Below, piece after piece: positions 1 through 64,000 of a stretch of DNA of 64,000 nucleotides. Source of the stretch: an uncultured Pseudomonadota bacterium (GTDB taxonomy: Bacteria; Pseudomonadota; Gammaproteobacteria; Burkholderiales; SG8-39); assembly GCA_937907425.1 (NCBI GenBank), contig CALCIE010000052.1, positions 1,063-65,062 of the forward strand, in the 5' to 3' direction. The notes below the pieces were generated by a model. The model ran no database searches. It saw only the letters and a list, made by a program, of their open reading frames with translations, and was not told where the DNA came from. The position numbers and the translations under genes were made by a program. Position 1 is the first letter of the stretch, and each line of letters opens with the position of its first letter.

Positions 1-1
1 G

Positions 2-1492
2 TTGCGCAGTCTCGACTACGCGCTGCTCGCGAGCGCCGACGGCCACTGGTACCTGCGCGACCGGCGCCCGGCGCGCGGCTGGGGCCATTACATTCTCAAC
101 CGTGCGCCGCGCAGCCGGCTGCTGGTGGAAGTGCCGCGTACGCTCGATGAACGCTACGCGCTCGAAGCGGGCCTGGCCCTCTATTACGAAAGCGGGGCAC
201 GCGCCCTGGCGATTGCCGGCGCGCCCTCGGCGCCGGGCATCGACGTGCTGAAGGGCGGGGGCACCTTTTTCCACGCTTTTCATCTCGCCTACGCGCAGGA
301 CGAGGTGCTTGCCGTACGCGGTCCGGCCTATCGGCCGGGCACCGCTTCACCCGGCTGGTCGCCGGGCGCGACCAGCCGCCTGTGGGTGAACGACTCCGCC
401 TCGGCGGCACTGGCGGCCGAGGTGAGGCAGTGGGTGGAGGGGCCGCTCGTATCCGTCTGGAAGGCGCTGCCCACCCGCAACATCCAGCGCGACGCGACGC
501 CCGGCGTCTACGCGGAGCTGTATCTCGATATCGACGCCGCGGTACACATGGTTACGCGCCTTGAAAGCCGCGCACCGAGACTTGCCGCGTGGCGCCACGA
601 AGCGATCCGTGAGCGCCTGGACGAGTGGCTGCAACGCGAAACGGCCGCCATGGGCGGGACGGCCGGACACCGGGCGGGCTGGCGGCTCGCCTATTTCGAG
701 CGCGAAGTCCTCACGCCGCTGCTCGCATTGAGCGCCAGCGGCGGCCGGCGCGGCAACTGGAGTCCGGTCGTGCTGGCGCGATTGCGCGCGCTGCACTACA
801 TGGCCGATGCGACGGGGCATACCGTGCTGCGCATTCACGACCGGCGTGCCCGGCAGGCCTACCTGGTGCTCGACGAGCGGGACGGCGCACGCAGCCGTTA
901 CATCTTCCGCGCGGGGGGAGGCGACAACTACGCGGTCAACGCACCCGGCGCGGCCGAAGCGCCGCAGGCGCTTGCCTACGGGCTCAAGCTGTTCCACGCC
1001 CTCAAGGCGCGTGCGCTGCTCGTGTGCGATACGAAGACCGAGCCCGAGCGTTACGCGCTGGCGCATCGTGTGCTCCAGCGGGAGTGGGGCGATGAGGAAG
1101 CCTTCCTGACCGTCGTCAGCCGCGGCTGGAAAGGCGACGACCTCGTCGCGCAGGCCGATGTGGCGCTCGCCCTGGCCGACGGCTCGATGTCGTGGCAGGA
1201 CGCGACGCCGTTGGCGACGCGGCTGCTGAAGGCAGTGAAGCGCAGCGGCTTGCGTTACCGCCTGCTGGAACGCGGGGACCATGCCGCCCTGGCCGAAGCG
1301 AGACGGCACGTCGATCTCGTCGGGCATGACGAAGTCGTGACCCTGTGGGTTTCGCCCGGCACCCGGTTCGCGGAAAGGCCACCGGGCAACCGTTCCGACA
1401 CGGCGCGCGATGCGTCGCGGTCCCCGGCGCCGCGGTCGCTTGCGGCGGCGCTGTCCGGCGGACGGAGCGTGTACGACCTTCGGCCAATGTAA
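2..1492 (+). CDS. Hypothetical protein, C-terminal 496 aa (5' end lies outside the window); appears internally duplicated
   Basis: The frame is open from the window edge, has strong GC3 bias, and stops at TAA 1490-1492. No family recognised. 'HYILNRAPRSRLLVEVPRTLDERYALEAGLALYYESGARALAIAG' and 'SRYIFRAGGGDNYAVNAPGAAEAPQALAYGLKLFHALKARALLVCD' look like two copies of one module. Confidence 0.55.
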   Translation: MRSLDYALLASADGHWYLRDRRPARGWGHYILNRAPRSRLLVEVPRTLDERYALEAGLALYYESGARALAIAGAPSAPGIDVLKGGGTFFHAFHLAYAQDEVLAVRGPAYRPGTASPGWSPGATSRLWVNDSASAALAAEVRQWVEGPLVSVWKALPTRNIQRDATPGVYAELYLDIDAAVHMVTRLESRAPRLAAWRHEAIRERLDEWLQRETAAMGGTAGHRAGWRLAYFEREVLTPLLALSASGGRRGNWSPVVLARLRALHYMADATGHTVLRIHDRRARQAYLVLDERDGARSRYIFRAGGGDNYAVNAPGAAEAPQALAYGLKLFHALKARALLVCDTKTEPERYALAHRVLQREWGDEEAFLTVVSRGWKGDDLVAQADVALALADGSMSWQDATPLATRLLKAVKRSGLRYRLLERGDHAALAEARRHVDLVGHDEVVTLWVSPGTRFAERPPGNRSDTARDASRSPAPRSLAAALSGGRSVYDLRPM

Positions 1493-1518
1493 GTGTTCTG
1501 CCGATTCCGCTATAGATA

Positions 1519-1539
1519 GGTATGCGCAATGCGCATACC
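1519..1539. promoter_or_regulatory. Perfect 21-bp palindrome GGTATGCGCA-A-TGCGCATACC (candidate operator or RNA hairpin)
   Basis: Read directly. The 10-nt arms are exact reverse complements around A1529. An AT-rich TATAGATA box (1511-1518) lies immediately upstream. The site sits between the stop of the upstream ORF and the SD/ATG (1545/1555) of the small ORF. Confidence 0.4.
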
Positions 1540-1554
1540 GCCGCGGAGTCGTCC

Positions 1555-1830
1555 ATGAACGCTTGCATGCACCGTCTGTTCTTGCAGCTCGATCCCGTGG
1601 GGCAGAAGATGCGCTTTCATCTGCGCGCGGGCACTTCCTTCACCGGTACCGTACACGCCGTCCACCATGACGAGGACGGGCGGATCGCCGTGATCCAACT
1701 GGTGCCGGGCCACAAGTCCACCGGCGACTTCATGTTCCTGGACGTGAACGACATCTGCGCCATCGCGTACGCCGAGTCCGCCAGTCAGGCGAGCCGACCG
1801 CGCGAAAAACTCGAAGTCGTGACGGGCTAG
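1555..1830 (+). CDS. Small hypothetical protein (91 aa from ATG 1555), possibly Sm/Hfq-like fold
   Basis: High GC3 in frame. GGAG at 1545-1548 lies 6 nt before ATG 1555. The ORF-track start (1522) lies inside the palindrome and has no SD. The core 'RFHLRAGTSFTGTVHAVHHDEDGRIAVIQL...FMFLDVNDICAIAY' loosely fits an Sm1/Sm2 pattern (inference only). Confidence 0.5.
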   Translation: MNACMHRLFLQLDPVGQKMRFHLRAGTSFTGTVHAVHHDEDGRIAVIQLVPGHKSTGDFMFLDVNDICAIAYAESASQASRPREKLEVVTG

Positions 1831-2178
1831 CGTTGCGAGCCTCGTTCCTTCGCCTCGCCGGCGGCTTGTCCGGCGCTCTGGAAAATCCTCTTCCCTGACG
1901 CGTGCGCGATGTTCGCATGAACCGCGCCGAGCATCGTCAAAAAGGCCAAGGCTTTTCGACAATCCTTACAACCCGAATGCGGGTTGGGCCGGGTCTTTGG
2001 ATTCGTGCAGGGGAAAGCGGACCTTTTGCGGTCGGAAGGCGCTCGATGTATTGCACCTTCGACGGGCTGCGTGTCGCTTCGAGTTACAACGGCCTGTCTC
2101 CCGCTGATTATCCGAATGTCGCAAATCCGCTTACATGTCGTTGGAAAACAACTCGTTTATGCACAGCACTCCGAAGTC

Positions 2179-2194
2179 TGGCACAGCCTGTGCA
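2179..2194 (+). promoter_or_regulatory. Candidate sigma54 (-24/-12) promoter TGGCAC-N5-GTGCA upstream of the EPS operon
   Basis: CTGGCACAGCCTGTGCAC compared with consensus YTGGCACGrNNNTTGCW: the GG and GC elements are correctly spaced, about 100 nt upstream of the wecB start. It also overlaps a GCACAG-C-CTGTGC palindrome, so the site is ambiguous. Confidence 0.3.
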
Positions 2195-2295
2195 CAGGCG
2201 CCGCACGAATACGAGTAACTGAAGAACTTTGCTGCCGTCCGCGCACGAACGGACAACGAGTGCGTGCGGGCGAAGGCATCGGAGGGACTGGGACC

Positions 2296-3588
2296 GTGTG
2301 GCGTACGACCAATGGTGGTAACGCCGTCGCGCTGATCTGCATGGGCACCCGCCCGGAGATCATCAAGATGGCGCCCGTGTATCGAGCGCTGAAGAATTCC
2401 AGGCTCGGCGTTGCGATTCTGCACACGGGACAACACGAGGAAATGGCCTGGCCGCTCTACGAGTTCTTCGGTATGCGGCCTGACCATTGTGTCAATCTCA
2501 ACCGCTCCTCGTCGGCGTTGTCTCATCTGAGCGCGCGCCTGCTCGAAGAAGTGGCGGGCGTGCTCGAAGTCGTGAAACCCAAGGTGGTGCTCGTGCACGG
2601 CGACACGTCGAGCACCTTGAGCGCCGCGCTCGCCGCGTTCTATCAGCAGATCCCCATCGGGCACGTGGAAGCCGGACTGCGAAGCGGCTCGATGTACGAC
2701 CCCTTTCCCGAAGAGATGAACCGCGCACTGGTCGGCCGAGTGGCGCAGTGGCACTTCGCGCCGACCGCGCAGGCTGCGGAGAACCTGCGGCGAGAGGGCG
2801 TGCCGCGCGAGCGCATCCATATCGTCGGCAATACCATCGTCGATGCCGCGCTATGGGGCTGCGAGCAGCTCGAACGGCGCGCGGAGTCTGCCGCGGAACT
2901 GATCGACAGCGGGCTCGGTCACGTGCCGACGCTGCTGCAGAAGCGTGATCGCAAGCTGATCCTCGTCACGGCTCACCGGCGCGAGAACTGGGGCGGCGGC
3001 ATCGCCGGCATCGCCCAGGCCGTTCGCAGACTGCTCGAAGAACGCGAAGAACTCTGCGTGGTCTGGCCGGTGCACGCCAACCGCATCGTGCGTGACACGG
3101 TGTATGTGGGCTTTCAGGGCATGGAGGATTCGGCGGCGAAGCGGCTGGTGTTGTGCGAACCGCTCAATTACACCGCACTGCTCTGGGTGCTGCGGCACGC
3201 GTGGATCACGATGACCGATTCGGGCGGCATCCAGGAGGAGGCGATCGCCGTCAAAGTGCCCGTGCTGGTGCTGCGCGAGACTACCGAGCGGCCCGAACTG
3301 CTCGCCGCCGGCGGCGGGGTACTCGTCGGTACCGATCCGCGGGCGATCGTCGAGCGCGTCCGCTGGCTGCTCGAAGACGAAGCCGCCCACCGGCGCATGC
3401 GCTCAGCGAAGAATCCGTTCGGAGACGGCCACGCTGCCGAGTACATCGCGCGCATTCTCGAGCAGGCGCTCGTTCCCCAGGATATTTCGCTGTCGCTGCC
3501 GCAACGGCCGTGCTTGGAGGAATGGACCGCGCGCGCGGCGGCCTGGAAGTTCGCGTCGTCCTCACCGCCCCGGTTGCCGGCGAATTAG
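2296..3588 (+). CDS. wecB: UDP-N-acetylglucosamine 2-epimerase (non-hydrolysing), WecB/MnaA type
   Basis: Motifs ICMGTRPEIIKMAPV, HTGQHEEM, VLVHGDTSSTL, GHVEAGLRS, PEEMNR and TDSGGIQEEA. GTG 2296 is preceded by GGAGGG (2281-2286). The longer ORF-track start (1984) lies in a low-GC3 leader. Confidence 0.85.
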   Translation: MWRTTNGGNAVALICMGTRPEIIKMAPVYRALKNSRLGVAILHTGQHEEMAWPLYEFFGMRPDHCVNLNRSSSALSHLSARLLEEVAGVLEVVKPKVVLVHGDTSSTLSAALAAFYQQIPIGHVEAGLRSGSMYDPFPEEMNRALVGRVAQWHFAPTAQAAENLRREGVPRERIHIVGNTIVDAALWGCEQLERRAESAAELIDSGLGHVPTLLQKRDRKLILVTAHRRENWGGGIAGIAQAVRRLLEEREELCVVWPVHANRIVRDTVYVGFQGMEDSAAKRLVLCEPLNYTALLWVLRHAWITMTDSGGIQEEAIAVKVPVLVLRETTERPELLAAGGGVLVGTDPRAIVERVRWLLEDEAAHRRMRSAKNPFGDGHAAEYIARILEQALVPQDISLSLPQRPCLEEWTARAAAWKFASSSPPRLPAN

Positions 3589-3600
3589 GAAGGACGCGCC

Positions 3601-5208
3601 ATGGACGCAAGCGACGTCCTTGCCATCGCGATGGTCTTCGCGATGGTGCTGCTGATATTCGTCAGCGTCGCCTTCCTCTTGAGCGGGCTCGACGACCTCT
3701 TCTTCGACATCTGCTACTTCTGCCGTTGGGTCTACCGGCGTCTTTTCGTCGAGCGCAAGCGCGTGCCGTTGACGGAGGATGCGTTGCTCGCGCGGCCTCA
3801 GCAGCCGATCGCGGTGATGGTGCCGGCATGGGACGAATCGGCCGTGATCCGGCCCATGCTGACGAACATGGTGCGCTCGCTGAACTACGACGCCTACCAC
3901 GTCTTCGTCGGAACCTACCCCAACGATCCCGCCACCCATCGCGAAGTGGACGCGGTTTGCGCGCTGTATCCGAACGTGCACCGGATCGTCACGCCGCACG
4001 ACGGGCCGACCAACAAGGCCGACTGCCTCAACTGGATCCTGCAGGGTATCAGGCGTTACGAGCGCGAAAGCGGCATCCGCTTCGAGATCTTCGTCATGCA
4101 GGACTGCGAGGATGTGATCCATCCTTTGTGTTACCGCGTGTTCAACCTGCTCGTGCCGCGTTTCGACATGGTGCAGGTGCCCGTGCTGGCGCTGCTGCCC
4201 AAGTGGTATCAGTTCACCGCCGGGCACTACATCGACGAGTTCGCGCAGCTGCACTACAAGGATCTCGCGGTGCGCGAGCGCCTCAACCGCAGCCTGCCGG
4301 CCGCCGGGGTGGGGTGCGCCTTCAGCCGGCGTGCCTTCGACATCATCGCCGAACGGAACAACAACATCGTGTTTTCCGTCGACTCGCTGACGGAGGACTA
4401 CGAATTCGGCTTCCGTATGAAGCAGTACGGGCTGACGCAGATCTTCGCGCAGGTGTGGGTGCAGGGACAGCGGCATCGCAGTCCCTTGCCGTCGCCAAAC
4501 CTGGTCTGCGTGCGCGAGTTCTTTCCGGCGACCCCGCGTGCCGCGGTCCGGCAGAAGTCGCGCTGGGTGCTCGGCATCACGCTCCAGGGCTGGGAAAACC
4601 TCGGCTGGATGCGCGGCTTCTGGACGCGCTACATGCTGGTGCGCGACCGCAAGGGGCTGCTCACCAACCTGGTCAACGTGCTCGCCTACCTGGTGGTGTT
4701 CGCCGTGACCGGGATGTGGCTGGCCAATCATTTCTATCCCGACTCCTACCGCTATCCGCCCTTGCTCGAGAAGGGCACCTGGCTGTGGTACGTGATCCTC
4801 GCCAACGGTGTGCTGCTCGTACACCGGGTCTCGATGCGCGCCTACTGCGTCTATCGCATATACGGCTGGCAGCAGGCGCTGCTTTCGATACCGCGCATGG
4901 TGTGGGGCAACTTCATCAACTTCCTCGCCACGGTGCGCGCGATCCGTCTGTACCTGCGCTACCTGCATACCGGAAAACTGATCGCGTGGGACAAGACCCA
5001 GCATGTCTATCCCTCGGAAGATCAGCTCGGCGCGGTGGTGCGCCCGCGTCTCGGCGAGCTGCTCGTCCAGTCGCGGATCATCACTCCCGAGCAGTTGCAG
5101 GACGCGCTCGCGCGTCAACAGCGGCACCGGGCGAGGCTGGGGGAGATCCTCAAGGAGATGGGGCTGGTTCAGGAGGATCAGCTCGCGTTCGCATTGAATG
5201 GACACTGA
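3601..5208 (+). CDS. nfrB: Inner-membrane family-2 glycosyltransferase (NfrB-like polysaccharide synthase) with C-terminal MshEN-like c-di-GMP-binding module
   Basis: N-terminal TM helix. GT2 core (AVMVPAWDES..., VMQDCEDVIHP, LTEDYEFGFR, QKSRW = Q/RxxRW-type motif). Several C-terminal TM helices. The last 55 aa carry two RLGxxL...L...L motifs. AGGAAGGA RBS lies before ATG 3601. Confidence 0.75.
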   Translation: MDASDVLAIAMVFAMVLLIFVSVAFLLSGLDDLFFDICYFCRWVYRRLFVERKRVPLTEDALLARPQQPIAVMVPAWDESAVIRPMLTNMVRSLNYDAYHVFVGTYPNDPATHREVDAVCALYPNVHRIVTPHDGPTNKADCLNWILQGIRRYERESGIRFEIFVMQDCEDVIHPLCYRVFNLLVPRFDMVQVPVLALLPKWYQFTAGHYIDEFAQLHYKDLAVRERLNRSLPAAGVGCAFSRRAFDIIAERNNNIVFSVDSLTEDYEFGFRMKQYGLTQIFAQVWVQGQRHRSPLPSPNLVCVREFFPATPRAAVRQKSRWVLGITLQGWENLGWMRGFWTRYMLVRDRKGLLTNLVNVLAYLVVFAVTGMWLANHFYPDSYRYPPLLEKGTWLWYVILANGVLLVHRVSMRAYCVYRIYGWQQALLSIPRMVWGNFINFLATVRAIRLYLRYLHTGKLIAWDKTQHVYPSEDQLGAVVRPRLGELLVQSRIITPEQLQDALARQQRHRARLGEILKEMGLVQEDQLAFALNGH

Positions 5209-5392
5209 GCACGAACGACGAGAGACGGAGGTGGGATGGAACGAGGTGTTGGAGCGTTATGCGCGGCGCCGGTCGCACTACCGTTAGGTCGCCCACGAGG
5301 AGCGGCTTCAGCATTTCAAGAGCGCGGTCCAGGGCATCACGGCCCCGGACTCCGCCTGGGTGAACCCCGCGGACTTCGTTCATTCCCCGTAA
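5198..5392 (+). pseudogene. Coding-like 64-codon frame interrupted by an in-frame TAG (5285-5287); possible decayed or recoded small gene
   Basis: ATG 5198 overlaps the nfrB stop. The frame reads MDTEHERRETEVGWNEVLERYARRRSHYR*VAHEERLQHFKSAVQGITAPDSAWVNPADFVHSP*. Downstream of the TAG, third positions are about 85% G/C and second positions about 44%, as in real genes here. There is no ATG/GTG/TTG between the TAG and GTG 5360, only 10 codons before the TAA. Confidence 0.3.
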
Positions 5393-5449
5393 CGCGGCGG
5401 ATCGGGCGTGTTGTTGCAACGAAGGACATTACGACATGAGGAGGCCACC

Positions 5450-5866
5450 ATGGCTAGGAGGATCTGGACCGTTCTGATGTTGGCACCGCTGACCGTTTCG
5501 GTCGCACTGGGTTATGCCGGCGAGGCGGGCGCCAAACCCGCGGAGCCTCCCGGGGCCGCGAAAGCCAAGCCCAATGACCCCAAGGCGGCTGCACCTAAGC
5601 CGAATGGCCCCAGGGCGGATGCGCCTAAGCCGGCGCCCAAGCCTGCGCCCAAGCCGGTGCGCATCCAACCCCCGCCCAAACCTGCGGTGCAGACCGTGGT
5701 GGCGCCGGGGACGTGGAAAGTCCACAGGCATCGCGGCAACTCGCCGCTGTTCAAGATGGGGCGCGAGAAGGAGTGGGTGGAGCATCCCGGACCGGGCAAG
5801 CGTCCCGTCATCAAGCGCCAGGACCGCCCCGGCAACGGGAACGGCAAAGGCAAGGGTCCACGATAG
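5450..5866 (+). CDS. Small exported Pro/Ala/Lys-rich protein (138 aa), function unknown
   Basis: GAGGAGG lies 6 nt upstream of ATG 5450. Signal peptide MARRIWTVLMLAPLTVSVALGYA, then (A/K)P repeats (APKPNGPRADAPKPAPKPAPKP), then a basic Gly/Lys tail. The earlier GTG 5408 in the track has no RBS. Confidence 0.6.
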   Translation: MARRIWTVLMLAPLTVSVALGYAGEAGAKPAEPPGAAKAKPNDPKAAAPKPNGPRADAPKPAPKPAPKPVRIQPPPKPAVQTVVAPGTWKVHRHRGNSPLFKMGREKEWVEHPGPGKRPVIKRQDRPGNGNGKGKGPR

Positions 5867-5907
5867 CCGCTTCGCGCGCGGTATTGCCGCTCGCAAAGGA
5901 GAGAGTC

Positions 5908-7572
5908 ATGAAAGCACGTCTCTATGCGTTCATCCTCGCGCTGGTCATGGCGCTTTGGGCGCCGTTCGGCGCGGCGCAGACCACGCCCATCAAAGCGCTG
6001 GTGCTTTACGATGCGCCGGCCACGGGGGACTACCAGAAACTGGCGTTCGCGTACGCGATCATGCTGCGCAATCTGCTCGGCCACTGGAACACCGATGTGG
6101 ATCTGCAGCCGGTGGAGCAGTACGCGAGCTCCCAGGTCGAGCAGTACGACGTGACCTTCTACATGGGCGGGATCTACGACAACCAGTTGCCCGCGAGCTT
6201 CATCGACGACGTGCACAACACCGACAAGACCGTCGTCTGGTTCAAGTACAACCTCTGGCAATACGCCTGGAATCCCAACTACGACTTCCGCGACCGCACC
6301 GGCCTCGGCTTCTACGGCCTGGTCGGCATGAACGGCCAGCCCACGCCGCAGAACCCGGAACCCGGCTTTTTCGACACAGTCGAGTACAAGGGCAAATCGC
6401 TGGTCAAGTACTACAGCTTCCAGAACGGCGTGGTCGCCGCCGACCCCGATCTCGGCATCGTCGGCGTCGAGGACCCGGCCAAGGCGCAGACGCTGGTGAC
6501 GATCCGCAATTCCAAGACCGGCCAGGTCGCGCCCTACATCGTGCGCGCCGGGAACTTCTGGTACGTGGCCGACATGCCGTTCTCCTACATCGGCCCGCGC
6601 GACCGCTATCTGGTGATCTGCGACATGCTGCACGACATCCTCGGCGTGCAGACGCCGACCATCCACCGTGCGATGGTGCGGCTGGAGGATGTGGGCGCGC
6701 TGGTGCTGCCCTCCACCATGGTGACGCTCACCGACTATCTGCACGGCAAGGGCATTCCGTTCTCGATCGCGGTGATCCCGTTCTACCGCGACCCGCTCGG
6801 CTGGTACAACGACGGCGTGCCGATGGAAATCCATCTCGCCGACGCCACCAACCTGCGCGCTTCGCTCGACTACGCCATCGCGCGCGGCGCGAAGCTGGTG
6901 ATGCACGGCTATACGCACCAGTACGGGTCGATGCGCAATATCCACACGGGCGTGAGCGGTGACGACTTCGAGTTCTGGAACGCGGTGGACAACGAACCCG
7001 TGCCGGAAGACTCGATCGCCTGGGCGCTGGGACGGCTCGATGCCGGCCTGGCCGAACTGCAGCTCAACGGCTACCACGTTTTCGCCTGGGAGGCGCCGCA
7101 TTACCAGTCCTCGCCCAAGGCGATCCGCGCCGCCGTCCAGCGCTTCCCCACCACCTACCAGCGCGTGGTGTACTACACCTCGGACGAGCCGGATTTCAAC
7201 CCGGCCAATCCGGCCCGGGATTTCGCGGTGGGGCAGTTCTTCCCCTACGTGATCGAGCGCGACTACTACGGCCAGCGCGTGCTGCCGGAGAACCTCGGCA
7301 ACATCGAATACGACATCAGGGAGATCGATCCCACCTCGAACTTCGACTACACCTGGGAGGATCTGCTGCTGAACGCTGAGATGGCGAAGGTGGTGCGTGA
7401 CGGTTTCGCCTCCTTCTTCTTCCATCCCTTCTGGCTCGATCCGGACGTCGGCACGCCGGGCTTCGAGGATTTCAAGAAGCTGGTGGAAGGCATCACCGCG
7501 CTCGGCTATACCTGGGTGGGCGCGCATACCCTGACGCCGCCCGGCTGGCTGGGCCTCAGCCAGGCACCCTGA
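5908..7572 (+). CDS. Exported polysaccharide deacetylase-like protein (DUF2334-type C-terminal domain plus unknown N-terminal domain)
   Basis: AAAGGAGAGA RBS and signal peptide MKARLYAFILALVMALWAPFGAAQ. The C-terminal half has RLEDVG, FSIAVIP and HGYTHQY motifs typical of the DUF2334/NodB-like deacetylase fold. The N-terminal ~250 aa is unassigned. Confidence 0.7.
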   Translation: MKARLYAFILALVMALWAPFGAAQTTPIKALVLYDAPATGDYQKLAFAYAIMLRNLLGHWNTDVDLQPVEQYASSQVEQYDVTFYMGGIYDNQLPASFIDDVHNTDKTVVWFKYNLWQYAWNPNYDFRDRTGLGFYGLVGMNGQPTPQNPEPGFFDTVEYKGKSLVKYYSFQNGVVAADPDLGIVGVEDPAKAQTLVTIRNSKTGQVAPYIVRAGNFWYVADMPFSYIGPRDRYLVICDMLHDILGVQTPTIHRAMVRLEDVGALVLPSTMVTLTDYLHGKGIPFSIAVIPFYRDPLGWYNDGVPMEIHLADATNLRASLDYAIARGAKLVMHGYTHQYGSMRNIHTGVSGDDFEFWNAVDNEPVPEDSIAWALGRLDAGLAELQLNGYHVFAWEAPHYQSSPKAIRAAVQRFPTTYQRVVYYTSDEPDFNPANPARDFAVGQFFPYVIERDYYGQRVLPENLGNIEYDIREIDPTSNFDYTWEDLLLNAEMAKVVRDGFASFFFHPFWLDPDVGTPGFEDFKKLVEGITALGYTWVGAHTLTPPGWLGLSQAP

Positions 7573-7587
7573 TCGAGGGATGCAGCC

Positions 7588-10500
7588 ATGGCGCTGCAGG
7601 TCGGACCGAGCGGCGCCCGGCGCGCGCGAAGTTGCGCGCGCCGGGTGTGCACGGCGGCGTTGTGCGGACTGCTGTGCGCGGGCTTGCCTGTTCACGCGCA
7701 AGGCGAAGCGCCGCCAACGGCGGCGGAAGTCGACAAGCAGCCGAACTGGCTGGTGCAACAGATCCGGCGCTTCCGCAGTCATCCGCATCTGGATCGCGGT
7801 TACCGGTTGAAGCAGGCGGGCCGCCTCGAGGAAGCGCGCGCGGCCATGGCCAGGGCGCTGGAGATGGACCCGGGCAATGCACAGGCGCGCAGCGATTACG
7901 TCGCGCTGCTGGAGCGCCTGGGCGTGTACGAGGAAGTGCTGCTGCATTCCGAACCGCTGCTCAAGGACCCGGACCGGCGCGTGCACGCCCTGTTCGCGCA
8001 GGCGCGCGCCTACCATGCCCTGGGCCGGCTGGAAGACGCCAGCGCCGCCCTGAAACAGGTCGTGGGCACGAGCGACGTCGAGACGGCCAAGCGCCTGAAC
8101 GCGGCCGATGAGCTCGCCGATCTGCTGATTCGATGCGGCCGTTACGAGGAGGCGTTGCAGACCCTGGCCTTGCTGCCCGGCGGTTTCCGTGTCCATCTGC
8201 GGCGGGGGATCGCGAAGGAGGCGCTGGGACGCCATGACGAGGCGGAACAGGCGTTCCGCGCCGCGCTCGCCCAGGCGGGCGATTCGGGCGAACGCGTGCA
8301 GGCGCTGGAGTATCTCGGTCAGAACGCGATCAGACGCAAGGACTGGAGCGCGGCGCGAGCCCATTACGATGCCGCGCTCTCGCTCGATCCGGCCAACGTG
8401 AGGCTGATGCGCGCGCTGGTCCAGGCGGCGCATGGTGCGGGCCATACGCGGCAGGCGCTGCGCTGGGCCGGCGAGGTCGTTGCGCGTGAGCCGACATCCG
8501 CGGATCGCGAGGTGCTCGCCAATTTGCGCTATGCGACCAGGGATTACCCGGGCGCGGTGCGCGACTATCAGGCGTTGTTGAACGAGACTGCCGACCCCGC
8601 GCAGCGCGCAAGGTTGCTCGCCGCCATCGGCTACGCCTATTTCGACATGGGGCGCTACGCAGAGTCGGCCCGGGCTTTCGAAGAGGCCGTGCAGCTCGGC
8701 GACGAGCCGCGTTTGCGCGGGGCATTGCAAGCCGCCCGCGAGGCGGAGCGCGATCCGCTCTCCGAAATGGAGGTGCTGCAGGCAGCGTTGCGGCACAAGC
8801 CCACGGCGGAAGCGCATTTGCGGCTTGCCGCGCTTTACCTGGAACGCGGCGACGAGGACGCGGCCATTGCGCACCTGGAGCAGGCCGTGCGCTTCAGGCA
8901 GGCGCCGCGCGTGCGTGCGGCGGCCTATCGGCAACTGTGGCCGCTCTATTACGCCCGCGAGGATCTGGGCGAAGCGCGGCGGGCGCTCGAGCAGCTCACC
9001 GCGCTCGTTCCTCACGACGCCGAGACGTGGCGCGCGCTGGCGCACATCCATTTCGAGCGGCAGGATGTGGTCGCCGCGGCGGAGTGCCTGCGGCGCAGCA
9101 TCGAAGCGGCGCCGAGCGTCGAAGCCTACCGTTCCCTGGCTTACGCCCTGGCGACCCTCGGCGCATGGGAAGAGGCTGTGCGGGTGAACCGGGCATGGCT
9201 TGCCATGCCCGACCTGCCTGCCTCAGATCGTGCGGAGGCCTACGAACGGCTGGCGATCGCGCAGACGGAAGCCGGCGACCGGACGGGCCTGGTGCATACC
9301 CTCCAGGAAGCGATCGCCAACGGCATCGACAACCGTTTGATGCGCGAACGGCTGGGGCTCGCCCTGTTCGCGGAACGACGCTGGCGCGAGGCGCTGCCGC
9401 ATTTCCGTGCCCTGTATCAGCGCGAGCCGGACGCCATGGCCGCCCTCTACCTCTCGCGCTGCTACGCGGCGATGGGCAAAACAGGGCTGGCCGTGCATTT
9501 CGGCCGCCTGGCCCTGGGAGGCGCCGAGGATCTGCCCGAGGCCGAACGCAGGCAACTGCAGACCGAACTGGCCTATCTCTACGCGGACGAGTCGGAGTAC
9601 GCCGCAGCGGCGCGCATGTGGGCCGCGGTCATTGCGCGCGACGGCGATCCGCTGCACGTGCATCGTTACGCCGTCGCGCAGCACCGTGCGGGCAATGTGG
9701 AGGAGGCGCGCAAGGCCTGGCGTTCCATCGCCGACGGCGCGCTGCCCAGGGAGGAAGAGGTCGAACGGCTCAATCAGCTCGCCACATTCGCCGCAGCGGA
9801 AGGCGATCTGACCGAGGCGGTGAGGCTCTATGCGCAGGCCGACGCCCTGGCGCCCGGCGCGTACAACCAGTACCGCATGGGGCTCGCCTTGCAGGAGCTC
9901 GGACGCCGCGAAGAGGCGTTGCGCGCCTTCGAAACCGCGTATCGGCGCGAGCCCACGGCCGCCTATGCGCTCGCGCTCGGCTACGCCTACGTGAACGCCA
10001 AACGTTATGCCGAGGCGGCGCCGATCCTCGAGCGTGCGAGCGCCCTCGATCCCGACAACCTGAGGCTCTATCAGGACATCGCCTACGCCTATCTGCACAG
10101 TTTGCAGAACGACAAGGCGATCGCGTGGTTCAAGAAAGGCATCGATGCGCGGCTCAGGGCGCGCGAGGAGGCCGGCCAGGCTGCGAAGATGGATGCCGAC
10201 AGGCGTCCCGGCGCGCGCAGGGAAGACATGCACGGAGCCGGAACCGATACCTCCATCCGCCTCGCGGCACTGGACGACCAGGCCGTTTCGCCGAGGGAAA
10301 CCGATGCGGTGTCCGGCCATACGGCGTTGGCGCTTGCGACGCCGTCCGCGCGGTACGGGGCGCTCGTACAAAGCGCACCGGCAGCCGGTCTGCCGCAGCA
10401 CGCCGATCCCGAGCTGGAACGTATGCGCGACGAAGTGGCCCGGCTGGAGAAGAACTGGAACTTCACCTTCTATCAGGCCTACAGCCCGGGACACGAAGGC

Positions 10501-11172
10501 ACCGACCCGGGTGTGCCTTCGACCGGCGGTTCCGTCGTGCCTTCGCAGGGCGGCGTGGAGATTTCCTACCGCCCGCCGGTGGTGGGCTTCCGCGACGAGC
10601 GCATTTTCGACATCTACGGGCGCGTGCTGTGGTCCAACCGGCCGCGCTCGCTGGACATGGAAAGCGATTCGCTGCAAGGCGGCATCGGCCTGCGCTACAA
10701 GCCGTTCCGCGCACTGCAGCTCTACGTGAGCGGCGAGAAGCTGTTCCGGATCGGTGACAACGCCCAGAACGACTGGCTGTTCAGGCTGAGTTACGGCTGG
10801 ACCGACATCCACGACCGCAAGTTCGGGGGCGAGACGGACTGGAACTACAGCAGCCTCTATCTCGACGCGGGCATTTTCACCGACGAGGACCATACGCGCG
10901 CCTTCTACGGGGAGCTGCGCCAGGGCAGGACTTTCAAACTCGGCGAGCAATGGCTGCTCACGCCGCATCTGGTGGTGAACGGCCGCTACGAACATCCGAA
11001 TTTCTCGCCGGGCTCCTACTGGCAGGCGGGCGCGGGGCTGTCCTTGAAGTTTTTGTTCAATGCCACCCGCTACGCCTCCTACCGGTCCAATATCGAGCTG
11101 CTGCTGCACTACAAGGTCGGCATGGCGCATGTGGCGAGCGGCTGGCTGTTCACGGTGGTGGCGCGATTGTGA
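7588..11172 (+). CDS. nfrA: NfrA-like outer-membrane polysaccharide export protein (signal peptide, ~20 TPR-like repeats, C-terminal beta-barrel-like domain)
   Basis: Signal peptide ends AHA-QG. Long array of A/L/Y/R-rich 34-aa TPR-like repeats. A low-complexity linker spans about 10.14-10.44 kb. The C-terminal ~270 aa has an alternating aromatic/Gly pattern (FTFYQAYSPG..., GIGLRYKPF, LFRLSYGW, GLSLKFLF) like the NfrA C-terminal/PgaA porin domains. Confidence 0.7.
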   Translation: MALQVGPSGARRARSCARRVCTAALCGLLCAGLPVHAQGEAPPTAAEVDKQPNWLVQQIRRFRSHPHLDRGYRLKQAGRLEEARAAMARALEMDPGNAQARSDYVALLERLGVYEEVLLHSEPLLKDPDRRVHALFAQARAYHALGRLEDASAALKQVVGTSDVETAKRLNAADELADLLIRCGRYEEALQTLALLPGGFRVHLRRGIAKEALGRHDEAEQAFRAALAQAGDSGERVQALEYLGQNAIRRKDWSAARAHYDAALSLDPANVRLMRALVQAAHGAGHTRQALRWAGEVVAREPTSADREVLANLRYATRDYPGAVRDYQALLNETADPAQRARLLAAIGYAYFDMGRYAESARAFEEAVQLGDEPRLRGALQAAREAERDPLSEMEVLQAALRHKPTAEAHLRLAALYLERGDEDAAIAHLEQAVRFRQAPRVRAAAYRQLWPLYYAREDLGEARRALEQLTALVPHDAETWRALAHIHFERQDVVAAAECLRRSIEAAPSVEAYRSLAYALATLGAWEEAVRVNRAWLAMPDLPASDRAEAYERLAIAQTEAGDRTGLVHTLQEAIANGIDNRLMRERLGLALFAERRWREALPHFRALYQREPDAMAALYLSRCYAAMGKTGLAVHFGRLALGGAEDLPEAERRQLQTELAYLYADESEYAAAARMWAAVIARDGDPLHVHRYAVAQHRAGNVEEARKAWRSIADGALPREEEVERLNQLATFAAAEGDLTEAVRLYAQADALAPGAYNQYRMGLALQELGRREEALRAFETAYRREPTAAYALALGYAYVNAKRYAEAAPILERASALDPDNLRLYQDIAYAYLHSLQNDKAIAWFKKGIDARLRAREEAGQAAKMDADRRPGARREDMHGAGTDTSIRLAALDDQAVSPRETDAVSGHTALALATPSARYGALVQSAPAAGLPQHADPELERMRDEVARLEKNWNFTFYQAYSPGHEGTDPGVPSTGGSVVPSQGGVEISYRPPVVGFRDERIFDIYGRVLWSNRPRSLDMESDSLQGGIGLRYKPFRALQLYVSGEKLFRIGDNAQNDWLFRLSYGWTDIHDRKFGGETDWNYSSLYLDAGIFTDEDHTRAFYGELRQGRTFKLGEQWLLTPHLVVNGRYEHPNFSPGSYWQAGAGLSLKFLFNATRYASYRSNIELLLHYKVGMAHVASGWLFTVVARL

Positions 11173-11182
11173 AGGAGGGCGG

Positions 11183-12235
11183 ATGAAAAGGCGGTGGCTG
11201 TGCGGCGTTGCCTTGGGGCTGGCACTGGTGACGGCGGTGGTCTGGGCATTCCCGCGCGGGCAGGCGGACGGCGCCGCGCCCCTGCGGCTTTCGGGGACGT
11301 ACCTGCAACTGACCGCCGGCCATCTGGAATGGCGTGAGGAGGACTGGGAAGAACTGTTCGCCTATTTCCGCGAGCTGGGGCTTTCGGAGCTCATCGTGCA
11401 ATGGTCGGCCTACGAGGACAGCCGCTTCTATCCCGACGCCATGGCGCCCGGCACGAAGCCTTCGCCGATCGAGAGCGTCCTGAGGCTGGCCGACCGGACC
11501 GGCATGCGGGTAAGGCTTGGCCTCGCCTTCGAGGAGCGATACTGGACCGAGCTCGCCAAAAAGCCTGAGGAGCTTGCGCCGTATCTGGAAACGCTTGCGC
11601 AGCGTTCGGTGGCGATCGCGCAGGCCTTGTGGCCCCTGGCCCGCGAACACGTGTCCTTCACCGGCTGGTATATCCCGCAGGAAATCGACGACGAGAGCTG
11701 GCGCGAGCCCGAATACCGTCAATTGCTCCACGACTTCCTCGCGCGGCTCGGCCGGGCGTTGCACGAGATCGCTCCCGATACGCCCGTCGCCGTTTCCGGT
11801 TTCTCCAACGGCATGACAGACCCCGTCGCCTTCGAGGCATTCTGGAAGAACCTGCTCATGCAGGCGCCGCAGATCGATACCGTGCTGTTCCAGGACGGCG
11901 TCGGGGCGCACAAACTCGATCTGTTCGAACTGCCGCTCTATGCGGCGGCCATCCGCAACGCGGCGGTCGAGACCTCGCGGGAGGTCGTGTTCATCGTGGA
12001 GCTCTTCGACCAGGTCGCCGGGCCTCCCATCGACGAGAACCCCTTCCAGGCCGTGCCGGCGGCGCTGCCGCGCATTTTGCAGCAGCTCGAAGTCGCGCAA
12101 CGCTACGCTTCCATGGCGGTGGCGTTCAGCGTGCCCGAATATCTTTCGCCCAAGGGCGGGCAGGCGGCGGGGCTGCTTTACGACGAATACCGGGTCGCTT
12201 GCGTGACGAAGGCCTGCAGGGCGGCCGGGCAATGA
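11183..12235 (+). CDS. Exported DUF4434/YbcH-like TIM-barrel (glycosidase-like) protein
   Basis: GAAGGAGGG RBS. Signal/anchor MKRRWLCGVALGLALVTAVVWA. 'GTYLQL...WREEDWEELFAYFRELGLSELIVQWS' and 'FTGWYIPQEID' resemble DUF4434-type proteins such as E. coli YbcH. The position after nfrA matches the E. coli nfr operon. Confidence 0.6.
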   Translation: MKRRWLCGVALGLALVTAVVWAFPRGQADGAAPLRLSGTYLQLTAGHLEWREEDWEELFAYFRELGLSELIVQWSAYEDSRFYPDAMAPGTKPSPIESVLRLADRTGMRVRLGLAFEERYWTELAKKPEELAPYLETLAQRSVAIAQALWPLAREHVSFTGWYIPQEIDDESWREPEYRQLLHDFLARLGRALHEIAPDTPVAVSGFSNGMTDPVAFEAFWKNLLMQAPQIDTVLFQDGVGAHKLDLFELPLYAAAIRNAAVETSREVVFIVELFDQVAGPPIDENPFQAVPAALPRILQQLEVAQRYASMAVAFSVPEYLSPKGGQAAGLLYDEYRVACVTKACRAAGQ

Positions 12236-12253
12236 GCGCCGCCCCGGCGGGGC

Positions 12254-13006
12254 CTACCGTCCGCCCGCCACATCGATGAAACCGCCGGTGGTGTAGGCGG
12301 CTTCGTCCGACAACAGCCACAGGATCGCGTAGGCCACTTCCTCCGCATGACCGCCGCGCCGCAGCGGCACGTTGGCTTTCACGCGCTCGACGCGGTCCGG
12401 TTCGCCGCCGCTTGCATGCATTTCGGTGTAAATGAATCCGGGCCGTACGGCGTTGACGCGAATGCCTTCCTGTGCGACCTCGTGCGCGAGACCGATGGTG
12501 AAGGTGTCGACCGCGCCCTTGGAGGCGGCGTAGTCCACATACTCGAAAGGCGAGCCGGTCTTGGCCGCAATGGAAGATACGTTGACGATGGCGCCGCCCG
12601 CACCGCCATGCCGCGTGGACATGCGCCGCACGGCTTCGCGCGCGCACAGCATGGTGCCGATGACATTGGTCGCGAAGATGCGTTGCATGCGTCCGGCGTC
12701 CATCGTCTCGACCCGCATCTGCCGTTCCAGGATACCGGCGTTGTTGACGAGCGCGTCCAGACGGCCGAACTCGCGGTCCACGGTTTCGAACAGGTCCACG
12801 ACTTGCGCTTCGACAGAGACGTCTGCCGGAACGGCGATCGCGTGACCCCCTTCGCTTCGGATTTTCTCGACCACCTGCTGCGCGGCCTCGGCATCGCGCC
12901 TGTAGTTCACGCATACCGCGTAGCCGCGTTTGGCGGCGAGCAGGGCAGTTGCGGCACCGATCCCGCGGCCGCCGCCCGTAACGAGCAGAACCTTGCGCTG
13001 CTGCAT
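12254..13006 (-). CDS. Short-chain dehydrogenase/reductase (SDR) family oxidoreductase
   Basis: TGGGRGIG cofactor motif, NNAG, and the S...YxxxK triad (YAASK). ATG at 13006. The 269-aa N-terminal extension in the ORF track is antisense to the AKR gene. Confidence 0.85.
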   Translation of the reverse strand: MQQRKVLLVTGGGRGIGAATALLAAKRGYAVCVNYRRDAEAAQQVVEKIRSEGGHAIAVPADVSVEAQVVDLFETVDREFGRLDALVNNAGILERQMRVETMDAGRMQRIFATNVIGTMLCAREAVRRMSTRHGGAGGAIVNVSSIAAKTGSPFEYVDYAASKGAVDTFTIGLAHEVAQEGIRVNAVRPGFIYTEMHASGGEPDRVERVKANVPLRRGGHAEEVAYAILWLLSDEAAYTTGGFIDVAGGR

Positions 13007-13050
13007 GCTGATCTTCCCCGGGTAACGACGGACGCAACTATAAGCGATTC

Positions 13051-13989
13051 TCAGCCGCCGACGGCCTGGACGATGGCCTCGCGCTGTTTGGCGTCCGGCA
13101 GGCGCCCGCGGCCGGCGCTCATGTTGTCGCGTACGTGTTCCACCTTCGACGTGGCGGGAATGGCGCAGGTCACCGCGGGATGCGAGATGACGAATTTGAG
13201 CATCAGTTGCGCCCAGCTTTCGCAATCGAGGTCCACGGCCCATTTCGGAACGGGCTTGCCGCGCAGGCGCGAGAACAGCCCCCCGCCGCCGAATGGACGG
13301 TTGACGATCACGGCGACGCCGCGTTCCCGGGCCAGCGGCAGCAGCCTGCGTTCGGCCTCGCGCTCGGCCACGGAGTAGTTGATCTGGATGAAGTCGAGCG
13401 GATGTTTCTCGACGAGCCGTGTCATCTCGTCGTGTGCGCCGGCCGTGTAGTGGGTAATGCCGACGTAGCGCACCTTCCCGGCCGCCTTCCATTCGCGCAG
13501 CGTGGCCAGATGCGTCTCCACGTCCAGGAGGTTGTGCACCTGCATGAGGTCGATGCGTTCGGTGCGCAGCTTGCGCATCGACGCCTCCATCTGCTCGACG
13601 CCGGCCTGCCGCCCCGAGGTCCAGACCTTGGTCGCGAGGAAGAGCTTGTCCGCAAGGCCGAGCTCGTGCGCGAGATCGCCCACCACTTCTTCGGCAGCGC
13701 CGTACATGGGCGAGGAATCGATCACGCGCCCGCCCATGCCCGCGAAGGTCTGCAATACCTCCTTGAGCGGGGCGCGTGAAGCGGGCGAGGCGTCCACGTC
13801 GAAGGTCTGCCATGTTCCCAGGCCGATCACCGGCAGCGGCTCGCCGCTCGAGGGAATCCTGCGCGTCCGCATCGCCTCCACGATGAGCGTGCCGCGTCGG
13901 AGATCGCCCTCGGCGGCGTGCGCGGCGAAGGGCATCACGGATGCGCCGGCCAGTAGGCGCAGTGCTTCACGTCGGTTCATTGCGGTCAT
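13051..13989 (-). CDS. Aldo/keto reductase with twin-arginine (Tat) signal peptide
   Basis: MTAMNRREALRLLAGASVMPFAAHA-AE is a Tat-like signal. The AKR tetrad context is intact (IDSSPMYG, LATKVW, LMQVHN). An alternative start is at 13980. Confidence 0.8.
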   Translation of the reverse strand: MTAMNRREALRLLAGASVMPFAAHAAEGDLRRGTLIVEAMRTRRIPSSGEPLPVIGLGTWQTFDVDASPASRAPLKEVLQTFAGMGGRVIDSSPMYGAAEEVVGDLAHELGLADKLFLATKVWTSGRQAGVEQMEASMRKLRTERIDLMQVHNLLDVETHLATLREWKAAGKVRYVGITHYTAGAHDEMTRLVEKHPLDFIQINYSVAEREAERRLLPLARERGVAVIVNRPFGGGGLFSRLRGKPVPKWAVDLDCESWAQLMLKFVISHPAVTCAIPATSKVEHVRDNMSAGRGRLPDAKQREAIVQAVGG

Positions 13990-15208
13990 GTCGTCGTCCT
14001 GTGCGCAGGCCCGTGGCGAGCCAGAGCAGGGCCACGGGCAGGCCCATCCACAGTATGGCATCCAGGCCTGCGCCCCGGATGCCGGCGACCGCCCAGGCGG
14101 AGAGCGCATCGTTCGCCCGGTACACGGCCGTGTCGATGAAGTTCTTCGCCTTGTAGCGGCTCTCGGGTTCGACGGTGGTGTAGATCATCTCGCGCCCCGG
14201 ACGCATCAGCGCATAGTCGCCGGCGCGGTGAATCCATTGCACCGCCGCCACGGCGATCGCCGAACGCCACGCGAGCAGCATGCCCAGTCCGCCCAGCACC
14301 AGCGCCGGTACCACCGACAGCGCGGTCCGCAGCCCGCCGCGGACGACCACGCGCCGTGTCACAAAGAGTTGCACCGTGATCGCGAGCGTGTTCACCGCCA
14401 GATCGATGGCGGCGAAAAAGGACGTGCGTTCGCCCGAATCCGGGAAACGCTCGCGGGCGAGGTCCAGCTGTTCGACGTAGAGAACAGTCGAAACGGCGCT
14501 GTAGCAGATCACCAGCAGGGCGATGCCGCGCAGGCCCGGACGCCGCAGGGTCAGCGTGATGCCGGCGAGGATCGAGCCGCCTATGGGCCGCACGGCCGAG
14601 GGACCATGCACCGCCGCATGGCGGCCCAGCGCGACCATGCAGAGCGTCGCCGCTGCGAGCAGGGTTGCGGACAGCGCGAGCAGTCCGTCGACCGTCAGGT
14701 ATCGCGCCAGGACGGTAGTGAGCGCCGGACCGAGCAGTGCGCCCGTGGTGCCTCCGGCAGCGATGTGGCCGTACAGCCGGTGCGACTGCTCCTTGCCGAA
14801 CACGTCGCTCACCCGGCTCCAGAACAGCGAGACCACGAGCAGATTGAAGACGCTCAGCCAGATGAAGAACGCGGCGGCTTTTGTTGTGGTGACGCCGGCG
14901 GAGAAGGCGAGCTGAAAGCCCAGCAGGGTGGCGATCACGGCTGCGTAGACCACGGGCAGCACTTTCGAGCGCTGCAGATGCCTCACCACGGCGCCGAACA
15001 CAGGAACCACGAGCAGCGTGGCGACGAAGGTGCCCGTGAACAGCCACTGCAGATGCTGGACGCCGGTCTGTACGCCCATTTCGTCGCGTACCGGGCGCAG
15101 GATGTAGTAGCTGCACAGGAGCAGGAGAAAAGCGGAGAACGCGAGCGAGACGCGCGGCCATTCGCCGGCAGGCCAGCTTCGTCGATCAGACGTCGTATCC
15201 GTGCTCAT
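13967..15208 (-). CDS. MFS-type transporter, ATP/ADP-translocase-like (Npt1/TLC-related) family
   Basis: About 12 predicted TM helices. The N-terminal 'YYILRPVRDEMGV' and C-terminal 'YKAKNFIDT' motifs are typical of Npt/TLC-like MFS proteins. It overlaps the AKR start by 23 nt, so they are probably one operon. Confidence 0.65.
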   Translation of the reverse strand: MSTDTTSDRRSWPAGEWPRVSLAFSAFLLLLCSYYILRPVRDEMGVQTGVQHLQWLFTGTFVATLLVVPVFGAVVRHLQRSKVLPVVYAAVIATLLGFQLAFSAGVTTTKAAAFFIWLSVFNLLVVSLFWSRVSDVFGKEQSHRLYGHIAAGGTTGALLGPALTTVLARYLTVDGLLALSATLLAAATLCMVALGRHAAVHGPSAVRPIGGSILAGITLTLRRPGLRGIALLVICYSAVSTVLYVEQLDLARERFPDSGERTSFFAAIDLAVNTLAITVQLFVTRRVVVRGGLRTALSVVPALVLGGLGMLLAWRSAIAVAAVQWIHRAGDYALMRPGREMIYTTVEPESRYKAKNFIDTAVYRANDALSAWAVAGIRGAGLDAILWMGLPVALLWLATGLRTGRRHDRNEPT

Positions 15209-15328
15209 CCCCGCATGCTAGCGCACATGCGCGCTGCGTCTTGGTGACGATTTGAACGTACAGCCGCTCGTCTGCCCAGGGAACGGCGTTTGCTGCAGGG
15301 CCTCGATCCCAGCCAAACGGAATGAGGT

Positions 15329-15871
15329 ATGCGGAAGGGCGGAGCGCAATGCGTCGCGGCGCTGTTGTTGAGCATCTTGCCCGCCGCGCAGTCTGCGGCG
15401 GTGGATGCGGGTATCGAATTCGGCCGAGGGAAATCCAAGGATGCCTCTGAATCGGATCTCCTCAGGCTGGTCGCCCGCGGTCTCGTGCTCGGCGACGGGG
15501 AAGGGAAAGCGGCCTCCTGGTCGCTGTGGTGGGAGGCGTCGGTCGGCACCTGGCGCTACGATACGGAGAGCGGACGCAAACAGCTTCTCGATATCGGCAC
15601 GGCGCCGTCGCTGAGGTACATGAGCCGGGGCACCGCGGGCTTTTTCGGCGAGCTGAGCGTCGGCGTGCACTACCTGAGCCGGCGTTACGTGCGCGGCGAG
15701 AACGAGTTTTCCACCCGGGTACAGTTTTCGCCCACTCTGGGCGTGGGTTATCGCTTCGAGAGCGGCGCGGGCGAGATCGCGTTGCGCTACCAGCACCTGT
15801 CCAATGCGGACATCAAGCGGCCGAATCCCGGTGTGGAGTTTCTGTTGCTGAGCGTCAGTCGGAAGTTCTGA
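15329..15871 (+). CDS. Acyloxyacyl hydrolase / lipid A 3-O-deacylase (PagL) family outer-membrane protein
   Basis: Signal peptide ending AQS-AA. Small beta-barrel-like alternating pattern. 'YQHLSNA' (His-x-Ser-Asn catalytic motif of PagL). C-terminal ...LLSVSRKF. Confidence 0.65.
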   Translation: MRKGGAQCVAALLLSILPAAQSAAVDAGIEFGRGKSKDASESDLLRLVARGLVLGDGEGKAASWSLWWEASVGTWRYDTESGRKQLLDIGTAPSLRYMSRGTAGFFGELSVGVHYLSRRYVRGENEFSTRVQFSPTLGVGYRFESGAGEIALRYQHLSNADIKRPNPGVEFLLLSVSRKF

Positions 15872-15993
15872 CGGAAACGCCGGCTGGCAGAGCGGACCGC
15901 CGAAATGAAACGAGGCGCCTCTAGTGTTGCCGGCTATCGGGTGAACAGCCGTCGGAAGCGGGGTTGCCGCCGCTTGCCGGCGCTCGAACAGCC

Positions 15994-17043
15994 TCAGTTG
16001 CCGGCCTTGTAGGGCGTATTCACCGCAAAGTGTCCCACGGGCTTCCAAGGCATTTTTGCGAGCCCGAATCTGCGCAATTGCTGCAATACCCGGATGCTGA
16101 CACAAGCGGTGCGGTTTCTGAACATCGGCAGGGACAGGGGATCGAGCCCCAGCCACGGCAGATAGGGATTGCGGCGAAGCGATGCGTAGAGCTCGACGCG
16201 CACGGTCGGGCGGGTCGACAGTGTGCGTGCGTGGAAGCCCATCGTATCGGCCACAACCAGCGTATTGCCCCGGACCACCATCTTCTTCGGCTCGGGCAGG
16301 TTCATGCGGCGCAGATCTTCGAGTGTCGCACGGAACGAGCCCCGGGCATGGTAGGGAATGGGATGGTGGCGGGCGGTAATGCTCTGCTCGCGTTCCCAGG
16401 CCAGCCGTTCCGGCGTCATGCGGTGAGAGCCGGGTACGTAGGCGAAAGGCCCGTCGTCCGGGCCGACATCGTGCAGGAACAGCCAGGCCTTGGCGGTGGA
16501 GTGGAAGGTGTCCGCATGCAGAACGGATTGCGGGTCGGGCTTGCCGTCCGGCAGACCGGCCAGCACGGCCTGAATCCAATAGGTCGGTTCGCCTTTGGTC
16601 GAGGCGATGTACCGAAGCGCGTCCTTCAACGTCCGGTCGGCGCCCACCCGTGCAAGTCCGGGGCAGCGCGAGGCGAGGGCGTCGAAGTCCAGCGGAACGC
16701 GCCGGGTGATGCAGTTGCCCTGGCGCATCTCGCGCACGTCCCATGTCGCGTCGAGAACTTCGGCGCGGATTTGCTCGAAGAACTCCTGCGGCAGGAAATT
16801 CTCTTTGACGATGTAGCCGTCGCGTTCGAACGCCCGGCGATCCTCCTCCGTCAGGCTCAGAATGCGTGCCAACCGCCGTCGCCGGTATGCCGCCATCGCG
16901 GCCGCGAGCCGTACCCGATACTCGTGAAGTCCCCATTCGTTCAGCCGTCGGCTGCCGATGACGGGATTGTCGACAAAGGACTTGGCGCCGGAGGCGAGCG
17001 CGGCAACCCAGAGGGGGGCTTTGAGTATTGCGGTGGCTCTCAA
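15994..17043 (-). CDS. Phytanoyl-CoA dioxygenase (PhyH)-like Fe(II)/2-oxoglutarate dioxygenase
   Basis: 'LHADTF' (HxD), 'WLFLHDVGPDDGPFAYVPGSHR', and distal 'MGFHARTLSTR' (His/Arg) match the PhyH-family facial triad and 2OG-binding layout. Confidence 0.6.
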   Translation of the reverse strand: MRATAILKAPLWVAALASGAKSFVDNPVIGSRRLNEWGLHEYRVRLAAAMAAYRRRRLARILSLTEEDRRAFERDGYIVKENFLPQEFFEQIRAEVLDATWDVREMRQGNCITRRVPLDFDALASRCPGLARVGADRTLKDALRYIASTKGEPTYWIQAVLAGLPDGKPDPQSVLHADTFHSTAKAWLFLHDVGPDDGPFAYVPGSHRMTPERLAWEREQSITARHHPIPYHARGSFRATLEDLRRMNLPEPKKMVVRGNTLVVADTMGFHARTLSTRPTVRVELYASLRRNPYLPWLGLDPLSLPMFRNRTACVSIRVLQQLRRFGLAKMPWKPVGHFAVNTPYKAGN

Positions 17044-17242
17044 GTTCGATGCCTCGAATCTTATGGTTGTGGCGCGTCTGCCGTTTGAGGGCGCCCCTCT
17101 TTAACGGGGATCAAAGCGGCGCGCTCCCCGAGACGCGCAACCGCCTCTTTTCAGCGCGGCACATTATAAGCACCCGCTATAGTCGCACGGCGCTGTTTGC
17201 ATCGGGTTCGCCAGATGTGTCACGCTTGGCGCTTGCCGCGGG

Positions 17243-18517
17243 GTGGCCCGGCAACGGGTCTCCGCGGACACGGTAAAATCGCGCGCACGAGATCGGGGAG
17301 GGGCGGACTCGCAGAGGCTGCCCGTTGGGGCTTTGCAGCGCATCACCAATCGTCACGTCTATTATTTCAGCGGCTTCGATCCGCGCGGCGCGCGCTACTA
17401 CCACCGCCTCTATCGCGAGGAGGCCGCAAAGCAGGCGGCGCTGACCGGCACGCGCATCGAAGTCGGCCCGCGCTTGCGTGCCGGCGAGCTTTCCAAGGTG
17501 TGGACGGTACGCAGCGCCGGTCCGGACGGCGTGACCGAAACGGTCTATGAATTCATGCGCTGGGACGACATCGTGCGCCGCCATTGGACGCGCAACGAGG
17601 CTCGGCTGGCCGTCGAACTGGTACGCACCGCCTGGGCATACGTTGCGAGCGGCACGTTATGGCGCATCCTGAAAACGGCCTGGCCGCCTTTCGTCACGGG
17701 GCTTTATCCGGTGCTGTATTTTCTCGCCCTGGTCACGGCGGCTGTTTTCGCGGCGCTCGGCCTGGGCGGTTGGCTGGGCCGCCAATACGGCATCGTGGCG
17801 GGCGGCGCCGGCGCGGCCGCTGCGGCGGTGGGTGTGCTGTATCTCGGCCGCCTCGTGGAAAAGCGGTTGAGGTGCTACTGGTTGCTGCGCATCTATGCCT
17901 TCACCGTGCGCCAGGCCGGAGGGCTGCCCGAGCTGGAAGCCAGGATCGACCGCTTCGCGGAATACATGGCCCGGCAGATCGCCGGCAGTCAGGCGGATGA
18001 AATACTCGTGGTGGGGCACAGCGTCGGTACCACGATCGCCTGCTCGGCGCTTGCTCGTGCATTGGCGCGCATGCCCAAGGTCGATCGCCGCATCGCGCTC
18101 GTCACGCTCGGGCAATGCATTCCGATGCTGAGCCTGCTGCCCCAGGCGCAGAAGTTCCGGGAAGACCTTGCCCGTCTCGGGTCGCATCCCGAAGTGGAAT
18201 GGATCGACTTCACCGCCCCGACAGACGGCGCCTGTTTCGCGCTGACCGATCCGCTGCAGGCCTCCGGCATCCCGGGTGTGAGGGATATCCAGCGTCCGAA
18301 ACTGCTCTCGCCGCGCTTCATGACCCTGTTCGACGCGAAAACCTACGCACGAATCCGTCGCAACTGGTTCCGCAATCACTTCCAATACCTGATGGCGGGC
18401 GACAAGGTCGGCGATTACGATTACTTCGCCATTACAGCCGGTCCGGTGCCGCTCGCCGAGCGCTATGCGGCCCATCGTTCGGTGGTGGGCTACCGCCGCT
18501 TCAAGGTGTTCGGATGA
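17243..18517 (+). CDS. Membrane protein with lipase-like GHSVG motif (putative alpha/beta-hydrolase), family unknown; start uncertain
   Basis: High GC3 from about 17330 onward. Three or four TM helices (LYPVLYFLALVTAAVFAALGLGGWL, VAGGAGAAAAAVGVLYL). 'ILVVGHSVGTTIA' is a nucleophile-elbow-like motif. GTG 17243 and TTG 17333 are possible starts. The stop overlaps the P450 start (ATGA). Confidence 0.5.
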   Translation: MARQRVSADTVKSRARDRGGADSQRLPVGALQRITNRHVYYFSGFDPRGARYYHRLYREEAAKQAALTGTRIEVGPRLRAGELSKVWTVRSAGPDGVTETVYEFMRWDDIVRRHWTRNEARLAVELVRTAWAYVASGTLWRILKTAWPPFVTGLYPVLYFLALVTAAVFAALGLGGWLGRQYGIVAGGAGAAAAAVGVLYLGRLVEKRLRCYWLLRIYAFTVRQAGGLPELEARIDRFAEYMARQIAGSQADEILVVGHSVGTTIACSALARALARMPKVDRRIALVTLGQCIPMLSLLPQAQKFREDLARLGSHPEVEWIDFTAPTDGACFALTDPLQASGIPGVRDIQRPKLLSPRFMTLFDAKTYARIRRNWFRNHFQYLMAGDKVGDYDYFAITAGPVPLAERYAAHRSVVGYRRFKVFG

Positions 18518-19941
18518 GCAAATTCTGCCCCGTCTACCCGAAACCCAAGACCAGCCGTGCGTCGCTGCTGTGGATGTTCTTCCGCAAGCGCCGCTCGTGG
18601 CTCGACGGGCTGTTCGAGCGCAGTTACAGAATGAAAATGGGGCAGGTCCTGTTGCCGGGCCTGGACGTCTACATGGTCAACCAGCCGGAGCTGGTGCGGC
18701 GCATCCTGGTGACCGAGGCGGAGAAGTTTCCCAAGCACAAGTTGCTCGGCATGATGCTCGAGCCGCTGCTGGGGGAGAGCATTTTCACGACCAACGGCGC
18801 GATCTGGGAGATGCAGCGGCGCATGCTGGACCCCGCCTTCGCCCAGGCACGGTTGAAGAACGTGTTCCCGCTCATGCGCGACGCGGGCATCGCGCTGTGC
18901 GAGCGGTTGGACCGGTTGCAGGACGGCGCCGTCCACGATCTGGAAGTGGAGATGACGCACGTCACCGCCGACATCATCTTCCGCACCATCCTTTCCCAGA
19001 AGCTCGACGGCGACAATGCGCGCAAGGTCTTCGACGCGTTCACCCGGTTCCAGGCGCTCGCGCCGCGCGTGCTCCTGCCCCGGCTTTATCGCCTTCCCGC
19101 ATGGTTGAGGCCGTCCAAAACGGAGCGTCGGCTACGGGAGGCGGGGAACGAGATCCGCTCCCTGCTCGAGCACTTCATCCGCCCGCGCTACGAGGCCTGT
19201 CGCGCCGGCAATCCGGGCGAATACCAGGACATTCTCTCGGTCCTGCTCGACGTCGCCGATCCGGAAACGGGCAAGCGCTTCGACTACGAGGAACTCGTGG
19301 ATCAGGTGGCGATGCTCTTCCTTGCCGGCCATGAGACCTCGGCGAGCGCGCTTTCCTGGTCGCTCTATCTCATCGCCTCGGTGCCCGAGATCCAGCAGCG
19401 CATGTACGAAGAGGGGCGTGCCGTGCTCGGCAGGCGCGAGCCGGATTACGCCGACATCAAGAAGCTGCGCGTGCACTGGAACGTCTTCCGGGAGGCGTTA
19501 CGGCTCTACCCGCCGGTGGGCTTTTTCGCGCGTGAAGTGACGCAAACCACGCGCATGAGAGACAAGACCATGTCGCCCGGCGCGTCGGTCGTGATCTCGC
19601 CCTGGCTGATCCACCGGCACCGCGAGCTGTGGGAGCGGCCGGACGAATTCGATCCCGATCGCCACGATTCGCCGGAAGCCAGGGAATCGCTCCGTTGCGC
19701 TTACCTGCCCTTCGGCATGGGGCCGCGTGTCTGCATCGGGGCCGCATTCGCCATGCAGGAAGCGGTGCTGATCCTGGCGATGCTCGTGCAGCGCTATCGC
19801 TTCGAAGCGGTACCCGGTTTCGAACCGCGGCCCGTGGGCCGGCTCACGGTGCGCTCCGAAAACGGTATTCGCGTTCGACTGAACAAACGGTCGGAGGCGG
19901 ACGAAGCGCCGGCCGTTCGCGCCGAGGCGCTCAGGGGATAA
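18514..19941 (+). CDS. Cytochrome P450
   Basis: Heme loop FGMGPRVCIGAAFA, I-helix FLAGHETSA, ExxR (FREALR). ATG 18514 overlaps the upstream stop. The longer track ORF (18115) is an off-frame extension through the upstream gene. Confidence 0.85.
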   Translation: MSKFCPVYPKPKTSRASLLWMFFRKRRSWLDGLFERSYRMKMGQVLLPGLDVYMVNQPELVRRILVTEAEKFPKHKLLGMMLEPLLGESIFTTNGAIWEMQRRMLDPAFAQARLKNVFPLMRDAGIALCERLDRLQDGAVHDLEVEMTHVTADIIFRTILSQKLDGDNARKVFDAFTRFQALAPRVLLPRLYRLPAWLRPSKTERRLREAGNEIRSLLEHFIRPRYEACRAGNPGEYQDILSVLLDVADPETGKRFDYEELVDQVAMLFLAGHETSASALSWSLYLIASVPEIQQRMYEEGRAVLGRREPDYADIKKLRVHWNVFREALRLYPPVGFFAREVTQTTRMRDKTMSPGASVVISPWLIHRHRELWERPDEFDPDRHDSPEARESLRCAYLPFGMGPRVCIGAAFAMQEAVLILAMLVQRYRFEAVPGFEPRPVGRLTVRSENGIRVRLNKRSEADEAPAVRAEALRG

Positions 19942-19955
19942 GCGTCAATGAAAGC

Positions 19956-19983
19956 GCATCTTCCGTTTCCCTGAGGAAGATGC
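19956..19983 (+). other. 9-bp stem hairpin GCATCTTCC-N10-GGAAGATGC just after the P450 stop
   Basis: Exact inverted repeat read from the sequence. No clear U-tract follows, so it is an attenuator/stabiliser rather than a classic terminator. Confidence 0.35.
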
Positions 19984-20011
19984 CGGTCTTGCAACGTAGA
20001 AGCAGATAAAA

Positions 20012-20356
20012 GTGAACGAAAGACTCCTCGGCTTTCTGCTCATGTGTTTACTCGTGCCGATGGCGATCATCGGCTATTTCGTCCTCGTCTTCGTCGGTTT
20101 GTTCGGCAAGACGGAGCGGGGCAGGGCGGGCGTGCGCGCGCTGGACCATTTCGTCAACGCCACGGTCTTCAACGGCTACGCCTGGGAATCCGTATCCTCG
20201 CACGCCTGGCGCAAGCGCGACCGTCGATGGGCGAAGATCGTCATCTGGCTTACCGACCATCTGCAGAAGGATCACTGCATGCGTGCGAACAAGCGCGAGC
20301 AGGCGGTGGTGGACCTGGTGGAGAAGAAGGGGCTGCACAAGCAGACCATGTGGTAG
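20012..20356 (+). CDS. Small membrane protein (114 aa), unknown function
   Basis: High GC3. N-terminal TM helix LLGFLLMCLLVPMAIIGYFVLVFVGLF, then a basic soluble tail. The start is GTG 20012 (or ATG 20042). No strong SD. Confidence 0.5.
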   Translation: MNERLLGFLLMCLLVPMAIIGYFVLVFVGLFGKTERGRAGVRALDHFVNATVFNGYAWESVSSHAWRKRDRRWAKIVIWLTDHLQKDHCMRANKREQAVVDLVEKKGLHKQTMW

Positions 20357-20379
20357 CGTCGCGTTGCTAGGGCGTACCG

Positions 20380-21246
20380 CTACCTGACTGTGTAGCGAGC
20401 GGCGGCTTCATCGAAGACGCCTTCGAGCGCCTCCAGCAGGCTGCGCCTGCCGCTTTCCAACTGCGCGCGTACCCGCGAGGTGTGAACCATGCGGATTTCC
20501 ACGGGAATGCGCGTACAGCCGAGCATGGATGCGATCGCGCATCGGTGCTGGGCTCCCGGCAGCTTGACCAACGCGCCGTTTCCCGCGATGGCTACGCCGA
20601 TTTCCCGGTCGGGCACAAAGAGGCCGGCGGATTCCGAATGACCCACGACGCCGTTTGCGCGGATGGACTCCACCAGCCGGAGCACGTTCTCGAAGTAGCG
20701 ATCCAGCTCGGCCCGTGAAGCGAGCTTCGTTCTGCGGCGGCTCGGCGGGTTGCCGGTTTCGATCTGCTTCAGCATCCGCCCGTAGGTCGGCGTGGCGCGG
20801 AAGTCGAAACGCGCGGCAAACAGCTCTTCGATTTCCTTGAATACGGCTGTATTGCCGAGCGGCCGCGTCAGTTCCGCGATGGGGGCGCCGCAGAAGAAGT
20901 AGTCGCTGGTATGGAGCCGCGTTTGCCCGTCGGTGAGCCAGTCCGGCAGCTCGGCGCCGATCGAACCGGGCGACACCTGCAGGAGCAGCCGCCGGCCGAA
21001 ACAGGCCTGGGCATACTGCGGCGGGCATTGGAACCCCGCGTTTCGCTCGCAGGACGCGATCCAATGGCGCATTCGTACGGAGAAGAGGGCGCGGCTGCGG
21101 TACAGGACTGAGAGGCGCTTTGCCAGCGCGACCCTTCTCGATCGTCGTAAAAGGTCCTCCGGCCGGATCGCGCCGGCCTGCACCTGGATCCAGCGCGGCG
21201 CGGCGTCAGGCGCTCGCCCGCTTTTCGGCGAAATCGACTTGTGCAT
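20380..21246 (-). CDS. Hypothetical protein with ParB/sulfiredoxin-like C-terminal motif
   Basis: High GC3 across the whole frame. 'VAIAGNGALVKLPGAQHRCAIASMLGCTRIPVEI' resembles the ParB/Srx 'G-x-HR-x-x-A...G...IPV' box. It overlaps the kpsS 3' end by 41 nt if ATG 21246 is used. Confidence 0.5.
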   Translation of the reverse strand: MHKSISPKSGRAPDAAPRWIQVQAGAIRPEDLLRRSRRVALAKRLSVLYRSRALFSVRMRHWIASCERNAGFQCPPQYAQACFGRRLLLQVSPGSIGAELPDWLTDGQTRLHTSDYFFCGAPIAELTRPLGNTAVFKEIEELFAARFDFRATPTYGRMLKQIETGNPPSRRRTKLASRAELDRYFENVLRLVESIRANGVVGHSESAGLFVPDREIGVAIAGNGALVKLPGAQHRCAIASMLGCTRIPVEIRMVHTSRVRAQLESGRRSLLEALEGVFDEAAARYTVR

Positions 21247-22486
21247 CGAGCGGTAACGGCGTGCCCGGAGATTCTCTGGTCGCCGCGGGCCGATCCAAGG
21301 ACCACCATGCCGTGCTCGGTCTGTAGAAGCTGCCGTGGATCTGCGTGGTGCTGATGAGGTAGTTGCGGAAGCGCACGAACAGCTTGCGATCGGGCTTGAA
21401 ATCGTCCGCCGCTCGCCAGAAGCTGTCGAGCGCCCCCTGGAACGTCAGCCCCGGCATGTCGTATACCGCCTTCCCGCAGGCCTTGACGGCGGCATTGTGA
21501 TGAAGTGCCTGCAGACCCACCGTACTGTTCAGCACGACGACGCCGCACGAATGGTTGATGAGCGTCGGAAGATGCTGATCGTGAATGTAGAGCAGCCGGT
21601 CGCGTACGCCGTACTCGTCGGCGAGCGATTTCAGGAAACCGCCGTAATCGTGGTGGCCGCGATCCAGCGGATGATGCTTGATCACCAGAGAACGCTCCTT
21701 CGGCGCGTGCAGGGCGAACGACTCGACCACGGTACGCAGGAAGGTTTCGACCGATCCGAAGGGCGAATGCACGTGAACCTGCGCATCGATCGATACCTGC
21801 AACGGCACCAGGTAGTACTTCTTCGCCATCGGCCCGGTCAGCAGTTCGAGCATGCCCCGTTCGCGATAGCGGTACCAGAACTTGCGGAAGAAACTGCGCA
21901 CCCAGGGAAATGCCTCCCGCAGGCGCAGCGGCCGATGATGCCGGTAGTGCCTGAAGATCGGACGTGCCGCCACGCTGGCGAGGTAATAGAGTATTCCCCA
22001 TAGCGCGGCGTGCCATATCGGGTTGGCGATCTTGGGGGACTTGATGGGCTCGCTGTCGTCCAATGCGGCATAGAAGGCGGGATCGCGGGGCAGCCGGGAG
22101 TAACCGTTCACGCCGAAGCGCTCGAACGTTATGTAGTTCGGACGTACGTAGCCTTCCTCGAACACGCCGATCTCCAGACCGCGACGGCTCGCCAGCGCGT
22201 GTGCGACGCGGTGAATCGGCCTGCAATCCCCGAACAGCATCACCACGTCGATGCACAGGCGTTCGTACACCTCGTCCAGAAAGGCCTCGAGATCCTCCAT
22301 CCGGCCGGTGTAGCACATGGATCCGGTCGGGTAGAACAGCCAGTCGCCGCCGTTGAAGTTCACCTTGTGAACGACGGCGCCCGCATGAGTCAGTTGCTTG
22401 GCGACGTGTCTAAAGAATGGTCCGATCGGACCTTGGAGGAGCAATACCCGCTTCCCGCGGTAGGCCTCCCAGCCTCCCCGATCCAT
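21206..22486 (-). CDS. kpsS: Capsule biosynthesis beta-Kdo transferase KpsS (LipB) family
   Basis: 'GKRVLLLQGPIGPFF', 'NFNGGD', 'FGDCRPIH' and 'FEEGYVRPNYITFE' match the KpsS/Capsule_synth signature. Start chosen at ATG 22486 (MDRGGW...), which gives the same spacing to LLLQGP as E. coli KpsS. ATG 22576 is also open. Confidence 0.75.
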   Translation of the reverse strand: MDRGGWEAYRGKRVLLLQGPIGPFFRHVAKQLTHAGAVVHKVNFNGGDWLFYPTGSMCYTGRMEDLEAFLDEVYERLCIDVVMLFGDCRPIHRVAHALASRRGLEIGVFEEGYVRPNYITFERFGVNGYSRLPRDPAFYAALDDSEPIKSPKIANPIWHAALWGILYYLASVAARPIFRHYRHHRPLRLREAFPWVRSFFRKFWYRYRERGMLELLTGPMAKKYYLVPLQVSIDAQVHVHSPFGSVETFLRTVVESFALHAPKERSLVIKHHPLDRGHHDYGGFLKSLADEYGVRDRLLYIHDQHLPTLINHSCGVVVLNSTVGLQALHHNAAVKACGKAVYDMPGLTFQGALDSFWRAADDFKPDRKLFVRFRNYLISTTQIHGSFYRPSTAWWSLDRPAATRESPGTPLPLDAQVDFAEKRASA

Positions 22487-24468
22487 ACGTTCCTCGAGCG
22501 TGTCTTGATGCTTATGAGTTTCCGGTACAACCGGCGCCACAGCGGAAGTCTGTGTGCCTCGCCGCTGTCGCGCCATTCCAGCAATTCGTCCAGCGCGCGC
22601 TCAGGCGTCGTGAAGCGCCCGGTCACCCGGCTGACGTAAGTGGGGTAAAGGATCAGCGTCCCGGCCACCAGTTCGTCGAGCGTCAACCGCCGTGTGCGGC
22701 GTTCCAGCCTTTCGTGATCTGAAGTGAGCCCCCAGCCGGCGTAAAAGGGCAGACCGTAGGTCACCACCTTTTTGCCCCGCAGCAGCGCCTCGAAGCCGGT
22801 GAGGGAGGTCAGCACGTGCACTTCGTCGACCTGTTGCAGCAGCGCGCCCATCGCCACATCGATCACGACTTCGTCGCAGATCGAGCGCGCGTTTTCCTCG
22901 CCTGTGCCACCGGCACGCAGTCCCGCCACCACATCGGGGTGCGGCTTGTATATCACGTACGCGTCCGGGTTGGCCTGCCGGACCGCTTGCAGCAAAGCCA
23001 TGTTGCTTCTGATGCGCCGCGTGCCGTAACGGATCGACGCGTCGTCCTCGACCTGCCCCGGTACGAGGATCACTCTGGCAAGTCCGGCGGGGCGTTTCCA
23101 TTCTTTCGCACCGACGTTGTACTTCGTCAGTGCGGCCTCCACGATCCGCGACCGCAGCCTGGCCGCGCGCCCGATCAGCTCCGGAGTGAAGTCGGCCGTC
23201 TGCAGAATGCGTTCGAGCTCCGACGGCCTGTTCGCATCGTAGTAGATGCCCTCGCGATCGATGACCCATGAAAGCGGACGGACGAGATCCGCGCCCAGTC
23301 CGACCGAGCGCAGAAACCCGTCCTCCAAACGCAGTATGGAGACATCTTCCGGCAGGGTGCCCGTGACGGGTTTGTTTCCCCAGACGGCGAGCATGGCGCC
23401 TGGGGGCACCGATGAGACATCGCGTACGAAGCGCACCTCGCTGCCCCAGAGAAACCGGCGGACGAGGGGCTTTTTCCATCCGGAAAAGCCGTGCGCGTAC
23501 ACGACCTCCGGAAAACGTTCCCGCATGCGGCGTTGCAGGCCGAGATGCGCGATGACCGTTTCGACTTCGCAGCGCTTCTTTGTCTCCGGGTCGAGGTAGC
23601 GCGGGTACTCGACTAGTGCGGCATGGACCAATTGCTCGAGCGAAACGGGCTTGCGCCGCTCGGGGGCGGGCAGTTCGTCTTCGGTCAACCCCCATCCGGC
23701 GTAGAACGGCATGCCGAAGGTGCGGACACGCTTCCTCCAGATCAACCCTTCGAATCCGAGCTGCGAGGTCACGACATAAACGGCCTCGGCGGCTTTGATC
23801 AGCTGCGCCGGGTTAACCTCATCGGCGATCAAACGAACGCGAGGATTCTTTGCGACAGCGTTGTAATCGAAGTGCCCCCGTTTGCGCCCGCCGACGACAT
23901 CGGGATGCACCTTCAAAACGACTTGGCACTGTGGATTCTCGGCTAACGCGCAATCGAGCATCCTCCGGAAGGTCGCGGGCGTCGCTTGTCCGTACTCGAT
24001 TGAAGCATCGCCTCTTGTTTGATCGACGACCAGAACGAAGCGTTCGGGAAGAACGAGCGAACGATCTCTTTGATGGTTATATTTCGAGAGCTGATTTTCT
24101 TTCCACGCCCGAATGAGCGCGCTGGCCCGGGCGTGCTGGCCCGCGTCCAAGGGCTGCGGGATCAAGCGTTCGAGTCGCGAAGGACGGGTCGCGTCGTAGT
24201 ACACCCCGCAATCGTCCACAACGATGGAAAGCGGGGGATCCATGTCCCCTCGTCCAACGGACCGCAAAAATCCGTCTTCCAGATGTACGAACGGAATACG
24301 TGTATGGGCCGCAAATCGGCGCGCAACGATCGCAGAGGGGCGAAGTCCCCAGCCGGCGATTTGGGTGATGCTGCTCAACGACAGGAGATGGACAAGCGCG
24401 ATCCGTTGTCCGACCAGCGCATCCAGGGCCGGAATGTTGCGAAGCCTGAGTGAAAATACGCCGATCAT
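22390..24468 (-). CDS. kpsC: Capsule biosynthesis beta-Kdo transferase KpsC (LipA) family, two tandem Capsule_synth domains
   Basis: Duplicated 'LEDGFLRSVG...' modules (FVHLEDGFLRSVGRGD; ILRLEDGFLRSVGLGAD) and duplicated 'KPHPDV' modules (LKVHPDVVGGRK; YKPHPDVVAGLR). About 690 aa, as for KpsC. The 3' end overlaps kpsS by at least 97 nt. Confidence 0.8.
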   Translation of the reverse strand: MIGVFSLRLRNIPALDALVGQRIALVHLLSLSSITQIAGWGLRPSAIVARRFAAHTRIPFVHLEDGFLRSVGRGDMDPPLSIVVDDCGVYYDATRPSRLERLIPQPLDAGQHARASALIRAWKENQLSKYNHQRDRSLVLPERFVLVVDQTRGDASIEYGQATPATFRRMLDCALAENPQCQVVLKVHPDVVGGRKRGHFDYNAVAKNPRVRLIADEVNPAQLIKAAEAVYVVTSQLGFEGLIWRKRVRTFGMPFYAGWGLTEDELPAPERRKPVSLEQLVHAALVEYPRYLDPETKKRCEVETVIAHLGLQRRMRERFPEVVYAHGFSGWKKPLVRRFLWGSEVRFVRDVSSVPPGAMLAVWGNKPVTGTLPEDVSILRLEDGFLRSVGLGADLVRPLSWVIDREGIYYDANRPSELERILQTADFTPELIGRAARLRSRIVEAALTKYNVGAKEWKRPAGLARVILVPGQVEDDASIRYGTRRIRSNMALLQAVRQANPDAYVIYKPHPDVVAGLRAGGTGEENARSICDEVVIDVAMGALLQQVDEVHVLTSLTGFEALLRGKKVVTYGLPFYAGWGLTSDHERLERRTRRLTLDELVAGTLILYPTYVSRVTGRFTTPERALDELLEWRDSGEAHRLPLWRRLYRKLISIKTRSRNVWIGEAGRPTAGSGYCSSKVRSDHSLDTSPSN

Positions 24469-25017
24469 CGCGTTAACGGCCCAAGCGGGGCGGCGCGTGT
24501 GCAGGAAGGGCGCTCGGGAGCGAAACCATAGTCAGGTCTTGAGACTCTCCGGTTAAGAGTCCGCAGGGGGCGGGCACCAATCGCGCAGCCGTAGCCGTGC
24601 GGTGCGCCCTTTCGACAGGCGCGGCAGGCGAAAGCAACACCTTCCGGACGCCGTTGGCGACGGATGCCGATACCACCTTTTTGCTCCCTGTTCTTGATGG
24701 AGCGGCCGCGAACGGACAGAAGATGGCGTGCGAGCCGGTTCAGCGTGACGTCTGGTCGCACTGGAAGCGAGCGGCTCCTGGAGAGGCGTCGCTTGTAGGT
24801 GGTTCTCCCCGCAGCGGTTTTTTGCCTGTTTATCGCGGCGGATTATAGCGACATCCGCATGGGGCTTCCGCTAGTCCGTACGGATGATCGCATCTTGAAG
24901 CGGTACGATTCCTTGCCCGGGGTAAGCCGGGCGCGGGACGGGCCGGCCCGAGGGGGCGTGCCGGCTTGCACAACGGACCGTATCGTGCAGGCCGGTCAGC
25001 GACCCGGCGAGCCCATG

Positions 25018-25045
25018 AAAAAAGGCGCCGAAGCGCCTTCCTTTT
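25018..25045 (-). terminator. Rho-independent (bidirectional-looking) terminator downstream of the tRNA cluster
   Basis: AAAAAA-GGCGC-cgaa-GCGCC-TTCCTTTT. On the minus strand the GC stem with a GNRA-like loop is followed by T6, 33 nt after the tRNA-His 3' end. Confidence 0.65.
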
Positions 25046-25069
25046 GCGAAGCCTGGTATGGGGAAATTC

Positions 25070-25146
25070 TGGGGTGGCTGATGGGACTCGAACCCACGAC
25101 AACCTGAATCACAATCAGGGACTCTACCAGCTGAGCTACAGCCACC
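25070..25146 (-). tRNA. tRNA-His (anticodon GTG)
   Basis: The reverse complement is GGTGGCTGTAGCTCAGCTGGTAGAGTCCCTGATTGTGATTCAGGTTGTCGTGGGTTCGAGTCCCATCAGCCACCCCA. It has the extra G-1, a cloverleaf, anticodon loop TTGTGAT and encoded CCA. It is near-identical in pattern to E. coli hisR. Confidence 0.95.
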
Positions 25147-25157
25147 ACTGAACGGCT

Positions 25158-25234
25158 TGGCGTGCCCGACAGGGGTCGAACCTGTAACCCCCAGCTTAGA
25201 AGGCTGGTGCTCTATCCGGTTGAGCTACGGGCAC
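25158..25234 (-). tRNA. tRNA-Arg (anticodon TCT)
   Basis: The reverse complement is GTGCCCGTAGCTCAACCGGATAGAGCACCAGCCTTCTAAGCTGGGGGTTACAGGTTCGACCCCTGTCGGGCACGCCA. All four stems pair, the anticodon loop is CTTCTAA, and CCA is encoded. Confidence 0.93.
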
Positions 25235-25287
25235 TTCTAGTCGGACACTCCAACCGCCCGCGCTTAAGGCGCCGACGGTTCCAAAAC

Positions 25288-25364
25288 TGGTCGGGGTGGA
25301 GAGATTTGAACTCCCGACATCCTGGCCCCAAACCAGGCGCGCTACCAGGCTACGCTACACCCCG
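25288..25364 (-). tRNA. tRNA-Pro (anticodon TGG)
   Basis: The reverse complement is CGGGGTGTAGCGTAGCCTGGTAGCGCGCCTGGTTTGGGGCCAGGATGTCGGGAGTTCAAATCTCTCCACCCCGACCA. It folds as a cloverleaf with anticodon loop TTTGGGG (G37) and encoded CCA. Confidence 0.93.
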
Positions 25365-25374
25365 AAGGGCTCTT

Positions 25375-25403
25375 AGTTTAAGGGGCGTGAGAGGCGCGGT
25401 CAA
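25375..25403 (-). promoter_or_regulatory. Candidate sigma70 promoter for the tRNA-Pro/Arg/His operon
   Basis: The minus strand reads TTGACC-17 nt-TAAACT, and the -10 ends 10 nt before the mature tRNA-Pro 5' end. Confidence 0.45.
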
Positions 25404-25431
25404 TCGCACAAACCCGTCAGGCAGGCGCGCT

Positions 25432-27937
<2,506 letters not shown>

Positions 27938-27946
27938 CTACCAGGC

Positions 27947-29113
27947 TCAGTCGCCCAGGGTCAGCTTGAATTCGCTGAACGACGCGCCGCTGGGCAGCAC
28001 CTCCGTGGGCTGGGAGATGGTGGGGGCGGGCGGGGGCGTCGCCGGACCCGTTTTGCCTTCGCTGTTGTTGATCAGCCACAGCAGGTTGTTGGCCGAGTCG
28101 GCGTGGGCGAGGGCTTCGTCCTTGGAAATGACCCCGTCCTTGTACATCCGGAACAGGGCCTGTTCGAAGGTCTGGGAGCCGGGCGAGAGGCTCTTCTCCA
28201 TCGCCTCCTTGATGCCGTTGATGTTGCCTTCCTCGATCAGCTCGGCGATGTGGCGGGTGTTGAGCATCACCTCCACGGCCGGCACGCGGCCGCCCTTGAG
28301 GCTGCGCACCAGCCGTTGCGAGATGATGCACTTCAGCGAGGCGGAAAGGTCCTGCAACAGCGCGGCCCTGTTCTCCAGCGGATAGAAGCTGATGATCCGG
28401 TTCAGCGCGTGGTAACTGTTGTTGGCGTGCAGCGTGGCCAGACACAGGTGGCCCGACTGGGCGTAGGCGATCGCCATGCTCATCGTTTCGCGGTCGCGGA
28501 TCTCGCCGATCAGGATCACGTCCGGCGCCTGGCGCAGCGCGTTCTTGAGCGCGACGTGGTAGGACTTGGCGTCGGTGCCGAGCTCGCGCTGGTTGACGAT
28601 CGAGCGCTTGTGCTTGAACAGGAACTCGATCGGATCCTCGATGGTGATGATGTGGCCGGACATCGTCGCGTTGCGGTGGTCGATCATCGCCGCGAGCGAG
28701 GTCGACTTGCCCGAGCCGGTGGCGCCGACCATGAGGATCAGGCCGCGCTTCTCCAGCACCACTTCCTTGAGGATGTCCGGCAACCCCAGCGTGTCGAAGG
28801 CGGGCACTTCGCTGGGGATGTAGCGCACCACGATCGCCGGGGTGGAGCGCTGCATGAAGCAACTGATGCGGAAGCTGCCCAGGCCGGGCACGGGGTAGGC
28901 GGTGTTGAGCTCGTAATTCTCCTCGAACTCGGCGATCTGCCGTTCGGTCAACACCTCCTGCATCATCGCCCGCACCATCTCCGGCTTGATGATCTGCTGG
29001 TTGACCGGGATGGTGTTGCCGTTGATCTTGATGCTGATCGGCGCGCCGACGGAAATGAAGATGTCGGAGGCATTTTTCTCCGCCATCAGTTCGAAGAGCC
29101 GTTTCATCGCCAT
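27947..29113 (-). CDS. pilU: PilT/PilU-family type IV pilus retraction ATPase (PilU-like)
   Basis: Walker A GATGSGKST, 'IITIEDPIEF', 'LRQAPDVILIGEIRD', 'GHLCLATLHANN' and the C-terminal 'ALAHADSANNL' closely track PilU. Confidence 0.8.
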   Translation of the reverse strand: MAMKRLFELMAEKNASDIFISVGAPISIKINGNTIPVNQQIIKPEMVRAMMQEVLTERQIAEFEENYELNTAYPVPGLGSFRISCFMQRSTPAIVVRYIPSEVPAFDTLGLPDILKEVVLEKRGLILMVGATGSGKSTSLAAMIDHRNATMSGHIITIEDPIEFLFKHKRSIVNQRELGTDAKSYHVALKNALRQAPDVILIGEIRDRETMSMAIAYAQSGHLCLATLHANNSYHALNRIISFYPLENRAALLQDLSASLKCIISQRLVRSLKGGRVPAVEVMLNTRHIAELIEEGNINGIKEAMEKSLSPGSQTFEQALFRMYKDGVISKDEALAHADSANNLLWLINNSEGKTGPATPPPAPTISQPTEVLPSGASFSEFKLTLGD

Positions 29114-29149
29114 ACGAGTCTTCCCTCCCGCCGCCGCGCCGGCGCGGCG

Positions 29150-29968
<819 letters not shown>

Positions 29969-30052
29969 AGCGGATAGATCGTCAGGGTTGAACGTAGGGA
30001 TAGCGCGCGTCCGGGGCTTTAGCCCCGGCGCGGCGATGCCGGGCGGCCGCAA

Positions 30053-31243
30053 TCAGAGCGACTGCGCATAGGCGTTCAGCCGCTTGAGGCCTTCGATGCA
30101 TTCCTTGAGCGGCGCGACCAGGGCCACGCGGATGTAGTGCGCGCCCGGGTTGACGCCGTGCGCCTCACGGGCGAGGTAGCTGCCGGGCAGCACCGAGACA
30201 TTGTAGGCTTCGTACAGTCCCTGCGCGAACCGGGCATCGTCGATGGGCGTACGGATCCACAGGTAGAAACCGCCCTCCGGCATTTCCGTTTCCAGGGGCT
30301 TGGCCACGAGTTCGCGCGCGGCGGCGAACTTCTCGCGATAGAGCCGGCGGTTCTCGACCACGTGCGTCTCGTCGCGCCAGGCGGCCTCGCTTGCCTCCTG
30401 CACCGAAGGGCTCATGGCGCTGCCGTGATAGGTGCGGTAGAGCAGGAACTGCCGCAGCAGTTTGGCGTCCCCCGCGACGAAGCCCGAACGCATGCCCGGC
30501 ACGTTGGAGCGCTTCGACAGGCTGGAGAACACCAGCAGGCGCGGAAAGCCCGTGCGGCCCAGGCGGTTGGCTGCCTCCAGGCCGCCGAGCGGCGGCTTTT
30601 TCTCGTCCAGGTAGAGTTCCGAGTAGCACTCGTCGGACACGATCACGAAGCCGTAGCGGTCGGACAGCTCGAAGAGCTTGCGCCATTGCTCCATGCTCAT
30701 GACCTTGCCGGTCGGATTGCTGGGCGAGCAGCAGTAAAGGAGCTGCACGCGCTGCCAGACCGATTCCGGCACCTCGCCGTAGTCGATCTCGAAGCCGTTC
30801 TCGCGGCAGGCGTTGACGTAATAGGGCGTGGCGCCAGCCAGCAGCGCCGCCCCCTCGTAAATCTGGTAGAAGGGGTTGGGGCACACGACCACGGGGTCGC
30901 GGCTGCGGTCGATCACGGTCTGGGCGATGGCGAACAGCGCCTCGCGCGAGCCGTTTACCGGCAGCACTTGGCTCAAGGCGTCGATCTTGGGCAGGTCATA
31001 GCGGATCTGCAGCCAGTCGGCGATGGCATGGCGCAGGCTCTCGGAGCCGGCCGTGGCCGGATAGGCCGACAGGCCGTCCAGGTTGTCGGCCAGCGTCTGC
31101 CGGATGAATTCCGGCGTCGGATGCTTGGGCTCGCCGATGGACAGATTGATGGGCGCGTACTTCGGATCGGGCCGGACGTCCGCGTACAGTTGGCGCAGCT
31201 TTTCGAAGGGGTAGGGCTGCAGCTTGCCGAGATCGGGATTCAT
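30053..31243 (-). CDS. dapC: Succinyldiaminopimelate aminotransferase (DapC type)
   Basis: 'LQPYPFEKLRQL', 'NLSIGEPKH', 'CSPSNPTG' and the PLP lysine context 'SLSKRSNVPGMRSG'. Adjacent to dapD. Confidence 0.85.
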   Translation of the reverse strand: MNPDLGKLQPYPFEKLRQLYADVRPDPKYAPINLSIGEPKHPTPEFIRQTLADNLDGLSAYPATAGSESLRHAIADWLQIRYDLPKIDALSQVLPVNGSREALFAIAQTVIDRSRDPVVVCPNPFYQIYEGAALLAGATPYYVNACRENGFEIDYGEVPESVWQRVQLLYCCSPSNPTGKVMSMEQWRKLFELSDRYGFVIVSDECYSELYLDEKKPPLGGLEAANRLGRTGFPRLLVFSSLSKRSNVPGMRSGFVAGDAKLLRQFLLYRTYHGSAMSPSVQEASEAAWRDETHVVENRRLYREKFAAARELVAKPLETEMPEGGFYLWIRTPIDDARFAQGLYEAYNVSVLPGSYLAREAHGVNPGAHYIRVALVAPLKECIEGLKRLNAYAQSL

Positions 31244-31248
31244 ATCGT

Positions 31249-31665
31249 CTAGCGGATGTTGGACTGGGCCTGGAAGCTGATCGCGGGAATGTCGATTTGC
31301 GGCACCCAGCCCGCCTTACGGTGTTCGGCGACCACGGTGGTGAAAATGCCGCCGCGCACGTAGAACTTCGCCGTCAGGCGCATGAAGCGCGGATCGAGCA
31401 GTTGCACCAGATCGCCCAGGATCTTGTTGGTGACCGCCTCGTGGAAGGTGCCCTGGTCGCGGTAGGACCAGATATAGAGCTTGAGGCTCTTCAACTCCAC
31501 GCACCGCTGATCGGCGACATAGTCCAGATACAGCACCGCGAAATCCGGCTGCCCGGTCACGGGACACAGGCAGGTGAATTCCGGGATTTCCATATGAATC
31601 AGATAATCCCGTTCCGGCGCCGGGTTCGGGAAGTGCTGCAGGTCGGTACTGGGTTGGGTCGGCAT
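31249..31665 (-). CDS. queF: NADPH-dependent 7-cyano-7-deazaguanine reductase (unimodular QueF)
   Basis: The '[14 protein letters not shown]' catalytic Cys motif, 'LKLYIWSYR' and 'FHE' are QueF type I hallmarks. Confidence 0.9.
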
Positions 31666-31681
31666 TTCGGAAAATTGGGCT

Positions 31682-31734
31682 TAAGGCGGTTCGGAAGCGG
31701 GTGGTATTATACGGCCCGCTTTCCAACCGCCTTA
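31682..31734. promoter_or_regulatory. 53-nt near-perfect inverted repeat (19 bp of pairing, two 1-nt bulges) with TATAAT in the loop, in the queF-smc divergent region
   Basis: TAAGGCGGTT-c-GGAAGCGGG-tggtattatacgg-CCCGCtTTCC-AACCGCCTTA. On the minus strand the loop reads GTATAATACC (perfect -10), 41 nt upstream of the queF ATG. Confidence 0.4.
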
Positions 31735-31891
31735 TTGTGAGAAGAGAAGCGGCAGAGGACAGCGCAGCCGGGACCGGGTCCACAGGTCTATGCGTACGAC
31801 GAGAGGAGTGCGCCGTACGCGCAGCCGGCGACCGGCCGCGGACCGCCGGTAGCCCGGACTGTTTCCTTGCCCATCCACAGCTTCGTCGATC

Positions 31892-34800
31892 GTGCGTCTA
31901 ACTCAACTAAAACTCGCCGGATTCAAATCCTTTGTCGACCCGACCACCATCCACGTCCCGGGCAAGCTGGTCGGGATCGTGGGGCCGAACGGCTGCGGCA
32001 AATCCAACATCATCGATGCCGTGCGCTGGGTGCTGGGCGAATCGAAGGCTTCCGCCCTGCGCGGCGAGTCGATGCAGGACGTCATTTTCAACGGCTCGAC
32101 GCTGCGCAAGCCGGTGGCGCGCGCTAGCGTCGAGCTCGTGTTCGACAACAGCCTCGGCAAGGCAGCCGGCCAGTGGTCGCAGTACGCCGAGATTTCGGTC
32201 AAGCGCGTACTGACCCGCGACGGCGAATCCTCCTACTGGATCAACAACACCCAGGTCCGCCGCCGCGACGTGCAGGACATCTTCCTGGGTACCGGCGTGG
32301 GCCCGCGTGCATACGCCATCATCGAGCAGGGGATGATCTCCCGCGTGATCGAGGCCAAGCCCGAGGAGCTGCGCATCTTTCTGGAAGAGGCGGCGGGGGT
32401 TTCCAAATACAAGGAACGGCGGCGCGAGACCGAGCACCGGCTGGAGGATACGCGCGAGAACCTCGCCCGGGTCGAGGACATCCGCAGCGAGCTCGCCGGC
32501 CAGATCGAGAAGCTGACCCAGCAGGCCGAAGTTGCTAAGCAGTACAAGAACTACCAGGCCGAGGCGCGCGACAAGCAGAACCTGCTCTGGTATCTGCGCA
32601 AGCAGGACGCCGAAGCCGAGGCGCAGCGCCTGCAGCGCGAGATCGACCAGGCGGTCAACGCCCTCGAAGCCGAAACCGCGCGTCTGCGCGAAATCGAAGC
32701 GCGGCTGGAAGCGGTGCGTGCCGAGCACTATGCCGCCGCCGATGCCGTGGCCGCCGCGCAGGGCGAGTTCTACAGCGTCAACACCGAAGTCTCGCGCCTG
32801 GAAACCGAGATCCGCTACGTCAGCGAAAAGCGCCAGCGCCTGGAGGCGCAGGTCGCGCAGCTCGAACAGCAGATCGAACAGTGGCAGCGCCAGCGCGAAG
32901 AGCTGGGCGAAGCGCTCGGCATGTGGCGCAGCCGGCGCGAGCAGGCCGCCGAGCGCATCGCCCTGGCGCAGGCGCGCGTCGACGAAGAACAGGCGAGGCT
33001 GCCCGAGGCGGACGAAGCTTTCCGCGCCTCGCAGGCGAGTTTGAACGAGGCGCGCGACGCCATCGCGCGCGCCGAACAGGCCTTCCGGGTCGAGCAGACC
33101 CACCTCGAACACGTCGGCAAGACCATCCAGCAGCTGGAGGTGCGCGAGGAACGGCTCATCGCCGAGCGCGAGGGGCTGGTCGAGCCGGACCAGGCGCGCC
33201 TTGAGGAATTGCAGGAATCGATCGCGCTCGCCGAGGCGGAGCTTGCCGAATGCGGTGAACGCATCCGCGCGCTGCAGGAGGAGCTGCCGCAACTGGAGGC
33301 GGCCCGTGCCGAGGCCTTGCAGCGGCTGCAGGAACTGCAGCGCGAAGGCCATACCCTCGAAGGCCGGCTCAGCACCCTGCAGAAAATCCAGGCGCAGGTC
33401 GAACAGAACGGCAAGATCCAGGACTGGCTGGAGAAATACGACCTGCAGCACCTGCCCCGACTGTGGCAGAAGATCACGGTCGAACCGGGCTGGGAGGTGG
33501 CCGTCGAGTCGATCCTGCGCGAGCGGCTGCACGCGCTCGAACTGTCCGATCCCGACGTGCTGCAGCGGCTGCTCGAGGATGCGCCGCAGGCCAAGCTCAG
33601 CGTCTACGGCCGCGAAATCGGCGCGGCGCCTGCACAGCCCTACAACGAATTCCAGCCGCTCTCGGCCCTGGTGCGCTGCAACGACGAGGCCGTACGCGCC
33701 GTGGTGGAGGACTGGCTGCACGGCTGCTACGCGGTCGAAGGCGTGCCGCGCCTGATGACGCGCCTTGCGCTGCCGCCCGGCACGGTGCTGGTGAACCGCG
33801 AAGGCCACCAGTTCACGCGCTACGCCGTGGCGTTCCACGGCCCGGACACCGGCGACGCGGGCATCCTGGCGCGTCAGCGCGAGATCGAAGGTCTGACGGA
33901 GGAAGTCGCCCGCAGCGCGCAGCGCATCGAAGAGGCGCGGCGTGCGCAGGAGGAAGCCGAGCGCGCCCTTGCCGAGCGGCGCGCCCGGCTCGCCGAGCTG
34001 CAATCGCGCGAAGCCGGACACAACCGCGAACGCCACGCGTTGCAGATGGAACTGCTCAAGCTCACCGAGGGCGTGACGCGGGTGCGCGAGCGTCGCGCGC
34101 AGATCGATCAGGAGCTGGAGGAACTGCGCGCGCAGAAGGAGGCCGAGCAGGAGCAGCAGGCCCAGGCCGAAGCGAATCTCGAACGCCACCAGGCCGAGAT
34201 CGACGAGCTCTACATGCGCTACGAAAGCGTGAAGGCGGCCTACGACGCGGCCGGTCAGGCGCTGGAGCGGCAGCGCCAGGCGGTGCAGGCGGCCGAGCGC
34301 GAACTGCAGGAAGCGCATTTCGCCGAGCGCGAATGCGCCGGCAAGGTGGCCGAGATCGAGCGTTCGATCGAGAATCTCGCCGAGCAGATCGAACGCGCCC
34401 GGGAAGGCCGCGAGGCCGCGCAGGCCGAATTGCAGGACGTGCGCGACGAGGGCCTGCGCGAGCAGCTGCAGGCAATCCTCGAACAGCGCAGCGAACGCGA
34501 ACAGCGCCTCGCCGAAGCGCGCGACCGTCAGGAGGAACTGACCCAGGCACTGCGTGAAGCCGACGAGGAGCGTCTCGCCTGCGAACAGAACCTGCAGCCG
34601 CTGCGCGACCGCATCGGCGAGCTGCGGCTGAAGGAACAGGCCGCGCGCCTCAACTACGATCAGTACGCCGAGCAGCTTGCGGCGGCCAATGCCGACGAAG
34701 CGCTGCTCGCGCAAATGGCGGAACAGAACAAGCAGCGCCCCAACGCGCTGCAGGCCGAGATCAACCGCCTCAACCAGTTGATGAGCGATCTGGGCGCCAT

Positions 34801-35413
34801 CAACATGGCGGCGCTGGAGGAACTGGCCGCGGCCACCGAGCGCAAGGCCTTCCTCGATTCCCAGGCCGAGGACCTCACCCAGGCGCTCGAGACGCTGGAA
34901 AACGCCATCCGCCGCATCGACCGCGAGACACGCGAGAAGCTGCAGCAGACCTTCGACGAGGTGAACGGCCATTTCAGCCGCATGTTCCCGGCCCTGTTCG
35001 GCGGCGGCGAGGCGAAACTGGTGATGACCGGCGACGAGATTCTCGACGCCGGCATCGAGGTCCATGCCCATCCGCCGGGCAAGCGTAATTCGAGCATTCA
35101 TCTGTTGTCCGGCGGCGAAAAGGCGCTCACGGCGATCGCGCTGGTGTTCTCGCTGTTCCAGTTGAACCCGGCGCCGTTCTGTCTGCTCGACGAGGTGGAC
35201 GCGCCGCTCGACGACACCAACACCGAGCGTTTCTGCGACCTGGTGCGCAAGATGTCGGAGCACACCCAGTTCCTGTTCATCAGCCACAACAAGATCACCA
35301 TGGAGATGGCCGAGCAGCTCATCGGCGTCACCATGCAGGAGCAGGGCGTCTCGCGCGTCGTGGCGGTGGATATCGAAGAAGCGATGCGTATGAAGGATTC
35401 GGTGGCGGCGTGA
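31892..35413 (+). CDS. smc: Chromosome segregation protein SMC
   Basis: Walker A GPNGCGKSNIIDA, long coiled coils flanking a hinge, signature LSGGEKALTAIAL, Walker B CLLDEVDAPLD. GTG start. Confidence 0.92.
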   Translation: MRLTQLKLAGFKSFVDPTTIHVPGKLVGIVGPNGCGKSNIIDAVRWVLGESKASALRGESMQDVIFNGSTLRKPVARASVELVFDNSLGKAAGQWSQYAEISVKRVLTRDGESSYWINNTQVRRRDVQDIFLGTGVGPRAYAIIEQGMISRVIEAKPEELRIFLEEAAGVSKYKERRRETEHRLEDTRENLARVEDIRSELAGQIEKLTQQAEVAKQYKNYQAEARDKQNLLWYLRKQDAEAEAQRLQREIDQAVNALEAETARLREIEARLEAVRAEHYAAADAVAAAQGEFYSVNTEVSRLETEIRYVSEKRQRLEAQVAQLEQQIEQWQRQREELGEALGMWRSRREQAAERIALAQARVDEEQARLPEADEAFRASQASLNEARDAIARAEQAFRVEQTHLEHVGKTIQQLEVREERLIAEREGLVEPDQARLEELQESIALAEAELAECGERIRALQEELPQLEAARAEALQRLQELQREGHTLEGRLSTLQKIQAQVEQNGKIQDWLEKYDLQHLPRLWQKITVEPGWEVAVESILRERLHALELSDPDVLQRLLEDAPQAKLSVYGREIGAAPAQPYNEFQPLSALVRCNDEAVRAVVEDWLHGCYAVEGVPRLMTRLALPPGTVLVNREGHQFTRYAVAFHGPDTGDAGILARQREIEGLTEEVARSAQRIEEARRAQEEAERALAERRARLAELQSREAGHNRERHALQMELLKLTEGVTRVRERRAQIDQELEELRAQKEAEQEQQAQAEANLERHQAEIDELYMRYESVKAAYDAAGQALERQRQAVQAAERELQEAHFAERECAGKVAEIERSIENLAEQIERAREGREAAQAELQDVRDEGLREQLQAILEQRSEREQRLAEARDRQEELTQALREADEERLACEQNLQPLRDRIGELRLKEQAARLNYDQYAEQLAAANADEALLAQMAEQNKQRPNALQAEINRLNQLMSDLGAINMAALEELAAATERKAFLDSQAEDLTQALETLENAIRRIDRETREKLQQTFDEVNGHFSRMFPALFGGGEAKLVMTGDEILDAGIEVHAHPPGKRNSSIHLLSGGEKALTAIALVFSLFQLNPAPFCLLDEVDAPLDDTNTERFCDLVRKMSEHTQFLFISHNKITMEMAEQLIGVTMQEQGVSRVVAVDIEEAMRMKDSVAA

Positions 35414-35448
35414 GCCCGCGTCGTCGCGACTGAACGGGGAAGTCACGC

Positions 35449-38606
<3,158 letters not shown>

Positions 38607-38611
38607 GTGCA

Positions 38612-39493
38612 ATGATGCCCATAACGAAAGCCGTCTTCCCGGTCGCAGGCTTCGGAAGCCGTTTCCTGCCGGCGACCAAGGCGAGTCCCAAGGAAATGAT
38701 GCCGGTGGTGGACAAGCCGCTCATCCAGTACGCGGTGGAGGAAGCGGTCGCCGCGGGCTGCACCGAAATGATCTTCATCACCGGCCGTCACAAGCGCGCC
38801 ATCGAGGACCATTTCGACAAGGCCTACGAAATCGAGAACGAACTGGCCACGCGCGGCAAGCAGGAGCTGCTGGAAGTGGTGCAGGGCATCCTGCCCAAGC
38901 ACGTGAACTGCATCTACATCCGCCAGCCCGAACAGCTCGGTCTCGGTCACGCGGTGCTGTGCGCCCAGCCGATCGTGAACAACGAGCCCTTCGCGGTCAT
39001 CCTGGCCGACGACCTGATCGACGCGCGCGTGCCGGTCATGAAGCAGATGACCGATCTCTTCAACCGCGAAGGCCGCTCGCTGCTGGGCGTCATGGAAGTC
39101 CCGCGCGACCAGACCGGCAGCTACGGCATCGTGCGTTCGACGCGCATCGACGACCGGCTGGAATCCATCGAGGCGATCGTGGAAAAACCCAAGCCTGCCG
39201 AGGCGCCTTCCAACCTCGCGGTCATCGGCCGCTATGTGCTGACGCCGCGCATCTTCCATCATCTGCGCAACGTCCGGCCCGGCGCCGGCGGCGAGATCCA
39301 GCTCACCGATGCCATCGCCTCGTTGCTGCGCGAAGAGCGCGTGTTCGCCTATCGCTTCGAAGGCACGCGCTACGACTGCGGTTCCAAGCTCGGCTATCTG
39401 CAGGCCACCGTCGCCTTCGGCCGCAAACATCCGGAAGTCGGTCAGGAGTTCGACGCCTGGCTGCGCGCGGGCGGCGAAGCCGCGGCCGCCTGA
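38612..39493 (+). CDS. galU: UTP--glucose-1-phosphate uridylyltransferase
   Basis: '[24 protein letters not shown]', '[12 protein letters not shown]', 'VEKP'. ATG 38612 is preferred over the track's GTG 38603. Confidence 0.9.
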
Positions 39494-39632
39494 ACGACCC
39501 GATCCCTCTTCCTTGCGGCATGCCCGGGTCCGTCCGCGCGGCCCGGGGCCGAAATCCGTTTCGCGCGCCGGATGTGCTCGCGGGCGAGTTTCCCTATACT
39601 TGGGCCCCGTTTGCACGGCAGCGGAGCGCCGC

Positions 39633-40178
39633 ATGATGACGAAGGAAGAAGCCTGGCGGATGCTGAACGAGGCGGAGCTCGTCTGCACGCCCGACCAGGT
39701 CGAACAAGCGATCGGACGCCTGGGCGACGAAATCGCCGCGCGCCTGCACGAGCGTTTCCCGCTCGTGCTGTGCGTCATGAACGGCGCCCTGTACTTCTGC
39801 GGCAAGCTGTTGCCGCATCTGCGGTTCCCGCTTACGCTCGACTACGTCCACTGCTCGCGCTACGGCGAAGGCATCGACGGACGCGAGATCCGCTGGAAAG
39901 TCCCGCCGCCCGCGCACGTGAAGGGCCGTGCGGTGCTGGTGCTCGACGACATCCTCGACGAGGGCCATACGCTGGCGGCGATCAAGGCGCGCGTGCTCGA
40001 ACTGGGCGCGGTCTCCTGCGACATCGCGGTACTGACCGAAAAGCAGACGGGGCGGCCCAAGCCCGTGCAGGCCGATTTCGTCGGGCTAGAAGTGCCGGAC
40101 CGCTTCGTCTTCGGCTGCGGGCTGGACGCCTACGGCCTGTGGCGCAACCTGCCGGCGATCTACGCCTTGAAGGCCTGA
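39633..40178 (+). CDS. hpt: Hypoxanthine-guanine phosphoribosyltransferase
   Basis: PRPP-binding loop 'VLVLDDILDEGHTL' and 'FVFGCGLDY'-type C-terminus (FVFGCGLDAYGLWRNLP). The upstream part of the track ORF overlaps galU out of frame. Confidence 0.8.
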   Translation: MMTKEEAWRMLNEAELVCTPDQVEQAIGRLGDEIAARLHERFPLVLCVMNGALYFCGKLLPHLRFPLTLDYVHCSRYGEGIDGREIRWKVPPPAHVKGRAVLVLDDILDEGHTLAAIKARVLELGAVSCDIAVLTEKQTGRPKPVQADFVGLEVPDRFVFGCGLDAYGLWRNLPAIYALKA

Positions 40179-40223
40179 GCCGGATTCGCGCCGGCTTTCC
40201 GCAAGCATTCGAACGGATTCATC

Positions 40224-40967
40224 ATGTTGGCAATCATCGGCGGCAGCGGCCTCACCAAGCTGAGCAACCTCGACGTCACCTATCGCAAGGCCACGCGTAC
40301 GCCTTACGGCGAACCCTCGGGCGCGCTGACTTTCGGCAAGATCCGCGGACGGGATGTGATCTTCCTCGCGCGTCACGGCTACGGCCACACCATCCCGCCG
40401 CACGAGGTGAACTACCGCGCCAATATCTGGGCGCTGCAACAGGAAGGCGTCAAACAGGTGATTTCGGTCGCATCGGTGGGCGGCATCCGTGCCGACCTCG
40501 TGCCCGGCACCCTGGTGGTGCCCGACCAGATTCTCGATTACACCTGGGGGCGGCCCTCCACCTTCTTCGACGGCGGCGGCGACGGCCCGGTCGTGCACGT
40601 GGATTTCACCCATCCCTATTCGGAGCCGCTGCGGCAGGCTATCCTGCAGGCGGCGCGCGCCTGCGGGGAACCTATCGTCGACGGCGGCGTCTACGCTGCT
40701 ACGCAGGGGCCGCGGCTCGAAACGGCTGCCGAAGTCCGGCGCCTCGAGCGCGACGGCGCCGACATGGTCGGCATGACCGGCATGCCGGAAGCGGTGCTCG
40801 CGCGCGAACTGGAATTGCAGTACGCCACGATCGCGGTCGTGGTGAACTACGCCGCGGGCAAGGGCGACAGCGCGGACGGCATCCCCTTCGACCAGATCGA
40901 GTCCGCCCTCCAGGACACCGTTGCGCGCGCACGGCGCGTGCTCGAGGAACTGGTGGTGGCGCTATAA
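40224..40967 (+). CDS. S-methyl-5'-thioinosine / methylthioadenosine phosphorylase (PNP family)
   Basis: 'IIGGSG', '[23 protein letters not shown]', '[10 protein letters not shown]' and 'GADMVGMT' are MTAP/MTIP family motifs. Confidence 0.8.
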
Positions 40968-40986
40968 CAAGGAGCGCAGCTTCGTC

Positions 40987-41517
40987 ATGATCCGCGAAGT
41001 CCTGAGAATGGGCGATCCGCGCCTGTTGCAGAAGGCGCAGCCGGTGGAGCAGTTCGACACTCCGGAATTGCACGCGCTGATCCAGGACATGCGCGACACC
41101 ATGGCGCACCTCAACGGCGCGGGGCTGGCGGCGCCGCAGATCGGCGTCGGGCTGCAGGTGGTGATCTTCGGCGTCAAGCCGAGCCCCGGGCGGCCCGATA
41201 TCGAGGAAGTGCCGGACACGGTGCTCATCAACCCCACGCTCACGGCGCTCGGCAACGAGATGATCGAATCCTGGGAAGGCTGCCTGTCGGTGCCGGGAAT
41301 GCGGGGCCTGGTGCCGCGCTTCCGCCACATCCGCTACCAGGGCTTCGACGAGAAGGGCAACAAGATCGACCGCACGGTGGAGGGCTTCCACGCCATCGTC
41401 GTGCAGCACGAGGTCGATCATCTGCACGGCATCCTCTATCCCATGCGCATCCGCGATCTCTCGAACTTCGGTTTCGCGGACGTGCTCTTCCCCGGCCAGG
41501 CGCTCGAGGACGACTGA
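40987..41517 (+). CDS. def: Peptide deformylase
   Basis: Motifs [18 protein letters not shown] and HEVDHLHG. Confidence 0.92.
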
Positions 41518-41523
41518 GCGCGC

Positions 41524-44097
41524 TCAGGCCAGCGCTTCCAGCAGCTCCTGTTCGAGCTGCAATACGCGCTTCTCGTCCTCCAGCGCCGCGCCGCTCACCA
41601 CGAACACGTCCTCGGCGCGTTCGCCCAGCGTGACGATCTTCGCCATGTGCAGGGTGATCTCGTGCGCGCTCAGCACGCGCGCGATGCGGTAGAGCAGGCC
41701 GGGCTGGTCGCCCGCCGTCACACTGAGCAGGTGGTACTGGTGTTTGTCGTCGGGCCGGATCTGCACGTCCGGCGCGATGGGGAAGTGCTTGAGCTGCCGC
41801 GACACGCGGCCGCGCGCGGGCGGACCGAGGGGCGCCTTGCGTTCCAGGTGCTCGCTCAGCTCGTATTCGATCAGGTTGACCAGGTCGCGGTACTGGTGCG
41901 AGGTGCTCATGCCGAGCACCACGAAGCTGTTGAGCGAATAGCCGTGGCGCGTGGTGTGGATGCGCGCTTCGGCGATGTTGAAGTTGATCGATTCGAAATA
42001 GCCGCAGATGCGCGCGAACAGGTCGCGGTCGGCACGGCTGTAGACCATCACCTGCAGGCCCTCGCCGGAGGGGAAGACGCGCGCCTTGACCACCGGCTTC
42101 TCGGTATTGACGCGCCAGTGCAGGTTGCGGGTCTGCCAGGCGATATCGTCCGGTTCGTGCCGCAGGAAGTAGGCGACGTCCAGATGGCGCCACAGGCGCT
42201 CGGCGTACTCGTCCGGCAGGGCTTGCAGCCGCAGGAGCCGCAGCGCTTCGCTCTGGCGCGCGTGCACGTCCAGATCGAGCGGTTCGCCGGGACCCGAAAG
42301 CACCCGGCGCGTCGCATGGAACAGATCCTCCAGCAGCTTGCCTTTCCAGGCGTTCCATACGGTGGGGCTGGTGCCGCGGATGTCGGCGACCGTGAGCAGA
42401 TAAAGCGCGACGAGCCGCCGCTCGCTGCCGACGATGGCGGCGAACTCGCGCACCACGTCCGGGTCGGTGAGGTCGCGCTTCTGCGCGGTGTTCGACATGG
42501 TGAGGTGGTGTTCGACCAGGAACGCCACCAGCTCGGTGTCCTCCGCCGACAGGCCGTGCGCGCGGCAGAACTGCAGGGCGTCCGCCTTGCCGAGTTGCGA
42601 GTGATCGCCGCCGCGTCCCTTGGCGATGTCGTGGAACAGCGCGGCGATGTAGAGCAGCCAGTTGCGTTCGAAGGTCGTCATCAGCCGGCTGCAGAGCGGG
42701 TACTCGTGCGCGTATTCCGCCAGGGTGAAGCGGCGCAGATTGCGCACCACCATGAGGATGTGCTGGTCCACGGTGTAGACGTGGAACAGGTCGTGCTGCA
42801 TTTGGCCGACGATGCGGCCGAAGGCGGGGAGATACCGCCCGAGGATGTCGTACTGGTTCATGCGCCGCAGCTCGTGCACGATGCCGCGCGGCTGCTGCAG
42901 GATCTGCAGGAACAGCGCGCGATGGCGCGGGTTGCGGCGGAAGGCGGCGTCGATGCGCACGCGCGCGCGCCACAATGCCCGCAGCGTGGGCGCCGTCATG
43001 CCTTTCAGTTCGGAATGCTGCTGCAGGAGCAGGAAGCTCTCCAGGATCGCTGCGGGCTCGCGTTCGAAGAGTTCCGGATCGCGCGCGTGCAGCAGATCGC
43101 GCTGGCGCAGGAAGCGCTCGTTGATCGCCTCGGTGCCGGTGCCGTCGTCGGGAAACAGCGCGGCTTCGAGGTTCTGGATCAGGATGGTGTTGAGCTGGGT
43201 GATGGCCTTGGCGACGCGGTAGTAGTGCTGCATGAACACTTCGCTCGCGCGCTTGCCCTGCTGCCCGCTGAAGCCGTATTCCCGCGCCAGCGCTTCCTGA
43301 TGATCGAACAGGATGCGCTCCTCGCGTCTGCCCGCGAGCAGGTGCAGGCGCAGCCGCAGGCCCTTGAGCCAGTTCTCGTGCCGCCGCAGGCTGCGCGCCT
43401 CCTCGCGGGTGATGAGCGCGCGTTCGGCGAGCTCGTTCCAGTCCGCGCCGAAGCCCGCCGCGCGGCTCATCCAGAGGATGGTCTGCAGGTCGCGTAGCCC
43501 ACCCGGCGCTTCCTTGATGTTCGGCTCCAGGCTGTAAGGGCTGTCCTGGTATTTGGCATGGCGCTGCTGCTGTTCCAGCAGCTTGGCGCGGAAGAACAGC
43601 CGCGGGTCGAGGCGGGCGGTGAAGGTCGCGCGCAGGCGTTCGTACAGGCGCCGGCTGCCGCAGAGGTAACGCGCTTCGAGCAGGGCGGTCTGGACGGTGA
43701 TGTCCTTGGCCGCTTCCTCTATGCATTCGTCGATCGTGCGCACGCTGTGGCCGATGTTGAGGCCCAGGTCCCACAGCCCGCCCACGAAGCGTTCCAGGGT
43801 CTGTGCCACGGCGGCCTCGGGGGCGGCCGGCAGCAGGACCAGCACGTCCACGTCGGAATGCGGGAACTGGTCGCCGCGTCCGTAGCCGCCGACCGCCACC
43901 AGGGCGAAGTCGCGCGGCAGGGCGGCGGCTTGCCAGGCCTCGCGCAGTAACTGGTCGATCAGCCGGCAATGGGCGCGCAGATAGCGCGCGGCGGCACGGT
44001 CGGTCCGGAAGGCGGCGGCCAGCGCGGCCCGGCCGGTCGCCAGCCGCTGGCGCGAGGCGCCGGCGGCGTCGGCGAGTCGGGCGGGCACCGAAACCAT
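41524..44097 (-). CDS. glnD: Bifunctional [protein-PII] uridylyltransferase/uridylyl-removing enzyme
   Basis: Nucleotidyltransferase 'GGYGRGDQFPHSDVDVLVL', HD domain 'HDIAKGRGGDH', and two C-terminal ACT-like domains. Directly downstream of map, as in many proteobacteria. Confidence 0.92.
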   Translation of the reverse strand: MVSVPARLADAAGASRQRLATGRAALAAAFRTDRAAARYLRAHCRLIDQLLREAWQAAALPRDFALVAVGGYGRGDQFPHSDVDVLVLLPAAPEAAVAQTLERFVGGLWDLGLNIGHSVRTIDECIEEAAKDITVQTALLEARYLCGSRRLYERLRATFTARLDPRLFFRAKLLEQQQRHAKYQDSPYSLEPNIKEAPGGLRDLQTILWMSRAAGFGADWNELAERALITREEARSLRRHENWLKGLRLRLHLLAGRREERILFDHQEALAREYGFSGQQGKRASEVFMQHYYRVAKAITQLNTILIQNLEAALFPDDGTGTEAINERFLRQRDLLHARDPELFEREPAAILESFLLLQQHSELKGMTAPTLRALWRARVRIDAAFRRNPRHRALFLQILQQPRGIVHELRRMNQYDILGRYLPAFGRIVGQMQHDLFHVYTVDQHILMVVRNLRRFTLAEYAHEYPLCSRLMTTFERNWLLYIAALFHDIAKGRGGDHSQLGKADALQFCRAHGLSAEDTELVAFLVEHHLTMSNTAQKRDLTDPDVVREFAAIVGSERRLVALYLLTVADIRGTSPTVWNAWKGKLLEDLFHATRRVLSGPGEPLDLDVHARQSEALRLLRLQALPDEYAERLWRHLDVAYFLRHEPDDIAWQTRNLHWRVNTEKPVVKARVFPSGEGLQVMVYSRADRDLFARICGYFESINFNIAEARIHTTRHGYSLNSFVVLGMSTSHQYRDLVNLIEYELSEHLERKAPLGPPARGRVSRQLKHFPIAPDVQIRPDDKHQYHLLSVTAGDQPGLLYRIARVLSAHEITLHMAKIVTLGERAEDVFVVSGAALEDEKRVLQLEQELLEALA

Positions 44098-44098
44098 C

Positions 44099-44920
44099 TC
44101 AGGCGGCTTGCAGGCTCTGGGGCATGGGCGGCGCGCCGGGCGAGACGGTCAGGACCTCGTAGCCGGTCTGGGTGACCAGCACGGTGTGCTCCCATTGGGC
44201 GGACAGGCTGCGGTCCTGGGTGAGGATGGTCCAGCCGTCGGCGCGTTTGCCCTTGAGTTCGCGGATGCCCGGCTTGCCGGCGTTGATCATCGGCTCGATG
44301 GTGAAAATCATGCCGGGCTGCAGCTTGAGCCCGGTGCCGGGACGGCCGTAATGCAGCACCTGCGGCTCCTCGTGGAATTTGCGGCCGATGCCGTGGCCGC
44401 AGAATTCGCGCACCACGCTGTAGCCGTGGGCTTCGGCGTGGCGCTGGATGGCATGGCCGATGTCGCCCAGGTAGGCCCCGGGGCGCACCTTGAGGATGCC
44501 GATCCACATGCATTCGAAAGTCACCTCGCACAGGCGCCGGGCCTGGATCGAGGGCTCGCCGATGTAGAACATCCGGCTCGTGTCGCCGTGGAAGCCGTCC
44601 TTGGTGATGATGGTGATGTCGATGTTGAGGATGTCGCCGTTTTTCAGCACGTACTCGTTCGGCACGCCGTGGCAGACGACATCGTTCACCGAGGTGCAGA
44701 TGGCCTTGGGATAGGGCGGATAGCCGGGCGGCGCGTAGTTGAGCGGGGCCGGCGTGGTGCCCTGCACGTCGCGCATGTATTCGTGGCACAGGCGGTCCAG
44801 TTCGGCGGTCGTGATGCCCGGTTTGACGTACGGGGTGATGAAGTCGAGGACCTCCGCCGCGAGCCGGCCGGCGACCCGCATGCCTTCGATTTCTTCCGGA
44901 GTCTTGATGACGACCGCCAT
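44099..44920 (-). CDS. map: Type I methionine aminopeptidase
   Basis: 'VCHGVPN', 'LNIDITI', 'GHGIGRKFHEEP' and 'FTIEPM' metal-ligand motifs. ATG 44920 (MAVVIKTPEEIE). Confidence 0.92.
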   Translation of the reverse strand: MAVVIKTPEEIEGMRVAGRLAAEVLDFITPYVKPGITTAELDRLCHEYMRDVQGTTPAPLNYAPPGYPPYPKAICTSVNDVVCHGVPNEYVLKNGDILNIDITIITKDGFHGDTSRMFYIGEPSIQARRLCEVTFECMWIGILKVRPGAYLGDIGHAIQRHAEAHGYSVVREFCGHGIGRKFHEEPQVLHYGRPGTGLKLQPGMIFTIEPMINAGKPGIRELKGKRADGWTILTQDRSLSAQWEHTVLVTQTGYEVLTVSPGAPPMPQSLQAA

Positions 44921-45029
44921 GGTTGGTACTGCCTTTCGCAAAACACGCAAGCATAAGTGATGGCCGCGGACGAGGCAATTTGACCCGGTTCACGCCGGCC
45001 GGCTAATGGCTTGTCGGACAAGGCCAATA

Positions 45030-45059
45030 TTGGGGAGCGGGCGGGCGGCGTGCTATACT
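45030..45059 (+). promoter_or_regulatory. Candidate sigma70 promoter of rpsB-tsf (TTGGGG-18 nt-TATACT)
   Basis: Read from the sequence. It lies about 160 nt upstream of the rpsB ATG and is followed by a GC-rich, highly self-complementary leader. Confidence 0.3.
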
Positions 45060-45219
45060 CCGCGGCCACTTGGGCGCTGTTTGATCGGCCCGGGTGAAAG
45101 GCGGTGTCCGGGATGGCCCGGGCGCCGGAATCCAGCGTCCGTCCTTTAGGGTGCCCCGTCCCGGCGGGGTTTCGGTACACGGACGGACGTCAGCAACCAA
45201 CCCTAAAACGGAGCGATCC

Positions 45220-45966
45220 ATGTCCACGACCATGCGTCAGATGCTGGAGGCTGGCGTCCATTTCGGACACCAGACCCGCTACTGGAACCCGAAGATGGCG
45301 CCTTACATCTTCGGTCACCGCAACAAGATCCACATCATCAACCTCGAGAAGACGTTGGTGATGTACAACGAGGCGATCAAGTACGTTCGCCAGCTCGCGG
45401 CGAACAAAGGCACCATCCTGTTCGTCGGCACCAAGCGCGCCGCGCGCGACATCGTGCGCGAGGAAGCCACGCGCTGCGGCATGCCCTACGTCGATCATCG
45501 CTGGCTGGGCGGCATGCTGACCAACTTCAAGACCGTCAAGCAGTCGATCAAGCGCCTCAAGGAAATGGAGCAGGCCGTCGAGGACGGCACCGTCGAGCGC
45601 ATGGCGAAGAAAGAAGCGCTGCACTTCATGCGCGAACTGGAGAAGCTGCAGCGCTCGATCGGCGGCATCAAGAACCTGGAATCGCTGCCCGACGCGCTGT
45701 TCGTGATCGACGTCGGCTATCAGAAGGGCGCCGTCGATGAGGCGAACAAGCTCGGCATCCCGGTGGTCGCCGTGGTCGATACCAACAATTCGCCCGAGGG
45801 CATCGCCCACGTCATCCCCGGCAACGACGACTCGGCCCGCGCCATCCGCCTCTATTGCCGCGGCATCGCCGACGCCGTGCTGGAAGGCCGCGCGCAGTCG
45901 ATCCAGGAAATCGTCAGCGCCGGCGACGACGAGTTCGTCGAGGTGGAAGAAAGCGCCGAGAGCTGA
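45220..45966 (+). CDS. rpsB: 30S ribosomal protein S2
   Basis: '[39 protein letters not shown]' is near-universal S2 sequence. Confidence 0.95.
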
Positions 45967-46009
45967 GCGTGCCGGCCGGGCCGGGCGATTGCTTGAGGCA
46001 CAGGATTCG

Positions 46010-46035
46010 AAAGGGGCGTCAGTGCCCCTTTTTTT
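46010..46035 (+). terminator. Rho-independent terminator/attenuator between rpsB and tsf
   Basis: AAA-GGGGC-gtcagt-GCCCC-TTTTTTT, read directly. Confidence 0.6.
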
Positions 46036-46116
46036 AAAGATTCATGACGGATCGCGGCTCGATCCGTAACGCGATGGGCCCCGCGAACGGGGCGAGTACC
46101 AGACAAGGAGCAAGGA

Positions 46117-46998
46117 ATGGCTGAAATTACCGCAGCGATGGTGAAAGAGCTGCGCGAGATCACCGGACTGGGCATGATGGAGTGCAAGAAGGCCCTGGTC
46201 GAAGCGGACGGCGACCTGAAGAAAGCCGAGGATCTGCTGCGCATCAAGAGCGGCGCCAAGGCCAGCAAGGCGGCGAGCCGTGTGGCGGCCGAAGGCGTGA
46301 TCGGCGCCTATCTCTCGCCCGACGCCAAGCTCGGCGCCCTGGTGGAACTGAACTGCGAGACCGATTTCGTGGCGAAGAACGAGGACTTCGTCGCCTTCGC
46401 CCGCGCGCTGGCCGAAACCGTGGCCCGGGAGAACCCGGCTGACGTCGAGGCGCTCGCCAAGCTGGACATCGGCGGCGAGAACATCGAAGCCAAGCGCCAG
46501 GCGCTGGTGCAGAAGATCGGCGAGAACATCGCCATCCGCCGCTTCGCGCGCATCCAGACCGACGCCAGGCTGTCGCAGTACCTGCATGGCAGCAAGATCG
46601 GCGTGCTGGTGGAACTGGAAGGCGGCGACGACGAGCTGGGCAAGGATCTCGCCATGCACATCGCCTTCGCCAAGCCGCAGTTCCTGTCGAAGGAGCAGGT
46701 CTCGCCGGAAGTCGTCGAGCGCGAGCGCGAAGTGCTGGCGGCGCGCGCGGCCGAATCCGGCAAGCCGGCGGAGATCGTCGCCAAGATGATCGAAGGCGGC
46801 CTCAACAAGTTCCTGAACGAGATCACGCTGCTCGGTCAGCCCTTCGTGAAGGACGACAAGGTGACGGTGGAGAAGCTGCTCGCCAACCGCAAGGCGAAGC
46901 TGCGCAGCTACAAGTTCTTCGTCGTCGGCGAGGGCATCGAGAAGAAGACCACCGACTTCGCCGCGGAAGTGATGGCGCAGGCTGGAGTGAGCAAATAA
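46117..46998 (+). CDS. tsf: Translation elongation factor Ts
   Basis: '[24 protein letters not shown]' UBA-like N-terminus and '[12 protein letters not shown]'. Confidence 0.95.
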
Positions 46999-47013
46999 CG
47001 AACGAGAGCCGCT

Positions 47014-47730
47014 ATGCCCGAACCGCGCCTCAAGCGCATTCTGTTGAAGTTGAGCGGTGAAGCCCTGATGGGTGAGGATCCCTTCGGGATCAACCGCGAT
47101 ATCGTCGAAAACATCGTGGCGGAAATCGCCGCGGTGCACGAGCTGGGCGTCGAGATCGGCGTGGTCATCGGCGGCGGCAACATCTTCCGCGGCGTCGCGC
47201 TCGGCGCCGGCGGTATGGACCGCGCCACCGCCGATTACATGGGCATGCTGGCCACGGTGATGAACGCGCTGGCGCTGGCGGACGTGATGAGGCAGAAAGG
47301 CCTGAACGCCCGGGTGCAGTCGGCCATCCGCATCGAGCAGGTGGTCGAGCCGTACATCAGGCCGAAGGCCATCCGCTATCTCGAAGAGGGCAAGATCGTC
47401 ATCTTCGCCGCCGGCACCGGCAACCCGTTCTTCACCACGGACACGGCGGCCGCTCTTCGCGGCAGCGAGATCGGAGCGGAAATGGTGCTCAAGGCGACCA
47501 AGGTCGACGGCGTCTATACCGCCGATCCGATGAAGGACCCGAGCGCGCGCCGCTACGACAAGGTGTCGTTCGACGAGGCCATCGCCCGCGATCTCAAGGT
47601 CATGGATGCCACGGCGCTAGCGCTGTGCCGCGATCAGAAGCTGCCGATCACGGTGTTCAGCCTGTACAAGCCGGGCGCGCTCAAGCGCGTGGTCATGGGC
47701 GAGAACGAGGGTACGCTGGTGCACGTCTAG
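47014..47730 (+). CDS. pyrH: UMP kinase
   Basis: '[11 protein letters not shown]', '[11 protein letters not shown]', '[11 protein letters not shown]'. Confidence 0.95.
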
Positions 47731-47791
47731 CGTGCCCGCGACCGGCGCCCCGAGGGCCCGGCAAAGCTATCGAGGATTCGAGGACGAGAAC

Positions 47792-48352
47792 ATGGATCCC
47801 GCAAGTATCAAGAAAACGACCGAACAGAAGATGCAGAAGTCGATCGAGGCGCTCAAGGCCGATCTCGCCAAGATCCGCACCGGTCGGGCGCATCCCGGTC
47901 TGCTCGATCACGTCACTGTCGACTATTACGGCGTCCAGACGCCGATCAACCAGGTCGCCAACGTCACGGTGCTCGACGCCCGCACGCTGGGCGTGCAGCC
48001 GTGGGAGAAGAAGATGGTGGCGGCGGTGGAGAAGGCGATCCGCGAAGCGGATCTCGGCCTCAATCCCCAAACCCAGGGCGAAATGATCCGGGTGCCGATG
48101 CCGCCGCTCACCGAGGAGCGCCGCCGCGAGCTGATCAAGGTGGTGAAGCAGGAGGGCGAGAACGCCAAGGTGGCGGTGCGCAACCTGCGGCGCGACGCCA
48201 ACCAGCAGTTGAAGGAGGCGCTCAAGGCGAAGACCATTTCCGAGGACGAGGAGCGGCGCGCGCAGGAGGACGTGCAGAAGCTGACCGACCGCCACATCGC
48301 CGAGATCGACAAACTGTTGCAGCAGAAAGAAGCCGAACTGCTGCAGATTTGA
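47792..48352 (+). CDS. frr: Ribosome recycling factor
   Basis: '[13 protein letters not shown]', '[14 protein letters not shown]', 'NLRRDAN'. ATG 47792. Confidence 0.93.
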
Positions 48353-48418
48353 GTCTTTCGGCTGCGCGGCGGCGCGGCCGGTGCCCATAGACGAGCTGTC
48401 GCGCCAGTCGAGGAGCCC

Positions 48419-49231
48419 ATGTTCACGAGTTCGACCCACGCCATACCGGAGACCCGCGCCATTCCCCGCCATGTGGCCATCATCATGGACGGCAACGGGC
48501 GGTGGGCGAAGCAGCGCTTCATGCCGCGCATCGCCGGCCACCGCAAAGGCGCGGACGCCGTGCGTGCGGCGGTGCGCGCCTGCGCCGAGCGCGGCATCGA
48601 GTACCTGACGCTCTTTGCCTTCAGCTCCGAGAACTGGCGTCGTCCGGCCGAAGAGGTGTCGATGCTCAAGCAGCTCTTCCGCAGCGCGCTCGAGAACGAG
48701 GTCGCCAAGCTGCACGAGAACAACATCCGCCTGCGGGTCATCGGCGACATCGCGGCTTTCGGCGAGGACATCGTGCGGCTGGTGCGCGAAGGCGAGGCGC
48801 TGACCGCGAACAACACCCGCCTGACGCTCACCATCGCCGCCAACTACGGCGGCCGCTGGGACCTGCTGCAGGCGGTCAACCGGCTCGTGACCGAACATCC
48901 GGAAAAGGCCGGACGCTACACCGAGGCGGATCTCGCGCCCTACCTGTCCATGCACTACGCGCCGGAGCCCGACCTCTTCATCCGCACCGGCGGCGAGCAG
49001 CGCATCAGCAACTTCCTGCTGTGGCAGCTCGCCTACACCGAGTTCTATTTCACCGACCTCCTGTGGCCGGATTTCAACGCCGTGGCGTTGGACAAGGCCA
49101 TCGAGTCCTATCAGCGGCGCGAGCGCCGTTTCGGGCGCACCAGCGAACAGGTGGCGCAGGCCGCGCGCGAGGCGGCGGGCGCATCGAGCGTGGTCGAATT
49201 GCCCGACCCGCGGCAGAAGCTGGCGTCCTGA
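48419..49231 (+). CDS. uppS: Di-trans,poly-cis-undecaprenyl-diphosphate synthase
   Basis: '[13 protein letters not shown]', '[13 protein letters not shown]', '[15 protein letters not shown]'. Confidence 0.93.
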
Positions 49232-49249
49232 TTCGCTGCGCGAGACGGC

Positions 49250-50080
49250 ATGCTGCGCGAACGGGTGCTCACCGCGCTGGTGCTGATCGGCGTGCTGCTG
49301 GGGGCGCTGTTCTTCCTGCCGGCGACCGGTTGGGCGCTGTTCATGGGCGTGGCGGTGTACGGCGCCGCCTGGGAGTGGGCGGGACTTGCGGGCTGTTCCG
49401 CGGCCCATCGTGCGGCCTTCGGCGCCGTGCTGGCCGGCGGCGGGCTTGCCTGGGCCTATGCGACCGGGTTGCTGGGCGAGACCGCCCGGCCGGAGGCGCT
49501 GACGGCTGTCTATCTGCTTGCGGCGGCGTTCTGGGCCATTGGCGTCCCATTGTGGCTGCGGCTGCGGCCGCAGCGCGTGGCGGGGGCGCTGCTGCTCGTC
49601 ATCGGCGCGCTCGTGCTGCTTTCGACCTATTCCGCCCTCGTGCAGCTGCGCGAGGCGCATCCGCTCACGCTGCTGCTTTTCCTGGCGACCGTCTGGGTCG
49701 CGGACATCGCCGCCTACTTCGCCGGCCGGCGTTTCGGCGGCCGTAAGCTTGCGCCGAACATCAGTCCGGGCAAGACTTGGGCGGGCGTCTACGGCGCATT
49801 CATTGCCACGGCCGTGTATGCGGCGCTATGGATCGCGCTGCTGCCGCAGTTCGTGCCGGCGCGCATCGATACGCTGCCCGGCGGGAAGTTGTGGATGTTC
49901 GTGTTCGTCGCCGCGCTGACGGCGGTGGCGATCCTCGGCGATTTGTTCGAATCGGCGCTGAAACGCCGGGTCGGAGTGAAGGACAGCGGCCACTTGTTGC
50001 CCGGGCATGGCGGCGTGCTCGACCGCGTGGACGCCTTGCTTCCGGTATTGCCTCTTGCCGCCTTGGTGGTGTCGTTATGA
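49250..50080 (+). CDS. cdsA: Phosphatidate cytidylyltransferase
   Basis: Multi-TM protein with the CDS signature '[27 protein letters not shown]'. Confidence 0.92.
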
Positions 50081-51279
50081 GTTCAGTCCAGCGTATCACC
50101 GTACTCGGTGCCACCGGCTCCATCGGCCGCAGCACCCTCGACGTGGTGGCACGGCATCCGGACCGCTTCAAGATCCACGCGCTGACGGCGCACCGTAACG
50201 TCGATGCGCTGTTCGAAGCCTGCGTCGCGCACCGGCCGCCCTTCGCCGTCGTGGCCGAACCCTCAGCCGCGCGCACGCTCGCCGCACGGCTCGCCCAGGC
50301 TTCGATCGACACGCGGGTCCTGAGCGGGGAAGAGGGCCTCATCGAAGCGGCCACGCACCCGGACGTGGACAGCGTCATGGCGGCGATCGTCGGGGCGGCC
50401 GGCCTCAAACCCACGCTCGCCGCGGCGCGCGCCGGCAAGAAGATCCTGCTCGCCAACAAGGAAGCGCTGGTGATGGCCGGGCCCATTTTCATGGCCGCGG
50501 TGCGCGCGCACGGCGCTGCCTTGCTGCCGATCGACAGCGAGCACAACGCCATCTTCCAATGCCTGCCGGCGCTCGCTTCGGGGCGGCTCGCCGATTGCGG
50601 CGTGCGGCGCATCCTGCTCACCGGCAGCGGCGGACCGTTCCGCACCCGGCCGATTTCGGAACTGGCGCATGTCACGCCCGAGCAGGCCTGCGCCCATCCG
50701 GTGTGGAACATGGGCCGCAAGATCTCGGTCGACTCGGCGACGATGATGAACAAGGCGCTGGAGGTGGTCGAAGCGCATTGGCTGTTCGGCGCGTCGCCCG
50801 AGCAGATCGAGGTCGTGATCCATCCGCAGAGCGTGGTGCATTCGATGGTGGAATACGCGGACGGTTCGGTGATCGCGCAGTTGGGGCATCCCGACATGCG
50901 TACGCCCATCGCGCAGGCGCTCGCTTATCCCGACCGCGTCGATGCCGGCGTGGCGTTCCTCGATCTGGCGAAAATCGGCAGCCTGAGTTTCGAGAAACCG
51001 GACTTCGAGCGCTTCCGCGCGCTCGCGCTCGCCTACGAAGTGCTGGCCGCGGGCGGCAGCGCGCCCGCGGTCTTCAACGCCGCGAACGAAGTGGCGGTGG
51101 ATGCCTTCCTCGCCAAGGAGCTTTCCTTCCCGCGCATCACCGAAGTGATCGAGGCCACGCTCGACCGGCTGCCCGCACGTGAAATCCAGTCGCTCGAAGA
51201 CGTGATCGAGGCGGACCGTGCCGCGCGCGTCCAAGCCGCGGCGCTGCTCAAGCCGCGCACCCTGGTCGGAGCCGCATGA
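50077..51279 (+). CDS. dxr: 1-deoxy-D-xylulose 5-phosphate reductoisomerase
   Basis: '[17 protein letters not shown]', 'LANKEALV', 'PIDSEH.AIFQ'. The ATG overlaps the cdsA stop (ATGA). Confidence 0.93.
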
Positions 51280-52640
51280 ACCTGCTGCATACGCTGCTGT
51301 CGTTCGCCGTCGCGCTCGGCGTGCTGATCGTCGTGCACGAGTTCGGCCATTACCTGGTCGCGCGCTGGTGCGGCGTCAAGGTGCTGCGCTTCTCGGTCGG
51401 TTTCGGGAAGCCGATCTTCATGCGCAGGCTGGGACGCGACCGCACTGAATGGGCGATCGCCGCCATTCCGCTCGGCGGCTACGTGAAGATGCTCGACGAG
51501 CGCGAAGGGGAGGTCGCGCCCGAAGAGCTGCCGCGCGCCTTCAACCGCCAGAACGTGTGGAAACGTTTCGCCATCGTCGCCGCCGGCCCGCTGGCGAATT
51601 TCCTGCTCGCCATCGTGCTCTATGCCGTCCTCTTCGTCGGCGGCGTGCAGGAACTGAAGCCGATCGCGGGCAAGCCGGTCGAAGGCTCGCTCGCCGCGGC
51701 GGCGGGGATACGCGAGGGCGATACGGTCACGGCGGTGGACGGCGAAGCGGTGCGGAGCTGGCAGGACGTGCGCTGGGCGCTGCTCGACCGCGCCATCGAC
51801 CGCGAGCCCGTGACCCTCGAGGTGATCACGGCCGACCGAACGCTCGAGCGGCGCGTGCTCGATCTGTCGGGCCTGCACGCCGATCAAAGCGAGGGCGATC
51901 TGCTGCTGCAGATCGGTTTGCGGGCCTATCGTCCGCCGGTCGAGCCGGTGGTGGGGCAGGTCTCCGCAGGCAGTCCGGCCGAGCGCGCGGGCTTGCGGCT
52001 TGGCGATCGCATCGTCGCGATCGACGACGAGCCGGTGACGCATTGGGACACGCTGGTCGACCGGGTCCGCAACGCGCCGGGACGCGAGTTGCGTCTGACC
52101 GTGGAGCGCGACGGCCAGCGCCTGCAACTGTATCCGGTCCCCGACGCGGTGGGGGAAGGGGAAGCGCGTCGCGGCCGGCTGGGCGTCGCGCCGCAAGTCG
52201 ACGAAGCGCAGTTGCAGCCCTATTTCGTGGAAATCCGTTACGGCGTCGTCGAGGCCTTCGGCCGTGCCCTGGAGAAAACCTGGGACACCTCGGTCTTCTC
52301 TCTGCGCATGCTGGGCAAGATGGTGTTGGGCGAGGTGTCGTGGCGCAATCTGTCCGGGCCGGTGACCATCGCCGATTACGCCGGCCAGTCGGCGCAGCTC
52401 GGGCTGGCCGCGTATCTGTCCTTCCTCGCGCTCATCAGCATCAGTCTCGGGGTCTTGAATCTGCTGCCGATTCCGCTGCTCGACGGCGGGCACCTGATGT
52501 ACTATACGGCCGAAATTCTAAAAGGCAGTCCGGTATCCGAGCGGATCGTCGAACTGGGTCAGCGCGCCGGCCTCGTCGTCCTGCTCGCGCTCATGGTGTT
52601 TGCCTTTTATAACGATATAAGCCGGCTGCTCACCGGCTGA
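51276..52640 (+). CDS. rseP: RIP zinc metalloprotease RseP
   Basis: The [10 protein letters not shown] motif in TM1, two PDZ-like segments, and '[12 protein letters not shown]' near the C-terminus. Confidence 0.92.
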
Positions 52641-52659
52641 CGAGGAACACCGCCTCAAC

Positions 52660-54942
52660 ATGAGAAAAAAACTCGCTGCGGCACTGGTGGGTGCCCTGTT
52701 CGCGCATGCCGCGTACGCATTCGATCCGTTCGTGGTGCGCGACATCCGGGTGGAGGGGATACAGCGCATCGAAGCCGGTACGGTCTTCAGTTACCTCCCC
52801 GTGAGAGTCGGGGAGACGATGACCGAAGACAAGGCCCGCGAGGCGATTCGCGTGCTGTTCGGCACCGGCTTCTTCAAGGATGTGCGCATCGAAATCGACG
52901 GCGAAGTGCTCGTGGTGGTGGTGGAGGAGCGCCCCGCGATCGCGCAGATCGATTTCAGCGGCATGAAGGAATTCTCGCCGGAGGACGTCAAACTCGCCCT
53001 GCGCGAGAACAACATCGCCGAAGGCCGCATTTTCGACCGGGCGGTGATCGAAAAGGCCGAGCAGGAGATCAAGCGCCAGTACCTGACGCGCGGCCGCTAC
53101 GGCGTCAACATCCAGACCACAGTCACGCCGCTCGACCGCAACCGCGTCGCCATCAACTTCAGCGTCGACGAAGGCGAGGTGGCGAAGATCGCGCGCATCA
53201 ACATCGTCGGCAACCGCGCCTTCACCGAGGACGCGCTGCTCGATCTGTTCGTGCTCACGACGCCGGGCTGGTTCACCTGGTACACCAAGAACGACCAGTA
53301 TTCGCGGCAGAAACTCTCCGCCGACCTCGAGACGCTGCGTTCCTTCTATCTCGATCGCGGCTACCTCGACTTCAACATCGAATCGACGCAGGTGTCGATC
53401 ACGCCCGACAAGCGGCACATCTACATCACGGTCAACATTTCCGAGGGCGAGAAGTACACGGTCCGCGACGTCACGCTCTCGGGCGATTTCGTCGTGCCGA
53501 AGGAGGAGCTGGAAAAGCTCGTCCAGATCAAGCCCGGCGAAACCTTCTCGCGCAAGAAGCTGACGGACACCACCAAGGCGATCACCGACCGTCTCGGCAA
53601 CGACGGCTATGCCTTTGCCAACGCCAACGCGGTGCCGGACGTCAACAAGGAAGACCGCACGGTCGCCTTCAACATCATGATCGACCCGGGCCGGCGGGTG
53701 TACGTTCGGCGCATCGAGGTGGCGGGCAACACCCGCACCCGTGACGAGGTGATCCGCCGCGAGATGCGGCAGCTTGAAGGCGCTTACTACGACGCCCAGA
53801 AACTGCAGCTTTCACGCCAGCGCATCGACCGGCTCGATTACTTCACCGAGGTCAACGTCGATACCCATCCGGTAGCCGGCACGACCGATCAGGTGGACGT
53901 GACCTACAGCGTGGTCGAGAAACCCACCGGCGCGCTGATGCTGGGTGCCGGCTTCTCGAGCGCCGACGGCCTGGTGCTGCAGGGTTCGGTCTCGCAGCAG
54001 AACCTGTTCGGCACCGGCAACGCGGTGGAGATCAACCTGAACACCAGCAAGATCAACCGCAACATCGGCCTGTCGTTCACCAACCCGTATCTCACGGTGG
54101 ACGGCGTCAGCGGCGGTTTCGACATCTATGCGCGCCGCTACGACCCGCGCCGGCGCCTGAGCTTCGGACGTTACGCGACCGATACCATGGGCGTCGGCCT
54201 GCGCGCCGGGGTGCCGATCACCGAATTCGACCGCATCCATTTCGGCCTGGCGGTGGAACAGACCGAAATCGAGCTGTTCGACGACAGCCCGGACCGGTTC
54301 AAGGATTTCGTCGACACCGAAGGCGACAAGACGCTGGGCCTCATCGGCACCATCGGCTGGTCGCGCGACCGCCGCGACAGCGCGTTCTGGACCACCTCCG
54401 GGACGTATCAGCGCGCCTACATCGAATCGGGGTTGCCCGCGGCGGACCTGCAGTACTACAAGATCAACTACGAGCTGAGCTGGTATTTCCCGCTGTCGCG
54501 CGACCTCACCCTGAAGCTCAAGGGCGAGGCGGGCTACGCCGCGGGCTACGGCGGCGGCGAACTGCCGTTCTTCAAGGCCTTCTTCGGCGGCGGACCGAAT
54601 TCTGTCCGTGGGTTCGAACAGGGATCGCTCGGTCCGCGCGACGCCGACGGCGTGCTGGGCGGCTCACGCAAAGTCGTGGGCAACGCCGAGCTGCTGTTCC
54701 CGATGCCGGGCATGCGTCAAGACCGTTCGGTGCGGATGGGGGTATTCTTCGATGCCGGCCAGGTCTGGGACACCGGCAAGGGTAATACCTTGAGCGACTT
54801 GAAGTTGCGGTATTCTACGGGCGGGTTCGTGTCGTGGAATTCGCCCTTCGGTCCGCTGCAGCTCATCATCGCCTACCCGCTCAACGAGCAGCCTGGCGAC
54901 GACGTGCAGAAGTTCCAGTTCACGTTCGGACACGCGTTTTAG
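52660..54942 (+). CDS. bamA: Outer membrane protein assembly factor BamA
   Basis: Signal peptide, five POTRA-like repeats ([19 protein letters not shown]...), a C-terminal 16-strand barrel with 'VRGF', and terminal 'FQFTFGHAF'. Confidence 0.95.
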
Positions 54943-54972
54943 GGACGCCATATCCATTACAGGATTTCAGAC

Positions 54973-55506
54973 ATGACGTTAACGACATTCCGCTGGCTGG
55001 CCCTGTGGCCGATGCTGCTGTTGGTTTTCCCGAGCTTCGCCCAGGAAGGCGCAAAGATCGGCTTCGTCAACCTCGACCGCATCTTGCGCGATGCCGTTCC
55101 CGCCCAACGTGCGCAAAAGCGCATCGAAGCGGAATTCAGCAAGCGCGATCAGGAACTGCAGCGCATGGCGGAGAGCATCAAGAAGCTGCAGGAATCGCTC
55201 GAGCGCAACGCCATGACCATGCCGGACAGCGAGCGCAGCAAGCGCGAGCGCGAGCTGGCCGAAGCGAGCCGCGAATTCCAGCGCAAGCAGCGCGAGTTCC
55301 GCGAGGATCTCAATGCGCGCCGCAACGAGGAGCTGGCCGGGATTCTCGAGCGCGCCAACCGCGCGGTGAAGCAGATCGCCGAGGCGGAGAAATTCGACAT
55401 CATCTTCCAGGAAGCGGTGTACGTGAGTCCGCGCATCGACATCACCGACAAAGTGATCAAGGCGCTGGATGACGGCAAACCTGCCGACAGCAAGCCCGCC
55501 AAATAA
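54973..55506 (+). CDS. skp: Periplasmic chaperone Skp (OmpH)
   Basis: Signal peptide followed by 'KIGFVNLDRIL...' and a coiled, Lys/Glu/Arg-rich body. Conserved bamA-skp-lpxD position. Confidence 0.88.
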   Translation: MTLTTFRWLALWPMLLLVFPSFAQEGAKIGFVNLDRILRDAVPAQRAQKRIEAEFSKRDQELQRMAESIKKLQESLERNAMTMPDSERSKRERELAEASREFQRKQREFREDLNARRNEELAGILERANRAVKQIAEAEKFDIIFQEAVYVSPRIDITDKVIKALDDGKPADSKPAK

Positions 55507-55514
55507 GGCTGCCC

Positions 55515-56555
55515 ATGCAAGCGCGTAGCGTGCGGCTGGCGGACATCGCCGCGCAGCTCGGCGGCGAAGTGGTGGGCGACCCGGAAACGCGGGTCTCGCA
55601 GGTGGCGACCCTGAAGAGCGCCGGTCCCGAGCACATCAGCTTCTTCGCACAGGGCAGATACCGCGAGGAACTGCAGGCCACGCGCGCCGGCGCGGTGATC
55701 GTGAGCGCGGAAGAGCGCGACGCCACCACGCTGCCGCGCATCGTCTGCGCCGATCCTTATCTCTATTTCGCCCAGGTTTCGCGGCTGCTCAATCCGCCCG
55801 CGCCGGTGCAGCCGGGCGTGCATCCGAGCGCGGTCATCGATGCCAGCGCCTTCATCGACCCGACGGCGCACATCGGTCCCGGTTGCGTGATCGAGGCGGG
55901 CGCGAACATCGGCCCGGGCGTGGCGGTCGGCGCCGGCTGCATTGTCGGCGCGCGCAGCACCATCGGGGAGGGCAGCCGGCTCTATCCGCGCGTGACAATC
56001 TACGCCGATTGCGTGATCGGGCGCCGGGCGATCATCCATTCCGGCGCGGTGATCGGCGCCGACGGTTTCGGTTTCGCCCAGCAGCAGGGCCGCTGGCTGA
56101 AGATTCCGCAGATCGGGCGCGTCGTCATCGGCGACGACGTGGAAATCGGCGCCAACACCACCATCGACCGCGGCGCGCTCGACGACACGGTGATCGAGGA
56201 GGGCGTCAAACTCGACAACCAGATCCAGATCGGTCACAACTGCCGCATCGGCGCGCACACGGCCATCGCCGGCTGCGCCGGCATCGCCGGCAGCACGACG
56301 ATCGGACGACATTGCATGATCGGTGGCGCCGCGATGATCGGTGGCCACCTGCACATCGCCGACCGGGTCGTCATCTCCGGCGGCACCTGGGTGACCCGTT
56401 CCATCGAGGAACCGGGCATGTATCTGAGCGTGATTCCCGCGACGCCGGCGCGCGAATGGCGGCGTACCGTTGCGCTGCTGCGCGGACTGGACAAGCTGTA
56501 CGAGCGCGTACGCCGCTCGGGTCGCGGCAAGACGGGCACGGAGAACGAAGAATGA
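55515..56555 (+). CDS. lpxD: UDP-3-O-(3-hydroxyacyl)glucosamine N-acyltransferase
   Basis: N-terminal uridine-binding domain ([15 protein letters not shown]), long hexapeptide-repeat beta-helix, and 'GADGFGF'. Confidence 0.92.
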
Positions 56556-56995
56556 GCAGCATGGATATCAACGAAATTCAGCAGTACCTTCCCCACCGCT
56601 ATCCCTTCCTGCTGGTGGACCGGGTACTGGAATGCGTGCCCGGCGAGCGCATCGTCGCCGTCAAGAACGTCACCTTCAACGAGCCGTTCTTTCCCGGCCA
56701 TTTCCCCAAACTGCCGATCATGCCCGGCGTGCTGATCATCGAGGCGATGGCGCAGGCTGCCGCGATCCTCGCGTTCAAGACCGCCGGCCGCGTGCCGAGC
56801 GAAAACTCGCTGGTGTATTTCCTCGGCATCGACGAGGCGCGCTTCAAGAGCCCGGTGACGCCCGGCGATCAGCTCCGCATCACCGCGCGCCCGGTGCGCA
56901 CCATCAAGAACGTGTGGACGTTCGAGGCGGAGGCGACCGTCGACGGCAAGCTCGCCGCGGAAGCGAAGATGATGTGCACCATGCGTGAGGGTTGA
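56552..56995 (+). CDS. fabZ: 3-hydroxyacyl-ACP dehydratase FabZ
   Basis: '[13 protein letters not shown]', '[21 protein letters not shown]'. The ATG overlaps the lpxD stop. Confidence 0.93.
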
Positions 56996-57021
56996 TGCCG
57001 ACCGACGAGCCGCGCACGAAC

Positions 57022-57792
57022 ATGATTCATCCCACCGCCATCGTTCATCCCAAAGCCAAAATCGGCGCCAACGTCAGCATCGGGGCCTACACCATCGTCG
57101 GCGAGCACGTCGAGATCGGCGACAACACCTGGGTCGGTCCGCACGTCGTGCTGGAGGGCCATCTGCGCATCGGCCGCGACAACCGCATCTTCCAGTTCTG
57201 CTCGCTCGGCGGCGAACCGCAGGACAAGAAGTACAGCGGCGAACCCACGCGCGTCGAGATCGGCGATCGCAACACCATCCGCGAATACTGCACCATCAAC
57301 GCCGGCACCGCGCAGGACGCGGGCGTGACGCGCATCGGCAACGACAACTGGATCATGGGCTATGTGCACATCGCCCACGATTGCCAGGTCGGCAACAACA
57401 CCATTTTCGCCAGCAACGCGCAGATCGCCGGGCATTGCCACGTGGGCGACTGGGCGATCCTCGGCGGCATGACCGGTGTGCACCAGTTCGTGAAGATCGG
57501 CGCGCATGCCATGACCGGCGGGGGCACCATCCTGTTCCAGGACCTGCCGCCCTATGTCATGGCCTCGGGCAATCCGGCCAAGACCTACGGCATCAACACC
57601 GAAGGCTTGCGGCGGCGCGGCTTCAGTAACGAGGCGATCGCCGCGTTGCGGCGCGCCTACAAGACGATCTACCGCAGCAACCTCACGCTGACCGAGGCGA
57701 TCGAGCAGCTCGCGCAGCAGCAGGACGAGTGGCCGGAGCTGAAGATCCTGGTCGATTTCCTGCGTGAGGCGAAGCGCGGCATCCTGCGCTAG
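57022..57792 (+). CDS. lpxA: Acyl-ACP--UDP-N-acetylglucosamine O-acyltransferase
   Basis: '[13 protein letters not shown]', hexapeptide repeats, 'GLRRRGFS'. The start could instead be ATG 56995 (TGATG overlap with fabZ). Confidence 0.9.
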
Positions 57793-57815
57793 CGGGCCGC
57801 AACGGCGGGGAAGCG

Positions 57816-58985
57816 ATGAACGCGACTCCGGTTCGTATCGTGATGGTCGCCGGCGAGGCTTCCGGCGACCTGCTCGGCAGCCACGTCATCGCCGCGCTCA
57901 AGGAACGCTATCCCCAGGCCGAGTTCTTCGGCATCGGCGGGCCGAAGATGATCGGTCAGGGCTTCGACTCCTGGGTGCCGCAGGAACGGCTGGCTGTGCA
58001 CGGGCTGGTGGAGGTGCTGAAGCATCTGCCCGGCCTCGTCGCCTTGCGGCGCGAGCTCGTGCGCCGCATCGCCGCGCGGCGGCCGCATCTCTTTCTCGGT
58101 ATCGACTCCCCGGACTTCAACCTCGGCCTGGAGAAACAGCTGAGGCGGCGCGGCATCACCACCGCGCATCTCGTCAGCCCCACGGTCTGGGCCTGGCGCG
58201 CCGGACGCATCAAGACCATCCGCGAAGCCGTCTCGCACATGCTGGTGCTGCTGCCCTTCGAGGAGCAGATCTATCGGGACGCCGGCGTGCCGGTGACCTT
58301 CATCGGCCATCCGCTCGCCGACGAAATCCCGGAAGTCATCGACCGCGAGGCGCTGCTGGAGTATCTGCGCCTTTCGAACAAGGGCGCGATCGTCACGCTG
58401 CTGCCCGGCAGCCGGCAGCAGGAAGTGCTCAACCATGCCGAGCCCTTCATCGGGGCGGCCAAGCTGATCCGGCAGAAGCTGGGCAACGTGCAGTTCCTCG
58501 TGCCCTGCGCCACGCGCGAGACCTACCGGCTGTTCGAGGAGGCGCTGTACCGGCACAATGACGGCGAACTGCCCGTGCGCATGATGTTCGGCCACGCGCA
58601 GGAGGCGCTCGCGGCGAGCGATTTCGCCATCGCGGCGAGCGGCACGGTGACGCTGGAGGCGGCGCTGCTGCGCTGTCCCATGGTGATCGCCTACCGCATG
58701 GCGCCGCTTTCCTTCGCCATCGCCAAGCGGCTGGTGCGTGTGAAGTACGTCGGGTTGCCGAACATTCTCTGCGACGACTGGGTGGTGCCCGAACTGCTGC
58801 AGGACGACGTGACGCCGGAGAATCTCGCGCAGGCCGCGCTCAATCTCTACAACGACAAGCAGGCGCTGCAGGCCGTCCGCGAACGCTTCGCCGCGCTGCA
58901 CACCCTCATGCGGCGCGGCGCGGCCGAACGGGCCGCCGAGGCGCTCGCGCCGCTCATCGACCGGGCGGCGGAGGCTGCGGCATGA
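57816..58985 (+). CDS. lpxB: Lipid-A-disaccharide synthase
   Basis: '[13 protein letters not shown]', 'GIDSPDFNL', 'LLPGSR..E', '[11 protein letters not shown]'. Confidence 0.92.
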
Positions 58986-59581
58986 GCGCCGTCGAGCTCG
59001 TCTGCGGCGTGGACGAAGCGGGCAGGGGGCCGCTCGCAGGCCCGGTCTACGCGGCTGCGGTGATCCTCGATCCGGCCCGGCGTATCAACGGCATCGACGA
59101 TTCCAAGCAGTTGACCGAACGCGAGCGCGAGAAGCTCGCGGCTCGCATCAAGGAACGCGCCCTCGCCTGGGCGGTGGCCTCCGCGACGGTGGAGGAGATC
59201 GACCGCCTCAACATCTACTGGGCGACGATGCTGGCCATGCAGCGCGCGGTGCAGGCGCTTCGCGTGGCGCCGCACGAAGTGCTGGTCGACGGCAACCGCT
59301 GTCCCAAACTCAGCTATCCCGTGCGCGCCATCGTCGGCGGCGACGCCAAGGTGCGCTGCATCGCCGCGGCCTCGATCCTCGCCAAGACCACGCGCGATGC
59401 CGAAATGCTGCAGTGGCACGAGCGCTATCCGCATTACGGGTTCGCGCAGCACAAGGGCTACGCGACGCCCGAGCATCTCGAATTGCTGCGGCGTTACGGA
59501 CCGTGCGAGCTGCACCGGCGCAGCTTCGCGCCGGTGCGCGTACTCTGCGGCGAGGAGCCGCAACAGGTCGAGCTCTTCTGA
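58982..59581 (+). CDS. rnhB: Ribonuclease HII
   Basis: '[14 protein letters not shown]', 'DDSKQL', 'GGDAK...IAAASILAK', 'GY.T..H'. Confidence 0.92.
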
Positions 59582-59584
59582 AGC

Positions 59585-60367
59585 ATGGCGCTGAAATACA
59601 TCCAGTCGCGCGACAACCCGCTGTTCAAGACGCTCGTCAAGCTGAGCAATTCCGCGCGCGAGCGCCGCGCGAGCCGCCAGGCTTTGCTCGACGGGCCGCA
59701 TCTCATCGAGGCCTATGCCGCAAGCGGCGGCGTGGCGAGCGCGCTGATCGCCAGCGAAAGCGGGCTGCGCAAACCGGAGATCGCGCGGCTGTTCGAAGGC
59801 ACGCCGGCCGAGTCCAAAGTCGTGTTCGCCGACCGGCTGTTCGAGCACATCGCCTTCGTCGTCACGCCGGCCGGTATCCTGGCGCTCATTCCCACGCAGG
59901 AGCCCGAGGGCGCGCCGCCCGCGAACGAACATTGCGTGCTCCTGGAAAACCTGCAGGACGCAGGCAACGTCGGCTCGATCCTGCGCACCGCCGCGGCGGC
60001 GGGCGTGCGCAACGTCTGCCTGTCGAAGGGCTGCGCCTTCGTCTGGTCGGCCAAGGTGCTGCGCGCCGGCATGGGCGCGCATTTCCGTCTGCGCCTCTAC
60101 GACGAGGCGGATCTGAACGAGGTCGCGCGACGCTTCCAGGGCATGGTGGTGGTCACCGATGTGAAGGCCGAGCGCAGTCTCTACGACCTCGATCTGCGCC
60201 AGCCGACGGCCTGGATTTTCGGCAACGAAGGCGCGGGTGTGAGCCCGGAGCTTGCCACGCATGCCACCGCGCGCGTGCGCATCCCCATGCCGGGCGGAAC
60301 CGAATCGCTCAACGTCGCCGCCGCGGCGGCCATCTGCCTGTACGAACAGGTGCGGCAGCGTCAGTAG
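59585..60367 (+). CDS. TrmH/SpoU-family RNA 2'-O-methyltransferase
   Basis: 'LENLQDAGNVGSILRTAAAAG', 'IFGNEGAGVS' and 'IPM.G..ESLNVAAAAAI' are SpoU motifs. Confidence 0.85.
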   Translation: MALKYIQSRDNPLFKTLVKLSNSARERRASRQALLDGPHLIEAYAASGGVASALIASESGLRKPEIARLFEGTPAESKVVFADRLFEHIAFVVTPAGILALIPTQEPEGAPPANEHCVLLENLQDAGNVGSILRTAAAAGVRNVCLSKGCAFVWSAKVLRAGMGAHFRLRLYDEADLNEVARRFQGMVVVTDVKAERSLYDLDLRQPTAWIFGNEGAGVSPELATHATARVRIPMPGGTESLNVAAAAAICLYEQVRQRQ

Positions 60368-61182
60368 ACGCGCCGCTCCAGCTTCGCGTCCTCCAGGATC
60401 TTGGTGGCGATCTCCTCGACGGAGCGCGCGGTCGAATTGAGCCAGCGCACGCCGTATTTCTGCATCAGCCGCTCGGCCTGGGCCACCTCGTAGCGGCAGT
60501 TCTCCAGATCGGCATAGCGGCTGCCCGGCCGCCGTTCGTTGCGGATGCGCGCGAGGCGCTCCGGGTCGATGCTCAGCCCGTAGAGCTTGCCCAGATGCGG
60601 TTCGAGGCACGGCGGCAGCGTGCCGCGCTCGAAGTCCTCGGGCACGAGCGGGTAGTTCGCCGCCTTGACGCCCATCTGCATGGCCATGTAGAGGCAGGTC
60701 GGCGTCTTGCCACTGCGGGAGACGCCGATCAGGATCACGTCCGCGTCCTCCAGCCCGCGTGCTTCCTGGCCGTCGTCGTAGGCCAGCGCGAAGTTCACCG
60801 CCTCGATGCGCGCCTGGTAGTCCGGCGTGTCGCCCATGCTGTGGGAACGGCCGACGGTGTGCGAGGAGCGCATGCCCAGCTCGGCCTCCAGCGGACTGAG
60901 GAAGCTCTCGAAGAAATCGAACACCAGTGCGTCGGCCCGGCCGATCACGGCGCGCACCCCGGCCTTGAGCAGGGTGCTGAACACCACCGGCCGGACGCCG
61001 TATTCCCGTTTCGCGGCCTCGAAGCGCTGCAGGCACTCCTCGGCCTTTTCCTCCGAATCCACGAAGGGAATGACCGTCTGCTTGAAATCGAGGCCCTCGA
61101 ACTGGGTCAGCAGGCTGCGGCCCAGGGTCTCGGCGGTGATGCCGGTGCCGTCCGAGACGAAGAAGACGGGGCGGATTGACAT
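60361..61182 (-). CDS. ppsR: PEP synthase regulatory protein (pyruvate, water dikinase kinase/phosphorylase)
   Basis: '[16 protein letters not shown]', P-loop '[10 protein letters not shown]', 'ERRPGSRYA'. Divergent from ppsA, as is typical. Confidence 0.9.
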
Positions 61183-61253
61183 GTGTTTCGTGGTCGGCGG
61201 GCGGAGCGGGTACCATAGCGGACATCCACAATGCAGGGCAACCGGAGGCCGAC

Positions 61254-63620
61254 ATGAAGGACGCGTATGTGGTGGGTTTCGAAAGCCTGGGCATGACGGA
61301 TGTCGAGCGGGTGGGCGGCAAGAACGCCTCGCTCGGCGAAATGATCCGGCAGCTCTCGCGATCGGGCATCCGCGTCCCCGGCGGGTTCGCCACCACGGCC
61401 CAGGCCTACCGCGACTTCCTGCGCGAAGCCGGGCTCACCGAGCGCATCAACGCGCGGCTCAAGGCGCTCGACCCGGACGACGTCACGGCCCTGGCGGCTT
61501 GCGGCGCCGAGATCCGCCAATGGATCATGGACGCGCCGCTTCCCGAGCGGCTGCAGGCGGAACTGCGCGCCGCCTACGACAAGCTGATGGCCGACGGCGA
61601 ACATCCGGTCGCGGTGCGCTCCAGCGCCACCGCCGAAGACCTGCCCGACGCCTCTTTCGCCGGGCAGCAGGAGACCTTTCTCAACATCCGCGGCTTTCCC
61701 GCCGTGGTCGAGGCGATCAAGCACGTCTTCGCCTCCCTCTACAACGACCGCGCGATCTCCTACCGCGTGCACAAGGGTTTCGAGCACGAGGCGGTGGCCT
61801 TGTCCGCGGGCGTGCAGCGCATGGTGCGCAGCGATCTGGGTGCAAGCGGGGTGATGTTCACCCTCGACACCGAATCGGGCTTCGAGGACGTCGTCTTCAT
61901 CACCGCGTCCTACGGCCTGGGCGAGACGGTGGTGCAGGGTGCGGTCAACCCGGACGAGTTCTACGTCCACAAGCCCATGCTCGCGCAAGGGCGGCCCGCG
62001 ATCCTGCGCCGCAGCCTCGGTTCCAAGCGCATCAAGATGGTGTTCGGCGAGCGCGGGGAGGCGGGGCGTTCGACCACGACGCTCGACGTGCCCGCCGAGG
62101 ACCGCAACCGCTTCTGCATCAGCGACGAGGAAGTGCTGGAACTGGCGCGCTATGCCGTGGCCATCGAGAAGCATTACGGCCGGCCGATGGACATCGAATG
62201 GGGCAAGGACGGCGAGGACGGCCGCATCTACATCCTGCAGGCGCGGCCCGAGACGGTGAAATCGCAGAAGCGCCACGACGTGCAGGAACGCTACCGGGTC
62301 AAGGGGCGCTCGAAAGTGCTGGTCACCGGCCGCGCCATCGGCAGCAAAGTGGGCACGGGGACTGTGCGCCTGGTGAGCGACGCCTCCCAGATGGCGCGCG
62401 TGCAGCCGGGCGACGTGCTGGTGACCGACATGACCGATCCCAACTGGGAGCCGGTGATGAAGCGCGCCTCGGCCATCGTCACCAACCGCGGCGGCCGTAC
62501 CTGTCACGCGGCCATCATCGCGCGCGAGCTCGGCATTCCCGCAGTGGTGGGCTGCGGTAACGCCACCGAGAAGCTGCGCGACGGCATGGAGGTGACGGTC
62601 TCCTGCGCCGAAGGCGACACCGGCAAGGTCTATGAAGGCATCCTCGGCGTGGAAGTGGTGAAGCAGTCGCTCGGCGACCTGCCGGAGATTCCGGTGAAGA
62701 TCACCATGAACGTCGGCAACCCGCAGCTCGCCTTCGATCTGGCCTCGCTGCCGAGCGCCGGCGTGGGCCTCGCGCGCCTGGAGTTCGTCATCAACAACAT
62801 GATCGGCGTGCATCCCAAGGCCGCGCTCGAATATCCCGATCTGCCGGCAGACCTCAAGCGCGCGGTGGAGGAGGCCTCGCGCGGCTACGCTTCACCGCGG
62901 GCCTTTTTCGTCGAACGGCTCGCCGAAGGAGTGGCGACCATCGCCGCTGCCTTCTGGCCGCGGCAGGTCATCGTGCGGCTGTCGGACTTCAAGTCGAACG
63001 AATACCGCAAGCTGATCGGCGGCAGCCGCTACGAGCCCGAGGAAGAGAACCCCATGCTCGGCTTCCGCGGCGCGGCGCGCTACATCGATCCGTCGTTCCG
63101 GGAGTGCTTCGCGATGGAATGCGAGGCGCTGAAGAAAGTGCGCGACACGCTGGGCCTGACCAACGTCGAGATCATGGTGCCCTTCGTGCGTACCCTGGAA
63201 GAAGCCAAGGCCGTGACCGAGCTGCTCGCCGGGCACGGCCTGAAGCGGAGCGAAAACGGGCTGCGCATCGTCATGATGTGCGAAGTGCCATCGAACGCCG
63301 TTCTGGCTGAACAGTTCCTGGAGTATTTCGACGGCTTCTCGATCGGCTCGAACGACCTCACCCAGCTCACGCTGGGCGTGGACCGCGATTCCGGTCTCGT
63401 CGCGTCGTCCTTCAACGAACGCGATCCGGCGGTACTGGAGCTCATCCGCCGCGCGATCCAGGCCTGCCGCAAGCAGAACAAGTACGTCGGCATCTGCGGG
63501 CAGGGGCCGTCCGACTATCCGGACTTCGCGCGCTGGCTGGCCAAGGAGGGCATCACCAGCCTTTCGCTCAACCCGGACACGGTGGTCGACACCTGGCTGG
63601 AGCTTGCGAAAGGCTCTTGA
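61254..63620 (+). CDS. ppsA: Phosphoenolpyruvate synthase
   Basis: '[11 protein letters not shown]', '[13 protein letters not shown]', phospho-His loop '[24 protein letters not shown]' and 'GSNDLTQ'. ATG 61254 has CGGAGG upstream. Confidence 0.93.
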
Positions 63621-63639
63621 ACCTCGGTGAACCGGCGCC

Positions 63640-64000
63640 TCAGCGCTTGGCGCGCAGGAGGCGCTGCTTCTCGCGCTGCCACTCGCGCTCTTTCTCGGCC
63701 TGGCGCTTGTCGTACTGCTTCTTGCCCTTGGCGAGGCCGATCTCGACCTTGATGCGGCCGCGGCTGTAGTGCATGTTGAGCGGCACGAGGGTGTAGCCGG
63801 CGCGCTCCACCTTGCCGATCAGCTTGCGGATCTCCTCGGCGTGCAGCAGCAGCTTGCGCGTGCGGGTGGGGTCGGGCTTGACGTGCGTGGACGCCGAGCC
63901 GAGCGGGCTGATGTGCGCGCCGATGAGATAGATCTCGCCGTTGCGGATGACGACGTAGGCTTCCTTGAGCTGCACGCGCCCGGCGCGGATCGCCTTCACC
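63640..64000 (-). CDS. smpB: SsrA-binding protein SmpB (5' end beyond the window)
   Basis: 'GAHISP', '[15 protein letters not shown]', 'GYTLVPL..Y...[15 protein letters not shown]'. The frame is open to the window edge. Confidence 0.9.

Follow-up and report, generated by a model that had tools for sequence, protein, structure and literature searches.

A six-gene Nfr-type exopolysaccharide locus carrying a predicted DUF2334-type deacetylase and its putative small basic partner protein

In E. coli the N4 receptor glycan depends on NfrB, NfrA and WecB, whereas other ECA genes are not required for it (PMC8669469, PMC8669472). The locus described here shares with the E. coli K-12 NfrB-NfrA-YbcH plus WecB system (NGR, the phage N4 glycan receptor pathway) its synthase family, an NfrA_C-type TPR porin, a DUF4434 accessory protein and dependence on a WecB-type epimerase. 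It differs in four respects: wecB lies in the operon, an arrangement already described for many nfr loci outside the enterobacteria; the synthase is a short form with a 53-residue c-di-GMP unit only; a deacetylase and a small partner are present, neither of which occurs in the E. coli locus; and the exporter and DUF4434 protein are only 22–27% identical to NfrA and YbcH. Betaproteobacterial nfrB-nfrA-wecB clusters enlarged by modifying genes (BcsB-like, O-acetyltransferase) are known from Achromobacter xylosoxidans and Simplicispira suum (PMC8669472, PMC8669469). The AlgI/J/F-like additions there put acetyl on, whereas acetyl removal is predicted here, and neither of these two papers mentions a deacetylase in nfr clusters.

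PgaABCD, which makes poly-beta-1,6-GlcNAc, and PelA-G follow the same logic, in which a c-di-GMP-responsive inner-membrane synthase and a periplasmic metal-dependent deacetylase yield a partly cationic amino-sugar polymer; they also possess glycoside-hydrolase activity, and a TPR and beta-barrel exporter docks the modifying enzyme. No component is orthologous, however. In our locus the deacetylase is a DUF2334 protein with a ThuA-like N-domain rather than CE4/GH153 PgaB or PelA, the hydrolase-like protein is separate (DUF4434), the precursor would be UDP-ManNAc, and c-di-GMP would be read by an MshE-type motif instead of PgaCD or PelD. In Bacillus subtilis, ydaJKLMN likewise encodes a GT2 synthase alongside the DUF2334 protein YdaL, a hydrolase and a receptor for c-di-GMP; JGI names homologues of our deacetylase 'YdaL', and Ramlibacter-type nfr clusters add a BcsB-like gene, like YdaN. 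B. subtilis, however, is Gram-positive, without the outer-membrane exporter, WecB or small partner gene, and a distinct protein with a degenerate GGDEF domain serves as its c-di-GMP receptor. In the literature examined on ydaJKLMN, we found no assignment of YdaL's own activity.

Layout and transcription of the locus

The window, the whole 64,000-nucleotide stretch of DNA analysed, contains six ORFs at 2296-12235, all on the + strand, separated by successive gaps of 12, 241, 41, 15 and 10 nt. Coordinates, lengths and gaps all agreed with those of the original prediction. The features are as follows.

1831..2295, +, upstream intergenic region, presumed to hold the operon's promoter and 5' leader
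2296..3588, +, g1, non-hydrolysing UDP-GlcNAc 2-epimerase (WecB), 430 aa
3601..5208, +, g2, NfrB-like processive GT2 synthase, short form, 535 aa
5047..5205, +, MshE-type c-di-GMP-binding module of g2, C-terminal 53 residues (483-535), NF053729
5209..5449, +, g2-g3 gap, 241 nt
5450..5866, +, g3, small basic exported protein of 138 aa, mature pI 11.4; putative deacetylase partner
5657..5749, +, g3 conserved core, residues 70-100, VRIQPPPKPAVQTVVAPGTWKVHRHRGNSPL, from alignments and motif scan
5908..7572, +, g4, predicted periplasmic DUF2334/YdaL-type two-domain deacetylase, 554 aa
6667..7488, +, g4 predicted deacetylase barrel with CE4-like motifs, invariant in 16 homologues
7588..11172, +, g5, NfrA-like outer-membrane exporter, 1194 aa, with a signal peptide, an extended TPR region and a barrel at the C-terminus
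10657..11127, +, NfrA_C domain of g5, residues 1024-1180, PF13283 99.1 bits (cut-off 25)
11183..12235, +, g6, periplasmic DUF4434/YbcH-like protein, 350 aa

All six ORFs have coding-type GC3 (0.76-0.87), and JGI's independent gene calling of the source contig arrived at these same six products. The cluster is bounded upstream by 465 nt with no coding-type ORF, where a search for a sigma-70 consensus gave no match; on the downstream side a convergent SDR gene begins 19 nt past g6. The host of the cluster is a betaproteobacterium from compost or a bioreactor.

Metatranscriptome contigs were found on all six genes. Two (2076-2414 and 2270-2478) extend from the upstream region into g1, three (5014-5378, 5354-5614 and 5319-5581) span the 241-nt gap, and the g3-g4 junction is also spanned; these are low-depth contigs, and metatranscriptomes can contain DNA. 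The gap itself showed no terminator-like site, no Rfam match and no unusual folding (z-score 0.57), and no terminator was found inside the six-gene cluster. We put at about 0.72 the probability that the six genes form a single operon encoding a synthase-dependent Nfr-type exopolysaccharide pathway, the mechanism proposed below included.

Epimerase, synthase, exporter and DUF4434 protein

All the earlier gene assignments were upheld by profile searches, by BLASTP against E. coli K-12 NfrB, NfrA and YbcH and, for g4, by a structure model. Every profile that had been expected (Epimerase_2, Glyco_tranf_2_3, DUF2334, TPR, NfrA_C and DUF4434) was recovered above its curated cut-off except Pfam MshEN; nothing placed the genes in separate transcription units, and in the literature searched we found no functional account of the architecture. 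The g1 product is a WecB-type epimerase, as predicted (TIGR00236 wecB equivalog 415 bits, cut-off 210; Pfam Epimerase_2 348 bits). That wecB adjoins nfrB was seen correctly, but this linkage is not new: it has been reported before and is the rule in organisms without another WecB (Junkermeier & Hengge 2021, PMC8669469).

The g2 product, with membrane segments at residues 1-38 (N-terminal) and 351-378 (internal), proved to be the NfrB-like GT2 membrane synthase proposed (Glyco_tranf_2_3 109 bits; NF012033 636 bits, cut-off 537; 535 aa aligned with E. coli K-12 NfrB at 42% identity, E 1e-145). Six NfrB residues, D169, D267, W330, L490, G491 and L537, matter in E. coli (PMC8669469, PMC8669472). 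All six are kept in g2: in the alignment D168, D266 and W322 are the counterparts of catalytic D169, D267 and W330, and L484, G485 and L532 those of L490, G491 and L537. The g2 tail matches the MshE-related c-di-GMP motif NF053729 (63.6 bits, cut-off 38), aligns with V. cholerae MshE residues 6-55 (5htl) and the Thermus PilF c-di-GMP domains, and consists of two 24-residue RLG motifs and a 5-residue spacer; by the definition in PMC5013675, such a 53-residue unit is a complete c-di-GMP binding domain. The protein terminates at the last residue of this module. Pfam MshEN (PF05157) gave no match in g2 at E <= 0.01, since of that domain g2 carries the N-terminal sub-domain of 53 residues and no more. 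The MshEN-like module expected at the C-terminus exists, in minimal form.

The exporter and DUF4434 protein were also correctly anticipated. The g5 N-terminus is signal-like, ending VHA/QGE; many TPR families match, and beyond its NfrA_C domain the C-terminal 248 residues align with E. coli NfrA (22% identity, E 3e-8). The g6 product has one N-terminal hydrophobic segment, matches PF14488 (DUF4434) at 182.5 bits and is 27% identical to E. coli YbcH (E 8e-16); it also matches PDB 4h41, a 'putative alpha-L-fucosidase' (E 3e-10), and is probably a TIM-barrel glycoside-hydrolase-like enzyme.

The predicted deacetylase and its putative small partner

The g4 product carries one N-terminal hydrophobic segment and a DUF2334 domain (149.6 bits, residues 254-527), and its homologues across Burkholderiales are 56-76% identical. 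In Foldseek searches with the AF2 model (pLDDT 76, pTM 0.79), the whole length matched best the human NDST1 N-deacetylase (8cd0, E 1.7e-7), the C-terminal half CE4 deacetylases (4ny2, 8t0j, 2c1g, 6h8l) and the N-terminal half ThuA-like proteins (4e5v, 4jqs). The NDST1 region likewise places an N-terminal alpha/beta domain before a CE4-like barrel and acts on an N-acetylated hexosamine polymer; at 11% identity and a TM-score of 0.32, the likeness is one of fold and architecture, not family membership, and NDST1, unlike g4, belongs to eukaryotes, resides in the Golgi and has a sulfotransferase fused to it. The 16 homologues share four invariant motifs, R258-L-E260-D261 (TFDD-like), H333-x3-H337, W394-E-A-P-H398-Y399 and F-F-H506-P, each at the C-terminal end of a predicted beta-strand; they include the D/H/H and catalytic-type residues found in metal-dependent deacetylases. 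Judged by the model, g4 is a ThuA-like domain joined to a metal-dependent CE4-like barrel with predicted deacetylase activity. The exported DUF2334-type deacetylase of the original prediction is therefore borne out; its PgaB-like character extends to predicted activity and CE4-like fold, but the family is DUF2334/YdaL, with an extra ThuA-like N-domain.

The small g3 protein has a signal-like N-terminus with one hydrophobic segment and no Pfam or NCBIfam match. We regard it as a real gene because among four close relatives its C-terminal half is nearly invariant while the N-terminal linker varies. In 66/81 loci, against 0.017 expected, the sequence immediately upstream of the g4 homologue contains the g3 core motif, V-x-[PA]-P-P-x-P...[PA]-G, and in three lineages (P0115, P0120 and Nitrosococcus watsonii) g3 is fused in frame to the deacetylase. 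The exported 138-aa protein was thus rightly noticed, yet it is not an independent extra: by these patterns it appears to be a constant, dedicated partner of the deacetylase. The two proteins are complementary in charge (pI 11.4 for g3, 4.8 for g4), and may be in contact; AF2 on a natural g3-g4 fusion did not confidently dock the small-protein segment.

The survey of co-occurrence that had been proposed showed the deacetylase-and-partner add-on to be common in related bacteria. A g4 homologue lay no more than 10 kb from nfrB in 43 (80%) of the 54 genome loci that had 8 kb or more of sequence on each side. These neighbourhoods usually included wecB and NfrA_C as well, and they showed at least five gene orders, in Burkholderiales and in some Gammaproteobacteria. 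The identical six-gene order occurs in a Nitrosomonadales MAG, an Azoarcus MAG and two Variovorax genomes, and Noviherbaspirillum has it with wecB inverted; in other lineages the core wecB-nfrB-nfrA-DUF4434 cassette also exists without DUF2334. We found no description of an nfr variant with this deacetylase and partner in the literature searched. The supposed novel hybrid is widespread rather than unique to the window.

Proposed pathway and competing readings

We propose that g1 converts UDP-GlcNAc to UDP-ManNAc in the cytoplasm, and that g2 in the inner membrane would polymerise UDP-ManNAc and thread the chain across, its activity probably depending on c-di-GMP through the 53-residue module. 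In the periplasm g4, bound or regulated by the small, basic, disordered g3, may remove some acetyl groups, most likely N-acetyl, which would make the product a partly de-N-acetylated, and hence partly cationic, ManNAc/ManN polymer. The g6 protein may serve as a hydrolase-like trimming or quality-control enzyme, and g5 would scaffold the periplasmic enzymes with its TPR region and export the chain through its outer-membrane barrel.

The c-di-GMP step is the most open to challenge, and a synthase regulated only transcriptionally, its tail a degenerate remnant, is a possible if less favoured reading. Such decay would fit the absence from g2 of the rest of the MshEN domain and of E. coli NfrB's roughly 200-residue C-terminal region, two deviations from the PMC5013675 motif (Arg for Gly at position 10 of motif 1, His for the final Gln), the loss of the tail altogether from close Variovorax homologues with identical gene order, and the lack of any GGDEF gene within 10 kb of the cluster. 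Yet the 53-residue unit is, according to PMC5013675, a whole binding domain, and the tail scores above its curated cut-off; g2 retains each RLG triplet as well as the Leu positions that were mutated in E. coli; E. coli NfrB, with Gln at position 10, binds c-di-GMP at 1 uM also without that Gly; and short synthases of ~540 aa with this tail at their end are conserved and occur widely.

Two further readings concern the add-on, and both seem improbable. In one, g4 is an O-acetyl esterase or another CE4-like superfamily hydrolase, and the product would not be cationic. In its favour, O-acetyl esterases occur among CE4-like folds, the Foldseek matches include the CE4 acetylxylan esterases 7fbw, 2cc0 and 2c71, the first motif has Glu-Asp for the canonical Asp-Asp, and related nfr clusters elsewhere carry O-acetyltransferase genes (PMC8669469, PMC8669472). 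In this cluster, however, profile search and neighbourhood revealed no O-acetyltransferase gene, the N-acetyl of ManNAc is the only acetyl group that the encoded pathway supplies, and the best structural matches (NDST1, Vibrio chitooligosaccharide deacetylase, ArnD, PgdA) are N-deacetylases. Marginally less likely still is an autonomous, mobile g3-g4 pair whose target is a different acetylated polymer of the envelope (peptidoglycan, LPS or some other exopolysaccharide) and which tends to insert in or near nfr, leaving the Nfr polymer unmodified. The pair does stand alone, without nearby nfr genes, in Burkholderia (B. cepacia, B. ambifaria), Trinickia, a Ralstonia plasmid and a Desulfobulbaceae MAG, and the Burkholderia and Trinickia cases show that the module's tie to Nfr is not a strict one. 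Its position within nfr clusters varies, the 241-nt gap lies upstream of it in the window, and g4 stays ~60% identical while nfrB falls to 38-46% and nfrA to 25-30%, as expected for horizontal spread. Against this, 80% of the well-flanked loci, in Beta- and Gammaproteobacteria, have kept it close to nfrB despite repeated rearrangement, which argues for selection on the linkage; gaps to flanking nfr genes in the window are 15-41 nt, and RNA contigs cross the 241-nt one. To our knowledge, all well-studied synthase-dependent amino-sugar polymer systems (Pga, Pel) require such a deacetylase-type enzyme.

Our preferred reading remains de-N-acetylation of the Nfr polymer itself. The core of the cluster is of a known kind and the variant is undescribed in the literature searched; taken together, its genes would constitute a complete Nfr-type secretion machine equipped with a two-gene deacetylase-and-partner add-on.

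The six-gene cluster and its genomic setting

The original prediction had placed six genes on one strand of the window, and our reannotation recovered them with exactly the same coordinates, strand (+) and intergenic gaps (12, 241, 41, 15 and 10 nt):

2296-3588 (+), g1, WecB-type epimerase
3601-5208 (+), g2, NfrB-like GT2 synthase
5450-5866 (+), g3, small secreted basic protein of 138 aa
5908-7572 (+), g4, DUF2334/YdaL-type predicted deacetylase of 554 aa
7588-11172 (+), g5, TPR and NfrA_C exporter
11183-12235 (+), g6, DUF4434/YbcH-like protein

Third-position G+C was of the coding type in all six genes (window G+C ~65%), and the JGI gene call for the source contig, a 210-kb contig of metagenome 3300000383, gives the same products. 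The cluster is bounded 5′ by a 465-nt intergenic region and 3′ by a convergent short-chain dehydrogenase gene. Since the rest of the window carries housekeeping genes (among them those for SMC, LigA, GlnD, BamA, RseP and PpsA), we place the cluster in the core chromosome. The closest genome relative is a Nitrosomonadales MAG, and the same sequence is present in metagenomes from compost, fertilizer and bioreactors. Four further genes of the window were recorded:

2-1492 (+), C-terminal 496 aa of a 608-aa protein, just 5′ of the cluster, no Pfam match
1522-1830 (+), 102-aa protein, just 5′ of the cluster, no Pfam match
15329-15871 (+), PagL-type lipid A 3-O-deacylase, 3 kb downstream of the cluster
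21206-22600 (-), Capsule_synth (KpsS/KpsC-like) protein, 278 bits

Only in the closest relative, L006, do the two genes on the 5′ side have counterparts in this place (49% and 75% identity, respectively), and this limited synteny led us to exclude them as parts of the cluster. The Capsule_synth gene indicates at least one additional surface-polysaccharide pathway of the organism encoded nearby.

Metatranscriptome contigs from four libraries map to all six genes at low depth. Three of them span the g2-g3 gap (5014-5378, 5354-5614 and 5319-5581) and one spans the g3-g4 junction (5835-6141). These bridging contigs point weakly to a single transcription unit, weakly because metatranscriptome libraries can contain DNA. 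The intergenic stretches of the cluster are free of terminator-like sites, and the cluster contains fewer such sites than shuffled sequences do. A promoter search across the cluster returned no sigma-70 match, a riboswitch search of the 241-nt gap returned no Rfam match, the folding of this gap was not unusual, and repeat elements across the cluster were at chance level only.

Synthase, exporter and the putative c-di-GMP tail

The closest known system is the Nfr exopolysaccharide system of E. coli. The g1 product passed the TIGR00236 WecB equivalog model (415 bits; cut-off 210) and is encoded immediately upstream of the synthase gene; it is thus a predicted WecB-type UDP-GlcNAc 2-epimerase, as expected for the supply of UDP-ManNAc to an Nfr system. 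Across all of its 535 residues, the g2 product shares 42% identity with E. coli K-12 NfrB. Its D168/D171, T264-E-D266 and Q318-K-S-R-W322 aligned with D169, TED267 and QxxRW330, the glycosyltransferase signatures defined for E. coli NfrB (PMC8669469). Junkermeier and Hengge mutated D169, D267 and W330 of the glycosyltransferase part and L490, G491 and L537 of the c-di-GMP site of that protein (PMC8669469), and all six residues are kept in g2, as D168, D266, W322, L484, G485 and L532.

Wang et al. (2016) described two tandem 24-residue motifs, RLGxxhhxxGhhxxxxLxxxLxxQ, joined by a 5-residue spacer, and found this 53-residue unit to be a complete c-di-GMP-binding domain (PMC5013675). The g2 protein stops where its second such motif is complete: R483-Q506 and R512-H535 are separated by the spacer QRHRA, in agreement with the tandem-motif definition of MshEN (PF05157) apart from R at position 10 of motif 1 and K at position 7 and H at position 24 of motif 2. 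The 53-residue tail scored 63.6 bits against NCBIfam NF053729 (cut-off 38) and aligns to residues 6-55 of MshE. Pfam MshEN itself gave no match in g2, the remainder of the MshEN domain is absent, and the last ~200 residues of E. coli NfrB are missing. What stands of the MshEN-like C-terminal module originally proposed for the synthase is therefore a predicted 53-residue binding unit, not the full domain. We considered whether g2 could be a truncated pseudogene and ruled this out: the short form of ~540 aa, with the same endpoint, is widespread, and the gap that follows g2 could not accommodate the 200 residues that are missing. Forms of 711-763 aa with a full MshEN domain occur in other lineages. 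In two Variovorax loci with the gene order of the window (L037 and L065), the NfrB homologue has ~508 aa and lacks the 53-residue module, and c-di-GMP control may have been lost there.

Signal-like N-termini were found on g3, g4, g5 and g6. The g5 product matched many TPR families and NfrA_C (PF13283, 99 bits), and its C-terminal part shows homology to E. coli NfrA (E 3e-8); with its signal-like N-terminus it has the make-up of the outer-membrane exporter that Nfr systems encode next to the synthase. The g6 product matched DUF4434 (PF14488, 182.5 bits), is 27% identical to YbcH (E 8e-16), and also matched structure 4h41, a TIM-barrel 'putative fucosidase'. The identities first proposed for these two proteins, TPR with NfrA_C and DUF4434/YbcH-like, were thus borne out.

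The predicted deacetylase and its small partner

The g4 product belongs to Pfam DUF2334 (149.6 bits), the family of B. subtilis YdaL, which is encoded in the c-di-GMP-controlled ydaJKLMN operon. A sequence search against the PDB returned nothing at E <= 1, leaving the fold search alone as informative. A structure model built with 16 homologues (pLDDT 76, pTM 0.79) was compared by Foldseek. At full length it matched the N-deacetylase part of human NDST1; the C-terminal half matched CE4 enzymes at E 1e-5 to 1e-3 (Vibrio chitooligosaccharide deacetylase, ArnD, PgdA, PdaC and acetylxylan esterases), and the N-terminal half matched ThuA-like and class-I amidotransferase-like proteins. Four motifs are invariant across the 16-sequence alignment, namely R-L-E260-D261, H333-x3-H337, W-E-A-P-H398-Y and F-F-H506-P, and all four are placed at strand ends in the model. 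By position, and in the light of what is established for CE4 enzymes, we take them to be CE4 motifs 1, 2, 3 and 5, and the model would accordingly present a CE4-like barrel with an Asp, His and His metal triad and with a catalytic base and acid at its strand ends. Given the Foldseek matches and the invariant motifs, our best call is that g4 is an active metal-dependent deacetylase, a prediction in which sequence cannot discriminate between an N-acetyl and an O-acetyl target. The description of g4 as PgaB-like holds for its predicted working and fails for family membership: neither PgaB nor Polysacc_deac_1 matched in Pfam or NCBIfam, the second domain is N-terminal and ThuA-like, and there is no GH153 domain. 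The Pga and Pel systems follow the same logic as g1-g6 (synthase, periplasmic deacetylase, hydrolase and TPR-porin), but the components are not orthologous.

No family in Pfam or NCBIfam matched g3. A single-sequence search found only 3 relatives, and a profile search of 1.84 billion representatives only 5. In four close relatives the C-terminal half is almost invariant and the Pro/Lys-rich linker variable; members of the wider family can be recognised solely by where the gene lies and by a short motif. Directly upstream of the DUF2334 gene, nearly all loci have a small ORF with a signal peptide, the lone Burkholderia copies included. In these ORFs a shared core, V-x-[PA]-P-P-x-P...[PA]-G, precedes a basic stretch that is often rich in His. 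The corresponding regular expression matched 66 of the 81 upstream regions, where the remainder of the loci would lead one to expect 0.017. P0115, P0120 and the deacetylase of Nitrosococcus watsonii are natural in-frame fusions that carry the small protein at the N-terminal end of the enzyme. With a pI of 11.4 mature g3 is strongly basic, and g4, with a pI of 4.8, is acidic. From the upstream motif, the fusions and the charge contrast, we conclude that g3 and g4 probably act as a unit. To our knowledge, the Pga and Pel deacetylases have no counterpart of this conserved, sometimes fused small partner. The AF2 model of P0115 gave the small-protein segment a pLDDT of 25-40, no secondary structure and no information on a binding site, for which the shallow alignment of the segment may be responsible.

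Distribution of the variant and its significance

Homologues of g4 occur across Burkholderiales at 56-76% identity. We annotated 80 genome loci around such homologues with the six window proteins. An nfrB-like gene lay within 10 kb in 58 of them (43 of the 54 loci flanked by 8 kb or more on each side), mostly accompanied by wecB and a gene for an NfrA_C protein and in many cases by DUF4434. The gene order varies, with at least five arrangements of the components.

Gene orders of the cluster components
Gene order as in the window: Nitrosomonadales MAG, Azoarcus MAG, two Variovorax genomes, Noviherbaspirillum
wecB-nfrB-nfrA-small-DUF2334-DUF4434: Comamonas testosteroni
nfrB-nfrA-wecB-small-DUF2334: Ralstonia pickettii group
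wecB-small-DUF2334-BcsB-like-nfrB-nfrA-DUF4434: Ramlibacter, Caenimonas
DUF2334-wecB-nfrB-...-nfrA-DUF4434: Halopseudomonas, Allohahella

Sampling from the nfrB side gave a mixed result, with a DUF2334 gene in Nitrosococcus watsonii and one further genome, and wecB-nfrB-nfrA-DUF4434 only in Desulfovibrio sp. JY and an Omnitrophica genome. Thus, a four-gene set makes up the core nfr cassette, to which the deacetylase is a common, though facultative, addition. Burkholderia and Trinickia have a DUF2334 gene with no nfr genes nearby. Identity to the window proteins is ~60% for g4 where it is 38-46% for NfrB and 25-30% for NfrA, an excess that is compatible with either strong constraint or horizontal spread of the module.

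Additional genes observed at individual loci
L034 (Comamonas testosteroni ATCC 11996), 1858-3207: phosphoglucosamine/phosphomannomutase-family gene directly upstream of wecB
L008 (Ramlibacter albus), 11642-13693: 683-aa BcsB-like protein between the DUF2334 gene and nfrB
L086 (Nitrosococcus watsonii CP002086), 10943-11792: IS630-family transposase fragments separating nfrB from DUF4434-DUF2334; nfrA inverted
L001-L003 (Burkholderia cepacia), ~15470-20442: dCache-GGDEF diguanylate cyclase near a lone pair of small-protein and DUF2334 genes; also a 7TMR-DISM histidine kinase with an AraC-type response regulator

The mutase-family gene of Comamonas may be a further precursor-supply gene, and the clusters of the Ramlibacter/Caenimonas type, with their BcsB-like insert, have a gene set parallel to B. 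subtilis ydaLMN. The Burkholderia neighbourhood hints that the module of small protein and DUF2334 protein is tied to c-di-GMP signalling also where nfr genes are not adjacent.

Published work already reports that, in other bacteria, nfrB is linked to wecB and to genes for diguanylate cyclases and O-acetyltransferases (PMC8669469 section 11; PMC8669472). Neither of these papers mentions a deacetylase or a g3-type protein in nfr clusters, and our search of the literature, mainly open-access, in which absence is not proof, found this nfr variant nowhere described. The gene cluster of the original prediction is real and the reading essentially right; it is not a singular hybrid, and g1-g6 is a variant of the Nfr system that is widespread in Burkholderiales and found in some Gammaproteobacteria. 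What we add is the two-domain, NDST-like architecture of the predicted deacetylase, the small partner that constantly accompanies it and forms Rosetta-stone fusions with it, the two genes as a facultative, rearranging module, and the minimal, predicted c-di-GMP tail of the synthase.

A bolder reading, to which we give a probability of roughly 0.3, is that g3 and g4 form an obligate, horizontally mobile 'polymer-editing' cassette, which would convert neutral poly-ManNAc into a cationic adhesin in Nfr and possibly other machines that are complete without it, with g3 as a novel type of subunit that would regulate or target a periplasmic carbohydrate deacetylase. As such, g3 could be, for example, an inhibitor that is freed at the exporter, a peptide that delivers metal through its His-rich stretch, or a tether. 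If the cassette reading is true, deacetylation by the host could also tune phage susceptibility, because N4-like phages bear glycan-deacetylase tailspikes of their own.

The Nfr pathway has been seen as an exopolysaccharide system only since 2021. The variant combines in one predicted operon the Nfr genes, an epimerase gene for the precursor and a gene for a putative modifying enzyme, and it is found in culturable bacteria (Comamonas testosteroni, the Ralstonia pickettii group, Variovorax paradoxus and Nitrosococcus watsonii); these carriers therefore offer a tractable route to the structure of the Nfr polymer. They also open a way to assigning an activity, for the first time, to the large DUF2334/YdaL family. 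Deacetylation usually determines the export and surface adhesion of such polymers, and in the Nfr pathway it may bear on recognition by N4-like phages.

Follow-up and report, generated by a model that had tools for sequence, protein, structure and literature searches.

Introduction

The capsule regions wcb of Burkholderia pseudomallei and rkp-1 of Sinorhizobium combine KpsS/KpsC-type genes with dedicated lipid-making enzymes, which are of the polyketide or fatty-acid synthase type, unlike a cytochrome P450 paired with a membrane hydrolase. KpsC modules have been defined by a QxxxD nucleophile, the histidine of an HP motif and a glutamate base (PMC10148158). The anchor of the Vi antigen (VexE, diacyl-HexNAc) is an example of a non-standard lipid terminus whose enzymes are encoded in an ABC-transporter capsule locus (PMC12220298, PMC8760489). 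Here we analysed a window, a stretch of 64 kb from a betaproteobacterium, in which kpsS and kpsC lie next to a three-gene cassette encoding a membrane serine-hydrolase-like protein (ABhyd), a cytochrome P450 and a small membrane protein. These five genes travel together in many unrelated bacteria, and the association of the cassette and the kps genes suggests that the synthesis of capsule lipid anchors includes a step not yet described. We found no paper in the literature connecting these genes.

Organisation of the block

The block and its neighbours comprise the following features (coordinates in the window, strand):

13967-15208, minus: MFS/TLC-like transporter (PF07690, E 1e-9, and a weak TLC match)
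15329-15871, plus: PagL-family outer-membrane lipid A 3-O-deacylase (PF09411, E 1.4e-25)
15994-17043, minus: PhyH-family putative Fe(II)/2-oxoglutarate dioxygenase (PF05721, E 2.5e-9, 38.2 bits for a cut-off of 22)
17243-18517, plus: ABhyd, membrane serine-hydrolase-like protein (GHSVG at residues 258-262)
18514-19941, plus: cytochrome P450 (PF00067, E 3.6e-79, 267 bits)
20012-20356, plus: small membrane protein of 114 residues, third gene of the cassette (no Pfam match)
20380-21246, minus: orf288, with a weakly ParB/Srx-like C-terminal part
21206-22486, minus: KpsS-type beta-Kdo transferase, GT107 (PF05159, E 1.3e-82)
22390-24468, minus: KpsC, two-module beta-Kdo transferase (PF05159 and PDB KpsC modules)
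24469-25069, no strand: non-coding spacer of 600 bp between kpsC and tRNA-His
25070-25364, minus: cluster of tRNA-His(GTG), tRNA-Arg(TCT) and tRNA-Pro(TGG), called by ARAGORN
25070-25145, minus: tRNA-His, its 3' end toward the block

An earlier note on this DNA had listed PagL, PhyH, a GHSVG protein with a P450, a small membrane protein and kpsS-kpsC, and all were found where it had placed them. The genes of the block form five transcription units of alternating orientation. The kpsC-kpsS-orf288 unit on the minus strand, in which the start of kpsS overlaps the end of kpsC and orf288 comes last, and the hydrolase-P450-small cassette on the plus strand are convergent and do not make up one operon. 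Within the cassette the P450 start overlaps the hydrolase stop (ATGA), in line with the translational coupling described earlier. The MFS gene, the left neighbour of the block, leads an MFS-AKR-SDR unit on the minus strand and overlaps the AKR gene. At the other end, the spacer gave no Rfam match, no ops element was found in it, and no promoter-like or terminator-like consensus sites were reported within it.

A gene scan found no transporter, polymerase or Kdo-activation gene within the block, as the earlier note had stated. Neither did it reveal genes of the Kps export or Kdo-activation types among those scanned elsewhere in the window, and the 5.3 kb of source contig left of the window hold no kps export or CMP-Kdo genes. 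Over the window and these 5.3 kb, kpsS/kpsC are thus not clustered with kpsM/kpsT, KpsE, KpsD and kpsF/kpsU genes as in a group 2-type locus; the sole transport or synthase genes of the window are the MFS gene at the left edge of the block and, farther to the left, an exopolysaccharide operon (GT2) that is unrelated.

The block is accessory

G+C content, 49.2% in 24001-24120 and 70% in 36601-36660, reproduces the figures on which the earlier note had called the composition atypical. The first of these stretches is coding sequence of the kpsC N-module and includes the QxxxD motif; just three stretches of 120 nt in the window, this one included, have 50% G+C or less. At the 1-kb scale the block has 62-66% G+C versus 66% for the window, and codon usage is the clearer off-type signal: the mean codon score is 0.20 in block genes versus 0.46 in 32 core genes (Mann-Whitney p 1.3e-5), kpsC being the most atypical gene of the block (-0.02), and GC3 is 0.81 versus 0.88.

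Comparison with relatives, which had been suggested earlier, showed that the block is absent at this locus in the nearest other species (L010) and missing from a near-identical strain (L101). Synteny with L010 ends at tRNA-His and the block is absent at that locus; the 25 kb left of the tRNAs are likewise non-syntenic. The tRNA cluster follows prmB in L001, L002 and L010, and is inverted on the other side of prmB in L003 and L004. In L101, one segment is lacking:

13355-23837, no strand: segment absent from the L101 strain contig (blastn of L101 against the window, 99.95% identity)

This deletion of 10,483 bp, which takes in the MFS gene, ends at 13354/23838, within the AKR gene and within kpsC; the junction shares 2 bp and an in-frame AKR::KpsC fusion ORF is called across it. 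The atypical codon usage, the synteny break at tRNA-His and the strain deletion together support the block as accessory, dispensable and compositionally off-type.

The earlier description of a tRNA-adjacent acquired block thus holds for its position on the 3' side of tRNA-His and for its accessory status, but not for tRNA targeting. No integrase was present in the block or among the flanking genes scanned, and a search allowing up to 3 mismatches found no repeat of the 3' end of tRNA-His. The presence/absence borders defined by L101 lie inside genes, 1.2 kb from the tRNA, and not at an attachment site. The missing integrase and att repeat and a deletion that ends within genes argue against a classical tRNA-targeted island.

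KpsS, KpsC and the cassette proteins

KpsC residues 2-340 match E. coli KpsC-N (6mgc, E 3e-71) and residues 323-633 match KpsC-C (6mgd, E 1e-76). Both modules carry the GT107 motifs: QTRGD at 150-154 and QVEDD at 472-476, HPD at 188 and 510, and LEDGF at 63 and 381. KpsS has the motifs QVSID and HHP and scores 428 bits against NCBIfam NF050054, under the 600-bit equivalog cut-off; its start at ATG 22486 fits a 100%-identical database protein of 426 residues. It clusters with KpsS from ordinary capsule loci and not in a cassette-specific clade.

The hydrolase-like protein belongs to a family of more than 1,100 homologues and matches Abhydrolase_1 with E 4e-4 and 20.5 bits, under the 25.8 cut-off. 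All 36 homologues compared keep S260, D322/D328 and H379. Hydrophobic segments span residues 149-179 and 183-202. The strand order of its AlphaFold model (pLDDT 89) is compatible with an alpha/beta fold, and Foldseek gave no match below E 0.08. In this model the protein looks like an alpha/beta fold interrupted by a two-helix hydrophobic hairpin, a weakly supported fold assignment; translation may begin some 30 codons further downstream. Since the hairpin has basic residues on its flanks and the P450 lacks a membrane anchor, both proteins are predicted to share a compartment.

The P450 carries the motifs of its family (AGHET 271-275, EALR 327-330 and FGMGPRVCIG 400-409). Its nearest solved structures, CYP97A3, CYP170A1, CYP102 and CYP4B1, include carotenoid, terpene and fatty-acid hydroxylases, and no redox partner is encoded nearby. 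The small protein opens with a hydrophobic stretch of 35 residues that includes a conserved VP, and continues with a nearly invariant GVRALDHFVNA...SSHAWR...RANKREQ. It is the best conserved of the three: tblastn identities to the window cassette are 63-76% for this protein, 45-68% for the P450 and 34-51% for the hydrolase. Clustering at 50% identity gives 70 representatives of the small protein, and in one of these it is fused to a GT4 glycosyltransferase.

The cassette recurs with kpsS and kpsC

A metagenome scan seeded on the hydrolase alone yielded 79 loci, at least 15 of which had KpsS and/or KpsC homologues a few kb away. Removing redundancy and requiring a flank of 4 kb or more left 18 loci with the small protein, of which 11 encoded KpsS or KpsC and 13 some capsule-type gene. 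For ABhyd-P450 pairs lacking the small protein, the counts were one and two of eight (Fisher p 0.036 and 0.038, respectively). Cassette and kps genes are tightly packed on one strand, in no fewer than six arrangements and in loci of 42-69% G+C:

L083: kpsC-small-ABhyd-P450-kpsS
L080 and L091: kpsC-kpsS-small-ABhyd-P450
L078: small-ABhyd-P450-kpsS, with kpsE/M/T-like genes
L096: ABhyd-ABhyd-P450-kpsS
L056: kpsC, kpsS, export protein, P450, ABhyd, GT1
L037: GT4-kpsC-kpsS-GT1-ABhyd-P450-small-ABhyd

In many extended clusters an EryCIII/GT28-like GT1 lies beside the hydrolase, and KpsC there consists of the C-type module only. The grouping of kpsS/kpsC with the hydrolase, the P450 and the small protein, pointed out earlier for this window, therefore recurs well beyond the source genome. 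The suggestion that it serves a glycolipid "rather than a classical capsule" was not borne out: elsewhere the same cassette lies within or next to capsule loci of the ABC-transporter type that carry glycosyltransferase and kpsF/M/T/E/D-type genes, and Vogesella indigofera, Janthinobacterium and Glaciimonas have it beside kpsF/M/T/E/D-type genes. Cultured carriers include V. indigofera, Janthinobacterium sp. 17J80-10 and Glaciimonas soli. The link is frequent but not obligatory, since no capsule genes occur within 10 kb of the cassette in Derxia, in a second Janthinobacterium copy, or in L062, L085 and L098.

PagL, PhyH and orf288 as probable independent passengers

The PagL gene is monocistronic. 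Its product aligns with Pseudomonas aeruginosa PagL (2ERV) at 26.8 bits, keeps the catalytic HLSN (His-x-Ser) and GVE (Glu) and has a signal-peptide-like N-terminus. Pfam domain, catalytic His, Ser and Glu and signal peptide thus place it in the PagL family, as for the enzymes of P. aeruginosa and Salmonella; nothing indicates substrates beyond lipid A, and elsewhere it is unlinked to kps genes or the cassette. The PhyH-like protein has HAD at 176-178 and FHAR at 270-273, the distal His ligand being a tentative assignment, and gave marginal matches only against PDB sequences.

The earlier note had called orf288 ParB/Srx-like. The ORF is there, yet the likeness is weak: Pfam, PDB sequence and HMM searches gave no match, and the AlphaFold model (pLDDT 90.9) found Noc, ParB and sulfiredoxin as best folds in Foldseek at E 0.015-0.05 and probability 0.8-0.98, over about 85-110 residues and with low TM-scores (0.17-0.18 query-normalised, 0.23-0.54 target-normalised). 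The C-terminal part of orf288 carries a conserved G-x-HR-x-A...IPVE-x-RM-x-H, whose G-x-HR-x-A...IPV portion resembles that of ParB/Srx-fold proteins (ParB, Noc, sulfiredoxin, the serine kinase SbnI); the best folds, though weak, point the same way. Unlike these, orf288 has an extra, unmatched helical N-terminal half, no DNA-binding domain and no sequence-level match to them. The family is rare, with only 21 homologues in unrelated gene contexts.

In 83 other loci, PagL, PhyH, orf288 and the MFS gene were all absent from the neighbourhood of the cassette. PagL is an outer-membrane enzyme, whereas the other enzymes of the block are predicted to face the cytoplasm. The block is therefore not the single module that had been supposed, and we regard PagL, the PhyH-type dioxygenase and orf288 as probable passengers independent of the rest.

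Discussion

We propose that the region is a dispensable mosaic of envelope genes in a betaproteobacterium from compost or a bioreactor, in which the cassette tailors a Kdo-lipid capsule anchor, and we rate this reading a little better than even. Because the cassette recurs with kpsS/kpsC and beside capsule export genes, the sequences point to anchor tailoring rather than to a role in a non-capsular glycolipid. The functional core would be two convergent units, kpsC-kpsS(-orf288) and the hydrolase-P450-small cassette. From what is known of their families, KpsS and both KpsC modules would draw on housekeeping CMP-Kdo and, on the cytoplasmic side of the inner membrane, extend phosphatidylglycerol by a short beta-Kdo chain; the cassette would tailor the lipid end of this glycolipid in the same compartment. 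Conserved linkage and predicted topology suggest that the P450 may hydroxylate an acyl chain, that the hairpin-anchored Ser-Asp-His hydrolase may remove or exchange one, and that the small protein may keep these enzymes at the membrane. The anchor so made would enter the ordinary ABC-transporter capsule pathway in other bacteria; export genes of the source genome, if present, would lie outside the 64 kb. E. coli builds its capsule anchor without hydrolase, P450 or small-protein genes, which counts against the proposal. So do the weak support for the hydrolase fold, the absence of a nearby gene for a P450 redox partner, the convergent arrangement of the two units, the grouping of KpsS with proteins of ordinary capsule loci, and the cassettes that have no capsule gene within 10 kb.

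The region could also be a patchwork of unrelated envelope genes, in which an ordinary group 2-type kpsS/kpsC pair relies on export and polymerase genes elsewhere and the cassette, of unrelated function (phospholipid remodelling, xenobiotic oxidation), settles in variable envelope regions. The alternating orientation of the five transcription units fits this view, as does the lack of co-conservation of PagL, PhyH, orf288 and the MFS gene with the rest; moreover, relatives of KpsS occur in classical capsule loci without the cassette, and several genomes carry the cassette without kps genes. However, chance does not explain a cassette placed on the same strand between kpsC and kpsS, only a few bases from its neighbours, in several orders and at varied G+C, and against the 11 of 18 loci with KpsS or KpsC a rough estimate for random 20-kb windows is well under 1%. 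We consider such a patchwork unlikely, while giving it real weight.

Quite improbable, in our judgement, is a single horizontally acquired, tRNA-His-targeted island making a free, non-capsule Kdo-glycolipid that PhyH, P450, PagL and the hydrolase hydroxylate or deacylate. It would account for a block that adjoins the tRNA-His 3' end where L010 synteny stops, with atypical codon usage and no export genes within 64 kb, but not for the missing integrase and att repeat, the non-syntenic 25 kb left of the tRNAs or a strain variant that is a deletion ending within genes. Elsewhere, neither PhyH nor PagL, an outer-membrane enzyme, accompanies the other genes, and other taxa have the cassette in full capsule export loci. 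There is likewise a slim chance that the product of the cassette is another lipid acceptor, for instance a hydroxylated fatty-acid or glycolipid primer, that replaces phosphatidylglycerol as the KpsS substrate. The many extended clusters that have only a C-type KpsC module, and a GT1 of a family glycosylating lipophilic acceptors, argue for it, together with the analogy of fungal sophorolipid pathways, which combine a P450, a GT1 and an esterase. The window, however, has no GT1 and a full two-module KpsC, and the order of reactions is not readable from sequence.

Tailoring of the capsule anchor, the reading we favour, has a precedent in the Vi system, which lacks KpsS/KpsC and uses an acyltransferase, whereas the window keeps KpsS/KpsC and adds a P450 and a serine hydrolase. 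With group 2 anchor synthesis of E. coli and Neisseria the window shares KpsS and a dual-module KpsC with QxxxD, HP motif and Glu base (PDB 6mgc, 6mgd, 8fuw). Unlike the E. coli locus, it has no kpsF/E/D/U/M/T or serotype glycosyltransferase genes nearby and its KpsS scores under the NCBI equivalog cut-off; its kpsS and kpsC adjoin the hydrolase-P450-small cassette, which the E. coli locus lacks.

Gene content of the block and its surroundings

Genes were picked by third-position G+C in the window, whose overall G+C content is 66%, and then assigned by family searches. Every gene named in the earlier note is present in the window, and its two local G+C counts (49.2% and 70%) were exact. The block (15329-24468, the envelope genes beside tRNA-His) is organised in five transcription units of alternating orientation, and its genes and neighbours are as follows.

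Genes of the block and its flanks
2296-12235, plus strand: exopolysaccharide operon with a UDP-GlcNAc 2-epimerase-like gene, a GT2 synthase, a 138-aa ORF, DUF2334, a 1194-aa outer-membrane TPR protein with an NfrA C-terminal domain (NfrA_C) and DUF4434
Also left of the block: MFS-AKR-SDR unit
15329-15871: PagL (PF09411, E 1.4e-25), with the catalytic His-x-Ser and Glu kept in the alignment to P. aeruginosa PagL 2ERV
15994-17043, minus strand: PhyH-family dioxygenase, from the family search
17243-18517: 424-aa GHSVG protein, membrane serine-hydrolase-like (hereafter the hydrolase), its stop overlapping the ATG of the P450 gene as ATGA
18514-19941: P450, its start overlapped by the hydrolase stop
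20012-20356: small protein, 114 aa, with a hydrophobic N-terminus
20380-21246, minus strand: orf288, last gene of the kpsC-kpsS-orf288 unit
21206-22486, minus strand: kpsS
22390-24468, minus strand: kpsC, two-module
25070-25364, minus strand: tRNA-His, tRNA-Arg and tRNA-Pro; a 600-bp spacer separates tRNA-His from the block, towards which its 3' end is turned
Right of the tRNAs, core genome: prmB, dapE, pilU-like, dapD, queF, smc, zipA, ligA, glnD, map, rpsB, tsf, pyrH, frr, uppS, cdsA, rseP, bamA, skp, lpxD, lpxA

Within the kpsC N-module, the low spot of 49.2% G+C is unremarkable coding DNA; G+C also drops to 50% or less at 19931-19991, in the 70-nt gap separating the P450 and small-protein genes. 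The exopolysaccharide operon resembles the NfrA/NfrB-type secretion system of E. coli. Neither the scanned window genes nor the 5.3 kb of contig preceding the window included a Kps export or CMP-Kdo gene. An ops/JUMPStart element was not detected upstream of kpsC, the two matches elsewhere in the window being at chance level. An Rfam search of the window returned the three tRNAs only, and a promoter and terminator scan remained at background level.

The hydrolase-P450 cassette recurs with kpsS and kpsC

A metagenome scan with the hydrolase as sole seed yielded 79 loci, onto which the block proteins were then mapped. The P450 followed the hydrolase almost everywhere the sequence continued, the small protein was found in about half of the loci, and KpsS and/or KpsC homologues were located within a few kb in at least 15 of them. 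For the linkage counts, near-identical loci were merged and only those with 4 kb of flank or more were kept. Cassettes comprising hydrolase, P450 and small protein were accompanied by KpsS or KpsC in 11 of 18 cases and by some capsule-type gene in 13 of 18, compared to 1 of 8 and 2 of 8, respectively, for hydrolase-P450 pairs without the small protein (Fisher p ~0.04). Cassette and kps genes formed tight same-strand arrays in several orders, at loci whose G+C content ranged from 42 to 69%.

Gene order at representative metagenomic loci
L083: kpsC-small-hydrolase-P450-kpsS
L080 and L091: kpsC-kpsS-small-hydrolase-P450
L078: small-hydrolase-P450-kpsS, then KpsE-, KpsM- and KpsT-like genes
L037: Wza/KpsD-like protein, GT4, single-module KpsC, KpsS, EryCIII-like GT1, hydrolase, P450, small, second hydrolase

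In single-module KpsC, it is the C-terminal module that is present. Five loci (L030, L034, L037, L053 and L086) carry such a half-size KpsC, matching that module only, together with an EryCIII-like GT1 just before the hydrolase, an arrangement that may point to a Kdo primer that is shorter or of another kind.

Cultured genomes had this same gene neighbourhood. In Vogesella indigofera assembly GCA_028548435.1, kpsF-M-T-E-D and sugar genes diverge from small-hydrolase-P450, and in Glaciimonas soli and Janthinobacterium sp. 17J80-10 manC and KpsE/M/T-like genes come after the cassette. The Janthinobacterium genome contains two hydrolase-P450 copies: the one with the small protein lies beside capsule-type ABC genes, the one without it beside an undecaprenyl-diphosphatase (BacA-family) gene. 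Adjoining the Vogesella cassette (L105, 13877-16602) are a fatty-acid-desaturase/AlkB-type gene, a Rieske ferredoxin and a ferredoxin reductase, and these could serve as electron donors for the P450. The cassette was also found with no capsule gene in reach.

PagL, PhyH, orf288 and the MFS gene were absent from every cassette locus mapped. The block had been read earlier as a single module: this holds for kpsS and kpsC, which recur with hydrolase, P450 and small protein, but not for PagL and PhyH, which never do. Overall, the gene linkage of the cassette with kps is moderately supported.

Properties of the cassette proteins

In the hydrolase, S260 (within GHSVG), D322/D328 and H379 are invariant. 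In a confident model, beta strands lie on either side of a helical insert, which has two hydrophobic helices flanked by basic residues; the catalytic domain is predicted to face the cytoplasm. PDB sequence and Foldseek searches against known structures gave no significant match to the hydrolase, whose family counted more than 1,100 members in this search. In one bioreactor run, a 1-nt deletion at window position 17300 falls within the first 27 residues of the ORF, which are poorly conserved and of low confidence, suggesting that the true start lies further downstream.

The nearest solved structures to the P450 are CYP97A3, CYP170A1, CYP102 and CYP4B1, whose substrates are carotenoids, terpenes or fatty acids. 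The small protein is the best conserved of the three, with 63-76% identity to its window counterpart versus 34-51% for the hydrolase and 45-68% for the P450. In it, a hydrophobic stretch of 35 residues, which has a conserved Val-Pro and may form a re-entrant hairpin, is followed by a nearly invariant 80-residue domain. Its family is small (70 representatives). Fusions to the P450 or the hydrolase had been expected, but of the two long representatives one is fused to a GT4 glycosyltransferase and the other to a GSCFA-family domain; these may be read-through gene calls.

KpsC, KpsS, PagL and orf288

KpsC aligns to E. coli KpsC-N from residue 2 onward and to KpsC-C (6mgd) over residues 323-633. 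QxxxD, HP and the LEDGF glutamate, the KpsC residues shown to be catalytic (PMC10148158), are retained in each of the two modules. KpsS retains QxxxD and HP and scores under the NCBI equivalog cut-off; its closest relatives are 55-62% identical, some of them in ordinary capsule loci. A specialised KpsS subfamily was considered and dropped, as cassette-linked KpsS proteins form no clade with the window KpsS in a tree. PagL, treated here as independent, most likely deacylates outer-membrane lipid A. Homologues of orf288, 21 in number, occur in unrelated contexts, one of them a restriction-modification-like island. Pfam, PDB sequence, PDB profile and PADLOC searches gave no match to orf288, and its C-terminal part is ParB/Srx-like by fold search, with weak matches only.

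Origin and strain variation of the block

The two stretches read from a metagenome contig of 73.9 kb (ENA ERZ795072 NODE_227) match the window at 99.87-99.95% identity. Near-identical sequence is present in at least 19 runs, those labelled being compost, fertilizer, bioreactor and soil metagenomes. The closest locus of another species (L010, labelled Nitrosomonadales bacterium; protein identity about 77-87%) keeps the three tRNAs and the order prmB through smc; beyond tRNA-His it continues with a baeRF gene, then pnp, infB and nusA, and it has nothing of window 1-25000. The genome collection scanned comprises other species, and the evidence on whether sister species have or lack the block comes from this one 20-kb locus and short contigs. 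The first L010 gene past tRNA-His (11391-12809) encodes a bacterial eRF1-like protein of baeRF family 3.

Codon-usage scores averaged 0.20 for eight block genes versus 0.46 for the core (p 1.3e-5), kpsC being the extreme of the block (-0.02), and GC3 was 0.81 versus 0.88. This off-type usage is suggestive only, because left-flank genes are intermediate and weakly expressed genes show the same pattern. One near-identical strain contig (L101, 99.95%) lacks exactly 13355-23837; its junction has two bases common to both ends and leaves the aldo-keto reductase gene in a fusion with the 5' portion of kpsC. The block is therefore polymorphic and can be dispensed with, the observed event being a deletion. 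Reads of four metagenomes have the block intact, and contig breaks near 13359 in one run are suggestive of mixed variants. Just left of window position 1, L101 and L102 differ from L103, a second strain-level rearrangement; two near-identical strain contigs have napA/napE and a NarL-type two-component system there, and a third a TonB receptor, a PepSY protein and a LysR regulator.

The earlier proposal of a horizontally acquired tRNA-adjacent block stands in so far as the block is accessory, off-type in codon usage and missing at the L010 locus, and its origin is probably foreign. A tRNA-targeted island, by contrast, is not demonstrable, as neither an integrase nor a repeat of the tRNA-His 3' end (att site) was found.

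Discussion

KpsS adds the first beta-Kdo to phosphatidylglycerol and KpsC extends it (PMC10148158, PMC11041684, PMC12220298). CMP-Kdo would be supplied by the housekeeping LPS pathway; the window carries lpxD, lpxA and likely lpxB. We propose that the cassette would work on the same lipid at the cytoplasmic face: acyl-chain hydroxylation would fall to the P450 and acyl-chain removal or exchange to the hydrolase, with the small protein as putative organiser of the enzymes at the membrane; support for this chemistry is low. The anchor's lyso form appears in the literature only as "(lyso)phosphatidylglycerol", and the hydrolase could be a dedicated enzyme for it. As a tentative proposal, which we hold possible rather than probable, hydrolase, P450 and small protein may together form a unit, widespread and so far undescribed, for tailoring or priming the lipid anchor on which ABC-transporter capsules are built; these capsules would then end in a hydroxylated and/or partly deacylated Kdo-lipid terminus.

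In this genome the block is a dispensable accessory region. Its kpsS and kpsC are of known kinds, and their separation from export genes and their neighbouring passengers are unremarkable. No description was found of these Kdo transferases recurring together with the membrane hydrolase, P450 and small protein: a search for papers on KpsS, KpsC and P450 together gave none in a library covering few subscription journals. Recurrence of the cassette between or beside kpsC and kpsS at 42-69% G+C suggests that the lipid end of the anchor is modified in many environmental Proteobacteria. Such a modified anchor, if true, would represent a new enzymatic step in a well-studied pathway, and the linkage provides a first functional lead for three uncharacterised protein families. 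ABC-transporter capsules are thought to begin on one conserved anchor, phosphatidylglycerol with beta-Kdo. The Vi antigen, with its diacyl-HexNAc, is the known exception to this standard anchor; the Burkholderia wcb and rhizobial rkp regions, with their lipid genes, represent further departures from it.
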